In this document: positions 1-64,000 of the stretch, one piece after another
Position numbering within the stretch: the stretch's first letter is position 1
Layout: each line of letters opens with the position of its first letter
DNA from: Lepidodermella squamata
Taxonomy: Eukaryota > Animalia > Gastrotricha
Assembly (NCBI GenBank): GCA_047495785.1
Contig: JBLDXI010000020.1
Coordinates: 248,001-312,000 of the forward strand
Direction: 5' to 3'
Length of the DNA stretch: 64,000 nt
Translations under genes and position numbers: made by a program
Notes under the pieces: generated by a model
Database searches by the model: none
What the model saw: only the letters and a program-made list of their open reading frames with translations
What the model was told of the DNA's origin: nothing

Positions 1-52
1 TAGAATTGAGCAGTCCGTGGAAATTCGCAACAAGAGAGCTGGTTAACTGAGT

Positions 53-1201
53 TTAGAGTTCCTCGTGGTACCTGAGCGCCTCGCCAAAGTCTAAAGCTTG
101 GCTGCCAACGAAAACGTCGTGCTTATCAAGCATTTCCTTTAGCGTCAACGTTCCGTCCTTGTCGCCGTCAGCCTCGTGAATGAGATGACGCGATTCGGCT
201 GCTGCGTGATCGTAATCAGAAGGCAATAGCCATTTTCTTAGCTCGTCCTTATCCATGTAGCCATCACCATTTGCATCTCGGTGACGTGCGAATGCCTCGC
301 GCTCAGACTGTACCCAATCTGGTTCAGCTGCGTTAGGGTCGCGCTCGCGATCAGGCCACATGTCACCGATGTATTCATCGAGAGAGACTTGTCCGTCTTT
401 GTCTTTATCAATATCCTCCAGAGTTTCAATAACAACGATGTCGTGCATGCGGTTAAACTCTTCCGGATGCAGGAAAGCTTCAAATTCATCGCGTGACAGA
501 ACACCGTCACCATCTTTATCGGCAGTATTCCAACGACGTTTATCACGCTTGAGCATGGCATTGTAATCGAACCCATCTTTTGGCAAAGTGTCTTCAGCTA
601 CAACATTGATAAATCAATATACAACGACTAAAATTTGCAAAATCCTTACATTCGTATCCGTATGTCTTTTTCATGAAAGTGACAAAGTCTAGATTGCCAC
701 CTTCCTTGAGGCCGTATTCTTTCCATTGCCGATCAGTATCGGTTTTGATATATCTGTGCTGAATCCTGTATTTATGACAAACAATGAGCTGAATGAATCA
801 ACAAGTGGTATCAAGTGCTCACTTCGAGATCCAATCCTTCAATTCTTCATCAGTGACCACACCATCTTTATTGGCATCGATTTTATCGAAAATTTTGCTG
901 AAAGCATACAATGAATACTTGAACAAATATTCTGGTAAGTCAACTAACCCCAGTTCCGCTCGGCTTTCCTCCGGTGACAGATCTTCCAACCGACGAGCTT
1001 CTTCTTGTCCGACAAAGGCGTTATGGTCGTAATCAGGATTATGCTCGCCATCTTTGAAATGCTGTCCACCGCCCAATCCCTGCTGGAACTAAATACTTGA
1101 TAATTGATAACACAATTTGTGCATTTATCTACCTCATCGTGACTTGCATTCGCAACCACGCACACCAGTAAGACAGTTAAACAAGCACGAACCAGCGCCA
1201 T
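53..1201 (-). CDS. CALU: CREC-family ER-luminal multi-EF-hand Ca2+-binding protein (calumenin/reticulocalbin), 5 exons
   Basis: Signal peptide [19 protein letters not shown]; CREC motif [16 protein letters not shown]; EF-hand loops [60 protein letters not shown]; C-terminal HEEL ER-retention signal. Four ~50-nt GT-AG introns join the ORF fragments. CALU versus RCN orthology is not resolved. Confidence 0.93.
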
Positions 1202-2107
1202 CAAAATGTTATAAATCCTATTTTTCGGTTATAGAAAATCAAAATGTATTAAGGTTGGCAAATAGCATCTTAGGCGCGCCGTCACATCAGCAACGTGAGC
1301 TTAAGGCTTTCATGTTAATAGGTTTCATCGTCGAAAAGTTTCAAGCGGTAGCGGACCCTCCTGGCAAACGTTGATCAGGATATCGCCGGCCGAAAAAATC
1401 AGATCTCTACTACAAATTTAAAATTTAGGGTATTTTAAAGCTATTTCAGCACACAGCACAAGAATACGCACGAATATCTTTAGAATCAATAGAATTGACG
1501 GTGTCGGGTCGGGGCCCACTGGCCAGATGGAGAATATCCCCAATACGTTGAATAAAAATCCTTACACTTCACACTTCCTAATTCTGGGTTAGTGCGTATA
1601 GAGTGTCCATGCTCCATGCCGTGACTCCTGCTGATTTGCTAGCTACTAGGGACTAGAGCAAATAGCGATTACCATGGCATTACGCACGCTAAGGTGCGCT
1701 ACTTAGCTACCTAGCGATCAGAAGCGGGAAACAGAAAGTTGCATCACATCAGTCAAAAACCTTGAGGTAAAAAGCTTCCAAGAGCAATGTCACTCGACAG
1801 TCGATGAACGATTGTCCCTTAAGGATAGAGCTGCTTATGGTCAACGCTCGACGCATCTCCTATCTCCTACGAAAATATGAAAGAAAAAGATGAGATTTTG
1901 CCCAAGAAAAAGGCTGTCCCAAAAAACTGCGATTGTCACTGCGATGAAGGTCAAGAAAACAAATATCTAAAACTATCTAACTTTAGTTGATCAATTATTT
2001 CTTAAAAATAATTACTATAAAGAGCTCTAAATTTGCCGCGGCTAAAAGTACGCCAAAAAGTTTGAGATGTCTTCGGGAATGTCATGCTTCCGTGATGCTG
2101 TTGGGCG

Positions 2108-2650
2108 ATGGCTCAGATTTATGCCGATAACCTCACCATCAGTGCCACCGGCATCAACTTCCAGACCGCCCAAGAAGCAGCTCAATCTGAAATAAACCGA
2201 ATTACCGCCTGGGCCCTCGATTGTCGCCGGAAATTCAGTGCAAGCCATTGGGCCCGGTTCACACCACAAACCAAACTCGACCTATCAATCAACAGAACCG
2301 TGGTTCCCTAGGTCACCGTCATCCGCGTTCTGGGAATCCAGTTTGATCCGCGACTAACATGACAGACTCACATCAATAAAGGCTTGCGCCGTTGCTCTCG
2401 GAACATACCTTTCTTCCACCGACAAGCCTTGACCCCAGGCTTCTCCTTGCACTGGGTCAGGACGGCGTAATTCCCCCTGATTCGTACCACAATTACAAAT
2501 GGCAACGCCGTTCTCAGCAGTATGTCACAGTGACAACTGAGGAAACACCTCGCCTTGCTCCAAAACGATAGTCTGCGAGCTAACCTTCAGGCACGCCGCA
2601 TTGACAATGGCAATGACGCTCGCGCATCGTCTCCACGTCGTACCTGTTCA
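2108..2650 (+). mobile_element. Degenerate non-LTR retrotransposon (LINE) reverse transcriptase fragment
   Basis: Translation QIYADNLTI (decayed YADD catalytic motif), EINRITAWA, then past a stop VIRVLGIQFDPRLT*QTHI, the typical LG.xD..L.W..HI thumb motif of LINE ORF2. Several in-frame stops. Confidence 0.85.
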
Positions 2651-3425
2651 GCGCTTCTTCAAAAAATGTCAAAACCGCTATGCGGCCAATGCCGTTACTA
2701 GTACCATCCTTCCTATCTGAGGGGACATCGAAGACATTCGCAACGATCCTGACCCACCAGCTCGGTTCAAGACTTGGTATCGCGGTCCTGAATAGCAGAC
2801 TTCAAAGGTGGCACCATGTGCATACCATTTGCGAAGTTACCATGGAACGCTCCGAACAGAGGCGGCGTTAGGTTAATACGAAACATATAATGCTGAGCTT
2901 GCTATCAGGGCTTGGAATTTCAATTTCAAATAGCGTCGTGTTGATGGATAGCTACCTCTGAAATATCTGATGAACTATTTAGCAATTCATTTACAAGAAA
3001 ATGGCAGTCAAGTCTTGGCATTTTATTGTCCAACTCGAGGTATATTTATTTTAATATAAAGCGCTGCTAAAATCAAATAACTAGACGGACAGAATGTAGC
3101 TAGATTTCCATTGAAATCCACTGTGCTGCTACGAGCGTCAACTTCCAATATAAGAGGAGAGGATCGCTTTGAAACAATAGTTTTTGGCGGAGTCATTGAT
3201 TCACAAGCCAAGAAACTTCCGAGAGTGGATGTGAGATTTGTGAAAACGAACTTCAGCAATAATATGTATTAAATACGCACCAGCCGTCCTGATTTTGGAA
3301 ACTCGGAAGTAAATATTCTTTTCTTAGCCTGTGTCTCAATCAAAAAACACCATTCGTTTCAAGTAACACCCCACCAAGCGATGAAAATATTTGTTAGAAC
3401 ATCCAAAATATTGTTTGATTAGCGG

Positions 3426-5129
3426 CTACCAGTTTGCCAGAAGATGACCTTTCCTAGATGTACCCGGCCGCCGCCGTCCAGCATCTTTTTCTAAACCTTT
3501 GTTTTTTGATGGCCGCTGGTGAGTGGCTTGTTGACGACGTGAATTCTTACTGTCTCCTGTTGCTTTCAAATTTCCTGTCGCATTCGAACACAGCGCATCG
3601 AGTGGCTGCTTTTTGAGCTTTTGAGTAAATCGCTTAAGGCTTTTGTCGACGTTATGCCCGAGTTGAACGTAGCCTGTCATTTGAAACCGACTGAGAAAAA
3701 CGAAATGTTGATCATAGAAAGACGAAGAATAAATCAGAAGTCTTACATTTGCTCTTGTCCTCCACGAACTTTGTGACGCTCTGCGTTAGCAAAAATCAGA
3801 ACAGTACCACCGCTTTTTTCAGTTTTCCGATCAGTAACTGGCGAGCAAGAGCAATCAAGGGAGGCATTTACGAATACCTGCCGCACGGAACCTTTCTCTA
3901 ATAGTGTCCTGAGGTTGAGCAGCTGAACGTTTCTGGGTAATTTAAGAGGTGATTGCTCCGCAATAACTCGAATTCTTCTAGCGGCAACGCTCAATTCATA
4001 CGACGACTCGCCGATGCTCTTCTTTGACATCTTCGTTATTCTCGTTCGAAATGCTATTCGAAGAACAGAAGAGCACAAATGAACATGCTGAACATAGGTA
4101 ATTAATGTAAAAACACACTGATGTGAGAAGAGCATGCTTTTTGCATGACGTCGTCAACAGTAGTGAGAGGTGAGCAAGCTGAGCAAATCGTAGATGTCTT
4201 CGGTGGCTCCATTGATGGAACTATCGCTGGCTTAAATGTGGTCAGCTGACGCTCCATTGCTTGAGGAATGGCAACAGTTGCAGCCTCTGATCGCGACTGT
4301 CCAGATATCGCTAAAAATACGGAAACAGTGATGGGCCTTTCAAATATACAAAGTGGAATATCTTACTTTCCAGGCTTTCGGGGCCGATGCAAACTTGCTC
4401 ATCATCAGCCGGAAACCTATCACATGATAAAACATCGGGCCAGGTGAAGCCGTAGCGATGATGCAGAGGTCGCTCACAGGTTCTCTGAACGCTTTGACAA
4501 ATGTTTCTACACGGTGGAACAGGTTCCTAGCATCAAAACAAATATTGAATGTGAATTGAATGTTTTTTTGAAAATTTAGCAAAATTACGGCTTTGTTTTC
4601 TACGCACACCGGAGCGAGAACGGAACAGAGGAATAGTCGCGAATGTGCATCACTATAAAAGGAAGTAAACAGCTGAGGAAAAGCTATTTTTCGAGGATGA
4701 AATCAAACAAACTTGCAACGCGCCTCAGCCAGGCGTTTGTGCCAAACTTCTGCCTCGGCGATAATGTCGTTGACATTCCACTGCTCGAGGAGATTGGGTA
4801 TGCGCTTTGAACGGAAATGGCTCATTTTAATCGGTTTATTACCACGTTTTCTAGCATACCATTCGCTCGTAGCCCATTGTTCCGCATAGGGTTAAGTTCC
4901 TTGGGACGTTTAGGCATCGCGCTTGTTGAGGATTAGAATATGCGAGACGTCGATCTGCTTTAAAATCAACAACAAATTGAATAAAAAAATGTAAAGCGGT
5001 CAAAATCGTTATCTCTGACTCACTCAACAAGCGCATCCAGTCGTCCTGCCACGCCTCCAACACGTAGCAGAAAGACGAGGATGTCAGGGTTGCAATCAAA
5101 TAGTGCAAAAATACAAGTATTCTCAGCAT
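3426..5129 (-). CDS. SFRP: Secreted frizzled-related protein (sFRP1/2/5-like): signal peptide, Frizzled CRD and netrin (NTR) domain, 8 exons
   Basis: Splicing GT-AG introns 5023-4958, 4859-4805, 4712-4653, 4588-4527, 4366-4311, 4118-4054 and 3746-3691 gives CLNVPRNLTLCGTMGYERMRIPNLLEQ...ARCNDAHSRLFLCSVLAPVC...PPCRNICQSVQRTCERPLHHRYGFTWPDVLSCDRFPADDEQVC (all 10 CRD cysteines). NTR-like CSAC...KACSSH...LDCSC...ALC follows. No transmembrane segments. Confidence 0.92.
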
Positions 5130-5698
5130 TTTACAACTCCTACAGCAGTAGTTAGCAATTATTCATCCTGGCAATAATGTTCTATATTGAGAATGCTTCT
5201 AGCAAAAATGGGCCATGTGTTTTTTAACATAGCGAAATTCGCAGCAATAGCCAAAACAGTATAGTGCGGTATTATACAGTGAAATTACTATCTCAAGTGA
5301 GATTTACTCGGTACCTATTTACGGAATTATTTGATGGCAAGAGTGGCTGTTTTAAGCTATTTATTGATGGTGCTGAGTTGGCTGCCGTTTTGGCATATCT
5401 TTTGATCTGCCGATGAAACTCGATGCATTATTAGAAAATCGCGGGCTTAATCTTTGTAAAACGATGTTTGCCACGTTACCTACTATGCGCCTTGTTTGGT
5501 CTGTGGCGCTCGCAGGCGTTGTGACAGCGCCTATACCACCTATATCGGATTCGCTGTTAGCGGACAAATAGTATTACTGTCGTCTATCACTTGTCTCCCG
5601 GGGCAGGTCACTATGTATGAATGAAACAGCGTCAACAAACTGGGGCTGGGTGCGGCTAGGCACGTACACATTTATTGTTTAATTACGCGAAGCGACTA

Positions 5699-6061
5699 TT
5701 ATTTGCCGCAGTAGCCCGCAGTAGTCTTGCAAGGTCTCGCGACGCAACTGTATCGAGACACTCGAAGAAGCGACCCAGGATGAACTGCGTAAACATGCCG
5801 ATAACTCAATCGCGCTCTCACTGCATAATAATTCGCGGCGAATCGTTAACAAATTAGCAACTCGTTACCTGGCTGCTTCGTATGACGCGGCTGTTCGTCT
5901 TCGGCGCTGAACGACTCGAGTGGGCGCCGATGGCTAGTGGCCGTCGTTTGGGCGCGTGGCATGCGCCATGAGAAATCGCTGGCGTCGATGAAATTAACAG
6001 CCCCGCAAACGCCGACGAAATACGCGTAGAACAGCGTTGTAGTTGCAACGTCGAGCAGCAT
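5699..6061 (-). CDS. Orphan small secreted protein / candidate peptide precursor (~104 aa, 2 exons)
   Basis: Hydrophobic N-terminus MLLDVATTTLFYAYFVGVCGA. A 48-nt intron 5868-5821 (G|GTAACG...ATGCAG) joins to VRARLSYRHVYAVHPGSLLRVSRYSCVARPCKTTAGYCGK, then TAA TAG. AATAAA lies ~25 nt downstream (5676-5671). Confidence 0.6.
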
Positions 6062-7371
6062 TTACAGAGACAGTGAGAAAAAAATTCGACACTGAATCAA
6101 CAAATTCAGATTTGTTTTCGGTGGTGGGGCGTGTTTGTATGGCGCAGACGTCCTAGGGTATAATCTCGCAGCAGGAATTCCTCCGCGTCGGAAATCGGAT
6201 TGCTGTTTGGCTTAGCTGGCACTTAATGTAATACTTCTGTTGCACCGCGTAGTTTTAGAGCTATGCGGGAGCTCGCATCTGGTTATAACTGTATCGAAGC
6301 AGTTCATGCAAAACAGGCACTGCACATCGCAAGTTCATTCATTTGCTGGTGTTGTGTTACATGGCTGTAACCTGCTGCTTGGTTTTATTAGTGAACACGC
6401 CTTATCAGTCATGTCATGCATATGGAGTATATATGCCCGGCAGCACATGCGGTTTTACTCGCTCGGCCTGAACCAATTAATTTCAATCAGCGTGTGTTTT
6501 TTACCGCCCAGACAAATGAACCGTTTCAAACGTATAAAAACGACGAACAGCGTAAAAAATGTAAATTTTTATTTTACAATGAAGGAAGTGTAAGACAGCA
6601 ACGAACGCATATTCCAGTGGTGAAGAGACGACATTTTGATTCTTTCTCATCAACACTCGGCGATGTTACAATATTCAAATCATTCGGAAGTGCGTAAATG
6701 ATTTTTTCAGTGCTGAGTAAATCAAATCACTTGGGATCTCTACGCTACCCGGAATAAACACCTCGGTTTATTATATTACGAAGAATGCATCAGAAAATAT
6801 TAAATGAAGCACCAACGCCAGTTTTCTTGCTTAAGGGTATGCAGTGTTCATGATTAACTTTATATAAAAGGTAATATAATAACATCGGTTATATAGAAGT
6901 CGGTATTGATTCAGGGTAAGTATTGATTCATACAAAAATATACAAATACATTCACCGAAGAAGACAATGTAAAGCTCTTCCTGTAACACAGAAGACAAAC
7001 GTTGATAGACAGATGAACATGAAAAATTATAATAAGGAATAACCGTTGCGTAGTGGCTTTTCATGCCATTGATCAAGTGTTCTTAGGAGGAAGGTGAAAT
7101 TGAAGATAATACTTGCAATACATATTTTAGCCATATTGAACGCAAAATAGAGATACTTCGTTTGAAAAAATAAACACAAAAAATTATCACAACTAACAAT
7201 GTCTCTCTATAATCAATAATCCACAACATTTTCTGCAAAAATATTAATACTTAAGTATTAATAATGGTTCATACTAATGGTTAAACTAATGCGCAGTTAA
7301 TTGATTTGGCAAAACTTCGGTAAATATTATGATTGTCCACATGTGATGCTTCGAGATCAATCTCAAGTAAG

Positions 7372-8338
7372 TCATTTGCTTTCTTCTTTCAGCGTATACT
7401 TATAGCGTACGGAACAATGAAGGAACTCGTCGACTTGAGAATCAACAACCGATAGGGCGATACCTGCGTTGCATTATAGGTAATGTAATTTTTTTATAGG
7501 CTCATAAGGGGCAACAACTTACCAAGCTGACCAGCATAATAGAAAAGCATGACGAAAACATGCGTCCACACAGTTCCCTTGTCCATTACAAACATTTCTA
7601 CTGCAAGAAGGCAATCGCTCATTCCAAAAAGAATGGCACCGGCGCATGAACAGAGCTTAGTCCACGTCCATAAGTCGTCGAACAATTGCAATCTAGAGAT
7701 CGACCTCCAAATCATCACGCTCTAAAAAATGTACGCTGTAAAATTTAGAGCGAATGAAACACGAGCAGCAAACCAGGATTAGTCCGTAAATTCCGGCAAC
7801 AACGGTTACAGGAAGTTCTAGATTGGCTGATACGTAGGTGATAACAGCACTGTACAAAGCCATAATTATAGCTGCAAGATTTTCAATCATCTTAGAAATC
7901 AATTTAATAAATAATTATAATACCGAGCGCTGGCCAATTAAACGGCTTGAGTCCGAATGCAATCGCATAAAAACAGTGCGCGATAGCAAAGCAGATCACC
8001 GCGATGACGAAGTAAACGAAAGCAAACGATTGGAAGACCATAAATATATCGCCAACACACGAAAAAACCAAACCAGCCAAAACACGGCGAGAATACATGT
8101 AATACTGATTCGTTAGACCCGTTCCATTCATCAACACGAAAGCCATCAATGAAATCATTGGAGCCGCTTTGATCACAGCGTAGAAAAACGTTGGTGAGGA
8201 AGACTCTCCGTACAAAATGAAGAAAACTGCTATGCTCTTGAAAAACGGAACCAACCGAGGACCAACACTCTTTATCATTGTTTTAATTGGTATTTTGAAG
8301 CACTCGATGCCATTAGGAGACGCAGGCTCAGTTTCCAT
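7372..8338 (-). CDS. TMEM86: Lysoplasmalogenase, YhhN family (TMEM86A-like), 4 exons
   Basis: IKSVGPRLVPFFKS, IKAAPMISL, GLVFSCVGDIFM, FAIAHCFY, GAILFGMSDCLLA, YYAGQLGIALSVVD. Three short GT-AG introns; stop TGA at 7374-7372. Confidence 0.93.
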
Positions 8339-8846
8339 TTTAAATCCTTAATTAATAAACTAAATTGAACAAAACAGAGAATAATGCTCCACACAAGTTC
8401 CAAAATAGCAATTTGACCTAAAATATCTTCCTTTAGTCAGATAGTGATTCAAAACCTAGCTTCCGATGATAAACGGCATTGTCGGTCGGCGGTGTGGCAG
8501 CAGCTGCGAATTTGGTTATCGCGCTTAATGGTCAGCCGGCGTGGTCCCCGCCACAACTCAAGTCACGACTTTGGCAGTATGCCCACCTACGTACTACGAC
8601 ACGAACAATTGTGTAGTGCAATGAATAGAAGACGAAGACCACACCGCCAGCCAACGCAACGTGAGTGCAAAGTGCAACAAAAACGCAAGTACAAACACTG
8701 AGAATACAAAAAACACAGCTCTTTTTTCATCAGTTTCACATTTTTGTGCGACGAAGCTCTAATTAGCGCAAAATTGTCACCTCTATTTCATGAAACTTTC
8801 AAAATAAAAGAATAAAATTAATTTTATTTGTATTTTATTTTTTAAA

Positions 8847-8877
8847 TTTACTTAGCAACACATGCTTGGACGGCAAC
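8847..8877 (+). promoter_or_regulatory. Candidate RFX X-box-like sites upstream of the ciliary gene RSPH14
   Basis: TTTACTTAGCAAC (8847-8859) and GACGGCAAC (8869-8877) both end in the RGCAAC X-box half-site, 90-120 nt upstream of the RSPH14 ATG. The matches are imperfect. Confidence 0.35.
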
Positions 8878-8968
8878 AGAACGACACTGTCAAATCTCTC
8901 AATGTCTTAGACCAAGAAAGGCTTCACGTCAACCTCCTGCTAATATTGCTGTGGTGTATTACTTCTAA

Positions 8969-10781
8969 ATGGCTAGCTGTGTAATTTCCGACAAATATCC
9001 TCCATTGATTGACCCAACGCGGACTCCGTTGGCATATGGTAACAGAGCGATTCCCAGACTTGTGAGTGATAACGTGAAATGTATACGATCTTAATTTTGC
9101 ACTGATTAAACAGGACCGAGAATTGCGTGATGAGCATTTATTGACGCGCCAGCGCGCTGTTCGCTCTCTATGCGATTATCTCAAGGATCCAGAGCATGTC
9201 GCGGAGGCTGCACGTTTGGGTAATTCATCACCCAATGTTTCCATCGTGAATGGTGTTATATAAATTCACGGTTTTAGGAATCACCGAAACTTTACAGTTA
9301 CTGCTGAAGGATAGCGATGTGACAGTACGTAGCAAGGCAACTGAAGCTCTTTGCACTATTGGAAGTAATTAATTCCGTTAATTAATAAATGCATTGTTAT
9401 ATTTCTAATTATCAAGGCTGTTCGGTGGGAAGGCAGGCATGGGCAGACTCCTCTGTAGTCAAGGTAAATTCGTTGACTATTTGTTGGTTCAATCTCATGT
9501 AGGAAGAAAGTTGCTTACATAAAGCGGGCTGAAATAGAGCCACGCCCGGTTTATAGCAATTCTCAACGACTACCGGACGAGCCAAAGCCTCCGGTTTACA
9601 GATATTGCAGCATGGATGACTTCGGTTTAAGCAAATTCCACTGTATGTAATTTATACAGGAAATGGTCCGACTGATTAGTAGTGTGTAGTTGGCTGCAGT
9701 TTGCCAAAAGACTCGATAACAAAAGTGAACAAAAAAATACGTGTGGGTGATTATACTATGAGATTCATGTTTTGCATCCCTACGCATGCCAATAATTCTG
9801 GTTTTACTGTAACTTGCAGTCAGTCGCCGATTTGTGGGACGATTCTGAGCCGATCGTCAGGAAAAATGCTCATCAAGCTGTGGAACTATACTGCGAAGGC
9901 GTCGATGGCAAGTATTTATGGAGGCTATTTAAATACAATTGACACTTATTTTCTATCAGGAGCAACAGACGTTGTCGAGTCCCATCTAATCAGCGCATTG
10001 ATCGAAAAATTGAAAATCGAGCTTGACGAGATTAAAGTAAAAGTGACACGTGCCTTCCTCTAGCCAGACTTACATCATCAATATCTATTCAGGTTTTCAT
10101 TTTGGATTCATTGCACTTCTGCATGAGGTTAAAGCCCGAGCAAGCGCTTGAGTACGGAGGCCTTCCAGCGTTTGCCACGCTCCTTTCTCACGCAAATGTT
10201 GTAATCGTTGCGAAAGCCGCAAGGAACATAATGGATATATGGTGATAGTTTTAGTTGAAATTATACATAAATTTTCATTTTGTCAATTCTAAAGCTCTCC
10301 ATTGGCTGGGAAAGAAGAAGCAATTAAACTTGAAATAATGCAGAAACTTGTAACGCTGATTATCGAATCCGAGGAGAGTGAAATTCGCGGCTTTTGTGCT
10401 GGCGCTATTGCTATGTATGCCTTAATCTCGATACATATCAACAAAATATAGATTATTTACAATTCAGGATTGCAATCACCACCAAAGGCAAGTACACTGC
10501 TCTACGATGCTCGGCTCTAGATCCTCTCGTTGAGCTCGTTTCGGACAATTCATCGGAAGCGAGAGCTTTAGCATTGAAAGCTATAACATGTATCTCCGAG
10601 GCGCCTGAGGGAAGAGCATACTTACAACAGCACGTCGATCGAGTGAGTTTGTCGCAGCTATTTTGGCATATAATTATCCTTTTTTCTTATTTCATAGATT
10701 CGCCAGCGAATAACAGATCCGATTCCGAACGTCAGCAAAGCAGCGCAAATTTGCGTCAACGTTATTACTTGGAAGCCATGA
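8969..10781 (+). CDS. RSPH14: Radial spoke head 14 homolog (RTDR1), armadillo-repeat axonemal protein, 10 exons
   Basis: PPLIDPTRTPLAYGNRAIPRL, LLTRQRAVRSLCDYLKDPE, LLKDSDVTVRSKATEAL, FILDSLHFC, ITTKGKYTAL, ISEAPEGRAYL, C-terminal VITWKP*. Introns 9062-9113, 9220-9277, 9365-9416, 9464-9819, 9908-9959 (GC-AG), 10037-10092, 10242-10294, 10415-10467, 10643-10697. Confidence 0.93.
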
Positions 10782-11013
10782 AGTGGTGTATTATAACACT
10801 CCGTAATGATTGCTGTAGCTACGTACTTCTGTATTTACCAATTTCAAAGTAAAATATGAAACAGATATCGGCATAATTTAAGGTTTTTATTCACCCCGAA
10901 TACAAGCGTCTTAGATTTCTTTGAATATATGGTATATCTCTGACGAGAATGATAATTATGACAATATTGCAGTCTCCCAATCACTTCAGCTCATACAAAT
11001 CACAAGTAAAATA

Positions 11014-11451
11014 CCGTAAACTACAGTATAAAGGCCGCGGCGACTAATTTTCCTGATTTTTGAAAAAGAGGCAAAAAGTGCGGCGATTATTTGAGTGCGG
11101 CGATTATTCGAGTGCGGTCTTTATTTCCCTCAATTTTTCAAAACTTGAGTTGTAGCAGGCGTAACAGGTGTAACAAGGGGCTTGCGCCGCCAATTCACGC
11201 GCGGCTATTCGGATAATCCGCCTCCTCGACGTCACCTAGTGAGTATAAAGTAGGTCGGCGTAGCGGTAGGAGTCGCAGTGGGGGTGCCATCTGGCGATTT
11301 GCCTAGGTGGCTGTTGATCACGTGCCTAGGTGCGGCGATTATTCGCGCGCGGCCTTTATTTATGCTGAATTGATGAAAATAGGGCTATTTTGCGGCGATT
11401 ATTCGGGTGCGGTCTTTATTCAGGATGCGGCCTTTATACTGTAGTTTACGG
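11014..11451. mobile_element. MITE, Tc1/mariner superfamily (Tc2/pogo-like CCGTA termini), TA target-site duplication
   Basis: Perfect 25-bp TIRs CCGTAAACTACAGTATAAAGGCCGC / GCGGCCTTTATACTGTAGTTTACGG flanked by TA (11012-13, 11452-53). Internal subterminal repeats TGCGGCGATTATTCG...GCGGTCTTTATT occur near both ends. No ORF. Confidence 0.92.
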
Positions 11452-11460
11452 TACATGCAG

Positions 11461-14400
11461 TTAAAGTGCTTGATTAGCTGTTCCAGGAAGCAGCCATTCA
11501 ACGTTAGGGGCTGTTTGCACAAAAATACTTTTGTTCGGTGAAAGCACGTCCGTGATGTCCGAAAGGGACAATTGAGCCGACGAATCGAACGCCGGTCCAG
11601 AAGTCTGTGCAGCAGACGAAATTTTCAAGCGCGGCAAGTTGACGAACCCGGCGAGCAACGGAACAAATGAAATCGGCAACGAGATGGTTGAGCCAGAAAT
11701 GAGTGTGATGTTGACGTCATGTGGACCAGAAATAACCATCGACGAATTCGGTCCAGAGTTCCCCGCGACAGACGGAGGCAGAATAGAAGCTCGTAGGCTC
11801 AACGTTGAATTTGACATGTTCTTGACCAAGTAACTTATTGCGCAAGACTTGTACAAAACAGCCCGAGGCGGAACTCTTGCGGCTCGAACAATTACTGATG
11901 GAATTTGCACAGGGTATTCAGGCAAGGATAGCACCAGAGGAACAGTATGCGAATCGGCGGATCCTTTACGCCGCCAGTTAAGCACGATTTGACCGAGAGA
12001 AACAGCCGCTGGTTGGTTTGGAATAGGGGCTTCAATAGAAGGCAGATTGAAGGCTTCGACGAAGGATGTACCGGGTCGAAGGTGCCTCGGCCAAGCGCAC
12101 TCACTGTTCGACGCGGCACACTCCTGCATAGGAAAATCTGTGCTCTTCAGCTTCATCGTAACAAGCTCCAAGTCATGAGGCGACGAACTGCAAAGTTTTA
12201 CCGACAGAATGCTGCGTCGATGTGGGCAATAAGCTGAAGATGCAGCAAGCGTGTCAAAATCTAGCAGGTTGGCTGCGGATAATGACAGGGGAACGATTAC
12301 TGGAAGTGAAAAAGAAAGTCGCACAACTTCGACGACGGCATCATCAATTGACTTCATAGATTCGCAGCGAAGCTGGAGAGATATGTTCAGAACGTCTTGG
12401 GCGGACTGCTTCACGAAAAATGCTTTCAGTGTAAGCTCAGAAGACGGAGAAACAGATGGAATTTTCACCAAAAGATGGTCACTAAGTGAATTGAAGTCAT
12501 TCTGCCCAACGGCTAGTAAACAGGAGCGAGATGCCGAAGAGGAGGAAGATGAAGAAATAAGAACGTCCAATACCATTTCGGCAGTCGCGACATCAGCGCT
12601 TACATTTCTCACTTTTACATGGACTGGATAATGCTCTCCAACTAGAGCTGGCGAAGCGGCCTGGTCAACACTGAGTTCAACATTAGCCTGCCTGGGTTTC
12701 AAACTGCAAAGAAATGGCGATGCAGTTATCAAAGCTGTCGACTGAGATGCCGCGGCAAGCGTTGACGAGGATGCATGGGTGATCCATTTAGGCGGCTGGT
12801 TGCGTTGACGGAGCTTTGAAAATTCTCGCCCGGTCAACGGGTAGCTGGGAAGCGGCGACTGTGACGACGGCAAAGAAGTTGGAGCTGGCTCGTCTCCAAT
12901 GCTCCAGTTGAGCCGAAGAATACCAGATTTGTTATTGGTTACATCGGTAACTTTAACATCCACACACCAGCCAGAAATTGCGACAAAGGCCTCAGCCATC
13001 TGCTCTCCTGTAGGATCGCCGCCACTGCCGACGCCGGCTGCAGCTGCAACGACCCGGTTTGCATCCTCCTTATTCAGCTCGCACGTGAATTCGCGCGTAT
13101 CACATGAATCCAATGCAATGGTAGACGGTTCGTCCAATCGGAAGCAGTTAGCTTTGACGTCAGCGACTTTACTAGTCGCACGAGTCAACGATGCAACGTT
13201 TCCACCTGTCGTCTTGGCTTTGTAATAATGATAAAAGTTAAGATTGATGCCCGCCGACATGATTTCAAACAAGTATTTATTCGCATCCAAATCAGCCGCT
13301 GACCGCCTGATGTAGAGCCGAACGTTAGGAATTTGATCAAGAGTGGCAGATGACGTCGGGAAATGGCTCCAAGCCTGAATCAGACCACCGCTATTGCCCA
13401 GAACACTCACGTCTACATTCAAATGTCTGTCAACGTCAGTAGCGCTTTTAACATGACCGTTCCAAGATTTGACCAGACTTTTCGCAAACAGTTTTTGCTG
13501 ACGTTCGCCGATTTCAGAGCGAGTAACCAGAGCGACAAGAGCAGCTATGGCAGATTCCTGGTTTTCACCGGGAATGGCCGCAAGCTCGAAGCAAATGGAC
13601 GCCAATTCTTGTTCGTAGTCGACGTCAAACTCGTCTTCTGAGCCATTTGATCCAATTCTTGGACATTCGAGCTGACGGAGGAGTGCGACTTTCAGCAAAT
13701 CTGACCACTGGTCTTTCCGATACTCGGCTACAACATTTTTGAGCAGAGATAGTGCCACCCCAGCGTTGGGAGGTACCTTCTCATAGGTATAAACTAGCTC
13801 ATTGGCGGTTTCCCATGACAGCCGAGTACACATGCGTGAAGAGCCTAATTTTCGAAAATGAACGCTGGCTGACGACAGCAGTTGAGTAACAATCCCGGAA
13901 TGGTCGACCGAGGTACGCTCTATTTGCTGTAAATTAGCGATTCCGACAGCTTCGGTGACTGCATCTGGTGGCTCAAGCGATTGGTAGCCGGGACGCCAGG
14001 CCCTCTGGCCATAGTACTCATTGACTAAGACACCATTCGCTGCATCCCCGCTCGGAAGAGTCAGTTGTGGTATTTGACCTTCCATAACAACGGCACCATT
14101 GGCCAGAATCGTACCAGCTCTCGGCAACTGAGGACTAGGCGCCGATAAAATCGCCATGCGACGTTCACGCGTCAACATCGCCGCTTGATGATAATAAACA
14201 CCCGGGTGCTGACTAATCGAAGCCGTGAAACCAGCTGAACGAACAGCTTCCGCAAATAAATCGGCATACATCCGGTATTGACTAGCCAGCCAGGCATAGT
14301 GTTCAAACGCCAACTCTGGCTGGCCCATTCGTGGCCGTAGCCAGTCGACAAGTTTTCGGAAATGTAACTCAGCATCGCGCTGAGACGCATTGCTACCAGG

Positions 14401-15427
14401 CATTAGTGTTAGCGCCCAGATTTTGTATGATATGAACCCCGCCAAGATTTTAATTTCATGCAAATTATAATCCGTTGCTCGGACATCCATAAGATGCGCG
14501 AATGCTTGTCGGTAGTTTCTCAAAGCAGCTTGAATGCCATCGGGCGGCCGTACAAATTCACTGAGAAATCCAGTCTTAAAATGATGTCGTACGAATAGCA
14601 GCTGATGAGTGGTTTTATTCAGAAATTCTCTATGATCCTTCACTTTTCGAATCTCCATCTGAAATTAAACATGATGATTAAAATACGTAAAATCGCGCAT
14701 TGATAATTCTTACCACATAATAATTTTGAGCAAGTTCGAAAAGCCGTGATTCTAGCTTGACGCAACATCCTTGAAGCTGCTCGTTGTTTTGAAGGATGAA
14801 AAGAGAAGTTTGTAATTGCAATCCACACGCGGCGCAAAGCGAAGCGCATCGCTCTTCAGAGATCGCATCGCCTCCAGGTGGAAGAGCGGTGCCTTCTTGG
14901 ATGACAACCAGCACGATTTTTGTGCTTCTACCGGCTAAATTAGTTTGAATCGCTCGAACCAGTGATTGACACTCGCCTTGCTTCTCTCGCCATTGTGGAT
15001 CCTACGTTAGTATACAAGATAAATTATATGCGCTATACTCAAATGTTGAATCAAATACCGCAATCCAGTCAAGGTTATAAAATAGCACAACAACAGCTGG
15101 AACTTCGGATAGATGTTTGCGCATCCAGTAGGTCTTCAAGACTCCCTTCGGTACGTACCATTCATAGGAAGACTTTTTGGGTTTCGCCTTGGGGTACTCG
15201 TAATCGAGAGGCCGGACGACGTAATTAATAGGTGAGCGATCTGACCTTTTGTCGCTCATAAGAATGTCGGATATTGACTTATGAGCCGGATTGTGTGTTG
15301 TATCGAGTCCAGTCAACACAACACATGGCATCGGCTTGACTAGTAGTTCTGATGGTGGGAAATCTAGGTGATTTGACTGGCCCGAGCCTTCGAAAGATTG
15401 GCTCATCGAATTAGGCAGCGATGCCAT
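11461..15427 (-). CDS. TRAPPC11: Trafficking protein particle complex subunit 11 (foie gras/gryzun), 3 exons
   Basis: LTGLDTTHNPAH, SYEWYVPKGVLKTYWMRKHLSEVPAVVVLF, LLFVRHHFKTGFLSE, EIKILAGFISYK, LAFEHYAWLASQY, QHPGVYYHQAA, YYGQRAWRPG. Two short 5' introns, then one 3.2-kb exon. Confidence 0.96.
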
Positions 15428-15620
15428 CACAAATAAATTATATCACTAGAATCAAACATAAAATTAATAGACAGTTGCCTTGATTTAACATCAGTTGGGT
15501 CATAAAAAATTCAGCCGATAGCCTATCTCATCTTGAAAACCAATGATCACTTAACGAGATTTCAAACGAATAGTTACAGAATAGTCACCGAAAATTCACG
15601 GAGATTGTGAAAATCACCAA

Positions 15621-17834
15621 TCAGTCGGCATGTTCACGATTTCGCGCAGAATCGTTCCCATTTGAGCTTTGATTGAAATCATTCAGGCCTTTGCCCTGAG
15701 CCAAACCTTGAACATGTGAAACTATCGCGGATAAGAAAGTTCTGAGTCCGATATAAAGCATTGCGACAAAGAAAAAGCCCGTAGATGAAGACATCAAATA
15801 TGCCAGGAAGAGGAAACCGGCCAAAACTCCAAGTTCACGGCGATCTGCAAGCCATCGAAGTCGGGCGGATTTGCAAATAGCACCGGCTCGGCCGCTAGTT
15901 GGAATCAAACCGTGCGATGAGGCGAAATTCCCTAACAAGTATTGCAATCGCAGCACAATAGGGATATCGGTGCTACGAAAATCAGGCTCTCCGGGAGCTT
16001 TGGGCTCTCCCCCTCGGGCAAATGACGAAAATGATTGTTGACGCTCTGGCAAACGGCGGAACTTTGGAATACGGCCACCACTTTCTTTGTTGCGATCAGC
16101 GCTAGGTGCGCAAAACGACGGGGTTTTATTCATCGTATCATTCAGACAACTCATTTCGTCGACAGCACCGCTCAAGAACGCATTGCTCAGCTGAGTTTTA
16201 GCATTCTTCAACATGTCTTTAGTCACGCCCGAGCATGAAGGGATAGTGGTCTCAATAATCGCTGTTAACTGCTTCACCGCTGCGACAACCGACTGGGAGG
16301 CAAGATTGAACTGTGCTTGAGCGTTGCGGTGGAGCGCCGCTGGGGTCATGGACGGCGCGGAAGCGTTGAGCGCCGTGTGATGATTAGACGGGGTCAATGA
16401 CAAGCGAATCAGAAGTTTTGCCAAGTTATCGGTATCTGTTTTCACGAAATAAGCTACTGTTCCATTAATAGAATAAAAACCAACCTGGAGCACCACCAAA
16501 AACCTTTGCTAGTCGGTTTAGCGCAGCTGCATAGGCAGGACAGGCTACGTTAGCACGAGTGAGATGCAAAAGCATTGGCAAAAGCAGCGTTTCCGAATAG
16601 AAAACTGTATTTTCTGAAACGAAGAGATCCCAAACCGCTAAGTTTTGATTATTAGCTCCCTGGCTGAGTGTTTTGGATGCACGCCATGGAAGCACAACAG
16701 CACGCCAGCATGACACCACGAAGCCGAAAGAGGTATTCTGAAATTATTAATATAATGAATGACAAGATTATTTGCTCTAATAATTACCAAAGGCCAATGA
16801 GTAGCGCAGCTATGCAGAAACGCGAGGAGCGGTTGTTTAAGAGAAGTAAACGTCGTTTGACGCACCGCAGATGGATTTTGACTGCACCACTCGTCAGCGA
16901 CATTAGAGAAGTAGCGCTTAAGAAATCTCCGAACAAAATGTAAGATGACCGTGGGTGGTAATGCGACAGCAGCAAACGAAATGGAAGAAGAATCCAACGG
17001 TGATGCGTAAGGTGCCAGCCAGAAGTCAGCAACAGATTGTATGTAGAGACGAGCGAGGTCAGCAATTAAAGATCGACTCGTGACAAGCGTAGTTCCAGGG
17101 GGTTGACGAGCATTTGATAGAAGGTATTCGCAATATTCGTCGATGAGCTCAGAGTAAATACAAGAAGGAACAGGGAAGTTTGCTGCCTTATTGGAAGAAT
17201 TAGTGATGGAAGGATACGCACCCGATTCTGACTTGTTAAGCAAATCGGTCACATCAGGAACCACCAAATATGAAATTAAACGTAGGATGAAGTAATGCGG
17301 AACCGGCAAAGTTATCATGCAACTTTGCTCAGTAGTGGATGAATTGAATTCAAAATAACGGGCTTGTGGTCGATAGCCCACATCAGAGGGCACCTTGCGC
17401 ATGATGGTAGCGACGCCAGTCGCAATGCGAACTGAGTCTGATTGGGCAAGTTTGGGATCAAACGCAACAGAAACCCAAGCATCCGCAGATTGCCTCAGAG
17501 AAGTAAATAAAACGCCTTGTGTTGATAGAAATCGCATGATTGCAGGAGTTTCTGACTTGGAACGACCGACAGATCCCCAAGAAGAAGAGGCCATTTGTGA
17601 AAGAGCTGCTGGTCCACTAACTAATGGCCAGTGGTTATTTTCGGTGGTAGTCGGTCCAACGGTTCCTTGCCGTTTCATCCATGTTGTATCAAAAATCTGT
17701 AAAAAGGCGTTTTATGAAAGCGCTTACAGAGAGACTTAGTTACTTGCCTCTTCTACCAATCGGGCTAGCCATATCGGCGACATCAGCATGCTTCCCTTGC
17801 ATAACTCATTGATTCGATCTTCCAGAGAACCCAT
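15621..17834 (-). CDS. SMPD4: Sphingomyelin phosphodiesterase 4 (neutral sphingomyelinase 3), 4 exons
   Basis: IWLARLVEEIFD, IYSELIDEYCEYLL, LLAFLHSCATHWPL|NTSFGFVVSCWRAVVLPWR, WDLFVSENTVFY, PDFRSTDIPIVLRL, RLRWLADRR, then a C-terminal membrane anchor; the motif order matches SMPD4. Predicted start ATG 17834; first intron GC-AG 17747-17697. Confidence 0.85.
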
Positions 17835-19225
17835 GGGTCAAGAATCACCGTCAAGAGGTTAATGACGTCTAAAGAAGAGAAACCGATATGAGCACCTGAA
17901 TAAAAATGCGATTCTCCACAAGAATGGCAATCGCTAAGTTTCCAGGAGACAAGAAGGAAGCAGGGAATCAAGGGATCGCAAGCTTGCAACAACTTAGCGC
18001 GCAACTCAAAAGTGAGGTACGCGGGGCGGCAAGATGTCAAGGTCGTTAAGAGTCACAGTCGACATAAGGCCTAAAAAAGATACGATTAAAAGCTTTCTTT
18101 TTCATTTAATGATCAAGCAGCAATACGAAAGGAAAGAAAAGAAAAATAAGGAAAAACCGGAAAACTCGGTTAACATCTCCGTGGTACACTGGATCATCGT
18201 ACCTCATCAGCGCACTGCGGCACTGGCTTCCCGCTCTTCAATTCTGACTTGCCAGTCTGGCTTTCAGGTGTTCCTCCTCCTACAAGCAGTACAGAAACAC
18301 GCTGCCTCCTTTAGAAAGAAAGCTTCAGGTTGGTCTTTTCTGAGCTGCGAAATCGCAGAATCGCGAACCGCTTTTCGCCCTGTGGAGGACGCTTTGCGCG
18401 ATCGGTACGTAGGTGGTTGGCGGTTGTGAATAGCTAAGATTGTTATTCGCATTGCGATCGAGTTCCGCTGCATAGCCCGATTATAAAAATTCTCCAGGGC
18501 TACCTTTTAGCCCTCAAAACGGACTGTGGCGCTCCATCAAAGTCAAGTAGGTCACATTTGTGGACATGTATCGCCCTGACTTCGACGGGAGCAGATCGAT
18601 GTAATCTATTTCAATAGACCAATTGGTCGATTCTGAGGCTCACCCAGTTTGCTATGTGTATACTTTAAATGTCAGAATAAAAATTAAGTCTGTCTTTGGG
18701 GGCGTTGGGCGTTGGCTTCCAATTATCGATTTGTCAACACCCGACTACCCAAGTCAGGTAGTGGCGCGTTACATGTTACACCAGGCACATTTTCATATCC
18801 GCAACTGTCTGGCTCTGTAAAACCAGTCTTTTTATTAGCTATCTTGCTAGGACGTGTAGTTCATTAGGCTTTGCTAAGTAACGGGAAACCTGGATTGCCA
18901 TGACTAGATTACCTGCATGAAATACACCACGCCATTTTTACATTGTATACCTTCAATGTTTGAGAAAGCCCAGCAACCTCGGACTTTCAATTTTTCAATT
19001 GTTAAGCAATTGATTAAAAAGCGCTCTCGTTTTATATATGTTATTGCTATCTACTGTTTTTCTCATGCACACTATGTATCGTTATCCGGGATTCCAAACA
19101 GCTTTTGGAATCTGGCGCTCAGTCGCTCGTCGCCTTGATATTATTGATTTGATCTGCAGTCGTTGTCATTGCTTTCCATTTTAGCACTAACGTAAGCAGT
19201 GATTTTTGATATTAGATTTCCTCAA

Positions 19226-21056
19226 ATGGAGCGGTTGGATGATTCGCCGAGGTTTAATTTGGATTCCAATTTGAATGTGGATGGCAAAATTCATCAGCCT
19301 GTTTTACGCGTTCTACGATTTTCTTCGCAATATGGTTCAGACTTGCCGCCTGAGCCTGCTGATGGATACGGGCCGTTGTCAGCTTCTTATTGCTTGAAAA
19401 ATCTGGAAGGGGAGCCAGTTGTTTATCCTCAATATGGCGATGCCACTAGGGCTGCTGTCTTCAGACATTACGGTGGTTACTGGTCCTCTGGCAATTCATT
19501 ACTTGATCTCAACGACGAATTTGCTTGTACAAGGAGGGTTGTTGAACCTGATGATTTTGTCGATCTATTTTATCGCGAAGCTGTTTATCCGGAGAGTTTG
19601 AAAATTTACGAAACATTCAACTGTGGCCATATTTTTCGAATTTGGGCGGGACAAGCCACTGCGCCATCAGCCATTGTCGAATCTTGGTCTTTGCTGTGGA
19701 TCCGTACCTCTCCTTTGGAAATGCGCGTTAATGATTGGGAAAATCCCGAAGCCGTCATCTTCGAACCTTGCATTAAAAAATTGGACATCCCCGTTAACGT
19801 TATTCGATTGGAGATGTTCACTTTGGGCGCAGATTACTATCCAGAGCTTGATTCAGTAGTTTTGATCGGCTATCCTGATAATATTCATCACGGGGAGACT
19901 GAACCCGATGAGAATCTAATTCCTCGTTTTAACATGTTAAATATCAATGAATCACCCAATTCGGATTGTTTCAGCCTGGACCAACTACCTCCGGAAATAT
20001 TAAGATATATGGTGACCGAATGCTGTGACGAAAAGAGCAAGCTATATATCGCCTTCGCGTTATCAGCTACATGTCGCAAAATTCGTAATGCATTGAATGA
20101 TCCTAATTTATTTAGTACTATCGACTTGCAGACGCACGCTCCCCGGTGTGTCAACCAAGAGGGACTAGACTTCATTATCGCGAGGTCGAGATTTTTGAAA
20201 AAACTTCGATTGTCTTGGCTACCTGGTTCAAAGTATGACTCAGCGTTGTTGGGATTTTGTCTCCAACCTGTTCAAACGTTAACAGTTTTTTGCGCGCAAT
20301 CATGTCCATTTGTGAACGATGAATTGTTGGAATTGTTGTGCACAAATCAACCCTACCTTCAATGCCTTGATTTGGCCAGCTGTCGTCATGTTACGCCTCG
20401 CGGATTTTCAGCCTTGTCGAATCTTCGTAGACTGAAGCGTTTGTCATTGTATCGGACTTTGATCGATCAGTATACAGTTAGGCTGGTATTGAGTTCAATG
20501 CGTAGCCTTGAAGCTGTCAACTTGGGTGCGCTAACTTTGCTGACAAACTGCGACGCTGTTTGCGCGCTCCTGGCGGAATGTTGTCCCGATTCGTTGCGAG
20601 CAATTGATTTTTGGCGCGCTGGCGCCACCCTGACGAATCGTGGTTTAAAAGAGCTTGTCACTTGCTGCAGGAACCTAGAGGAGCTTGACATTGGATGGTG
20701 CCCGAAAGTTGATTGCTTCGCTTATATATCCGAAATGTGCCCTCGAATGCGTCGAGTGATGGCTACTGCTAATCGTTCAGTCTCTGACACTGACCTGGAG
20801 TTATTCGCTCAGCGTCTGCCTAACCTGCAACAGTTGGACCTACTGGGTTCTGGTGTTTCTCTGGAGGTTTGAAATAGAAAATTAAAGCATAAATAAGGCG
20901 AAAATTCATTCAATTTCACAGGCTGTTGTTGCCTTGCTTTCAGCATGTCGCCAAATGAATTATTTGGACATATCGTACTGTGGACTAGAGAACAGTGAAC
21001 TTGACCAGCTGCGGCAAAGTTTTCCGAATGTGCATATTCCCAGCCCTTCGGCATGA
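19226..21056 (+). CDS. FBXL4: F-box/LRR-repeat protein 4, 2 exons
   Basis: VLRFSSQYGS, SYCLKNLEGEPVVYPQYGD, AVYPESLKIYETFNCG, DYYPELDSVVLIG, F-box LDQLPPEIL, then LRRs (IDFWRA, LEELDIGWC, LQQLDLLG). One intron ~20868-20921; stop TGA 21054-21056. Confidence 0.93.
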
Positions 21057-21197
21057 CACGGTTTCGCTGCCCTTGTTATAACACTGCTGATTTATTTATT
21101 TAAGCAATTTGCAATCTTCTGTGATCATTTGCCCGGAATTTTATACGTCATATATTAATGATGAGTAATTTTTTATGCTTTTTAGATCGCTTTTGAA

Positions 21198-22736
21198 ATG
21201 TTGAGTTCGGATCTCAAGCATCTGGTCTACTTTTCAATAGCGACTCGTGTTGCTGTATTTGTGATTCAGTTGGTAGCAAATACGCTGATCCCGGATCACA
21301 ATGCCGATGCATTCAAGCCCATGAATGTTACTCAATTCGGATTTATAGCCGATAAATTGATGGGAGGTTTGGCGAGATGGGATGCTCAACATTTTCTATT
21401 CGTCGCTAAAAACGGCTATATTCTGGAGACATCGCTGGCTTTCTTCCCTCTTCTACCTCTGTTGGCGAGGTTCATCTCAGGGTGTCTGCTCATTTTATTG
21501 GCACCGATTTTGTCACAAGAGGCGCTGTTGTTACTTGCTATGCTGGCTATTAATTGTTATTGTTTCGTGCAATCGACGATTTTGCACTACAGATTTGCTA
21601 GGGACTTGCTGAAGTCACATCAGTTGTCGATGCTGGTCGCCCTCTTATTTTGCATTAACCCGGCCAGTATTTTCATGACAGCGGCTTACACGGAGTCGCT
21701 TTACCACATGTTAACCATGTTCGGCCTGGTTTATCTGCGATCGGAAAAACCGGCACTGGCAGCTTTGTGTTTTTGCCTCTCAGCCGCTTGCCGATCGAAT
21801 GGCATGACTAATGTGATGTACTTGATCCTGTACATTTTGAACGCAAATTACGTCAAGTTAGCAGAGGCATTGGAGCCGAAGAAGGGTCGAAATGTGCTCA
21901 AAAGGGTGTTTTCAGCCGCTTGGATCATCAGCGACTCGCTGGCCTTGTTCGCGTTCCTAGTGGCAGCTTGCATCGCCCCGTATTTCTTATTTCAATACTA
22001 CGCCTATGCAGTTCATTGCTCACATGCTATATCGATAAATCCATCACCTGCTGCCGTGAACTTCGCGAGATTGAACGATTTACGCCTCATGTCGGATGAG
22101 CCGCCGTCAGAATGGTGCAACAATACGGTACCGTTCTCTTATTCATACCTTCAGCAGCACTATTGGGGCGTTGGGTTTTTGTCCTACTTCCAAGTCAAAC
22201 AAATTCCGAACTTCGTCCTGGCAACCCCCGTCATCTTGCTGGCGGGTAACTGCTTATTCCGCGAATTCCGCGAACTTTACGTTCGTATTCAAGCCGCGTG
22301 GCAGGGCGGCTCTTTACGCCTGCTGGCCATGTCATATACGTCTATGCTGATGATGCTACTTGCCTTTCATCTAGCCTTCATTCTGCTGTTTGGTGTTTTC
22401 GTTGCTAACGTACAAATCGTCACACGACTGCTGTTTTCGACTGGTCCTTTGCTGTACTGGTTTGTTGCTCGCATTATTCTCACCGACGCGATGGCTGTGC
22501 CTGACTTGCGGGCGATTTTCATCGATCAGCAGCAGCTGGAGACTGGACCTGGACCTCAGCCGCCGCTGCGGGAGAAATCACGTGGTTTCATGGAAAGTCT
22601 CATGAGAAATCCTCTCATCATGATATTGGCTCATTGGCACCTATTGTCGACGAGGACTCGCCTTATTTTGGGCTACTTCTTGACGTACTTCTTTGTCGGA
22701 ACTGTTTTGTTCTCAAATTTTTATCCATGGACCTGA
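21198..22736 (+). CDS. PIGV: GPI mannosyltransferase 2, intronless CDS
   Basis: LIPDHNADAF, GLARWDAQHFLFVAKNGY, LAFFPLLP, INPASIFMTAAYTES, RSNG, YWGVGFLSYFQVKQIPNFVLA, C-terminal NFYPWT. Confidence 0.97.
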   Translation: MLSSDLKHLVYFSIATRVAVFVIQLVANTLIPDHNADAFKPMNVTQFGFIADKLMGGLARWDAQHFLFVAKNGYILETSLAFFPLLPLLARFISGCLLILLAPILSQEALLLLAMLAINCYCFVQSTILHYRFARDLLKSHQLSMLVALLFCINPASIFMTAAYTESLYHMLTMFGLVYLRSEKPALAALCFCLSAACRSNGMTNVMYLILYILNANYVKLAEALEPKKGRNVLKRVFSAAWIISDSLALFAFLVAACIAPYFLFQYYAYAVHCSHAISINPSPAAVNFARLNDLRLMSDEPPSEWCNNTVPFSYSYLQQHYWGVGFLSYFQVKQIPNFVLATPVILLAGNCLFREFRELYVRIQAAWQGGSLRLLAMSYTSMLMMLLAFHLAFILLFGVFVANVQIVTRLLFSTGPLLYWFVARIILTDAMAVPDLRAIFIDQQQLETGPGPQPPLREKSRGFMESLMRNPLIMILAHWHLLSTRTRLILGYFLTYFFVGTVLFSNFYPWT

Positions 22737-22937
22737 AAGGTCGCATGTTAACTTTGAAAATAGCAATCAAATGACATATACGTGTTTCGTTCCCCGTAAA
22801 ATCGAATTTCAGGTAGCTATTTGAGTGCGTTTCTATTTTTCAGTTTCATATAATGATCATCGCGTTTTTTCCTCATGAATATAAACGGAAGCTACCCTCA
22901 ATACACTCTTTTTCTGATTTTAGGTTTTTTGAGAAAA

Positions 22938-25900
22938 ATGTTAGCCTCCTTAAAAATGACGGAGGCCCGCTCAAAGCGGATGGCTTCGGAAACCACCCAG
23001 GCTGTTTCCGGTCAACAAGCTGCGCCGGCGCAGGGACAGAAGCGAATGCGTTTCACTGGGAGAGTTCGGCCTCTAGGCGAACTTCTGGATAGCTTTCCAA
23101 CCGATGAACACCTTCTTCATGCTTTGACGAGGCCAGCGACTGCCGAAGATTACGGTGGAGCGGAGTCGATGGCACAGCAGCTTTTGAACCTGGCCTTGGT
23201 GCCGCCGGCAACTGGCCAGTCAGCCGCTCAGCAACATCGGCCCGCAGCTGAAATCGCCCTTCGAGCCCTGCGGCTCATCTCGTCATCGCATTCTCCCCTT
23301 TTCACCGCTTCCATCATTCAAACTATTTTCGAGCGTTGTCTTAGCCATGCTCAATCAATCGCCAGTGTCGACGCAACATCGATTCTCTGTTCCAATTTGC
23401 TGGCGATTTGCGCTGAATGTGCTAGAACCGTACCCTCTCTTCAGCAACAGCTTATTTCTGCCCTAGTAGAGATACTCAGTCGGTCAGATATAGACTTTCT
23501 CCTCCTTACAGAAAGTCTCCGCATTCTCGCACGATTTTTCGCTCGAGAGTGTGCTTCGAGACATCTTGCTCGCATATGTGCTATATGCGTAGATATGCTG
23601 ATGATAAGCGACGTGCGAATTCGACTCGCCGCGTTGGATCTGCTCAATGAAATGATAGGGCACTGCGGCCGCAATCCATCCGTTGTCTCGCAAATTCCAA
23701 TCGAAGCGCTGTACAAGTCGGCGATTCTCGGCATCGATGACACGTTCGAAGATATCCGACTCGCAGGGCTGAATCTTATCGCGATTCTCGCCGCGCTTCA
23801 GCCTGATATGAAAATCGACGACGAGGGCGCCGTAGACGCGTCATCGAGGGGTTCGTCCAGCTTAAATACCCTGTCGAATGTCGTCTTTGGACGGTTATGC
23901 CACGCCTGTGCTAGTGACCGTACAATTCGAGTGCGTGCCCTTGCTGCCTCCTTAATCGGCCGTATACCCGGGGTTTCGGAAAATTTCATCGAGCAGTCGC
24001 TAGATAAACGCACAATCGCGTCGATGCGAGTTGACAACGGTCAGGACCAGCATCAACAACGGCGGGCGGGTTACGGCGTTGCAGTTGGCGACTACGAGGT
24101 CGATGCGGTTTCATTGATTTCTCAGAGTGCCTGCGGGGCGCTGGTCCACGCGCTTGAAGATGAATTCTACGAAGTCAGAGAAGCCGGCATTGAGTCACTC
24201 TCTCGAATGATAACCCCAGAGCGTATCACCTTTTCGCGACAGGGTCAGGATTTTCTGATAGATGCCTTGGGCGATGAGGTTGAGCAGGTTGTGTTATGCG
24301 CCTTACGAGCCTTGGCTCGAGCTGGATCGCAGCTGGACTTCACCGAAAAGCATGTAACCGCTATCCTCTTCACGCTCAAGGTCGCTTCATCGGCCGTTCG
24401 GCGTCAAGTTCATCGCACTCTGTCGAGTATCTCAATGCGCTCGAGAACATCTCATCTTGCGTGCTGTCTGGCTTTATTCGACAACATTCGGCTATTTCCG
24501 TCTGATGTCGACTCAATATGGATGTGCGCCGCCCATTTCGGTCGCAATCATCCGCAGCTCACCCGGGCTAATTTGTCCCGTCTTCTCGAGTTGCATCCTA
24601 TGTTTTTAAGCCAGGAGGCCAAAATGGACGACCCAACGTATATTGCCAAGTTGCTGATTGTTTTCGCGGCTGCTGGGAGTGACGGTAACTCGTCCCAGGT
24701 AAGATTCATCTTTCTAACACCCCTGGTAATAATTTTCATTTTACAATTTTAAAGATAATGCGAAGTCTTCCCGAACACGTGCGATCACATTATGGGTACA
24801 TTTGCGCCCGATTTCGCCATCTTTTGCACGAATCTGGTCCGTTGATTGAGCCTAGTGCGAATGAAGATGATGTCCCATCGACAAGTCTGGTCCGTGCTAG
24901 GGGTGAAACTTCAGCGGTCGCCTCATCTCAGCTGCGTCAGGTTTTGGTTAGGCACATCGAGTTACTTCGAAATTCACTTCAAACATCGCCAACGCTGGAT
25001 CGAAGCATCGACTTTGCTACTAGTCTCGTTCGCCAGTCGATGAGCGGGCCAGGTGATGCCAACACTGTCATAGTTCTAGCTAGCGGCAGTTCACAAGTCG
25101 ACCTTGCCGACCATTTCGCACCCCAATGGCGATTCCTGATGGGTCTCATTCAGTGCTTGTTTGATTATAGTCGCATAAATCGAGTCGCAGCGTCTGCTTC
25201 TTTCACCAATAACGCTGGGCAGGCCAGATCGATATTGACGAACGAACTGCGGCCGAGGATAATCCGTTTGCTAAACTGCTTTCTCCCCGTCCCGCCTAGT
25301 TTCGCTGCTTTCATGCGGTTGATCGATTTGGCAGCTTGTTCGAATGCCGAAGTAGAACCAGCCCAGTTGCACCGGGTGGCTTTGATGGCGAGGCGATCTC
25401 TTGAAGCAAGTGGCCAGGTCGTACCTGGGTCAGTTGAACGGGTGTTGCTACACGCGGCGAGCTGTTTGAATGAGAATACAGCAGCTGGATCGAATCTCGC
25501 ACCGCGCCACGGCCAGCTAGATGAAGCACTGGTATCCACCCTAATGTCGTGCCTGTCAAACGAAGATCTGTTGTCTCGATCCCAAGCTATGACAGAGTTA
25601 CGCGTCGAAATTCGCGAACCGATCCCGCTTGTTTCTGAACCAGCCGCTGAGGTCCGCTTTGTCTCGCATTTCGGCGCAACTGTTCCGTTGCGGTTCGTTG
25701 TGAGCGGGTTTAACAGTCAGCAGGTCGCAGCCTCCATGCCTCGTCTTGTCGTTCGAGTCACGTATCCGAACCAACGCTCCGATCTGCTGGTGCCACTTTC
25801 GAATGAAATTGAGGTGATCGGCGACGACTTGGACTCGACGAACAGTGCAGTTACGATCTCCGTATCTATGCGCATCCCGATCGCTTTCACTGCTTCAACT

Positions 25901-26068
25901 GGCCCCTGCCATGCCAGGGTATCAATTTTGCTGTCGTCCGCCGACGACGGCTTAGTTGATCTAACGTCACTTGAAAATGGTGGCGGTGGCTCGCTACAAC
26001 TGTTGGTGCTCTCGAAACCTGCCAAGGGCGAAATGCAAAAGCGCTTGCTTTCCGTTGCTCAACCTTGA
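22938..26068 (+). CDS. INTS4: Integrator complex subunit 4 (HEAT repeats), 2 exons
   Basis: DDTFEDIR, VRALAASLIG, FIEQSLDKR, SACGALVHALEDEFYEVREA, QDFLIDALGDEVEQV, FGRNHP, HPMFLSQEAKMDDPTYIAKLLIVF|IMRSLPEHVRSHYGY. Intron 24699-24754. Start may be 22938, 22956 or 22980. AATAAA at 26125-26130. Confidence 0.93.
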
Positions 26069-26947
26069 AACATGCGGTGATAGAGTATAAAGTATATCTT
26101 CATGAATATATAAATGATTTTTGAAATAAATTTTGATGTTGGTTTTGTACTTACGATTTTGCATCTATCCGACTCATAACGTGTAACTCACTGCCTGTGA
26201 TTGTAATTGTAACCAGTATGTTGAAAATGTAGCGAAATACTGGTAAGGGATATAGTAAGCTAATGGTTTCGTTTCTGCGAAGCAAGCCGAATATAAATAT
26301 GCTGAATTAACCATTGACCATGCAATGCCGGCATCTTCTTTCTAGGTTTCAGGAGGGTTAAAATAGTGACTCAAATCATCGATGGAAGAAGGAAACGATG
26401 TAGGTAAGAGATTAAATACAGGTACATAAACTGCGAAAAACTGCAAAATAGGCCAGGTTGACAGGAAAGCAATCATTCGGAAGATAATTCCATGCATTTA
26501 TCGTTTGTACCTAGCAGTGGCAGGGTTATCTATGTCATATTTTGAGGATCCTTGACATTTTGATTGAAGGCGGAGTTAGTACGGATCTCGCTTTGCAGCG
26601 TAACTAGTGGAACTCGTGGCGCCTGATCGGAGGATTCCGAGGCGGGAACGGATTTGAGCCGTATCGCTTATGCAATCATGATTTTGTAGTAGTTTTTGTA
26701 GTAGGTGCGATTGTTCCCACGAAACGCCGGAGCCTCAGCGCTGAAAGGTCCGCGCCAGCCAAAGCGACAACATCTGTCTTGCACAAAATCGAGCAGATAC
26801 CCAAGTTTCCCCGGTGGAGGTGTGAAAGAGTCCGATGTCAGATCATAATTTTTATCAGAATCGACCAGCAATACGTCTTGAGTGCGTTGAGCATAGCTAC
26901 TTCTTTGATAAGATGGGGCGGAGGCTGATCAGCTGAGTGACAATCTA

Positions 26948-27344
26948 TTGGCCAGGGCAACTTTCTTCCTGACACATTGCTCCATAGACAAAGCAGAATA
27001 CAACGTGACAAACTTGATCAACAAACCATCGTCCGATCACAAAACCAGGCTTAGCAGCTCTGATGGCGTCGAAATCCCTCGACAAGCTCACCATCTCAGC
27101 TTTCGATTTCGTGCTGCTAGCAAGTGGAATGACTGCTGCTAGATCTTCCGAAAACCCGAAGATCCTCAGAGACGAACTCCTGAAAGTACTGCTGAAAGCA
27201 GAATACGTGGACGATTTCGTCTTCACAAAGAAGAGGTAACTCGCCACCTTAGCTCGACGCGCCCATCTACGTCCGTTGGATGGAAGACCGCCTTTTAGTG
27301 CGAATCCAACGCTATTATACATACATACATACATACATACATAC
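26948..27344 (+). mobile_element. 3' end of a CR1/L2-group LINE with a (TACA)n tail
   Basis: HKTRLSSSDGVEIP...SFRFRAASKWN resembles the TR...IP...SF..RA...WN C-terminus of CR1/L2/Crack ORF2. A short 3' UTR and a tetranucleotide tail follow, as typical of this group. Confidence 0.65.
27318..27344 (+). repeat. (TACA)6-7 microsatellite
   Basis: tacatacatacatacatacatacatac read directly. Confidence 0.95.
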
Positions 27345-28117
27345 TTCTAGTCGATTCACCAAAATAAATACCCGTAATTTGAAATCCCTGATGCTCTATT
27401 ACTACGAGGCCATAAACGCATATCGATTGGCTATATTAATTCAAAATCCTAGCAATTAGCGAAAAGCATCGTAGAAACGGAAAAGTGAATCCATCATGAC
27501 AATAAATATTTCGGAAGAACCGTTAGAAAGCCCGAGAAATGGCAAACCTGGATTCGTAAAATTCGCGCTGCATTGTTTCATTATGAAGGAAAGATATAAC
27601 TATAAAAATGATTACGTTTACTGTATGAACTTTTTGAACTTTTTGAACAATGCCCTTGACAGAGGCTATCCGCTCGAAAACCTCATAATCTTTTATTTTC
27701 GCTCGATTGATTGCTTGATTTTGGCCTTTTCTGACGGTACCGGCCACTCGGCATTTTCCGTATCGGTAAAAACGCAACTATAATAAGCTAAATTCTATCA
27801 TTATTGCTCTGGATTTCTCTCGTTCTTTGATCGCTGCTCTTTCAATGTGACCCTTGATGTACACAAAATTCTTTGTATGTTAATCAATAAAACTCGAATA
27901 TTTAAACGTTCTTGAACTTTTACTGTTTCAAACACGTGGAATTTACACGAGCGGTTTTGAGCTCTTTCATCGCAAAACAAAATCAGTCACTTTTGAATGC
28001 TGAAGCATTGATAAAAACCGTAATAATTGCCTTCGAACGGCGGAGCCACATTTCAGTCATTGCTTTCATGAAGCACACGTAATTTTTATAAACAGACAAT
28101 AATAGAAAGAGCGTTTT

Positions 28118-31100
28118 TCATTGAAGATGGTCAGCCAATCGACACAAATTCCGCACAGGCAACAGGCGAATTTCCTCGTCGTCGGTCTGCACGACACCGT
28201 CGGCGTTGACTTCCTCGACGGAAATCAGCGTACCAGTGATGCCGGCGTTATCGCCAACCACGATTTTGACACGCTCGCCCGTTTGCGGCATGATTGGCCG
28301 CAGGCAGCTAGGAGGTACGTTGAGCAGGTCGTCGCCGAAGCTGACGTGCACCTGGCCGGAAACGCCGTCGATGTTGACGACGTGGCCTTCCCGCCCGGCC
28401 AGATCCGGCACTTCCGAGTTGTTGGCGACTCGCACTTTGATATCACGGCAGATCCAGCTTCCGTCCGACGATGCTGGCATTTCGTCCTCGCCGCCGTACG
28501 CGTCAGCACCCGGCGCTTCGGGTGTCATTGGGGCGCTGACCGAGGGTGACGGGATGCTGCCGAATGGAGATTCGCTCGGGGCAGCGTATGGCGATGGAGC
28601 CGCCGGGCTGGGGGCTGCAGGGCTGTATGCGTCCTGCATGTTTGAAGTAGGCGCTACACTGAACACGCCTGGGGTGGTCGGCCCGACATATCCGCTTGAA
28701 TAGGGACCCCTGCTGGAGCCAGGTGATTGTCCAGTGTCTTGATCGTCATTATCCATATCGAAATCGTAGTTGTAACTGATGAAAAGAGGACAAATAATTA
28801 TAAAAATGAGAATCCTCCTTAAATCCTCCTTAAAAATATCGCTATGGTCATACTAAGCATTGATGATCAAAATCAAGATGATTGGAGCAAAAATCGATTT
28901 TGCAGAAAAAGTGACAAGCATTAAGACTTCGTTTTGGGACTCTCTAATATCCAATATCCCAGATGATCAAATAATTTCGTATAAATTTTGAAATTGGTAT
29001 TTTCTCAAATTGATTTCCTCTGAAATTACCTGATATGTAACATGCGACCCCTCTTAAATCAATGAAAAATAGCTCGAAATTTGCAGGAAAAAATGAATCA
29101 CCTCGCCCACTTTTGGTTCAAATTTTAGAATTGCTTGAACAAACGCTGATTTTTAAACTTCAAAAACATGTTTTTGTGCAGAGATACCCCTCCTTACCGT
29201 AATTGCTAGCCAAATAGTTGGTGAAAAACAACGAAATTCAACATACTGAGCAGGGGTGTTGCCATGTTTCGGATCCCAAACACTGCTGCCACCCGCACCA
29301 GCCGGGGTTCGGCTACCCGATGCATCGTGCATCGGCGTGCGGCCGCCAGCATCGCCATACATCGGCGTCCTGCCGCCCAAGCCGTACATTGGAGTGCGGC
29401 CGCCATCGCCAGCTCCATACATCGGCGTCTTGCCGCCATCCATGCCATAGGCAGGGGTTTGCGAGCCATAAGCTGGCGTCCTGCCGTACTCTGAAACCGC
29501 ATTTCCAGACGTGCCAGGTCCGCGACCCTGTTGGCCGACGACTTCAATACGAGTTCGATCGACGGAAATAATTTTCGGATATGAATGCAGTTCAACACGC
29601 GCCAACGCATCTGTCGCGTCCTTCACGATACCGACCAAATTTTTGAACGGACCTTGAATAATGCGAACAGTCTGGCCGATGATTCGTCGATCGCGCTGAT
29701 TTCGATCCCGGCCGTAAACAGCAGCCGCCGGGCTTTGATTTGCACCAACTGCCGTTTTGTTCTGCTGGAAAGACGAACCGAAATGATCGGGGCGAGGGCT
29801 GTTGAGCGATGGCGACCGCATAGAGGCGTACGACCCGAAAGCTGAACCGCCACTTTGAGTAAGCTGACTCGCCTTGGGAGTACCCATCAGCTCTAATTGC
29901 TTCGATCGGCAAGTGAAAGCACCACCATTTTCAAGATGAAGCTTCGACTGAAGGAAAACAAAACCTCGAAACATGTATTTCACTGTCCCATTCAAGCCTT
30001 TATGAGGTCCGTCCAAAACCCGGCAGGTATCGCCCAGCTGGACGGATTGGCCTTTATTATCGTAGGTCATGATACTTTTCGCGCAATGACGCGATCGAAT
30101 GGCCTGTGGCTTCACCAACTCCAGCTTGCCATGCATTGTCAATACTTGAAGCTGGTCGCGTTCAATTCGCACGATCACACCAACTGTTTGCGGGTCAAGT
30201 TCGACGAAATCGAAGAACTGAAACTGACCGGTCGAATCAACACCGGGTGCAACTTCTCGGCATAATTGAAGGTCCCGGGGGCGGACTTTCAATTCGTGCA
30301 TTGAAAGATCGGAAAACAAAACACATTGATCGTCCTCGACTCGGACTACAAGACCGGTGTCCCCCTCGTAAGACCCGGACATTACCCTAACGTGATCACC
30401 GGCTTTGAAAAATTTGCGCAGTTCGCTAGCGACGAATTCGAGCGGGTCGGTCAAATCTTTGTATTTCGGCAAAACAACAACTTTGTCACCCTCAACAGTT
30501 TTCACGACACCGACCAAGTGTTTTAGATCACCCTCAATTACTTCCACGTAATCACCGGGTACAAATCGCTGAGAGGCGTCACCACCCTTAGCAACCTGGT
30601 TTCGAGCAAGAGTCTTTGTAAGGTGAGCGACAAGTTCGGCAGTACCGGCAAGGGCTGGGTTCGCGGCTACCCCGGCAACTTGACCGGTCTCGAAGCGATC
30701 AAGTTCAGCCAGGGAGGGCTTGACACCCTCAGATAACACAGCATTCATTGGAAAGTTTTTGTAAATGAAACCTTTGTCGTCGAAACGATTGCCAAACCAA
30801 ACCAGGTAGTTCCCTTCGCGCGTAATCACAGCATTTCCACCGGAGACGCGTTTGAGTAACTCTTCGCTGAAAAGTTTCATCGGTGGGCGTTTGAAAGCTT
30901 TCGTTTTCCCTCCTTCAAAATGCTTTCGTTTCGCCTCGGCTACTTCTGCCGCGTCAATACCACGGAAGCGAGCAGCATAGTCAATGCGGGGAACTAACTT
31001 GATCACAACACTGTCTTCGTTCGGCTCGATTTCTTCAATCTGGCCAAGATCATCTTTGTAGATACCACGTTTAAGACGGACCCACGAGCCGCGTTTGATA

Positions 31101-32053
31101 GGCGCAACGTCTCTCACGACCTTCATGACATCAGGCATTTCGGCAAGGGGGACGAGATGCTGCTTGAAAGCGCCGAGCTTGAGCGAGCCGATACCTTCGA
31201 TCGCTTGCTTAATGTGCGCCTGTTTGAAGGCTTCGATGTACAGATAGCCTTTCAAGCCTTCTTTCACGACGATGGACTTGATTTGCAAGGGTTCGATTTC
31301 AGTCGAACCCTGAAGTGCTATGTATTTTTGCATCAGTTTGATGGCAGTTTGTTTCTCTTCTCCGATGCGGCATCTCACTAGCCATAAATTAGGATCAGCC
31401 GATGTTGGTAAACGACTTTGCTGAGTAACATCTTCTGACAGTGTTTCGCCTGTATCGCCAAGCCGCTCCAAAGCCGCAGTTCTGCTGTATTTATCGCGGA
31501 AATATTGGTTGACATTCTCAGCATCAAGACTATTTAATAGAAACAAATGTGGTAAATTATGAACAGACTTTTAGGTCAGAGGCTTACTTGTCGGAATCGA
31601 GCAGAGCTCCGATCCCAGACCCGAATTTACGAGAACTTCGGCTTGGCAACTGTGGAGCTTTAGCGGCACTTTTACCGCCTTTGAGAGCCTCCTGGTATCG
31701 CTTCTTAAGATCAGCCGGAATAGCTTCAGATTCGATCGGCTCATCTTCGTCAGAATCAGTGTCGACGTCTGGAACAAATTTTTAACAGAGAATATATACA
31801 GTTTTATCCGAATGAAAAAAACTAACCGGCCTCAGCTATGACGAAAGGATTCGCTTTATGTCGTTTACGGCGAGGTTCGGCCTCCTCCTCTTCCTCTTCC
31901 TCTTCATCTTCAACCTCTTCTTCCTAGACGAGGAATAAGTCTTACTTGATAGAATTAAAAAAAAATACAAACCTCGTCGTCTTCTACTTCCTCTCCGCTA
32001 CCCAATGCCTCTTCTCCCCCTTCATCTTCCATTTCAGCTTCGGAATCAGACAT
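28118..32053 (-). CDS. SUPT5H: Transcription elongation factor SPT5 (DSIF large subunit), 5 exons
   Basis: Acidic N-terminus MSDSEAE; NGN domain [15 protein letters not shown]...[21 protein letters not shown]; multiple KOW motifs; CTR repeats [23 protein letters not shown]; C-terminal KOWs. Introns 31972-31924, 31826-31769, 31587-31530, 29246-28776. Confidence 0.98.
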
Positions 32054-32133
32054 CTTACAGATAACTGTTAAAGATGATAACTAAAAGAAGATGCGAAGTG
32101 TAAAGTAGTATAAGATCAAGTATCAGTATTCGG

Positions 32134-32307
32134 TCCAATTTCGTTGGTAGAAGTGCCCTCTCAGAGGGATCGCTCTCAGACGGTCAAGAATAAGTCAAGA
32201 AGGTTAGGTTTAGGTTTAGGGGTTAGGGGTTAGGGTTAGAGTTAGCGTTAGGCTGGGGAATGGGATGGGATGGGATGGGGGGATGGATTCTACCAACGAA
32301 ATTGGAG
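32134..32307. mobile_element. Foldback/MITE-like element with internal telomere-like TTAGGG repeats (copy 1)
   Basis: Inverted repeats TCCAATTTCGTTGGTAGAA / TTCTACCAACGAAATTGGA; shared core GAGGGATCGCTCTCAGACGGTCAAGA; internal GGTTAGGTTTAGGTTTAGGGGTTAGGGGTTAGGGTTAG and (GGGAT)n. No clear TSD. Confidence 0.85.
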
Positions 32308-32998
32308 GAGGCGAAAACAAACGGTAAAACAGCGCTCCGAGAGACAAAAGAGACAAAAACATGGGGCCCCAGAATTTTCTCCATGGTAAATAGCAGGGTT
32401 CTCAATGCTCACAGCTCACAGCTCGCCGTATCTCCACAAACAAGAAACTTAACAAGATCGGGTTTCGGGTTCGGATAAACGAGCAGGAACTGGGTGGAGT
32501 TTAAACTGATCAAGTGCAAAAATAACCGAAAGTGATCCTAAATACTGTGAAAATGAAAGTGATCTCGACAAATCGATGCTTTATAAGATGATAAGAAAAG
32601 ATAGCGCATCGAGGACAAAGATTCCCAGCACTCACTGGCTTGCCGGCAGGATCAGGTTCAGGATCAGGAACTACGATTTCTCCTCGCCCTGACGGACTCA
32701 AGCTTTCGCCACAAGGCGGAGCTTATGAGAAAATCGCGAGCTTACGCTCTCGGAAAGTTTGATCTGGTTTACTAACTACTTAATGATGTCCCTACCCCTG
32801 TTACTCCAGTTATTGCTGACTGTTTCTCCAGGGCCCAGGCATTAGTGCCCAGGTGGCTTTTCCACTCACGCAGTAAAGCCTACAAACGCCGTCGTAGCAA
32901 GAGAGCTACCAAAAGACTAGTTTTGAGAATTATTTACAGAGTAGAGATAATTTATAACAGGTAATTTCACGGAGCAAAATAGAATATAATCTAAAGCC

Positions 32999-33193
32999 CA
33001 GTGTAGAAGATGGACATTTTGCCGAAAGGGGGATATAGGTAAGGGTCCCCCCTTATATCGCTCAAGTTTCCGCAGGTGCCAGGGAACAAATCATAAGGGT
33101 CCCCCCTAGGGTTAGGCTTCGAGCCCTCGGGCTCGAAGCAGGGACAATCCCCCCCCCCCCCCCCCCCCCATCCCCCCGCCATCTTCGACACTG
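32999..33193. mobile_element. Non-autonomous hAT MITE (195 bp) with 8-bp TSD
   Basis: TIRs CAGTGTAGAAGATGG / CCATCTTCGACACTG (1 mismatch). Exact direct repeat CTAAAGCC at 32991-32998 and 33194-33201. Internal TAAGGGTCCCCCC repeats and a ~20-nt poly-C. Confidence 0.92.
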
Positions 33194-34162
33194 CTAAAGC
33201 CGGAACTATCAGAAAATAAAATACTTATATTACATTTGGTTGAATGTAGTTCGGCACGTAGTTGTAGACGAAAGCAGCCTTAGAACAAACATGAGTAAAA
33301 TGCTCGAAATCCGTATTGGACCCTCTAAACCAGAGGTTGATAATATATAACAGTATTTTACAGGAATTTTGGTTGAAAATAGTCTACAATAGGCTGATTT
33401 TGGCGTCATGATCGAACGAAAAGGGGTTGCCGGGCGCATTCCAGCAATCATTAGAGAAAACCGAGTTTGCGGAGCACTGACCTACGTGAAACAGCGAGTA
33501 GGGTGCAGCTCACTCTCAAAAAACAAAAGAAGTCTGGCTAGGGACCTATGGATTTCCCGTTTCTTCGAACCCAGATTGCGACTCGGCTTCCAGTGCCAGC
33601 GCAGAAGCTGCTTGGCGAATACTTGGAAATTCCCCGGGTTAAAAATACAATTTATGATTAACATTTTAAAATAAACAATTTCAATTAAAAAGAGACATTA
33701 GTTTAATAAAATGTCGAAGATGTTACCGCGCAATATTCAAAAATGATTGATTACAATAAAATCGACTAAAATAAACTTTCAATAACGTTTAAGAAATATG
33801 TTAGAGTCTGGGGCTATGACAATAAAACGCATTCATTCGTTCATAAACTTGAGGTTAGGAAAGGTTGTGAAACATCGACTGCCTGAGGCGACTCGAAATA
33901 ACGTGTCTGTTTTGTTATGCTACCCTTTCCAGGCTTAAATACTCGACATCAATCGTCAAATGTCAAAGTTCTGATGTTGTTACATACTTATGTTGCAACT
34001 CTTAAAGCTCGATTAAGACGGGGTCTTCGTCGAATTACCTTTGATAGCCACCCAATGTCCAGGAGCCATCAACTTGAACTGTTAATTTCATCTTATCTAT
34101 AGTGTAATCAACTTGAGCTTCATATGATATTTTTTATGGTGATGGATTTTTAGATTGCCGTT

Positions 34163-34337
34163 TCCAATTTCGTTGGTAGAAGTGTCCTCTCAGAAGGTGT
34201 CGCTCTCGGAGGGATCGCTCTCAGACGGTCAAGATTAAGGTTAAGGTTAGATTCAGGGTTAGGTTAGGGGCAGAGTGCCCTCTGAGCCATCTGAGGGGGA
34301 GCCATCTTAGAGTGCACTTCTACCAACGAAATTGGAG
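34163..34337. mobile_element. Foldback/MITE-like element with internal telomere-like repeats (copy 2)
   Basis: Same inverted repeats as copy 1, here extending to TCCAATTTCGTTGGTAGAAGTG / CACTTCTACCAACGAAATTGGA; same core; internal TTAAGGTTAAGGTTAG...GGGTTAGGTTAGGGG. Same orientation as copy 1. Confidence 0.85.
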
Positions 34338-34510
34338 ATGTGTTACTAAGAGGCTCAGTGTGCTGATTATTGTTGCGTTTTACGTTTTAGTGTACAAACT
34401 ACCCCTACCAGCTTGTTACTGTATCCTCTTTTCTTCCATGTCGTGGCTTCCGCTTGATAAACTCTTTTGAATAGTAGTTATTACTAAAATTATAATCGCC
34501 GATCATAAAT

Positions 34511-37500
34511 ATGGTAAATCGCGTCGAAGATGGTTTCGAAGGTTTGAGCTTTCATTCTGTATCTGTAATATTTATTAGTCTTTGAAGCAGAAGTTATCAC
34601 AAATTATTTGCTATCCAAACAACGAACAGATCTTGAAGATCTTCTTGGGAATGGCGGGGGCGCTTTGTTTTTAAGGTATGTTGTATGTTGATTAGCCTTC
34701 GATAATGTGAATCCATTTCTTAGCTCAAAAAAGTATGATTCGCTCGAAAGTATGAATCACAGGTTTTATCGTGCTGACTTTATAGTTGAGGAATTGATCA
34801 AAAGATGTTTATATTTCATTTAAGTATTCCTGAAATTATAAAGAGCCAGATTCGATCATATAGAATCGCCGCTCACACGCACCCGGAACTGCAGCTGAGG
34901 AACAGTATTGTATGGAGGAAAACAAAAATGACATAATATTGTATACAAATTTGCTACAAGATTGGGTAGTTGTTGTCGAAAATTATAGATATCTCGGGTG
35001 TTTAAATGGTTACACTATTCTTGTCTGGAATGCAAGAAACGTGCGAATATTTGATATAAATTGATTTTAATTGCTACGAACACAGCTTGGTGGACATGAC
35101 AGACTATGACTCTCGTATTTTCGAAGCCTTCGTTGCTGATGGGCGTCTTTTCATGAAGCTGCTACAAAGGGCAGTCGATTCAATCGTAGCAAATTCATTC
35201 TCAGAATCTAACAGTTCAACGGTTTGTAACTTGATTATTTATTCCTGGTTTAATTTTGGTGATTTTCAAGAGATGTCGGATAACTTGTAAGGTGAATGAA
35301 TTGCCCTCGTGTCCCGAAATCAGTTTTACCAAGGCTCCGAGATCTCGTGATGTCGGCAAATTAATACAATTCACTGGCATCGTCGTTGGAATGACTCAAG
35401 CGAGTGTCATTAACTTTCAGCGATCATTTTCTTGCAACAAATGCAAGATGGTATTCACGCAGGAGGTGGACGTTTTAGACAAATCATTTTCATGCAAGCC
35501 TTCTCATTGCCCAAGCGTCGAACCATGCCCTGGCCGGGCATTCACGGAACGCAAAAGCGAAGGTAAGCACCACCTATCATTACTATTGGTCGATCAGGCT
35601 TGGGTTTTTCAGAAGTCGATGTGACTAAACAGCGGTTACGCAACTTTCAAGAGTTAATCGTGCAAGAATTAGCTGCTGGCGATGCTCATCTTGGAAGTGC
35701 TGGCGAAGCATCGCGTTCCATGCCCGGATCAGTCACTGTGCTTTTACTCGATTCCCTGATCGATTCATGTAAACCTGGTGACTGGGTTTCAGTGATGTAA
35801 GTTGACAAGTTTCGAGGCGGTAATTGATCGTTAACGTTTTCAGAGGCTTAGTAGAAAACAGATGGAAGTCGTTGAGTCACATTTCTCCTTTGAGCGAGAC
35901 GGAAACAGTAATGCTCGCTAGGTAAGATAAACAATTGTACTACATCGCAATTCCTCTAATTTAAATTGAAGCTCTATCACCGTGTTGAGCTCATCTGTTG
36001 AACAGCAACTGCCTATGGATCTCGAGGCTGAAGACGACGAGTTCAGGTTCTTTTGGGCCCTCGGAACTGACAGACAGTTGGCGACTCGTGATCAAATTGT
36101 GGCTAGCATTTGCCCGCGCCTTTACGGTCTTTATCCACTCAAGCTAGCAATCGCGCTGATGTTATTGAGTGGAAGCTCCGCAGTAGGCAAACTTTGTTTT
36201 TAAGTTGCTCTTTTTATGGGAATTATTTCAGCCAAACACAGCGTCTAAGGCGGTTACCAAAAGATCTGAGATTCATGTGCTTCTCGTGGGAGACCCTGGA
36301 ACAGGCAAATCTCAACTTCTAGGCTTCGCTAAAAAGCTGGCACGCCGTTCAGTTCTGACAACCGGTGTGGGAACTTCAGCAGCTGGTCTCACTGTTGCCG
36401 CTGTTCAAACAGCAACAGGGTGGAGCTTAGAACCTGGCGCTCTGCTATTGGCTGATCGAGGCTTGTGTTGCATTGATGAATTCTCTCGGATGCGAGCCCA
36501 CGACAAAACTGTGGTTCATGAAGCACTCGAGCAGCAAACTGTATCAGTTGCAAAAGCTGGAATTGTTTGCCGACTGCCATGCAGGACAGCTGTACTAGCC
36601 GCGACCAATGCCAGAGGAAATTATGACTTGGATATGCCTCTCACCGTGAATACTTCTCTAAGTGCGCCATTGCTCAGCCGGTTTGATCTCATATTCATTC
36701 TTCGTGATTCCAAAAACCGAGACTGGGATAGTCAAGTTGCCGATCACATTCTTACTTTTGGTGCTTGTAAGTTGAGCCAAAACTTTCTTGAAAATTGTCT
36801 TGAAAATTATTTCTTATTTCGATCAGTGGAATTGGACGAATCGGATTCATCTGTTTGGCCTGCTCCCAGGCTCAGGTCGTATCTTACTTATTGCTCTCGG
36901 ACAACGCCTAAATTATCTCAGGCAGCTAGCAGGCTGTTGACAGCTTACTATGTGCACCGGCGGAACGAAAACAATGACATCGATGCTGAGGGACGTACAA
37001 CGACCCGCCTGTTGGACAGGTTACTAATCATCACCTTACGTCCTTCGTTAATTTTTTTCTGCCCATTGCTCCAGCTTGGCGCGACTCACTCAAGCGCACG
37101 CGAAACTGATGTGCCGATGTGGGGATGCAAATTTAGTCGATGCTATACAATCCGTGATATTGATGGAAATTAGTAGAATGTCGTCGACTAGATCATCACC
37201 GAACGGAGAAATTTTCGATTTCAAAATTGAAAATGCAGCGCTTCTGGCTTTTCCTGAAGATCCGGACCAGTTTTTGATTGAGAGAGGTAGGATGAGCAAC
37301 AATTGCAGTTTCCATCGTCATCACTGTTTTTAAGGTCTTGAACTTCTCACTGCACTTGATTTGGACGATTTGGTTGATCAGTTTTATCGTGAAAGCTCTA
37401 GCGGCGACAATTCTCGGAAAATGACCGACTTGAATTGCCCGAATGATCAACCTGATCCGATTCAAGATGACATAGTGTTTCAACATGGAGAACATGCATC

Positions 37501-37933
37501 TCAAGTTCGTGATGCACAATTGTCTAAAAATAACCCCGGGAGCCCTGATTTCAATGACCTTGACGGCTTTCCTGCGCCGTCCTTTCAGAACGCTCGAACT
37601 TCAAGCCAATCCAATGTCCAGCATTGTCCATCTAGTTCGACGAATGAACCAAAATTGCACTCGGTTCCGGTTTCAGGAGCTCCGGGGCGTAAAAAGTTTG
37701 TTTTCACCTCTTCGCAATCAATAGTGAATAGCGGGGCGTCGCAATCTTCTCAAGCCATCTCATCAGCAAATAACCCTGTTCGGAAGAGGACGCATCAAGA
37801 TCAGCCGCTCTCCCAACTTCCTCAGCAGCCTGAAAACCGCCCATCTCAAGCCGCTTCGACTAATGGATCAAACCCCTGTGATAACTCTTCAAAGGCAAAC
37901 AAACTATCAAAATTTGCGTTTGAAAAAAATTGA
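34511..37933 (+). CDS. MCM9: DNA helicase MCM9, 11 exons
   Basis: Zn motif CNKC...C....C; SICPRLYGLYPLKLAIALML; HVLLVGDPGTGKSQLL (Walker A); RSVLTTGVGTSAAGLTV; LADRGLCCIDEF (Walker B); LLSRFDL; RTTTRLLDSLARLTQAHAKLM; disordered tail ending LSKFAF. Ten GT-AG introns traced from ATG 34511. Confidence 0.93.
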
Positions 37934-38612
37934 TATGGAAATGATGAATAGTTGATGCATCGGCTGAATCGCCTCGATAGATGCTTAGATAGAATAATAA
38001 AATATGGACTTATGGATATCTTGCAGTTGAATTTATTTACGGTTATTCACAGTTGTCTACTCCATTTCCCATTCGCGTTTGAATAAACTTAATTGGAAAT
38101 GTCGATCATGCATTGGTATGAATTTTTACATGATCATACTGAGGAATAAACTCCTTTAGCCGATAGCCCTAATTGCGTCACCTATTTGCCTGCTCTTGGC
38201 TCTTATCGATCGCCTCTTAGAAGTGCGAAACCTCTAGCAACCTTCAGAAACTACCAACTTCAGTTACCGTGGCATACGTTATGCTGCTTCAGCTTGAGTT
38301 TTGTCAGAGCTGGTTTCTCTGATAACTTCCAGCTAAAATGTCCAGTGGCCTTGCAAGCAAACACTGATAGCCCCCACTCTAATATGACGTTTGCTAATTA
38401 GACGGGAAGCTGATTGAGCTGAATGATGCTGTGCAATACTCGTTTGACAACGTTATGGTTTTACGGAACCTTTAGAGACGTAAAGCTAAACACCGACATT
38501 TTCAATTTGCCAGTTTCTTGAGATCTCTAGTTTGCCATTTGTATTATATTGTATTATATTGTTTACCTATTTGCAAATTTCATCATTGAATTCAGCAAAT
38601 TAAAAATGAAGC

Positions 38613-39389
38613 ACCCCGTACAGAAAAAATAAGCTGGAATGCAACAACGTAACATGGAAAGTAGCGATGTGCCACCAACGCAACATGGCAAACCATTTTC
38701 CATGTTATTTTGTCGTCCTGACAAGTGGATTTAACAGGTTACGCCTAAACATGGCAAGATTTTACAAGCGTTAACATGTTGAAATTTTACCTTGGAAATT
38801 TTTTAACGTGGCATTTTTGCGTCCTAACATGGAATGAATGAGAGGGGGGCTGACATGGAGAGAAGCTGACATAAAACTGAAAAATTGAACTTGGACATTT
38901 TGCGAAGAAAATTGTCAAAGTTAACCATGGGTTCACCCGACTAGTGAAGGGTTTTACCCGTCTAATTATTTCAATTTTTTATTCAATTGCAAATTGCAAC
39001 TAATTTTTTCTTCACTTTTGTTCAGCTGACCTGCGTGTGAGACAATATTGCTTGTTATGGTATGTTTTTGATCAGTCTCTATTCGGTGCAATCAGCCTAT
39101 TAAGTGCACTTCAAGTAGCAGTTGCGCACTCCGAAGTATCAAGAGTGGTAAGAGAGGCTGGGTGTGTTGTGTGGGCTTGCGTCAGCGAGACTGGGCTGGC
39201 CGAGGTTCGAATCCCGCAGCCGGCGGTCGTGTTTTTCTTTTTTTCTTATTTTCACTTCCATGTCAGGACGACTTTTCAACATGTAACTTATCTCCATGGA
39301 AAGTAGCAATACTCCAAGGTAAGGATTGACATGTTAAAACGCAACATGGCAAAATGTCGTCCTAGCACCTTATTTTTTCTGTACGGGGT
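38613..39389. mobile_element. ~777-bp non-autonomous TIR element with AACATGG subterminal repeats
   Basis: 21-bp inverted repeats ACCCCGTACAGAAAAAATAAG / CTTATTTTTTCTGTACGGGGT. Many (A/G)ACATG(G/T) motifs and TGTCGTCCT motifs cluster near both ends. No clear TSD; superfamily not assigned. Confidence 0.85.
39137..39243 (+). other. tRNA-derived Pol III type-2 promoter cassette inside the TIR element (not a canonical tRNA)
   Basis: Perfect B box GGTTCGAATCC at 39204-39214; degenerate A box TATCAAGAGTGG(TA) at 39137-39150; oligo-T terminator runs from 39232. I could not fold a cloverleaf. Confidence 0.6.
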
Positions 39390-40099
39390 ATTCAAACACC
39401 ATATATCGCTGCGTCTTCGTGGGTCCATTAGTTGACCGTGGGACCGTGGATACTCTGTGTGAGTTAGCTCATTTCATTTCATTTCATAGCTTCTGCTTCA
39501 CCTGGTCTAACCCAGGTTGCCAACCAAATTGAGATATTTAATGCCAATTTTCTTTACTTGAGCTTCATCAAGGGTCATAGTCAAGGGTCTATAAATAACA
39601 GCAACACCCCGCATGATGATATTAGTTAGATGATATCAGATGATGTTAGTTTTCTTATTTCATTCCGCAACTTTTTATGGCGAAATTACCTTGGACATTC
39701 AGAGCTTCAATCAATACACAAGTTCTTCAGATCCTCCCGTGATCGCAATCACGTTGTAACTTGTGTGCATTTTGGTTTGTAATTTTTGTAATTCAACTCT
39801 CGAATTCCTGAAAAGAAGTCTCAACAGAACTGCATCGTATGCTGAACCGCGTCAATGCCGTTAATAGTGGGAGCATCCTACAATAATATTCTACCGAAGC
39901 AGAATTACCTGAAGCTTCAATGGTTCAATCGAATTCGAAATTCGACATGATCAAATTACTTTCTCGGAGCTAAAACTACCTTTTGAGAGAGCCGCTTCTG
40001 AAAACAGCATTTACACTTATTAACCGCGATTATTTACAGACGGAGTAAGCTATTGTAACTGCGATGTCGTTGTTAAGATCATTGCTATTTGCTTCTGCA

Positions 40100-41650
40100 C
40101 TACTGATAGCAATACAGCGATTGTCATGGGAAACACCAAGTCTGCGCAGTTTCAGGTTTTTGCGCGACGCCAAGGCAGGAAGCGCCGAGCCAGACTGGCC
40201 AGCCTAAAACAGCTACTTGCGATAGACTGTAGAGCACGCGAAGTGCCGCGAAGTGCTGACTGCGCGAAACCATCCCATCATCAGCCGCATTCGCCGCAGA
40301 TCCATATATTCATGCGTCTATTAAGGCGGCTTGCATTAGTTATTACACGACAGTATAATTTCGATGAGATTTCGCATTGTATATCGCAGTAATAATAATC
40401 ATCATCGCTGTCGCCGCCGTCTGCGTATATGTCTGGCCCAGACGGCCTTAAAGCACTCGGGCGACGAGACATTGAGGACACTGCACCGGCGTGACCTCGA
40501 ATTTCGTTTGGGACGTGAATTGAACGTGACGACGCGTTTCTTGTTTTGTCAGAAGAATAAATTCATTATTTACCCGTCTGGCCGGCAGACGAATAACAAT
40601 AACAGTGTAAACTATGCATGTACTGGACATGTGGCCGGCCGGCCAGTGCTTTGCGGTCACTCGAGTGCATGTGTCCCCGCAGGATCGATGCGCGAGCGCG
40701 CGGCTTTATCGTTATATTACACGGCCATTACGTACGCGTACATTTATTGCGGCGAGCGAGCGCGCGCCGGGGAGCGCACGCTTGCTGAAATGCTCGCAGA
40801 CGGCGCGCACAATAGATTGGCAATAGATTTGTCAAAGCAGTCGTCGGGTGACCTCGCTGCGACGAGTTCACAGCCGGTCTGGCTCGTTGCCGATAGTAGT
40901 CGGCGGCGGCGACGACGGCGGCGGGAGAACGACCGGCCAGACAGACAGTACTGCCAAATATACGCGCTCGGCGCTCGAGGACACGAGCGCGCAGATCGAC
41001 GCCGTGCGTTTTTATGGCCCGGCCAGACGACGTAACACATAACTGCGCTATTACATGCACGCATGCGAGTACTGACTGACTGACGTGTCTGTGTGTGCAC
41101 AATGCGCCGTCGCGCCGCCGCCGATTGCCAAAAGTGTGCAGCAACGTCTTGTGGTCACCGCCGTCTCATCCCGTGCCTTCGGAGCCGCCGCGGCTAATCC
41201 AGTCGACCACTTGTTCTGCGCCGATAAAATTTCTTCTTTCCAACAACCTTGACTTTGACTCTGAAGTAACTAGCAGCTCACCGCGCACTGCTAATGTAGC
41301 GTGGCGCAACCGAACACCACTCACTACTTGCGGCAATCTAACTTATTATAACCCATCTTGATTTTTTCCTACATAGGCATTTACAGTTTACGCCAATTTA
41401 CTTATTACACCTTTTTAATCCTGATATTGCTATATGCTGTGGCCAGCTTTATAAGTGACGACCGAGCCAGCGTTTATATTTACGCTGCTTTAACTTATCG
41501 TCGCCGATTTTTTCCGTTGCCGTCTTGTTCACGCGATACCTTTTTGGGAGCGCGTATTACCAAGTGGCGCTGACGCAGCACTGGCTCTTTCTGTTTCCCG
41601 GCCGCCCATTCCCGGCGGCGACGCAGACAACAAATCAGATTCGGGTGCCA
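40100..41650. promoter_or_regulatory. GC/CpG-rich non-coding region upstream of FoxN (candidate promoter/enhancer and 5' UTR exons)
   Basis: Dense CGCG/CGGCG runs against AT-rich flanks; overlapping ORFs here have no recognisable protein; acceptors at 41690 and 41727 precede the FoxN CDS. Confidence 0.5.
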
Positions 41651-41798
41651 GCTGTCTCGACGACGTAAACTTACTTGCTTTTTTGCTTAGGTGAACCTTT
41701 TTCTAGCGATTTTCCCGATATTATAGTTGACCGACGTCGTAGTTCAGCCGCTCACCAACTCGCCGCCGTCGTTTTTTGGCTCTAGTAATAGCGCCAAA

Positions 41799-44700
41799 AT
41801 GATCGGAGGGTCGTTTGTTACCAACGGTGGCAATGCTATGCTGCAGCAACAGCAGCAACAACAGCAGCAACAGTTCGGCCGAACTCCGGTCATGATGCAG
41901 CAGCAGCAGCAGCAACAGGGCCCGAAACCTCAGCAGCAAGCGCAACAGCAGCAATCGCTGCTCGGGCGAAGCTTGTCGTCGCCGAACGGGCAAATGGCGC
42001 CGCCGAACAACACGGCGGGCAACCGGGTCATGTACAGCCCGTCGCCTTCGCCGTCTACAAATTCGTATCAGTTACTTTCGGGCCAACAAATTAGGCCTTT
42101 TTCGCCACCTCTCATCCTAAGCCCCGTGCCTAATAATGCTCAACAACAACAGCAGCAACAGCAGCAGCAGCAACAACAACAGCAACAGCAACAGCAGTTT
42201 GCCAACCAGGTAAATCGACAGCAGCAGCAGCCATCGCAACAACAGCCTCAGTTCATGGTGAAGAAGGAGATCGAAAGACCGGAAAGCCGGGATAGCCCCT
42301 TCGGAAATATGCAACAGCAACAGCATCAACGGCAACAGGCATTCCAAAACCAGTTTGCCATGCAACAACAGCAGCAACAACAGCAACAGCAACAGCAACA
42401 ACAGCGGGCTGGGATGAACGCCATGTCGCCGGAGCCCTCGTATCAACCGACTTATGCGACATTATCGCCAGCCGTTAACGGCCAACAGCAACAGGGCGAT
42501 TTTTTGGTGATGAGAGGTGGCCAAGGTCAAAACCAGCCTGGTATGTTCGCGATGTCCCCACAGCCCGGCGGGCCAGTTTTTATGCTATCCTCGTCGCCGG
42601 AGAACCAGCAGTCGGGTGCGAACATGACGCTGGCGCAGTTGCAGCAGCAACAGCAGCAACACGCCCAGCAACAAGCAATGGCGGCTCAGCAATTTCAGGC
42701 GCACCACCTCGCCGACCATGCGGCCTACTTGCGACACCCAGCCCAGGATCACCATGCGATGATGCACCACGCCGCTAACGGTGGGCCAATGATGGGTGGC
42801 GGTATGCCGCCGATGTTCGGCGGTGGCGGCGGGCCCGATGTCATGGGCGGCATGTCGCCGGGGCCGATGATGATGCACGGCGGTGGGGCTCATTCTTCGC
42901 ACCCGGCTACAGCGGCGGCACTTTTCGAAGACCGACTCAGTATAGGCGGCCTCTTAGGTCCCAACGTTGGGCTCGGCCTCGGCCGCATGGGACCCGGAGG
43001 GCCGTGTTCGTTCAACAAAGCGCCAATGCAGCCCGGCGTCGGCTTAGGCAGCGGCGACAAAATGTTCCCTAAACCAGCCTACTCTTATTCCTGCCTCATC
43101 GCCTTGGCTTTGAAGAACAGCAAGAATGGTAGCCTACCCGTCAGTGGCATTTACAACTTCATGATGTGAGTTTTACTATCATATCTTTGCGTTTTTTAGA
43201 TTAGTTATTAGCAACTAAGACCCCATTAACAAAGTCGGCGCCCGTGCTTTGTTGCGCGGAGATTTCACGTTACGATGAAAGCGCGATCTCTATTCTCGCC
43301 TGCCGAGCGCTAATCGACCGTGCAGTCCGCCTTTTGACCCCGTTATGACCCGCCTGTTCACCCACGAAACGAGGCGTTACAGCCTAGCCTCAATTTAGCC
43401 TCATTTTAGCGTATTACCTCGATGCATTTCCTTGAGGTCATTTATGAAGACTCCATACTTTGAAGTTATCTGAAAGACTTGGGTGAAAAATGAACGAAAA
43501 ATTGTTACATTTTGTTAAACTTCATACTTCAGCTAACTGTATGAAAACTCGAAGGTGGAATGGGTAGATAAATGAAAACCCGTAATGATACCATTTTGAT
43601 CATTTATTCAAAAAGATGAACGCTTGAAGTTAATCTGGTGTATTTTCATTTTAGTGAACACTTCCCCTACTTCCGCTCGGCGCCCGATGGCTGGAAGAAC
43701 TCAGTGCGGCACAACTTATCGCTAAACAAGTGTTTTGAAAAAATCGACAATCCTAACAAGCCGAATTCGGGCAGTAAAAAAGGCTGCTTATGGACACTAA
43801 ATCCGGCCAAAGCGACGAAAATGGACGAGGAAATCGCGAAATGTCGAAAGCGCGATCCTTTGGCAATCAAGCGCAGCATGGCAACTCCCGATTGCCTGTT
43901 GGCTCTTGAGCGCGGCTCGTTGAAGATAGACAGCAATGGACGCAGTGCGGCGCATATCGCGGCGCAGCAACAAGCGGCGGCAGCGGCTGCGGCTGTTCAT
44001 GCCGGAGGTCAACGGGTGCAGCATGGCGGACAGCCTACGCCGCCCGAAGACTCGCGCGACGACGATGATGACGGTGAAGATGACGACTGCGACGACGTCG
44101 CATGCTCGCCCGACAACAACAGCAACGGCGCCAGCAACAACAGCGTCGGGCTTCGAGGCGCCCATACACCCGGGTCCGGCACGGACTCTGATCTGGGCGC
44201 GGGTGGGCGCAACGGCGGCGGCACCTATTCGTCCACGGATGGCCTATCGCCGAGCCTCGAGCCGAACATGATTGCTGACATCAACTTCGAGGTAGACGTT
44301 ACACGCGGCCGAGCGCCGTTTGATAGAACACGCACTTAATTTACGATACGTTGTTTTTTTGTTTAAGGCGCCGATCATGGACGCATGCGACTTCTACGGC
44401 GACGACTTCCAGTCGTTCCTGCGCGACCCCACTGCGCCTCCCGGTCTCGTCGGTCTATCCTCATCAAGTTCGCAGGGAATGGGCGGCCGGCATCACCTAG
44501 GTATGCTCGGGCATCACGGCGGTTCGCTGCACCATCTCGGACACATGCACGACCCTACCGGCGCTCTTGGGCTCGGACCCATGTCGACATCAACGGGAAT
44601 TTCGTCATCGTCACCGCTGTCTTCAACGGCGTCACCGGCGGGCCCGCGCTCATCTGGACTTCTCGACTTGATGCCATCGTCGGTGCACCTTCACCAGCAA

Positions 44701-45141
44701 CAGCATCACCATCAATTGTCGCCTTTGAACTGCAATCTGTCTCGGGGCAGCTCGGGCTCGGATCCACTCGGACACCTCGTTCTACCTCATCATCGGATAG
44801 GCTCGGTCGGCTCGCAGTCGGACAACTACGAGTCGCCAGGCCCTGGCCACGGCATCTCAACCAGCAGCGGAATCTGTTCGACGTCTTCACCACATTCGGA
44901 CGTCGGATCGTCGCTGTCACCCTCGGCATCGCCCCCTCCCGCGAAAATGCTGGCCTACTCGGGCCGTATAAGCATTGTCACGAGTAACAACAACGGAAGC
45001 AATAATGGTGGCAATAACGGCAACGGGGGCGGCGTGAACGTTACGTCGAGTCAGGGGCCGGGTGACGGCTCATCGAATGGCCAGCAGCAGCGCACGGTGC
45101 TCACGGCGCATCTTGTCAAGAAGCAAGAGCCCGTGCTATGA
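41799..45141 (+). CDS. FOXN4: Forkhead transcription factor FoxN1/4 with polyQ N-terminus, at least 3 coding exons
   Basis: [31 protein letters not shown]|[31 protein letters not shown]...[31 protein letters not shown] is diagnostic of FoxN1/4. Introns 43166-43654 and 44292-44367. The first in-frame ATG is 41799; an upstream coding exon is possible. Confidence 0.95.
41842..42404 (+). repeat. Mixed CAG/CAA trinucleotide repeats encoding polyglutamine tracts in FoxN
   Basis: Runs of Q10, Q7, Q19 and Q14 in the translation, encoded by interrupted CAG/CAA codons. Confidence 0.92.
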
Positions 45142-47472
45142 TGAATCTGGCGGCTACTCGTTCGGTGTTCGACGGTGAATTGCAGGTTCGGTTCTATAAA
45201 GAAAATTATCTATACCTATATAGATTATATAAACATGAAATCACTTCGTAGAAAAGAATCTATCTATGTTATACTACCAGCTGTGTTGTGCATTGGTGTA
45301 AAAATAATGATGAATACTGATTCGCGTCTCGCATATGTACTTATTATTTATTAAATCTATTAATTCATTTATCTATGTAACAATCACGCGCAATACCAGT
45401 TGCGCGCCCTGACGTCTCTGCCGCCGTGCAGACATTGTGCCCGAAGAAATCGACGCCGATATCAAATATCGCCGTCTAATATCTTTGTAAATAGTATATA
45501 TTAGCATAAATACTTCAGATGTTTTATACTTTTTCTATAATTTTTGTTTCAATTGACAGCGGCTAATTATGTCTCATGAAGATGGACGGTAAAAATTATT
45601 CATCTTTTATCTGATTGCGCTCACTTTTTTATTTATTTTCGACTGAAAAAAACGAGGCATGAAATTGAACTCGTTGTAAACAATAATTGCAGCTGCTCAC
45701 CTCACTTCCGATATGTAAATGCTCAACGATGAGAGATGAACTGGCCGTCGTCGTGTTGTTATGTTGACGAGAAAAAATCAAAGTTTTATATCGCTCATTT
45801 ATTTGTAAATACTGCCGCGAACCTCAATATGACAGCTACCTCTCGACTATGTACCTCGACTGTTCCTTTCATGCGCTCACCTTTGTAAAAAAAACCCGAG
45901 AAACCAGGAAATTTGCTGCAATTTGAGGGGTACTTATGAATGCGGATAAAAATATCGTGGATTAAAATGGTTTTCATTTTTGCCTCGAAGTAATGGGCAG
46001 TCGGTTTGCAGATGAAACGTGCTCATTATTACCTCTCTTTTTACGGCACATCCTACGTAGCTCTGTAGCCACCATAAAAATAGCGACTATTGATGATGGG
46101 TGTCAATAATTTGTGATCATTCGTGGCCGTTTCTCGGTACGTCGGGCGTCATTTCTGTACGATTAATAACTACGTTATACTCATTATCACATCAGCGCTG
46201 AGACAATGCGGCTCACCTTAAAAGTGTGACTAATTCCTCCTCAATCTCATTGGTCTTATTGTTGTCGATGAAAAATAGAAATTTATTATATGACGAAATA
46301 GCCATATACACTATTAAAATCAATTTGGAAGCAACAACATTTTATTGAAAGATTATTAATAATTGAAGTCACTGCAAGGTTGCATGCCCTGCGTTCCAAT
46401 TTTTGTTTTCAAATTTCTTTCTCTTTCTTTACTGGAAATGTAAAGTTGATGCGACAATGATGAGCATTATTTCCTTTCTTATTTTATACGATGCGTCAAT
46501 CGGCAGTTTGGGTTATGGAAAGCGAGCGAACAATCGGGGTTACTGACAAAATATTACAACCGCTATTATCACTTATCGTAACGTTAGTAGCTAAGGACAG
46601 ATATCGTAAATTCTGCCTCCAATAACTTTATAATAGCGTTAGATAGTCCTCTCTTTAGTATGGTTCAGTCTATATGAAGGAATCAGATGCATAGGTGATA
46701 TTCCCGAACTTGGAATAAATCGAATGAAAGAAATTTGCTCAATACAAGTTGAGGAAATGCAATGTTAGTCCCAATCTCTAATCAAGAAAAATTTATTCGG
46801 CTGTAGCTCATTCGGTTCGTTCGCTCTCATCTATAAAATGTATTCATTTTTGTTGATGTGCTCTTTTTTATCTGCACCGTAAAAGTTTCCTCGTTCAAAT
46901 TCTAATTGAAAAATAAAAAGGAAATAATTGTGTAAACAATGTTTTTTGCTTTCGGAATTGTTTTTTGGCGATGAAAGGCCTCATGGAAGATTTCAAGTAT
47001 TTACTGCCAAAAATAGCCCAGTTTATCGAATCGTAACTAGACTGGTTATTCAATGAGCGATCAATATCTTGGCGAGTACCTGACTCTCCGTACTCTCAGC
47101 GTTCGAAGCAGTACGTATCTGTTTCATCAATCGAAGAATTCGTGATTGAAGAATAATTTCAGCCCATGATGTTGGTCAGTCCCGGCCGGAACGAGACGGG
47201 CTGCTAATTAGTGCCTTATAGGCTTTCGGGAAACGCCATGGAGAGGAATATATAGTTTGTCAGTATTTTTCCGCTAGCCGTGCTGTATTCAAAAATTGCA
47301 AGCCTGTCGTTCATTTTTATTTCAGATCATACGAAGTACAAAATCATTCTTTAAATAGTATTGTAAGGTACTTATCGCACGTTGATGTAGAACGTGTTAT
47401 TATCTCACATTAACGATGTTAGAAGGCAAGGCGACAAAAAGACATTTCGAACAACTATATACACCAACACCA

Positions 47473-50400
47473 TTAGAAGCGAGGGCCCAGAGGAGGCGCT
47501 GCATTCCCCGGGTAGCGCGGGGGTCCGCCGCGTCCGCTGAAACCTCGGCCAACGCCTCTCGAAGCATTCCAATCGCCTCGGCCGCCTCGGAAAGACTCGT
47601 TAGGAATAGTACGTGTCATCGGCCGCAAGCCAGCATTGTGGAACCCCTCGTTAGCACCAGGAAAAAACGGAGGCCGTTCAGCGCGAGCGGGTGGGTAGTT
47701 CGCAGCGAACAGGGGCATTTGAGGAGGCTTGCCAGGACCTTCCAGCAAAGGTCGCGGCATAAACATTGGCCGAGGCTGCTGCTGTTGCGGGTGAGGATGA
47801 TTGAATTGCTCGATATGCTGCCGCGAATGCATAGATTTCAGCGTCTCATCCGCCGGCTTGTCATTGTCTTCAGAGTCCCCTGTCTCCCAGCGGGAAGAGC
47901 GCTTATCTCGCCTCTTAAGATCTCGAGCTTGGTCGTCGCTTAGAGAAGGGCGTTTTCGGGCGCTAGGTTCCGAACCCAGGCCGTGGTGCGGCAAATGCGG
48001 CGAAGAACGTGAATTTCCAGAATCTCTACCATCAAGCCGTTTCGCCAAGTTATCGCGATGTTTGCTCTGTTCGTCAGCTTCGCTTCGGCGGTGGTAACTC
48101 GGCTCATTATAGCTATTATCCTCCTCTGGCCTACCGCGATTTCCACCCGATCTCCGACTTCGATAGTCACGAATCAGTGAACGCCAAGGTGACATTTTAT
48201 TTTTCGCAGCTCCAAATAACGGAGGCGGTAGGTTTGACTTAATTCCAGGCTCATGCTTTCCGAAATGCCCGAACGGCTGGAAACTATCGTGACCCATTTG
48301 CATCATAGGTGGCATATTCGGGGTTGGCAAGAGAGCTTTTCGCGGTTGTTCGTGAAATTCAGCAGGTGGCGAGGGTTGATTCCGGTCTACTACTGAATTG
48401 ACAATTGCAACTGCTTTCTGGAAACGTTCAGTCAACTCCGGGTTCTGCCGAACTATGTCCTCATTCGCAGGATTTTGCAATATTCGAGCCAATTCTTGCA
48501 GTAAGGAAGACCGAACAAAAAGTGATAGGCTTTCATCTAGCAGCTGGTTCAAATATTTCCAAATCAAGCGCTCAGGATCATTCCGATCTTCCGGAATGTG
48601 ATTCGGTCCCATCTGCGGGGGTTGGAAAGGCGCTCGGACTGCGGGAGGCGGTCCCAGGGGAGGGTTCATTTGCGGCATCGGCATGGGCGGAGGAGGAAAG
48701 TTCGGCGGCATATTGCTCGGCGGAGGTCCAACTGCATGATTTTGGGACGGAGGAAATGGAGGCAACGAGAGGCCAGGTGGGGGTGGCGGAAAAGGCGGGG
48801 CAGTCATATTACCCTGACCAGGTGGATTCGGCAGCAAACTTTCGTTAGCTTGTTGTTTCGTTGGTTCTGGCATCGGAAATGGAGGCATGTTGGGAGGCAG
48901 GTTCAAGCCGCCATCGCCAAGTGGAAACGGTGGAATGGGTGGAAGCGATAGCATGCCACCGGGCGGTGGCGGGAAAGGCGGTGGTGGCATAAACCCCGGT
49001 GGAGGCGGAAATGGCGGCATAGAAGCTGGCATCTGCGGCAACGGAGGTAAGGCAAGAGCCGATGCCGTGCTTGACACTGCTGTAGCTGTAGCAGCGGACG
49101 TAATAGATTGGGTATAGGATGGCGGGTTGGCGGAATCGTTCTTCGCGACGGGTGCAACAACGGGTACACTGGGCGAAATAGTAACAGTTGGCGTTGTTAC
49201 TGTTGCAGCCGGAGTGCTAGCAGCAGTTGAGACAGGCGCGGGAAAGGGTGCCGAGGCGCCTAAAATTCGGCGAATCAACTCGGAAACCGATGACACTTCT
49301 TCCGGCGTCGACAGAACCTGGGGCGCAATAATTGGATTTTTCGCCGTTTCTATCGCTGGTTTCTTGTCAGCCGCCGGTAGCGTCGCTGGTTTGACGACGT
49401 AAGTCGGCTGTTCAATGGGTTTTGCAGGTTCGGGTGGCACCTCAGGCTCGTCGTCCTAAAATAATTGTAGGTATAAAAAACTGACACCATTATTTAGCGA
49501 AAAATTACCGGAAATGATGAAATCGAAGCCGGATCGTATTCACGGCTGTCATCGTCTTGCTTGCTGTCGTCGCTTTGAACATCAGGCTTAGAAGGCTCGA
49601 TTTGAGGCGTTTTACCCCCACTCGGCGTTTTATTACCTACGTCCAGAGGTATCACGCTTACTGGAGGCGGAGCAGCAGCTGGTGGGGCTGGATTAACGGG
49701 CGCAGCAAGGTAACGCACCAAAATACAAGCCAATTTTGACTCGATCGGCAGCTCTTCGATGAATTTTACGCCGAAAGCCCGTAGCCGCTTCAGCCAATCG
49801 ATATTGGTATACGTGAGATAAATGTCTTTGAGAGCACCCGCGACTGGAGCAGGGTTGACGCGAACAACAGAAAACCTCGTTTTTTCTTTCAGATTCAACA
49901 AGGTCGCTCGATAATTGGCAAGAGAATCTTGAGTTCTGATCGGGTCCAACAAAACCACAACAATTTCCTGGAATTTTCGGATTTAAATAAATGCTCAGTC
50001 AAAATAATTTGTTCTTACTTTGTTCAGAGAACGCCGAATTTTGTCCAAATAATCCCAAACAGCAGCTGCGGCCAGTTTTCCAACAACTTCCAAGGTATCG
50101 GGGAAATGCTATAAAATAATTCCATTATCAATTTTCGCACCAAATGTCTAGAAAATTACGTTGAGATGAACCAAGTTTGTCACGGAAATTAGCCGACCAT
50201 TCAAAGCTGAACTAGGCGCTAAAACGTCAGGCTTCAAGTAACCAGACCATTCCACGTCCAGTTGCGGTCTTTGCGGGCTACCCGGCGACGCGAATGTTCC
50301 TGGCGAGCCCGGCGAATGAGATGCCGATGGTTTCCAGACTTGTGGCACGGCTGTTGGTTGCGGTTTCGTCGCGTAGCTGTTCGACCCCGACGACGAACTT

Positions 50401-52822
50401 TGCGGAATCGAAGCGCGAAGAGACGGTACTGTTATTTGAATAGGGGCGGCTTCAGCGGTGGTATTCGCGGTTAGAGTTTCATTCGCTAAAGCTGCATATG
50501 AAAACGGGGTCGGTTTTGCAGAAGCGGGAGCAGCAGCTGGAGGCGGCGGTGGCGGTTGAGGGGCCACACGATCTTTCCCTGTACATAATTTGCAATTTAC
50601 ATCGAACAGATGCGATCGGTGGTTCGCAGTCGTGTCGATTTTGAAAGATTCATCGAGGGTAGATAGATCATGGTGAGTCAAGGTAGGTTGGCTGTTAGAC
50701 GGCTGATTCGATGCATGGGCCGGCTGGTGGGGCTTAGGAGCAGGTCTGACTTCGGACGAAGACTGCTGCGGGGATTCCGCGACAATCAGCATCTCCAACG
50801 ACTGCAATCACCAATCGGGTTGAATAGGTTGGATGAAACAAAAACTCACAAACCTTTTTGCGTTGCTGTTCTCGCCATTGAATCAGCTCCTCCGAGGCAA
50901 GCTTCTCCGCCGGAATCGTGGCAAGTTGGTCAGGAGTCAGTTCGCCCAACAAAATTCGCCGAAATAGACCTTTGTTCTTCTGATCTTTCACGTTCATTAT
51001 TAGGCATCGAAACCTTTGTTTATATTTATCTGACTGAGCTCCGCCCAGGTGCTTGAACATTGCCTCCTCTATCCGAAGTGATGTACGATTTATCTCAGCA
51101 GTGCTGAACATGGCATCTTCAGCTCCTGAAATTATCAGTTTTTAACGGTACAAGTGAATGAAAATAAATTTCCAACCTTCAACTCGAGATTTCAAAGCAT
51201 CACGCAATTCTTGTCTCACTGTAATTCTAAATGCGTTTATGACACCCGGGGATGAAGCGGCAGATGCCACGGCTGAACTCGAGTGTGAATGAGTTTGGTT
51301 CGATGTAGCCAACATGCTGGGCGTAGCTTGAGGGGTTACGATTCTGAATGTTGGGTGCTTCGAGATGAATTTTTCTATGGTTTTCTCGTTCACTAGTTTA
51401 TGATCGTTGATCAGCCGGCCATTTTTGCCATCAATGACTGAAACTCGAAGCTGGAATAAACATTTGAGTAAAAATGAACGTAGACTTTTTGATGAGTGAA
51501 TAGTATTGTTTTACCTCCGAGACTTCATCTGGAGACTTTCCTTGAAGGCGAGATTGAGCAAATCGAAGAACTTCAACCGATTGTTGACAATGGATCCTGA
51601 TGCACTCTGGCGAGCAATAAATGCTGCCATACATGGGCCTATTATCGCATCCTTTGACAAAGCACCGATCGGAATGTTCCTAAGAAAAATGCTCTCAATC
51701 GAAGTTTTTGCTAATATATAAACGCCCTTACTTTTGTCCGTTTAACTGGCAGTTGAGGCGAGGCCTCCGCCTTCACTTTCGCTTTTTCACGTGGCTTTTT
51801 TATTTCAACAACCTCGGTGGGTTGAGGAACCTCTGCGACTTCGGGGACTTCAGGGGCAGGCTCAATTTCCTCCTCTTTTTCAACATCGCTGTGCTCCATT
51901 GCCTCCCCCAGATTCGAGAATAGGCTCTTTATGTCTTTAATTTGAGAAATTTCCTCCTTAGCTTGCGCAACAGCTGCAGATTTCGTGGACGAGCTTTCGC
52001 TATCATTTGTCTCTGATATCTGATAATGCAGATTTATTAAGTATCGAAGCTTAATAATCCCATAAAAATTTACCTGGTCTGCCAGCTCTGGTTTCGCAAT
52101 TACTTGCTTTTTTATAGCAGCGAGTGAAATAGATTCATCATCATCATCATCCTCTTCAACCTCCTCGACTCCCTCCTCAACGACCTCTTCAGCTTTGCCT
52201 CCTACAGACACACCTGATCATAAATATTTTTGAAAAAAACATGGCTTGGTAATGGATCGATTCGGTACCTTTACATGCGTCGCAAACGTAATCTTCGTTT
52301 CTCTTTTCCATTTGCTTCCCTTGTCTGAGTGATATTCCAACGCAATCACCGTGGAACCAATCATTACACTTGTCACACTCGATCATAAATCTTTGAAATT
52401 AATTTTTGCTTTAATGATTGTTTTATTCATGGTCATGATTTTATTCCTACCTGTTATCGAATGGCTTGCGGCAAATGCAGTATAGAGTTTTATCATCGCT
52501 TGAGGGACTCCCTGTAAAGTGTTGAACAATAGTTGGAAATGGGATGATTCATGATTTATTATTGGGTACCAAGTTTGTTTTTCATGTTGATTGATCTTGC
52601 TGATCTCCGCGTCTGCGGCGGAGTCGCAGGGGCAGCGGGCGCGGTTTTCTTTCGCAGTCTGGTTAAAGCCACGCCATCCTCGTCTGTATCGATTTCAGCT
52701 TCAGCATCGGATGATTCCTGCTGTTTCAACTCCGATCGAGGCAGGCAATCCGGCTCAACGTCACCCGATAATTCGAAATCGTACACATTTTCAGCCTTTT
52801 TAGGCTTTTTAACTTTAGGCAT
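47473..52822 (-). CDS. DIDO1: PHF3/DIDO1 (PPS-like) protein: PHD finger, TFIIS-central domain, SPOC domain, Pro-rich tail
   Basis: LYCICRKPFDNR|FMIECDKCNDWFHGDCVG...YVCDAC (PHD); YCSPECIRIH; IEEAMF...KYKQRFRCLIMNVKDQKNKGLFRRILLGEL (TFIIS-M); HRSHLFDVNCKLCTG; SPOC-like WSG...RFSVV...LKDIYL; long PPP-rich last exon. About 10 short introns. Single invertebrate PHF3/DIDO1 ortholog. Confidence 0.92.
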
Positions 52823-55800
52823 TTCAAATATAAATCTATATAAATGAACATGAAGCGAATACAATCAAATTTGAATTAAGGGAAATCGATAATTTAAAGT
52901 TTATGAAGTAGAAACGAAGTGACATTCGGATACTACTAGTTAATGAGTGACTTCGTCGGCTATGAATTTGCTTTTAGGTTTCGCCTCTCGGGCCTTTTGT
53001 TTTGTCAAGATTGGATCTGGCTCAATCTTTATTAATAGAAGTACCTAATATTTCTTCAATGCGACCGCTGGACAGTGAGAAGTCTAGTTTCGCGCACTTG
53101 CACCTACTTATTTTCAGCAAACTGAAAAGCGAGTCTCGGGGTCAATCAATACCAAATTGGTTTGTATCTACTGATATCCTTTCCACATGCAGTTAGAGTC
53201 GCAATTCCGAAATTTGCATTCCCAATACCTAGGTAGGTCTCACGTCTCCAGTTCAAGATATCTATTTCTTTAAATGCATGAGGCTTCATGCGAAAAATTT
53301 GCCCAATAAAACTTAAACAGGAAATGGCAAGCGTTGATCTTATTCCCAGCGTCAGAACCGAGACTTTTTCGCCGAACCTTTATCCGCATTTTATATCAGC
53401 AACCAAATAGTGCAACCCTAGTAGGTAGCTCTCCTACTTTTTCAGTGAAAAATATCTGTTTAAACTCTTGATTCTTATATCTTGTGTAGCAATGCCTAAC
53501 TAATTTAGGATTGCCAGCTTAATTCGCGTTTTCGATCAATTTCGCCGAAATTTCAAGTTCTGGCAGCCGATATTTCGCCCATCACTGTAGGTTGGTTGTC
53601 GTCGCCATCTTTTGGCCATGATAAGGCCAATATTAAACTCATTTCTGAATAAGTAGGTACCATACAGCACTTATTAACAACACTTGTTAGCTTATTTGTG
53701 TCAAGAAGGCACAAAAAATGCTTGCCTACAAATCTTCCGCCATTCTTGCATCTGTCTTTTGGAAGGTCGATCATGAACTGTTTACGCTCATAATAATATT
53801 GATAATAATAATCCTGGCATGGGAATAATATTGAAAGATGAAAGCTGATGTATAATGGCCCTGCCGAGCGAGAGACAAAACCTCCTGAACTGCTTTTAAC
53901 TCACAAGTCCAACTTGCTTGGCGGTGATCTAATAAGAGACCGAGAAAAAGGCAGGTGATAAATTATATGTTTTTCTCGGGCTTGAAGCAGGCAAGAGTAC
54001 TGTTACTTGGGTATATTACAGAGGAAGTTGATGAGTACTTCCAGTTATGATTGGATTAGCAATATTGCTGTCATATTGTTTCAGCGAGAAAATTTCCTAC
54101 CGCCGGCCCTTGTAAGGATGGTAAAATCATTTCATTTTGCAGACAGATTCAGAGATGACCCATGTCAATATCCGGGAAATTATTAAAATTAAATCGCTTC
54201 AAATGATATTCCGGAAATCCCCTTAAATAACGACTTCTGAAGAGCGTTAAATAATTGAGTTGTTAAATAATCCAGCACAGTTGAACTACGAGACTAAATG
54301 AATGTCTCGGACTCTATCGGCCACAAAAGTCCTCGAAAGAAAACCAAGTACCTATAAAAATGGGGATGGTCTCCCACCCGAATTATCAAATAAAAATTTC
54401 AGCCAAGTATGACGCCCCGGCTAAAAACTCTTATTTAGGGCGATATGCACTATTAAAAGTTTATGAAGAGTGTTCTTTGTATTTATTGGTGGGTTTGCTA
54501 AACAATTATTATTGGTGCACGTGAACATGCGTGCGGCCTATTTAAACGTAAAGAGTTGCGAACTGCTGTCCTAACGGACAATGGGAGCCTAGGATTGAAG
54601 TCTTATCAGGACGTAGTAGATAGGGATACCAGGATTTCAATAGCTCAAGTCGAGGAGATGTCGAACGTTAGACAGGTTTAGGCCTAGATTAAGCATAGCT
54701 TGGTGAGGGGAATACCCAACCAACTAGAAAGTTTGGTGGATCTCGAAAGTTTACACTCAAAAAGCCCGCAGTCACCCAGCTCGACGTTCAGAGCATGCAC
54801 TCATTTGTTATGAACATGTAATGTGATTCACTTCATGGCATCTGGAGACTCGGCGCGGCTGGTCAACCATTCCCCGAACCTTAACTGCTATGTCCTGGGT
54901 AAAATCCCTGTCTCAACGTGAAAAAACACGTGATGTAAAACGTAAAATAAAACTCGTGGTACAATTGGCAGGGTCTCATTCATCCATCATTCCATCCATC
55001 CATTTTAGGCATCTTTTCATAGGCATCGATCGGGTTAACTCATTTAAGAGCTTCACCTCGACTGAACGCCTGAAGTGACGTTGCACTTCCATGTCATGGT
55101 AGTTAGGCAACTGTACTATTTGATTGTGTGTTCAGTGACGTTGTTTCATTCGTATTCCTCTAAAAATCTTGACAACTATCACGCAAATTTTTATTCTCTG
55201 TAATTTTATTTTCCGTTCAGGCTAAGACTGAGGTATGGTAGAGCGTACCATTGGTTGTGCAACTATTGAGCTTCGATGTTTTTGCAGACAATTCATATCT
55301 TAGGTACCTATTCCTAAATTGAAGTTAATAAGAGATCAATAATTATCCGCGTGGCTGTCAGAGACAATAAAAAGCCACCCAAGGAACCTCCAAAAACTCA
55401 AAATATAGTTTGGTACCTAATTTCTCACCCGACACAGATTCTTATGTAATATCTTCACTCAATATTATGGGGCGATTTTAGCGAATAGGTCCGACTTGAA
55501 CTTGAATCGTCAATACTCCGACACAAGGCGAGCAAAATGTCGCTCGAACGCCCTCAAAGCTAAGAGACACGTGATGCATAAATTTACACAGCCGCAGCTC
55601 CTCTACGAAAGCAACTCGGCTGGCTCGACTTGAACGGCAAACGTGATGTAGGTACGTTTGGCAACTTTATTGTCCCAGTGTGTTACAGATGAAGCACCCG
55701 ATGCCATCGTAGGTACAACGGCAGAAACCTGCAAATACGAAACTAAGGCCTGAGCCACCGCGAATGACTGCAGACAGCTAGTCTTCAAACAATTGCTTGT

Positions 55801-58800
55801 TTGTTTACAATTTGTTCATCAATTATTATCAAATTGTTTTAATTTGTTTCGACTTCAAGAACGGAACAAACAAATTCTACAAGCTTTTAGATACTTGAAC
55901 CTAATTTTAGGACGAGTTCTCAAATATGGGATCAATCCTCATTAAATGAATAACCAACGTGTAGCCCGATTTTTTTTTATTTCCATGTCGGAATAATGCT
56001 AACCAACTGCTAAGTGCAGGCGGCGAACGATGGCTTGCTCCTGAGCTAACTCAAGCCTAAAACAAAGTAATGCGATTCTCGAGTTTATGAACAATTCAGA
56101 CATTGCCCTATGACGCCCAGGTGCGCCCATGTATCTCAAGCATAGTGTGGAAACGCAGGAAAAGACCATGTGCAGTTTGAACGATGAACATCAGTGCTGC
56201 TTATTTGCCGGCTCGAATGTCAGCCGTATTTGCCCGCAAGGAAAGCAATAGAATCTCGCACATCGGTATCACAATGCACAATCGGAAATTCGCGTGTTCG
56301 GATTTTCTTGCGTGAACTGCTGACTTCTGATGCTTTTCATTCTATGGGGTTTCAAAATCGAAAATAAATATAGCTGGTCAACCGAACTGGGGCCCTACTA
56401 GCTTTTTCGTAAGTGGAAGTACTCATCAAACGCATTACTACGCTTCAAGTACCTATCGACTAATTATTCCCGAATCAATGATTGGAAACATCGTCTGACC
56501 GAATAATTCTGATCGTTGCGGAGTGATCTACATGCGAAGGGCAAACAAGTTAGTGCAGAGGTCCTATGTCATGATTGATACAATGCAAAACTGTGGAAGC
56601 ACCAATAGTCAAAGTCCGCATTGTAGATCGGAATTCTAACTTTGCATTTGAGCGCTGAGAATTTTCCAGATATGGCAAAACAAGCCAAGTAACGCACTGT
56701 AAATGAATTTTATCATGTATGTATGACCAAAAAAGTAAAAGATATAGGATATAGGCCTGAAAATGTCATAGCATGATAATTTGAGTGTTTCACTTTTTTT
56801 CTACGATCAAAATGCAAGGATTTTTTTGAAAGCTCAAAATATCACACGTTGTTAACATTAACAAATTACATAGGTTAGTAACCGCGAATACCAATTTACT
56901 TGGATATTCAAATTTCTTATTTCATGAACTGTAAACAATAAATGAATCCAGCGGAGAAATTAACGATTGCATTCGTCGTCACCATATCGAATTTTCGCTC
57001 AAAGATTGTGAACACTCCCATAGAAGTAATCCAAACGGCGAGAAGGAATGCCAACTATTGAGACGAGACTTCAGATTGCTCCGTTGGAATGAAATAAGTC
57101 ATTTCATATACCGTTTGCCATAAAATAAAATGGCAGGTGTACGGTTATTCTCGAAGTTCATTGTCAGTTTTCAATTTGTAACCTTGAGATTGGTAACAAC
57201 AGCAATGTCACAACGATACCATCTAACGGTACTTGTCAACTGTTTGTTGTAACGCACAGGCCGCCGAAATACATCGATGTTGGGACTGTGTCATTGTGCT
57301 AATTTGGCCGCACGATTTTGATTATTTAACCATTGTGAGTATGATGGCAATCACATACCTGGAGATGTTCTGGTAATTACAAGGTATTTGCCGCTGTTCA
57401 AATTCGATTTAGCAGGCACAATGAGTTACGGAAACAACATACCGCGGTCTATCGTGCGGTATATTGTGTGGTCTAGAGGAAAACTCGTTTGAAAGAGCAA
57501 TCACTGCAAGTTTCTATCATCTATCCAAATAGTACAGGGACAAACTAAGGACGAAGTTCGAGAAGTCCTTGAGCTATTCTAGTCGCATTTTTCTCCAATT
57601 TGAAAGTAATTTTTCGGCACCCGGCGGATCCGAAGACCATGGCATCATGGAATATCAACAAAGCACGGCATACTGAAGGAACAAAGCAAACTAATTCCAA
57701 CTATTAAGAACAATTAAAGATCGATCGCTAATGCAAGATGTCGCTTTCGACCGGCGCCGAATCGAGAACTACTGACAACAACTTCCGGATTTGTGATATT
57801 AGTTTTGTTTTAAATGATAAAAACCGAATATTTTCGTAAAAGTATAACCTTACATGATGTCCTTCAATACGGCTTCGTCATCGAAAAATACGTGTCGATG
57901 TAACGGCTTGCGAATCCTTGAATTCAGTAATGAGCGCCGCCGCGAACAGGATTTTCATGATCTTAGTCAGCAAATTAACTGCTGACACTTGACACTCAAT
58001 AAGGGTTTGGAGAAGATACCGATATCAATACCTACACAAATTGGGCGTGATTTCTTTCAATTCAGTCAGTTTATATTGGGCAAAGTCTACATTCATCATG
58101 GATTAAGAGCGATGAAAAAACAGCAAACATCATGAAGGTGAAGACATGCTAGCACCTTCAAATGAGTAAAATAGAGAAGTTCTATCCGCACTTATTCCAG
58201 AAAAAATTTCTGCGGACTATTCAAAATAATTTGGTTTAGGTTTTAATCAGGCGTTTATGCACCTTAAATTAACCTATATAAATTTATTTCTTCATAATAA
58301 AATTTACCTCAATCTTAGGTATCTATGCAGAATTGATTGACAAGAGACGTGTTCAGCTGCGCAACATTCGGAAGCAGAGGTGCCTATTCATCCCCAGGAC
58401 AGATTGAGGCTACCCAAAGTCGCTGCTGATTCGAAATTACGGATCATGAGACTTACGGTGTATTCTTTCGGGGCGGCATTAAATGCTGATCACAACCTAG
58501 GTAAACGATAAGTGATGACAATACTCTCGTGGTCAGGTTGTTGCCTGCCGATTTCTGCGCCGCAGCTTTCCGTAAACGATCGCGTTTATTAAAGCAATTA
58601 GAAAGAAAATTGGTATAACATATTCACTTATACAGGTAAATAGTAAATAGTAACCGGACAATTCGGAGCTCGTGTACAGTCATTAGACATGGGCGAATGC
58701 AATCATGTAGGGCTATCAAAGGCGATGAGCGATGCGGAGGACTGCAACACTTCGCTAACCCCAAGATAAAATAGACCATTCTGCTTACGATACGTGCAAT

Positions 58801-59755
58801 TTATGGCCGTGTTATTCTTTATGACAAGCATGTTCTCCGCACTTTCCACCTGAACAATAGGCAAATACAGAGCAACAGTGTATCACAAATCTGTCTATCG
58901 GTCAGAACAAATCGGCTTCTTCCAGTCAATAATCATCTCGTGGTAAACGTGGTACAATGTGGTAATGTCACAGACCGCAATGAAATAAACGTAGCTGATC
59001 ATCATATCAAAACTCTCGCCAGCACTGAGCACTTAGGAAAACTGAAAGCAGGGGACGCGCTAAAAACTGGTGATCACGTGACAAAGATCAAATAATTGGA
59101 AAAAGTCGTTAAACTAAATCAAAATTAATGTTTGCAAAAGAAATTAAAAACAGACTTGAAAACTGGTTTTGACCGCGAAATATTTTCGAATTTGATATAG
59201 GTATATGGTGCGCCAGCATTTTTTAGGTTGCAAGAAACGCTACAAGAAACATGAAACCGCCGAGCTCTGGGGTGTCAAGCACGAGTTAGCTGAAGATAGC
59301 TGATCGAGCTGAGTGGGCAGTTAGAAAATCTGACGGTTTCCGCGCAAAATTGAAAGCTGCTATGTAGTTTTTCAAAATTGAAGTTTCTTGCATGTGGCCA
59401 GCTGTCGATTCGTTTTTAGAAAGCTTAGATACTATATTTGAAGACTGTCATATCTTTTCTCCCGTTTTCGGGTCGCAACTGAGCTCACAGGGCTTTTAAA
59501 TCAACGAGTTCAATAGACGGAATTTTCTGTTGTGTCTGCTGGTGGAATGCTACTTTCATTTGCTTCATATTCTTGTTGAAAATTCGAAATTAGATTTTCT
59601 TGCTTGCCTGAAAAAAAATCCACCATGAGCCATGAAAGGGATAAGCTGCTGACTGATCATCGCTCTTCTCTACATCTTATATTTTATGCCCTCGCTTATT
59701 ATCAGTTTCTATGTTTCATTTCCCTCTTGAAGTTTGTCTAGTTTTTTTTATCGAC

Positions 59756-62128
59756 ATGGTTGATATCCCGAGCTTGGAAGATGCCGCTAAACAGCGCGCT
59801 GTCGACTATGTAACGCGATTACTGGAAGTCCCTGAAAATCTGGAAAAGTTGGACATGTTGCGCATGAAAGCTCGGCGGCAGTGTGAAGCTATGGATGCTC
59901 AGTTGAAATCTGCCATGCAGAGTCAACTCGAGGATATAAAAACAGGCCTGGAACAATTGCAAGGTTGCGTTGCACTGGGCGCGGAAGTGCATTCCAATTT
60001 TGGTGAAGTTCGTGCGCTATATCAGTCCGTTTCTGGCAGAGCCCACGAACTGGATGCTATGCGCCCCATTGCTGATAAACGCGGAAGATTGGCTAAAACT
60101 CTTGAACACATTCGCCATGTCGTGAAAGTTGAAGAAAATATTAAGAAAATAGAGCTTTACATTGGTGAAGACAAGCTGCTACACGCTCACAAGTTGCTTA
60201 GCGAGCTCGAGGTATCTCGTGATGAAGTGCTTGTTTCACTGGCCAAGGAGCCCACGTCTTCGGCCGATGATGTTGCAATGATTAAGCGCTATTTTGCGCC
60301 TGTAGAACAGCAAATGACGGCGTTAGAAAAACGCATATCATACTACATGGGACGACTTCTAGCTACCTGTAAGGCTAATCCAGTAATTGTCGTTTCGTGC
60401 TTACGAGTCGTCGAGCGTGAAGAGCTTTTGGACGCAGAGTACGAAACTCGAGCGCGTGAAGACTCGTACAAATTTTCAAGCCGACCGAAGCGTTGGCGTG
60501 AAAGCCTTGTCTTCTCGCCTATCGATGACTACGTGAAAGAGCGAATTCAAGGCCTTCAAACCGAGTCTCGTGAAACGAAAGACTTCTGGCTTTCACTGTA
60601 CCTCGAAAACGTGTTGAGTCAGTTAGCAACCGATATTGCTGATGTTCAAAATACCGTCGTCGCGTGTTTCCCACCTAAATACGAAATTCTGGAGCGGTTT
60701 ATTCGCTCTTATCACACGGCGATCGCGGATCGGCTATTAGAGCTTTACCGTGAAGGAATACAGGACAAGGAGTGCTTATCTCTTCTTCATTGGATTCATC
60801 AACGTTATTATGGCCCCGATGGCTTGACGAACCCTAAACTGAGAATTCCAACGCGTTTGCTTGAGTGCCTTCCCCCTCTGTTACCCGAAGACCTTCTGGA
60901 ACAGTGCCAGACTTTTTACTTATCCTCGACGAAGGCAAACATCAAGTCTTGGCTTCGCACTTGTCTCGAGAAGAACGTTGAATTCTGGCGAACTGAAACG
61001 AAACCCGACTTTGACATTAACGGTTTTGCTCTGACAAACATTCCAATTGACGTTTTTCAAATGTTTCGTGAAACTGTAAAGGAGGCGCGTGGAACTGTTG
61101 GTGCGCAGTTGACATATGAAATTATCGAAGCATGCGTGGACCAACTCGAAGTCCTGGTGAAAGATTTATTCAGTGAAGTGAACAAATATCGGGCCGCTTA
61201 TTTCAAGGCTCCCGGGACCATCAAACACTTCGCCTTATATAATATATCTGTTGCTAATTCTTGCGATATGTTTACCCGTTTTCTGGCAGACATGATTGCA
61301 GATTACCAGGATGTAATTTCCCAAGCTCAAGATGCGAATCCTTTTGGATCGACGCTATTATCGAAAGTTGAGATAGTGAATGATTCCCTTGCTATGTTAC
61401 CGAATACCATTGTGACGATTCTGGGTGACATGGTCTTGCGTGATGTTGCTGGTGTTTTGCGATATTTACTTTCTCGTGACAAATGGTTTGTCGTGTCAAT
61501 GCGTTGCGGTACAATTTGTGGAACAATCGAAGACTACTGGCAAGACTCTTTCGTCCATTTACGCCCGGTTTATTACCGCTTGTTAATCGGTTCGTTACAA
61601 GAGCGAATCGTTGCTCAATATCTCGCAGCTCTTAATCCTCCGCGAATCAAGCTTAAAGAGGACGAATTCGCTCCTTTCGGGGAAAAATTACGCGAAGATG
61701 CTGATACTTATATGGGTTTTTTCGAGTCCATAGAGAGCACAGCCTCTTCGCCTGATGTTGGCGGCGGGTTTGATTCGCCGTTCCGAATTCTTGATGGAAT
61801 AGCTGATTTATTAACCACGCCTTCTGATTCTGATTCAATGAGCCTTGTGGTTGGAACATTTGTCAAGCGGTATCCTGATGTACCCGAACCGCTTCTAACA
61901 GCTGTTCTTGTTTTTCGTGGCATACCGACAAACGAAGCACGTGCCTACGCGGACGACTCGAAGAAGGCGTTTCTACCTTCCTCTGCTCGCAATCCGGGTG
62001 CTACTAAATTCAGGAATATATTTGCTCTGATGTCACAGCCACTACCTAGTGACGCCCAGCCGGCTTCGCTTACCGGAAAACTTGCTCAAGTGGTTGGCGG
62101 TGGATCTAGTCAGCAAAATCAGTCCTAA
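59756..62128 (+). CDS. EXOC3: Exocyst complex component 3 (Sec6), intronless CDS
   Basis: LLEVPENLEKL, AMDAQLKSAMQSQLEDIKTGL, KLLHAHKLLSELEVSRDEVL, LRVVEREE, RPKRWR, VACFPPKYEI, TICGTIEDY, FVKRYPDV. The ATG at 59756 fits the family N-terminus better than 59711. AATAAA at 62181. Confidence 0.96.
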   Translation: MVDIPSLEDAAKQRAVDYVTRLLEVPENLEKLDMLRMKARRQCEAMDAQLKSAMQSQLEDIKTGLEQLQGCVALGAEVHSNFGEVRALYQSVSGRAHELDAMRPIADKRGRLAKTLEHIRHVVKVEENIKKIELYIGEDKLLHAHKLLSELEVSRDEVLVSLAKEPTSSADDVAMIKRYFAPVEQQMTALEKRISYYMGRLLATCKANPVIVVSCLRVVEREELLDAEYETRAREDSYKFSSRPKRWRESLVFSPIDDYVKERIQGLQTESRETKDFWLSLYLENVLSQLATDIADVQNTVVACFPPKYEILERFIRSYHTAIADRLLELYREGIQDKECLSLLHWIHQRYYGPDGLTNPKLRIPTRLLECLPPLLPEDLLEQCQTFYLSSTKANIKSWLRTCLEKNVEFWRTETKPDFDINGFALTNIPIDVFQMFRETVKEARGTVGAQLTYEIIEACVDQLEVLVKDLFSEVNKYRAAYFKAPGTIKHFALYNISVANSCDMFTRFLADMIADYQDVISQAQDANPFGSTLLSKVEIVNDSLAMLPNTIVTILGDMVLRDVAGVLRYLLSRDKWFVVSMRCGTICGTIEDYWQDSFVHLRPVYYRLLIGSLQERIVAQYLAALNPPRIKLKEDEFAPFGEKLREDADTYMGFFESIESTASSPDVGGGFDSPFRILDGIADLLTTPSDSDSMSLVVGTFVKRYPDVPEPLLTAVLVFRGIPTNEARAYADDSKKAFLPSSARNPGATKFRNIFALMSQPLPSDAQPASLTGKLAQVVGGGSSQQNQS

Positions 62129-62687
62129 GAAGAACCATCAAAATTCATAAATTATTTGATTTGCTCGCTAAATTTTTATCAATAAATTAGATATATTGGA
62201 CAATCATCCGACTTTTTAATATTCGGCCCTGTCATGTGATAAGAATTCGGCTATGCCTGTCTTGTCTACCTGAAACACTAAGCTTGACTTGAAAATTTGC
62301 GGAAGGGAATACCTGGCCTTGTAGCTACAATTTGTCGTTATTTCTGAACTGAAGTTGTTTAAGTTGAACCTAACGAACGAATTTAGTTGGGAGGCATAGC
62401 TTGAAGGAAATATGATTACATAATCGTCAAATTAAATGCTTCGTCCAAGCCCTTTAGATTGGTGGCTCAGTTGTGGAATTTTCATGTCCATTCTCCAATA
62501 CTCTGTAAATGAATTTCAACTCATTGAAGGCATGCAATAATGGGGCGAACCATTTTGGTAGCACGCAGCTATTCATGGAATGTTCTTTTAATTGACGTGA
62601 TTGACTTTCCGATTTTCTTCCTTTTTTCCGTACCCTTACTTTTGTAATTAATAATTTCTCCTTCTTTAATAGGCCCAACACTATTAA

Positions 62688-63821
62688 ATGTCTTCGTGTT
62701 TCTTTTGTTCAAATGGAAATGCTCCGTACAAATGCCCTCGTTGTGCAGCACCCTACTGCTCGTTGAAGTGTTACAAAGGCGAAAAACACAGCGATTGCAG
62801 CGAGTCTTTCTACAAAGAATGGGTCGAGGAAGAAACTCGAGGTCAAAAGTGCGATCCGAGCAGGAAACAGAATATGGTCGACATTCTCCGCCGTCAGTTG
62901 GAGGCTGACTCTGATGAACCGATCCCTGAAGATTTCGAAGAAATCGAAGGCGGCGATGATGGGGATGAAGACGACGATAGTGCTGAAGAGGATGACCTCG
63001 AAGTCCGCATGGCTGGGCTGGATTTAGATAGGAATCCCGACGAGATTTGGGCAAGGCTCACTGTTAAAGAGCGGAAAGAATTTGAACGTATTCTTGAAAA
63101 TAGCGAGATTTTGAATTTGGTTCCAACTTGGAAGCCGTGGTGGAAAAGTGCTTCTGTCGTAGTTGAGGATGATTATCTGTCCAAGTTGAGTCTATATGAA
63201 AAATTGGTTCCGGCTGGTAATTCGGCCCCTCTGGAAACTGACATTTGTGCGATTTTGTTCTCGTACTGCTTGTTGAGCAGATTTTACAATGGAGAATACG
63301 ATAAAAACAGCGACACTTTCACTGCCGATTTAGTTGCGTTTACTCCTTGCTTTGATGGAAGAGATCATAAGCCGAGTGGGGATGTTTCTATCGCTGTTAT
63401 GTTGGTCTACCAGCGCTGCTCTTCACTCAACGAAGAATTTCGGAAAATTATGGACGTGAATTACGCTTGCAAGCTCATCAACGATGTTATCGCAATTATT
63501 TCGGTCAAGCAACACCTCCACCGAGCGTTTTTCGACTTACTATCGATCGCAAGTCGTGGTACTCAGCTTATGAAGAGCTCAAAAGCGGAAGCCTCCCTCG
63601 TTAAGAAACTGTCACTTGCTAAAAAGAAGCTCGAATTTATGTCCGGATGGATTTCTAAATCAGGCGTGACCTTGTTTAAAACGTGCTCAAATCGTCTACT
63701 CTTATTGGCTTCTGCAATGAAAGCGGATTCTGCTGAGTTCCAAGAAATCATGCGCGATATCGAAACCTCCGGTTTACGTCAATCTGTTCAGCCGGTAAAC
63801 AAAATACAGGAAATCGGCTAA
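62688..63821 (+). CDS. ZNHIT2: Zinc finger HIT domain-containing protein 2, intronless
   Basis: CFFC...YKCPRCAAPYCSLKCYKGEKHSDCSESFYKEWV, LEVRMAGLDLD...IWARLT..ER.EF, WKPWW, AKKKLEFMSGW, C-terminal KIQEI. Confidence 0.95.
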   Translation: MSSCFFCSNGNAPYKCPRCAAPYCSLKCYKGEKHSDCSESFYKEWVEEETRGQKCDPSRKQNMVDILRRQLEADSDEPIPEDFEEIEGGDDGDEDDDSAEEDDLEVRMAGLDLDRNPDEIWARLTVKERKEFERILENSEILNLVPTWKPWWKSASVVVEDDYLSKLSLYEKLVPAGNSAPLETDICAILFSYCLLSRFYNGEYDKNSDTFTADLVAFTPCFDGRDHKPSGDVSIAVMLVYQRCSSLNEEFRKIMDVNYACKLINDVIAIISVKQHLHRAFFDLLSIASRGTQLMKSSKAEASLVKKLSLAKKKLEFMSGWISKSGVTLFKTCSNRLLLLASAMKADSAEFQEIMRDIETSGLRQSVQPVNKIQEIG

Positions 63822-64000
63822 CTTGACTTATGAATGTGATATATTTTTTCGAAAATAAAAGCGATTTTTTTCATCAACGTGTTTTACCGTGAAATAAGAG
63901 CATCATAACAACCATTAATCATAGAGGCCTAACGGCTTCGTGTTTTTATTTTCTGCTTTGTCTTCATCTCTTCAATATAGCACAAATCGATCAACACCAC

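What the first reader, a model, noticed from the sequence alone, without database searches (positions are those of the whole stretch)
11461..26130. Two back-to-back candidate operons: SMPD4-TRAPPC11 (-) and FBXL4-PIGV-INTS4 (+), five genes from one divergent region
Seen: stop-to-ATG gaps are only 193 nt (SMPD4 to TRAPPC11), 141 nt (FBXL4 to PIGV) and 201 nt (PIGV to INTS4). None of the three gaps contains a sense-strand AATAAA, while AATAAA follows the last gene of each run (26125; 11420 and 10891 on -). Each downstream ATG has a T-rich acceptor just before it (TTCTAG 18 nt, TTTTTAG 12 nt, ATTTTAG 14 nt). Known: this layout characterises eukaryotic operons resolved by spliced-leader trans-splicing in nematodes, tunicates and flatworms. 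Inference: both runs are polycistronic and start in the 1.4-kb divergent interval 17835-19225. If the host lineage is not known to use operons, this would be a new instance.
Basis: partly seen in the sequence, partly recalled or inferred. Interest (0 to 1): 0.8.

Follow-up and report, generated by a model that had tools for sequence, protein, structure and literature searches.

The report
Two back-to-back candidate animal operons
Five housekeeping genes of a compact, unidentified bilaterian genome lie in two tightly packed runs pointing away from one shared 1.3-kb region; the layout fits operons cut up by spliced-leader trans-splicing, a known mechanism, but the leader itself was not seen.

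Summary
The gaps are 193, 141 and 201 nt. None has a sense-strand AATAAA. A T-rich ...TAG lies 18, 12 and 14 nt before the three downstream start codons. Other intergenic distances in the window are 0.5-7 kb.

New support for the operon reading:
- RNA contigs show the upstream mRNAs running to about 22-40 nt from the next gene's acceptor.
- The SMPD4-like mRNA contig stops exactly on the AG of a strong acceptor 36 nt before its ATG, with no local donor.
- The same motif precedes 6 of 8 start codons checked, against about 6% expected by chance.
- A metagenomic relative (67-79% protein identity) keeps PIGV then INTS4 156 nt apart while both flanks are rearranged. Its pre-ATG motif equals a cis 3' splice site of its own.

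Against or missing:
- No leader letters appear in any contig.
- No transcript spanning two genes was shown.
- FBXL4-PIGV adjacency is not conserved in the relative.
- The same sites could be TA(+1)G initiators.
- The host lineage stayed unresolved.

Other first-stage notes flag operon and SL-RNA signatures elsewhere in this genome, so this looks genome-wide.

Verdict: probable SL-type operons (about 0.55), a new member of a known kind, of moderate interest.

The parts
11461..15427 (-). TRAPPC11 coding region, the downstream gene of the minus run. The large exon is 11461-14658 and the first exon starts at ATG 15427. The short introns between about 14659 and 15010 were not resolved.
   Evidence: Pfam Foie-gras_1 and Gryzun-like. 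By my recollection of human TRAPPC11, the N-terminal exon reads like it (not tested). No RNA contig of run X1 covers exon 1, which is not a finding because filters drop contigs.
11415..11420 (-). AATAAA 41 nt after the TRAPPC11 stop codon, the end of the minus run
15428..15620 (-). SMPD4-like to TRAPPC11 gap, 193 nt, 42% T on the sense strand. It has no AATAAA, only AATCAA at 15485-15480. SMPD4 3' UTR RNA reaches about 15469.
   Evidence: The RNA end is computed from the bin depths and variant positions.
15446..15451 (-). TTCTAG acceptor-like site. The exon would start at 15445, 18 nt before the TRAPPC11 ATG.
15621..17834 (-). SMPD4-like coding region, 687 aa, the first gene of the minus run. 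Exons are 17834-17748, 17696-16788, 16737-16485 and 16435-15621. One intron is GC..AG.
   Evidence: Three introns are seen as joints in RNA contigs of X1 and X3. The spliced model has no internal stop. The SMPD4 name rests only on a 0.87 atlas lead.
17869..17882 (-). TTTCTCTTCTTTAG acceptor-like site 36 nt before the SMPD4-like ATG. The X1 mRNA contig (depth 114) ends at 17870, on the A of this AG.
   Evidence: Depth is 0 at 17871-18099, with no joint to an upstream exon and no loose end.
17871..19184 (.). Divergent interval, unique sequence. T/A skew flips sign at about 18200. Low-level RNA (depth 4-20) covers about 18290-19250 on the FBXL4 side.
19176..19184 (+). CCATTTTAG acceptor-like site 41 nt before the FBXL4-like ATG
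19226..21056 (+). FBXL4-like coding region, 591 aa, F-box/LRR, the first gene of the plus run. Exons are 19226-20866 and 20922-21056.
   Evidence: LRR Pfam hits. The 55-nt intron is seen as an RNA joint. The model is clean.
21057..21197 (+). FBXL4-like to PIGV gap, 141 nt, 44% T, with no AATAAA and no one-mismatch variant. FBXL4 3' UTR RNA reaches 21128 (X1) and 21144 (X3).
21179..21185 (+). TTTTTAG acceptor-like site. The exon would start at 21186, 12 nt before the PIGV ATG.
21198..22736 (+). PIGV (GPI mannosyltransferase 2), 512 aa, single exon
   Evidence: Pfam PF04188, E 1e-75. Homologues. The start codon aligns with the relative's.
22737..22937 (+). PIGV to INTS4 gap, 201 nt, with no AATAAA. 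AATATAAA at 22878 lies about 40 nt before the acceptor. The in-frame ATG at 22875 is not conserved in the relative.
22917..22923 (+). ATTTTAG acceptor-like site. The exon would start at 22924, 14 nt before the INTS4 ATG.
22938..26068 (+). INTS4, 1024 aa. Exons are 22938-24698 and 24755-26068.
   Evidence: Pfam HEAT and INTS4_C. The N-terminus MLASLK is shared with the relative. The model is clean.
26125..26130 (+). AATAAA 57 nt after the INTS4 stop codon, the end of the plus run. T/A skew is neutral beyond it.

Best explanation
The proposed mechanism is two polycistronic transcription units that start in one bidirectional promoter region near 18.2 kb.

The minus unit carries the SMPD4-like gene and then TRAPPC11. 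The plus unit carries the FBXL4-like gene, then PIGV, then INTS4.

The precursor would be cut into single mRNAs in two steps. The upstream mRNA is cleaved and polyadenylated 20-40 nt before a T-rich ...TAG 3' splice site. A capped spliced leader from a separate SL RNA gene is then trans-spliced onto that site, 12-18 nt before each downstream start codon. The first genes of the two runs, and SPT5 elsewhere in the window, have the same kind of site, so trans-splicing would be general in this genome.

Shown here:
- the tight spacing;
- the motif and its non-random position;
- the extent of the 3' UTRs;
- the spliced-looking 5' end of the SMPD4-like mRNA;
- the conserved PIGV-INTS4 pair.

Inferred, not shown:
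- the leader itself;
- the polycistronic precursor;
- the absence of internal promoters.
For: 1. The gaps are 141-201 nt, against 0.5-7 kb elsewhere in the window.

2. RNA contigs show the FBXL4 3' UTR reaching 21128 and 21144, at most 40 nt before the PIGV AG. The SMPD4 3' UTR reaches about 15469, about 22 nt before the TRAPPC11 AG. That leaves no room for a conventional promoter.

3. The X1 SMPD4 contig (depth 114) ends exactly on the AG of TTTCTCTTCTTTAG. Depth upstream is zero and there is no cis joint within 3.4 kb.

4. A pyrimidine tract plus T[TC]TAG lies within 45 nt before 6 of 8 ATGs, against 5.5% expected per 35 nt.

5. In the relative, TGTTTTGTAGAGTTT sits 10-15 nt before the ATGs of INTS4 and SPT5. 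TTTTGTAG is also the 3' splice site of its INTS4 cis intron.

6. The relative keeps PIGV then INTS4 at 156 nt, with AATAAA about 35 nt before the acceptor, although both flanks differ from the window.

7. AATAAA lies 33-63 nt after the stop in 5 loosely spaced genes and in 0 of 3 internal genes.

8. T/A skew domains run 11.5-18.2 kb (minus sense) and 18.2-26.2 kb (plus sense). They flip at about 18200 and are neutral outside.

9. Low-level RNA lies upstream of the FBXL4 site only, which looks like an outron.

10. Unchecked first-stage notes report SL-RNA-like genes in the rDNA spacer and operon signatures in other windows of this genome.
Against: - No contig of the RNA runs carries non-genomic letters at 17868, 15445 or 21186. 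Only 1 of 35 X1 contigs had any unaligned part, and that part is a local fold-back. Contigs can lose such tips, so this is not decisive.
- No RNA was seen over 17871-18099, where an SMPD4 outron would lie.
- TRAPPC11 exon 1 has no X1 contig, while SMPD4 stands at depth 114. The tool warns that dips are not findings.
- FBXL4-PIGV adjacency is absent in the relative, where PIGV heads its own unit next to WDR35.
- The five pre-ATG sites end in TAG, while the five cis introns end in CAG or AAG. The two classes therefore differ in this species.
- No SL RNA gene lies in the window.
Confidence: 0.55

Rival explanations
1. Each gene is an independent unit with its own compact promoter. The T-rich ...TA(+1)G element is an initiator and transcription starts on its A, giving 5' UTRs of 12-41 nt. 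The gaps are combined terminator-promoter regions, as in other compact genomes.
For: - The X1 SMPD4 contig ends on the A of TAG (17870), not on the first exon base (17868). It has no leader letters and no RNA upstream.
- TTAGAC fits YYANWY.
- The pre-ATG sites are all TAG, while cis acceptors are CAG or AAG.
- PIGV stands alone at the head of a unit in the relative.
- Apparent RNA levels differ strongly between SMPD4 and TRAPPC11.
Against: - The upstream mRNA fills all but 22-40 nt of the gap, so the whole promoter would lie inside a transcribed 3' UTR.
- Elsewhere the window is not under strong compaction, with intergenic distances of 0.5-7 kb.
- In the relative the pre-ATG motif is identical to a cis 3' splice site.
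- No metazoan initiator of this form is known to me.
- Internal genes lack the AATAAA that loosely spaced genes carry.
Confidence: 0.25
2. Trans-splicing occurs without operons. The sites are real SL acceptors, but each downstream gene is transcribed from an internal promoter inside the upstream gene's 3' part, giving overlapping units similar to the hybrid operons of C. elegans.
For: - The acceptor evidence is the same as for the best explanation.
- Apparent RNA levels along the runs are unequal.
- FBXL4-PIGV adjacency is evolutionarily recent or unstable.
Against: - Gaps of 141-201 nt with the poly(A) site 20-40 nt from the acceptor are the spacing typical of true operons. In C. elegans, internal promoters go with longer spacers (established knowledge, not tested here).
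- The PIGV-INTS4 pair is kept together across rearrangements.
Confidence: 0.12
3. The spacing is chance tight packing and the motifs have no function.
For: The lack of AATAAA is expected by chance, with 0.29 copies expected.
Against: - The motif association has P of about 1e-4 to 1e-6.
- The same architecture is present in the relative.
- An RNA 5' end falls on the motif.
Confidence: 0.05

Closest known systems
Chaetognath operons (Spadella cephaloptera, Paraspadella gotoi)
   Same: Same-strand housekeeping genes lie less than 250 bp apart. The poly(A) site lies a few nt to tens of nt from the downstream acceptor. About half of all genes are trans-spliced, first genes included, and there is no operon-specific leader. 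The genome is rich in tandem duplications (PMC2481426, PMC12460157).
   Different: The host was not shown to be a chaetognath. The published leaders listed in PMC2481426 end in ...AAA, whereas the contig end here suggests a leader ending in AG, if there is one. No leader was seen.
Tunicate operons (Oikopleura dioica, Ciona)
   Same: The genome is compact, introns are about 50 nt (49-56 nt here, against a median of 48-51 in O. dioica, PMC8008620), and telomere-like repeats are TTAGGG-like. The SL gene is linked to 5S rRNA genes. PMC11067885 reports extreme scrambling of gene order in O. dioica. By my recollection, not checked here, intercistronic spacers are very short and gene order within operons is better preserved.
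   Different: In O. dioica the 5S/SL loci lie outside the rDNA array (PMC8008620), while first-stage notes place the SL-like gene inside the rDNA unit here. No O. dioica protein was among the best SPT5 hits. The SPT5 tree does not group the window with tunicates, although the AU test does not reject that grouping (p 0.119).
Caenorhabditis elegans SL2 operons
   Same: The units are polycistronic, with spacers of about 100-200 nt, a T-rich intercistronic region, an acceptor close to the ATG, and enrichment for housekeeping genes.
   Different: C. elegans keeps AAUAAA in the spacer and uses a dedicated SL2. Here the internal genes lack AATAAA, and nothing indicates two leader classes. The telomere-like repeats here are not TTAGGC.
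Kinetoplastid polycistrons
   Same: Internal 3' ends form without AAUAAA, close to a pyrimidine tract and acceptor. That suggests polyadenylation coupled to downstream trans-splicing.
   Different: Kinetoplastid units hold tens of genes, have hardly any cis introns and lack classical promoters. Here the units hold 2-3 genes in an intron-bearing animal genome.

Membership tests
Operon resolved by spliced-leader trans-splicing | Two or more same-strand genes with a short intercistronic distance (typically under 250-1000 nt) | tested here: met
   Gaps are 193, 141 and 201 nt, against 0.5-7 kb elsewhere.
Operon resolved by spliced-leader trans-splicing | Downstream mRNAs carry a common non-genomic leader joined at a 3' splice site upstream of the ATG | tested here: inconclusive
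   Acceptor-like sites are present and non-random. The RNA contigs show no leader letters at 15445 or 21186. Contigs can lose such ends.
Operon resolved by spliced-leader trans-splicing | A polycistronic precursor spans the gap | not testable with these tools
   Only assembled contigs were available, in one call. RNA reaches within 22-40 nt of the acceptors, but spanning molecules cannot be judged.
Operon resolved by spliced-leader trans-splicing | There is no independent promoter or capped TSS in the gaps | not testable with these tools
   No CAGE, ATAC or chromatin data were available. The only indirect argument is that the 3' UTRs fill the gaps.
Operon resolved by spliced-leader trans-splicing | The genome holds an SL RNA gene (leader, splice donor, Sm site) | not tested
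   None lies in the window: Rfam gave 0 hits. Unchecked first-stage notes report SL-RNA-like genes in the rDNA spacer of this genome.
Operon resolved by spliced-leader trans-splicing | The 3' end of the upstream cistron forms inside the gap | tested here: met
   RNA contigs of FBXL4 end at 21128 and 21144, and those of SMPD4 at about 15469, inside the gaps. The signal is non-canonical.
Operon resolved by spliced-leader trans-splicing | Gene adjacency is kept in related species | tested here: inconclusive
   PIGV-INTS4 is kept at 156 nt in a relative with 67-79% protein identity. FBXL4-PIGV is not kept. For SMPD4-TRAPPC11 the test failed, because the relative's contig is only 2.9 kb.

The most novel reading that the evidence does not exclude
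The host may be a long-branch bilaterian from a lineage in which spliced-leader trans-splicing and operons have not been described. No annotated close relative was found, and the only kin are marine-looking metagenome contigs. These back-to-back units would then be part of a further independent origin of animal operons. They would also show internal 3' ends that lack AAUAAA and may be coupled to downstream trans-splicing, as in kinetoplastids.
Probability: 0.2. Interest if true: 0.65.

Novelty: new member of a known kind. Interest (0 to 1): 0.38.

Why it matters
If confirmed, the locus is a compact example of two operons driven from one bidirectional region.

It also shows a clear contrast between internal genes, which lack AATAAA and end 20-40 nt before the next acceptor, and terminal genes, which carry AATAAA 40-60 nt after the stop. 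That contrast would make it possible to test in an animal whether polyadenylation is coupled to downstream trans-splicing.

The value depends on the host. In a chaetognath, tunicate, nematode, flatworm or rotifer this is routine annotation. In another phylum it would add an origin of animal operons.

The signature is reported in many windows of this genome. The useful unit of follow-up is therefore the genome, not this locus.

Tried and rejected
1. I looked for the organism's own transcript contigs in the protein collection, to read their 5' ends. Full-length PIGV and SPT5 queries and a 180-aa PIGV N-terminal query found nothing above 79% identity. The RNA runs are therefore not in that collection.

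2. I tested conservation of SMPD4-TRAPPC11. The relative's TRAPPC11 was found (P0179), but its contig is only 2.9 kb. Two scans of the JGI metagenomes found no relative.

3. Rfam and tRNA scans of the window gave nothing.

4. I tried to identify the host.
   - The best named hits are 33-48% identical and spread over molluscs, amphioxus, hemichordates and vertebrates.
   - The SPT5 tree puts the window and its relative on a very long branch, at an unresolved node among lophotrochozoans, ecdysozoans and deuterostomes.
   - The AU test does not reject a tunicate grouping (p 0.119).
   - The atlas taxa were uninformative.
   - Literature on chaetognaths, Oikopleura, copepods and 2DBD receptors gave leads only.

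5. The nucleotide alignment of the PIGV-INTS4 gap with the relative is not meaningful. The architecture is conserved but the sequence is not.

6. The gaps and the divergent interval were checked as possible repeats or transposons. They are unique sequence.

7. Transcription-coupled T/A skew is weaker than it looks as evidence, because the pooled introns show no skew. I use it only to locate the switch point.

8. I tried to resolve the small TRAPPC11 introns by enumeration. The result was too ambiguous and I dropped it.


Full report
**What is there**

The window is a compact animal genome segment, about 45% GC, with introns of 49-56 nt.

Between 11.4 and 26.1 kb lie five genes in two runs that point away from a unique 1.3-kb interval. 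On the minus strand an SMPD4-like gene is followed by TRAPPC11. On the plus strand an FBXL4-like gene is followed by PIGV and then INTS4.

Gene identities:
- Pfam confirms TRAPPC11 (Foie-gras_1, Gryzun), PIGV (E 1e-75) and INTS4 (HEAT, INTS4_C).
- The FBXL4 name rests on LRR hits only.
- The SMPD4 name rests on a 0.87 atlas lead only.

Spliced models without internal stops give 687, 591, 512 and 1024 aa for the SMPD4-like gene, the FBXL4-like gene, PIGV and INTS4. Four of the introns are seen directly as joints in RNA contigs, one of them GC..AG.

**Check of the observation**

- The absence of AATAAA from the three gaps is expected by chance, with 0.29 copies expected.
- It gains some meaning by contrast. 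Five loosely spaced genes of the window carry AATAAA 33-63 nt after their stop codon, and none of the three internal genes does. The FBXL4-PIGV gap has not even a one-mismatch variant. The contrast has P of about 0.12, so it is a trend.
- The acceptor-like sites are clearly non-random. T[TC]TAG occurs 1.6 times per kb in non-coding DNA, giving P 0.055 for a 35-nt stretch. It precedes all five start codons here, and that of SPT5, by 12-41 nt.
- The gaps of 141-201 nt stand against 0.5-7 kb between other neighbours in the window.

**RNA evidence**

I laid 15300-21299, to cover one junction of each run and both 5' ends.

Run X1, and more weakly X3, are RNA, because their contigs are spliced. X2 is DNA at about 110x.

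- The FBXL4-like 3' UTR reaches 21128 (X1) and 21144 (X3), at most 40 nt before the PIGV AG.
- From bin depths and variant positions, the SMPD4-like 3' UTR reaches about 15469, about 22 nt before the TRAPPC11 AG. The gaps are therefore almost wholly 3' UTR.
- The SMPD4-like mRNA contig (depth 114) ends at 17870, the A of the AG in TTTCTCTTCTTTAG. Depth beyond is zero, and there is no joint to any upstream exon in the 3.4 kb covered.
- Low-level RNA (depth 4-20) covers 18290-19250, upstream of the FBXL4-like site. It resembles an outron.
- No contig carries non-genomic letters at 15445, 17868 or 21186. Contigs lose short branching tips, so this does not exclude a leader, but the leader remains unseen.
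- TRAPPC11 exon 1 has no X1 contig. The tool warns that such dips are not findings.

**Comparative evidence**

The only close relative is an organism in ENA metagenome assemblies, with PIGV 67% and SPT5 73-79% identical.

- There PIGV is followed by INTS4 after 156 nt. AATAAA lies about 35 nt before a TTTTGTAG site, which is 15 nt before the conserved ATG.
- Upstream of PIGV lies WDR35 on the other strand, not FBXL4.
- Downstream of INTS4 comes the forkhead gene, which in the window lies about 15 kb further on, beyond SPT5 and MCM9.
- The pair has thus stayed together across two nearby rearrangements, while FBXL4-PIGV has not.
- The same 15-mer TGTTTTGTAGAGTTT precedes the ATGs of INTS4 and SPT5 in the relative. 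TTTTGTAG is also the 3' splice site of its INTS4 cis intron. This argues that the pre-ATG motifs are splice acceptors.
- SMPD4-TRAPPC11 could not be tested.

**Where the units start**

T/A skew is minus-sense from 11.5 to 18.2 kb and plus-sense from 18.2 to 26.2 kb. It flips within 100 nt at about 18200 and is neutral beyond both terminal AATAAA signals. Pooled introns show no skew, so I use this only as a marker of the switch point.

**Interpretation**

The best reading (0.55) is two SL-type operons from one bidirectional region. Internal 3' ends would form 20-40 nt before trans-splice acceptors and without AAUAAA.

The main rival (0.25) is that the same T-rich TA(+1)G sites are initiators of independent compact promoters. 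It is favoured by three points:
- the contig ends on the A;
- no leader letters were seen;
- the pre-ATG sites end in TAG, while cis introns end in CAG or AAG.

A third reading (0.12) keeps trans-splicing but places internal promoters inside the upstream genes.

**Host and novelty**

The host is a long-branch bilaterian that I could not place.

Its features fit lineages where SL operons are already known, such as chaetognaths and appendicularians (PMC12460157, PMC2481426, PMC8008620):
- introns of about 50 nt;
- TTAGGG-like repeats;
- the tandem gene expansions and SL-like genes beside 5S in the rDNA unit that other first-stage notes report.

None of these lineages was confirmed. The scan has flagged the same signature in several other windows of this genome, so this is a genome-wide trait seen at one locus.

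I file it as a probable new member of a known kind, of moderate interest. There is a 0.2 chance that the lineage is new for operons.

Noticed in passing
window 26069-41726, against L002 5746-7842: In the metagenomic relative, INTS4 is followed after about 2 kb by the forkhead gene. In the window about 15 kb lie between them, holding SPT5, two fold-back elements and MCM9. The relative's SPT5 sits on another contig with different neighbours. The block has been inserted or moved in one lineage.
   Followed up: partly
window 17697-17747 (-): A GC..AG intron of 51 nt in the SMPD4-like gene is supported by an RNA contig joint.
   Followed up: partly
L001 11563-11577 and L004 8824-8838: The identical 15-mer TGTTTTGTAGAGTTT lies 10-15 nt before the start codons of two unrelated genes, INTS4 and SPT5, in the relative. 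The shared part runs 5 nt past the AG, which is more than an acceptor alone would need.
   Followed up: partly
window 18286-19087: Seven low-depth RNA contigs of run X1 fold back on themselves, with joints on opposite strands about 100-125 nt apart. This is seen only in the divergent interval. It is probably a library or assembly artefact of rare transcripts, but I did not explain it.
   Followed up: no
window 19894-19985; also 18170-18243 and 18832-18882: There are dense heterozygous blocks. The first has 8 differences in 92 nt, at half depth in the DNA run X2 and also in the RNA run X1, so both haplotypes are present and expressed across samples labelled as different organisms.
   Followed up: no
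window 62129-62687: Sec6/EXOC3 is followed on the same strand after 560 nt by a zf-HIT gene, whose ATG is preceded by a long pyrimidine tract ending in TTTAATAG, 17 nt upstream. Sec6 has AATAAA 53 nt after its stop. This may be a loosely spaced third unit or two separate genes.
   Followed up: partly
window 32081-32090 (-): SPT5, the head of a divergent pair, has CTTCTTTTAG 27 nt before its conserved ATG at 32053. The pre-ATG acceptor-like site is therefore not limited to downstream genes.
   Followed up: yes
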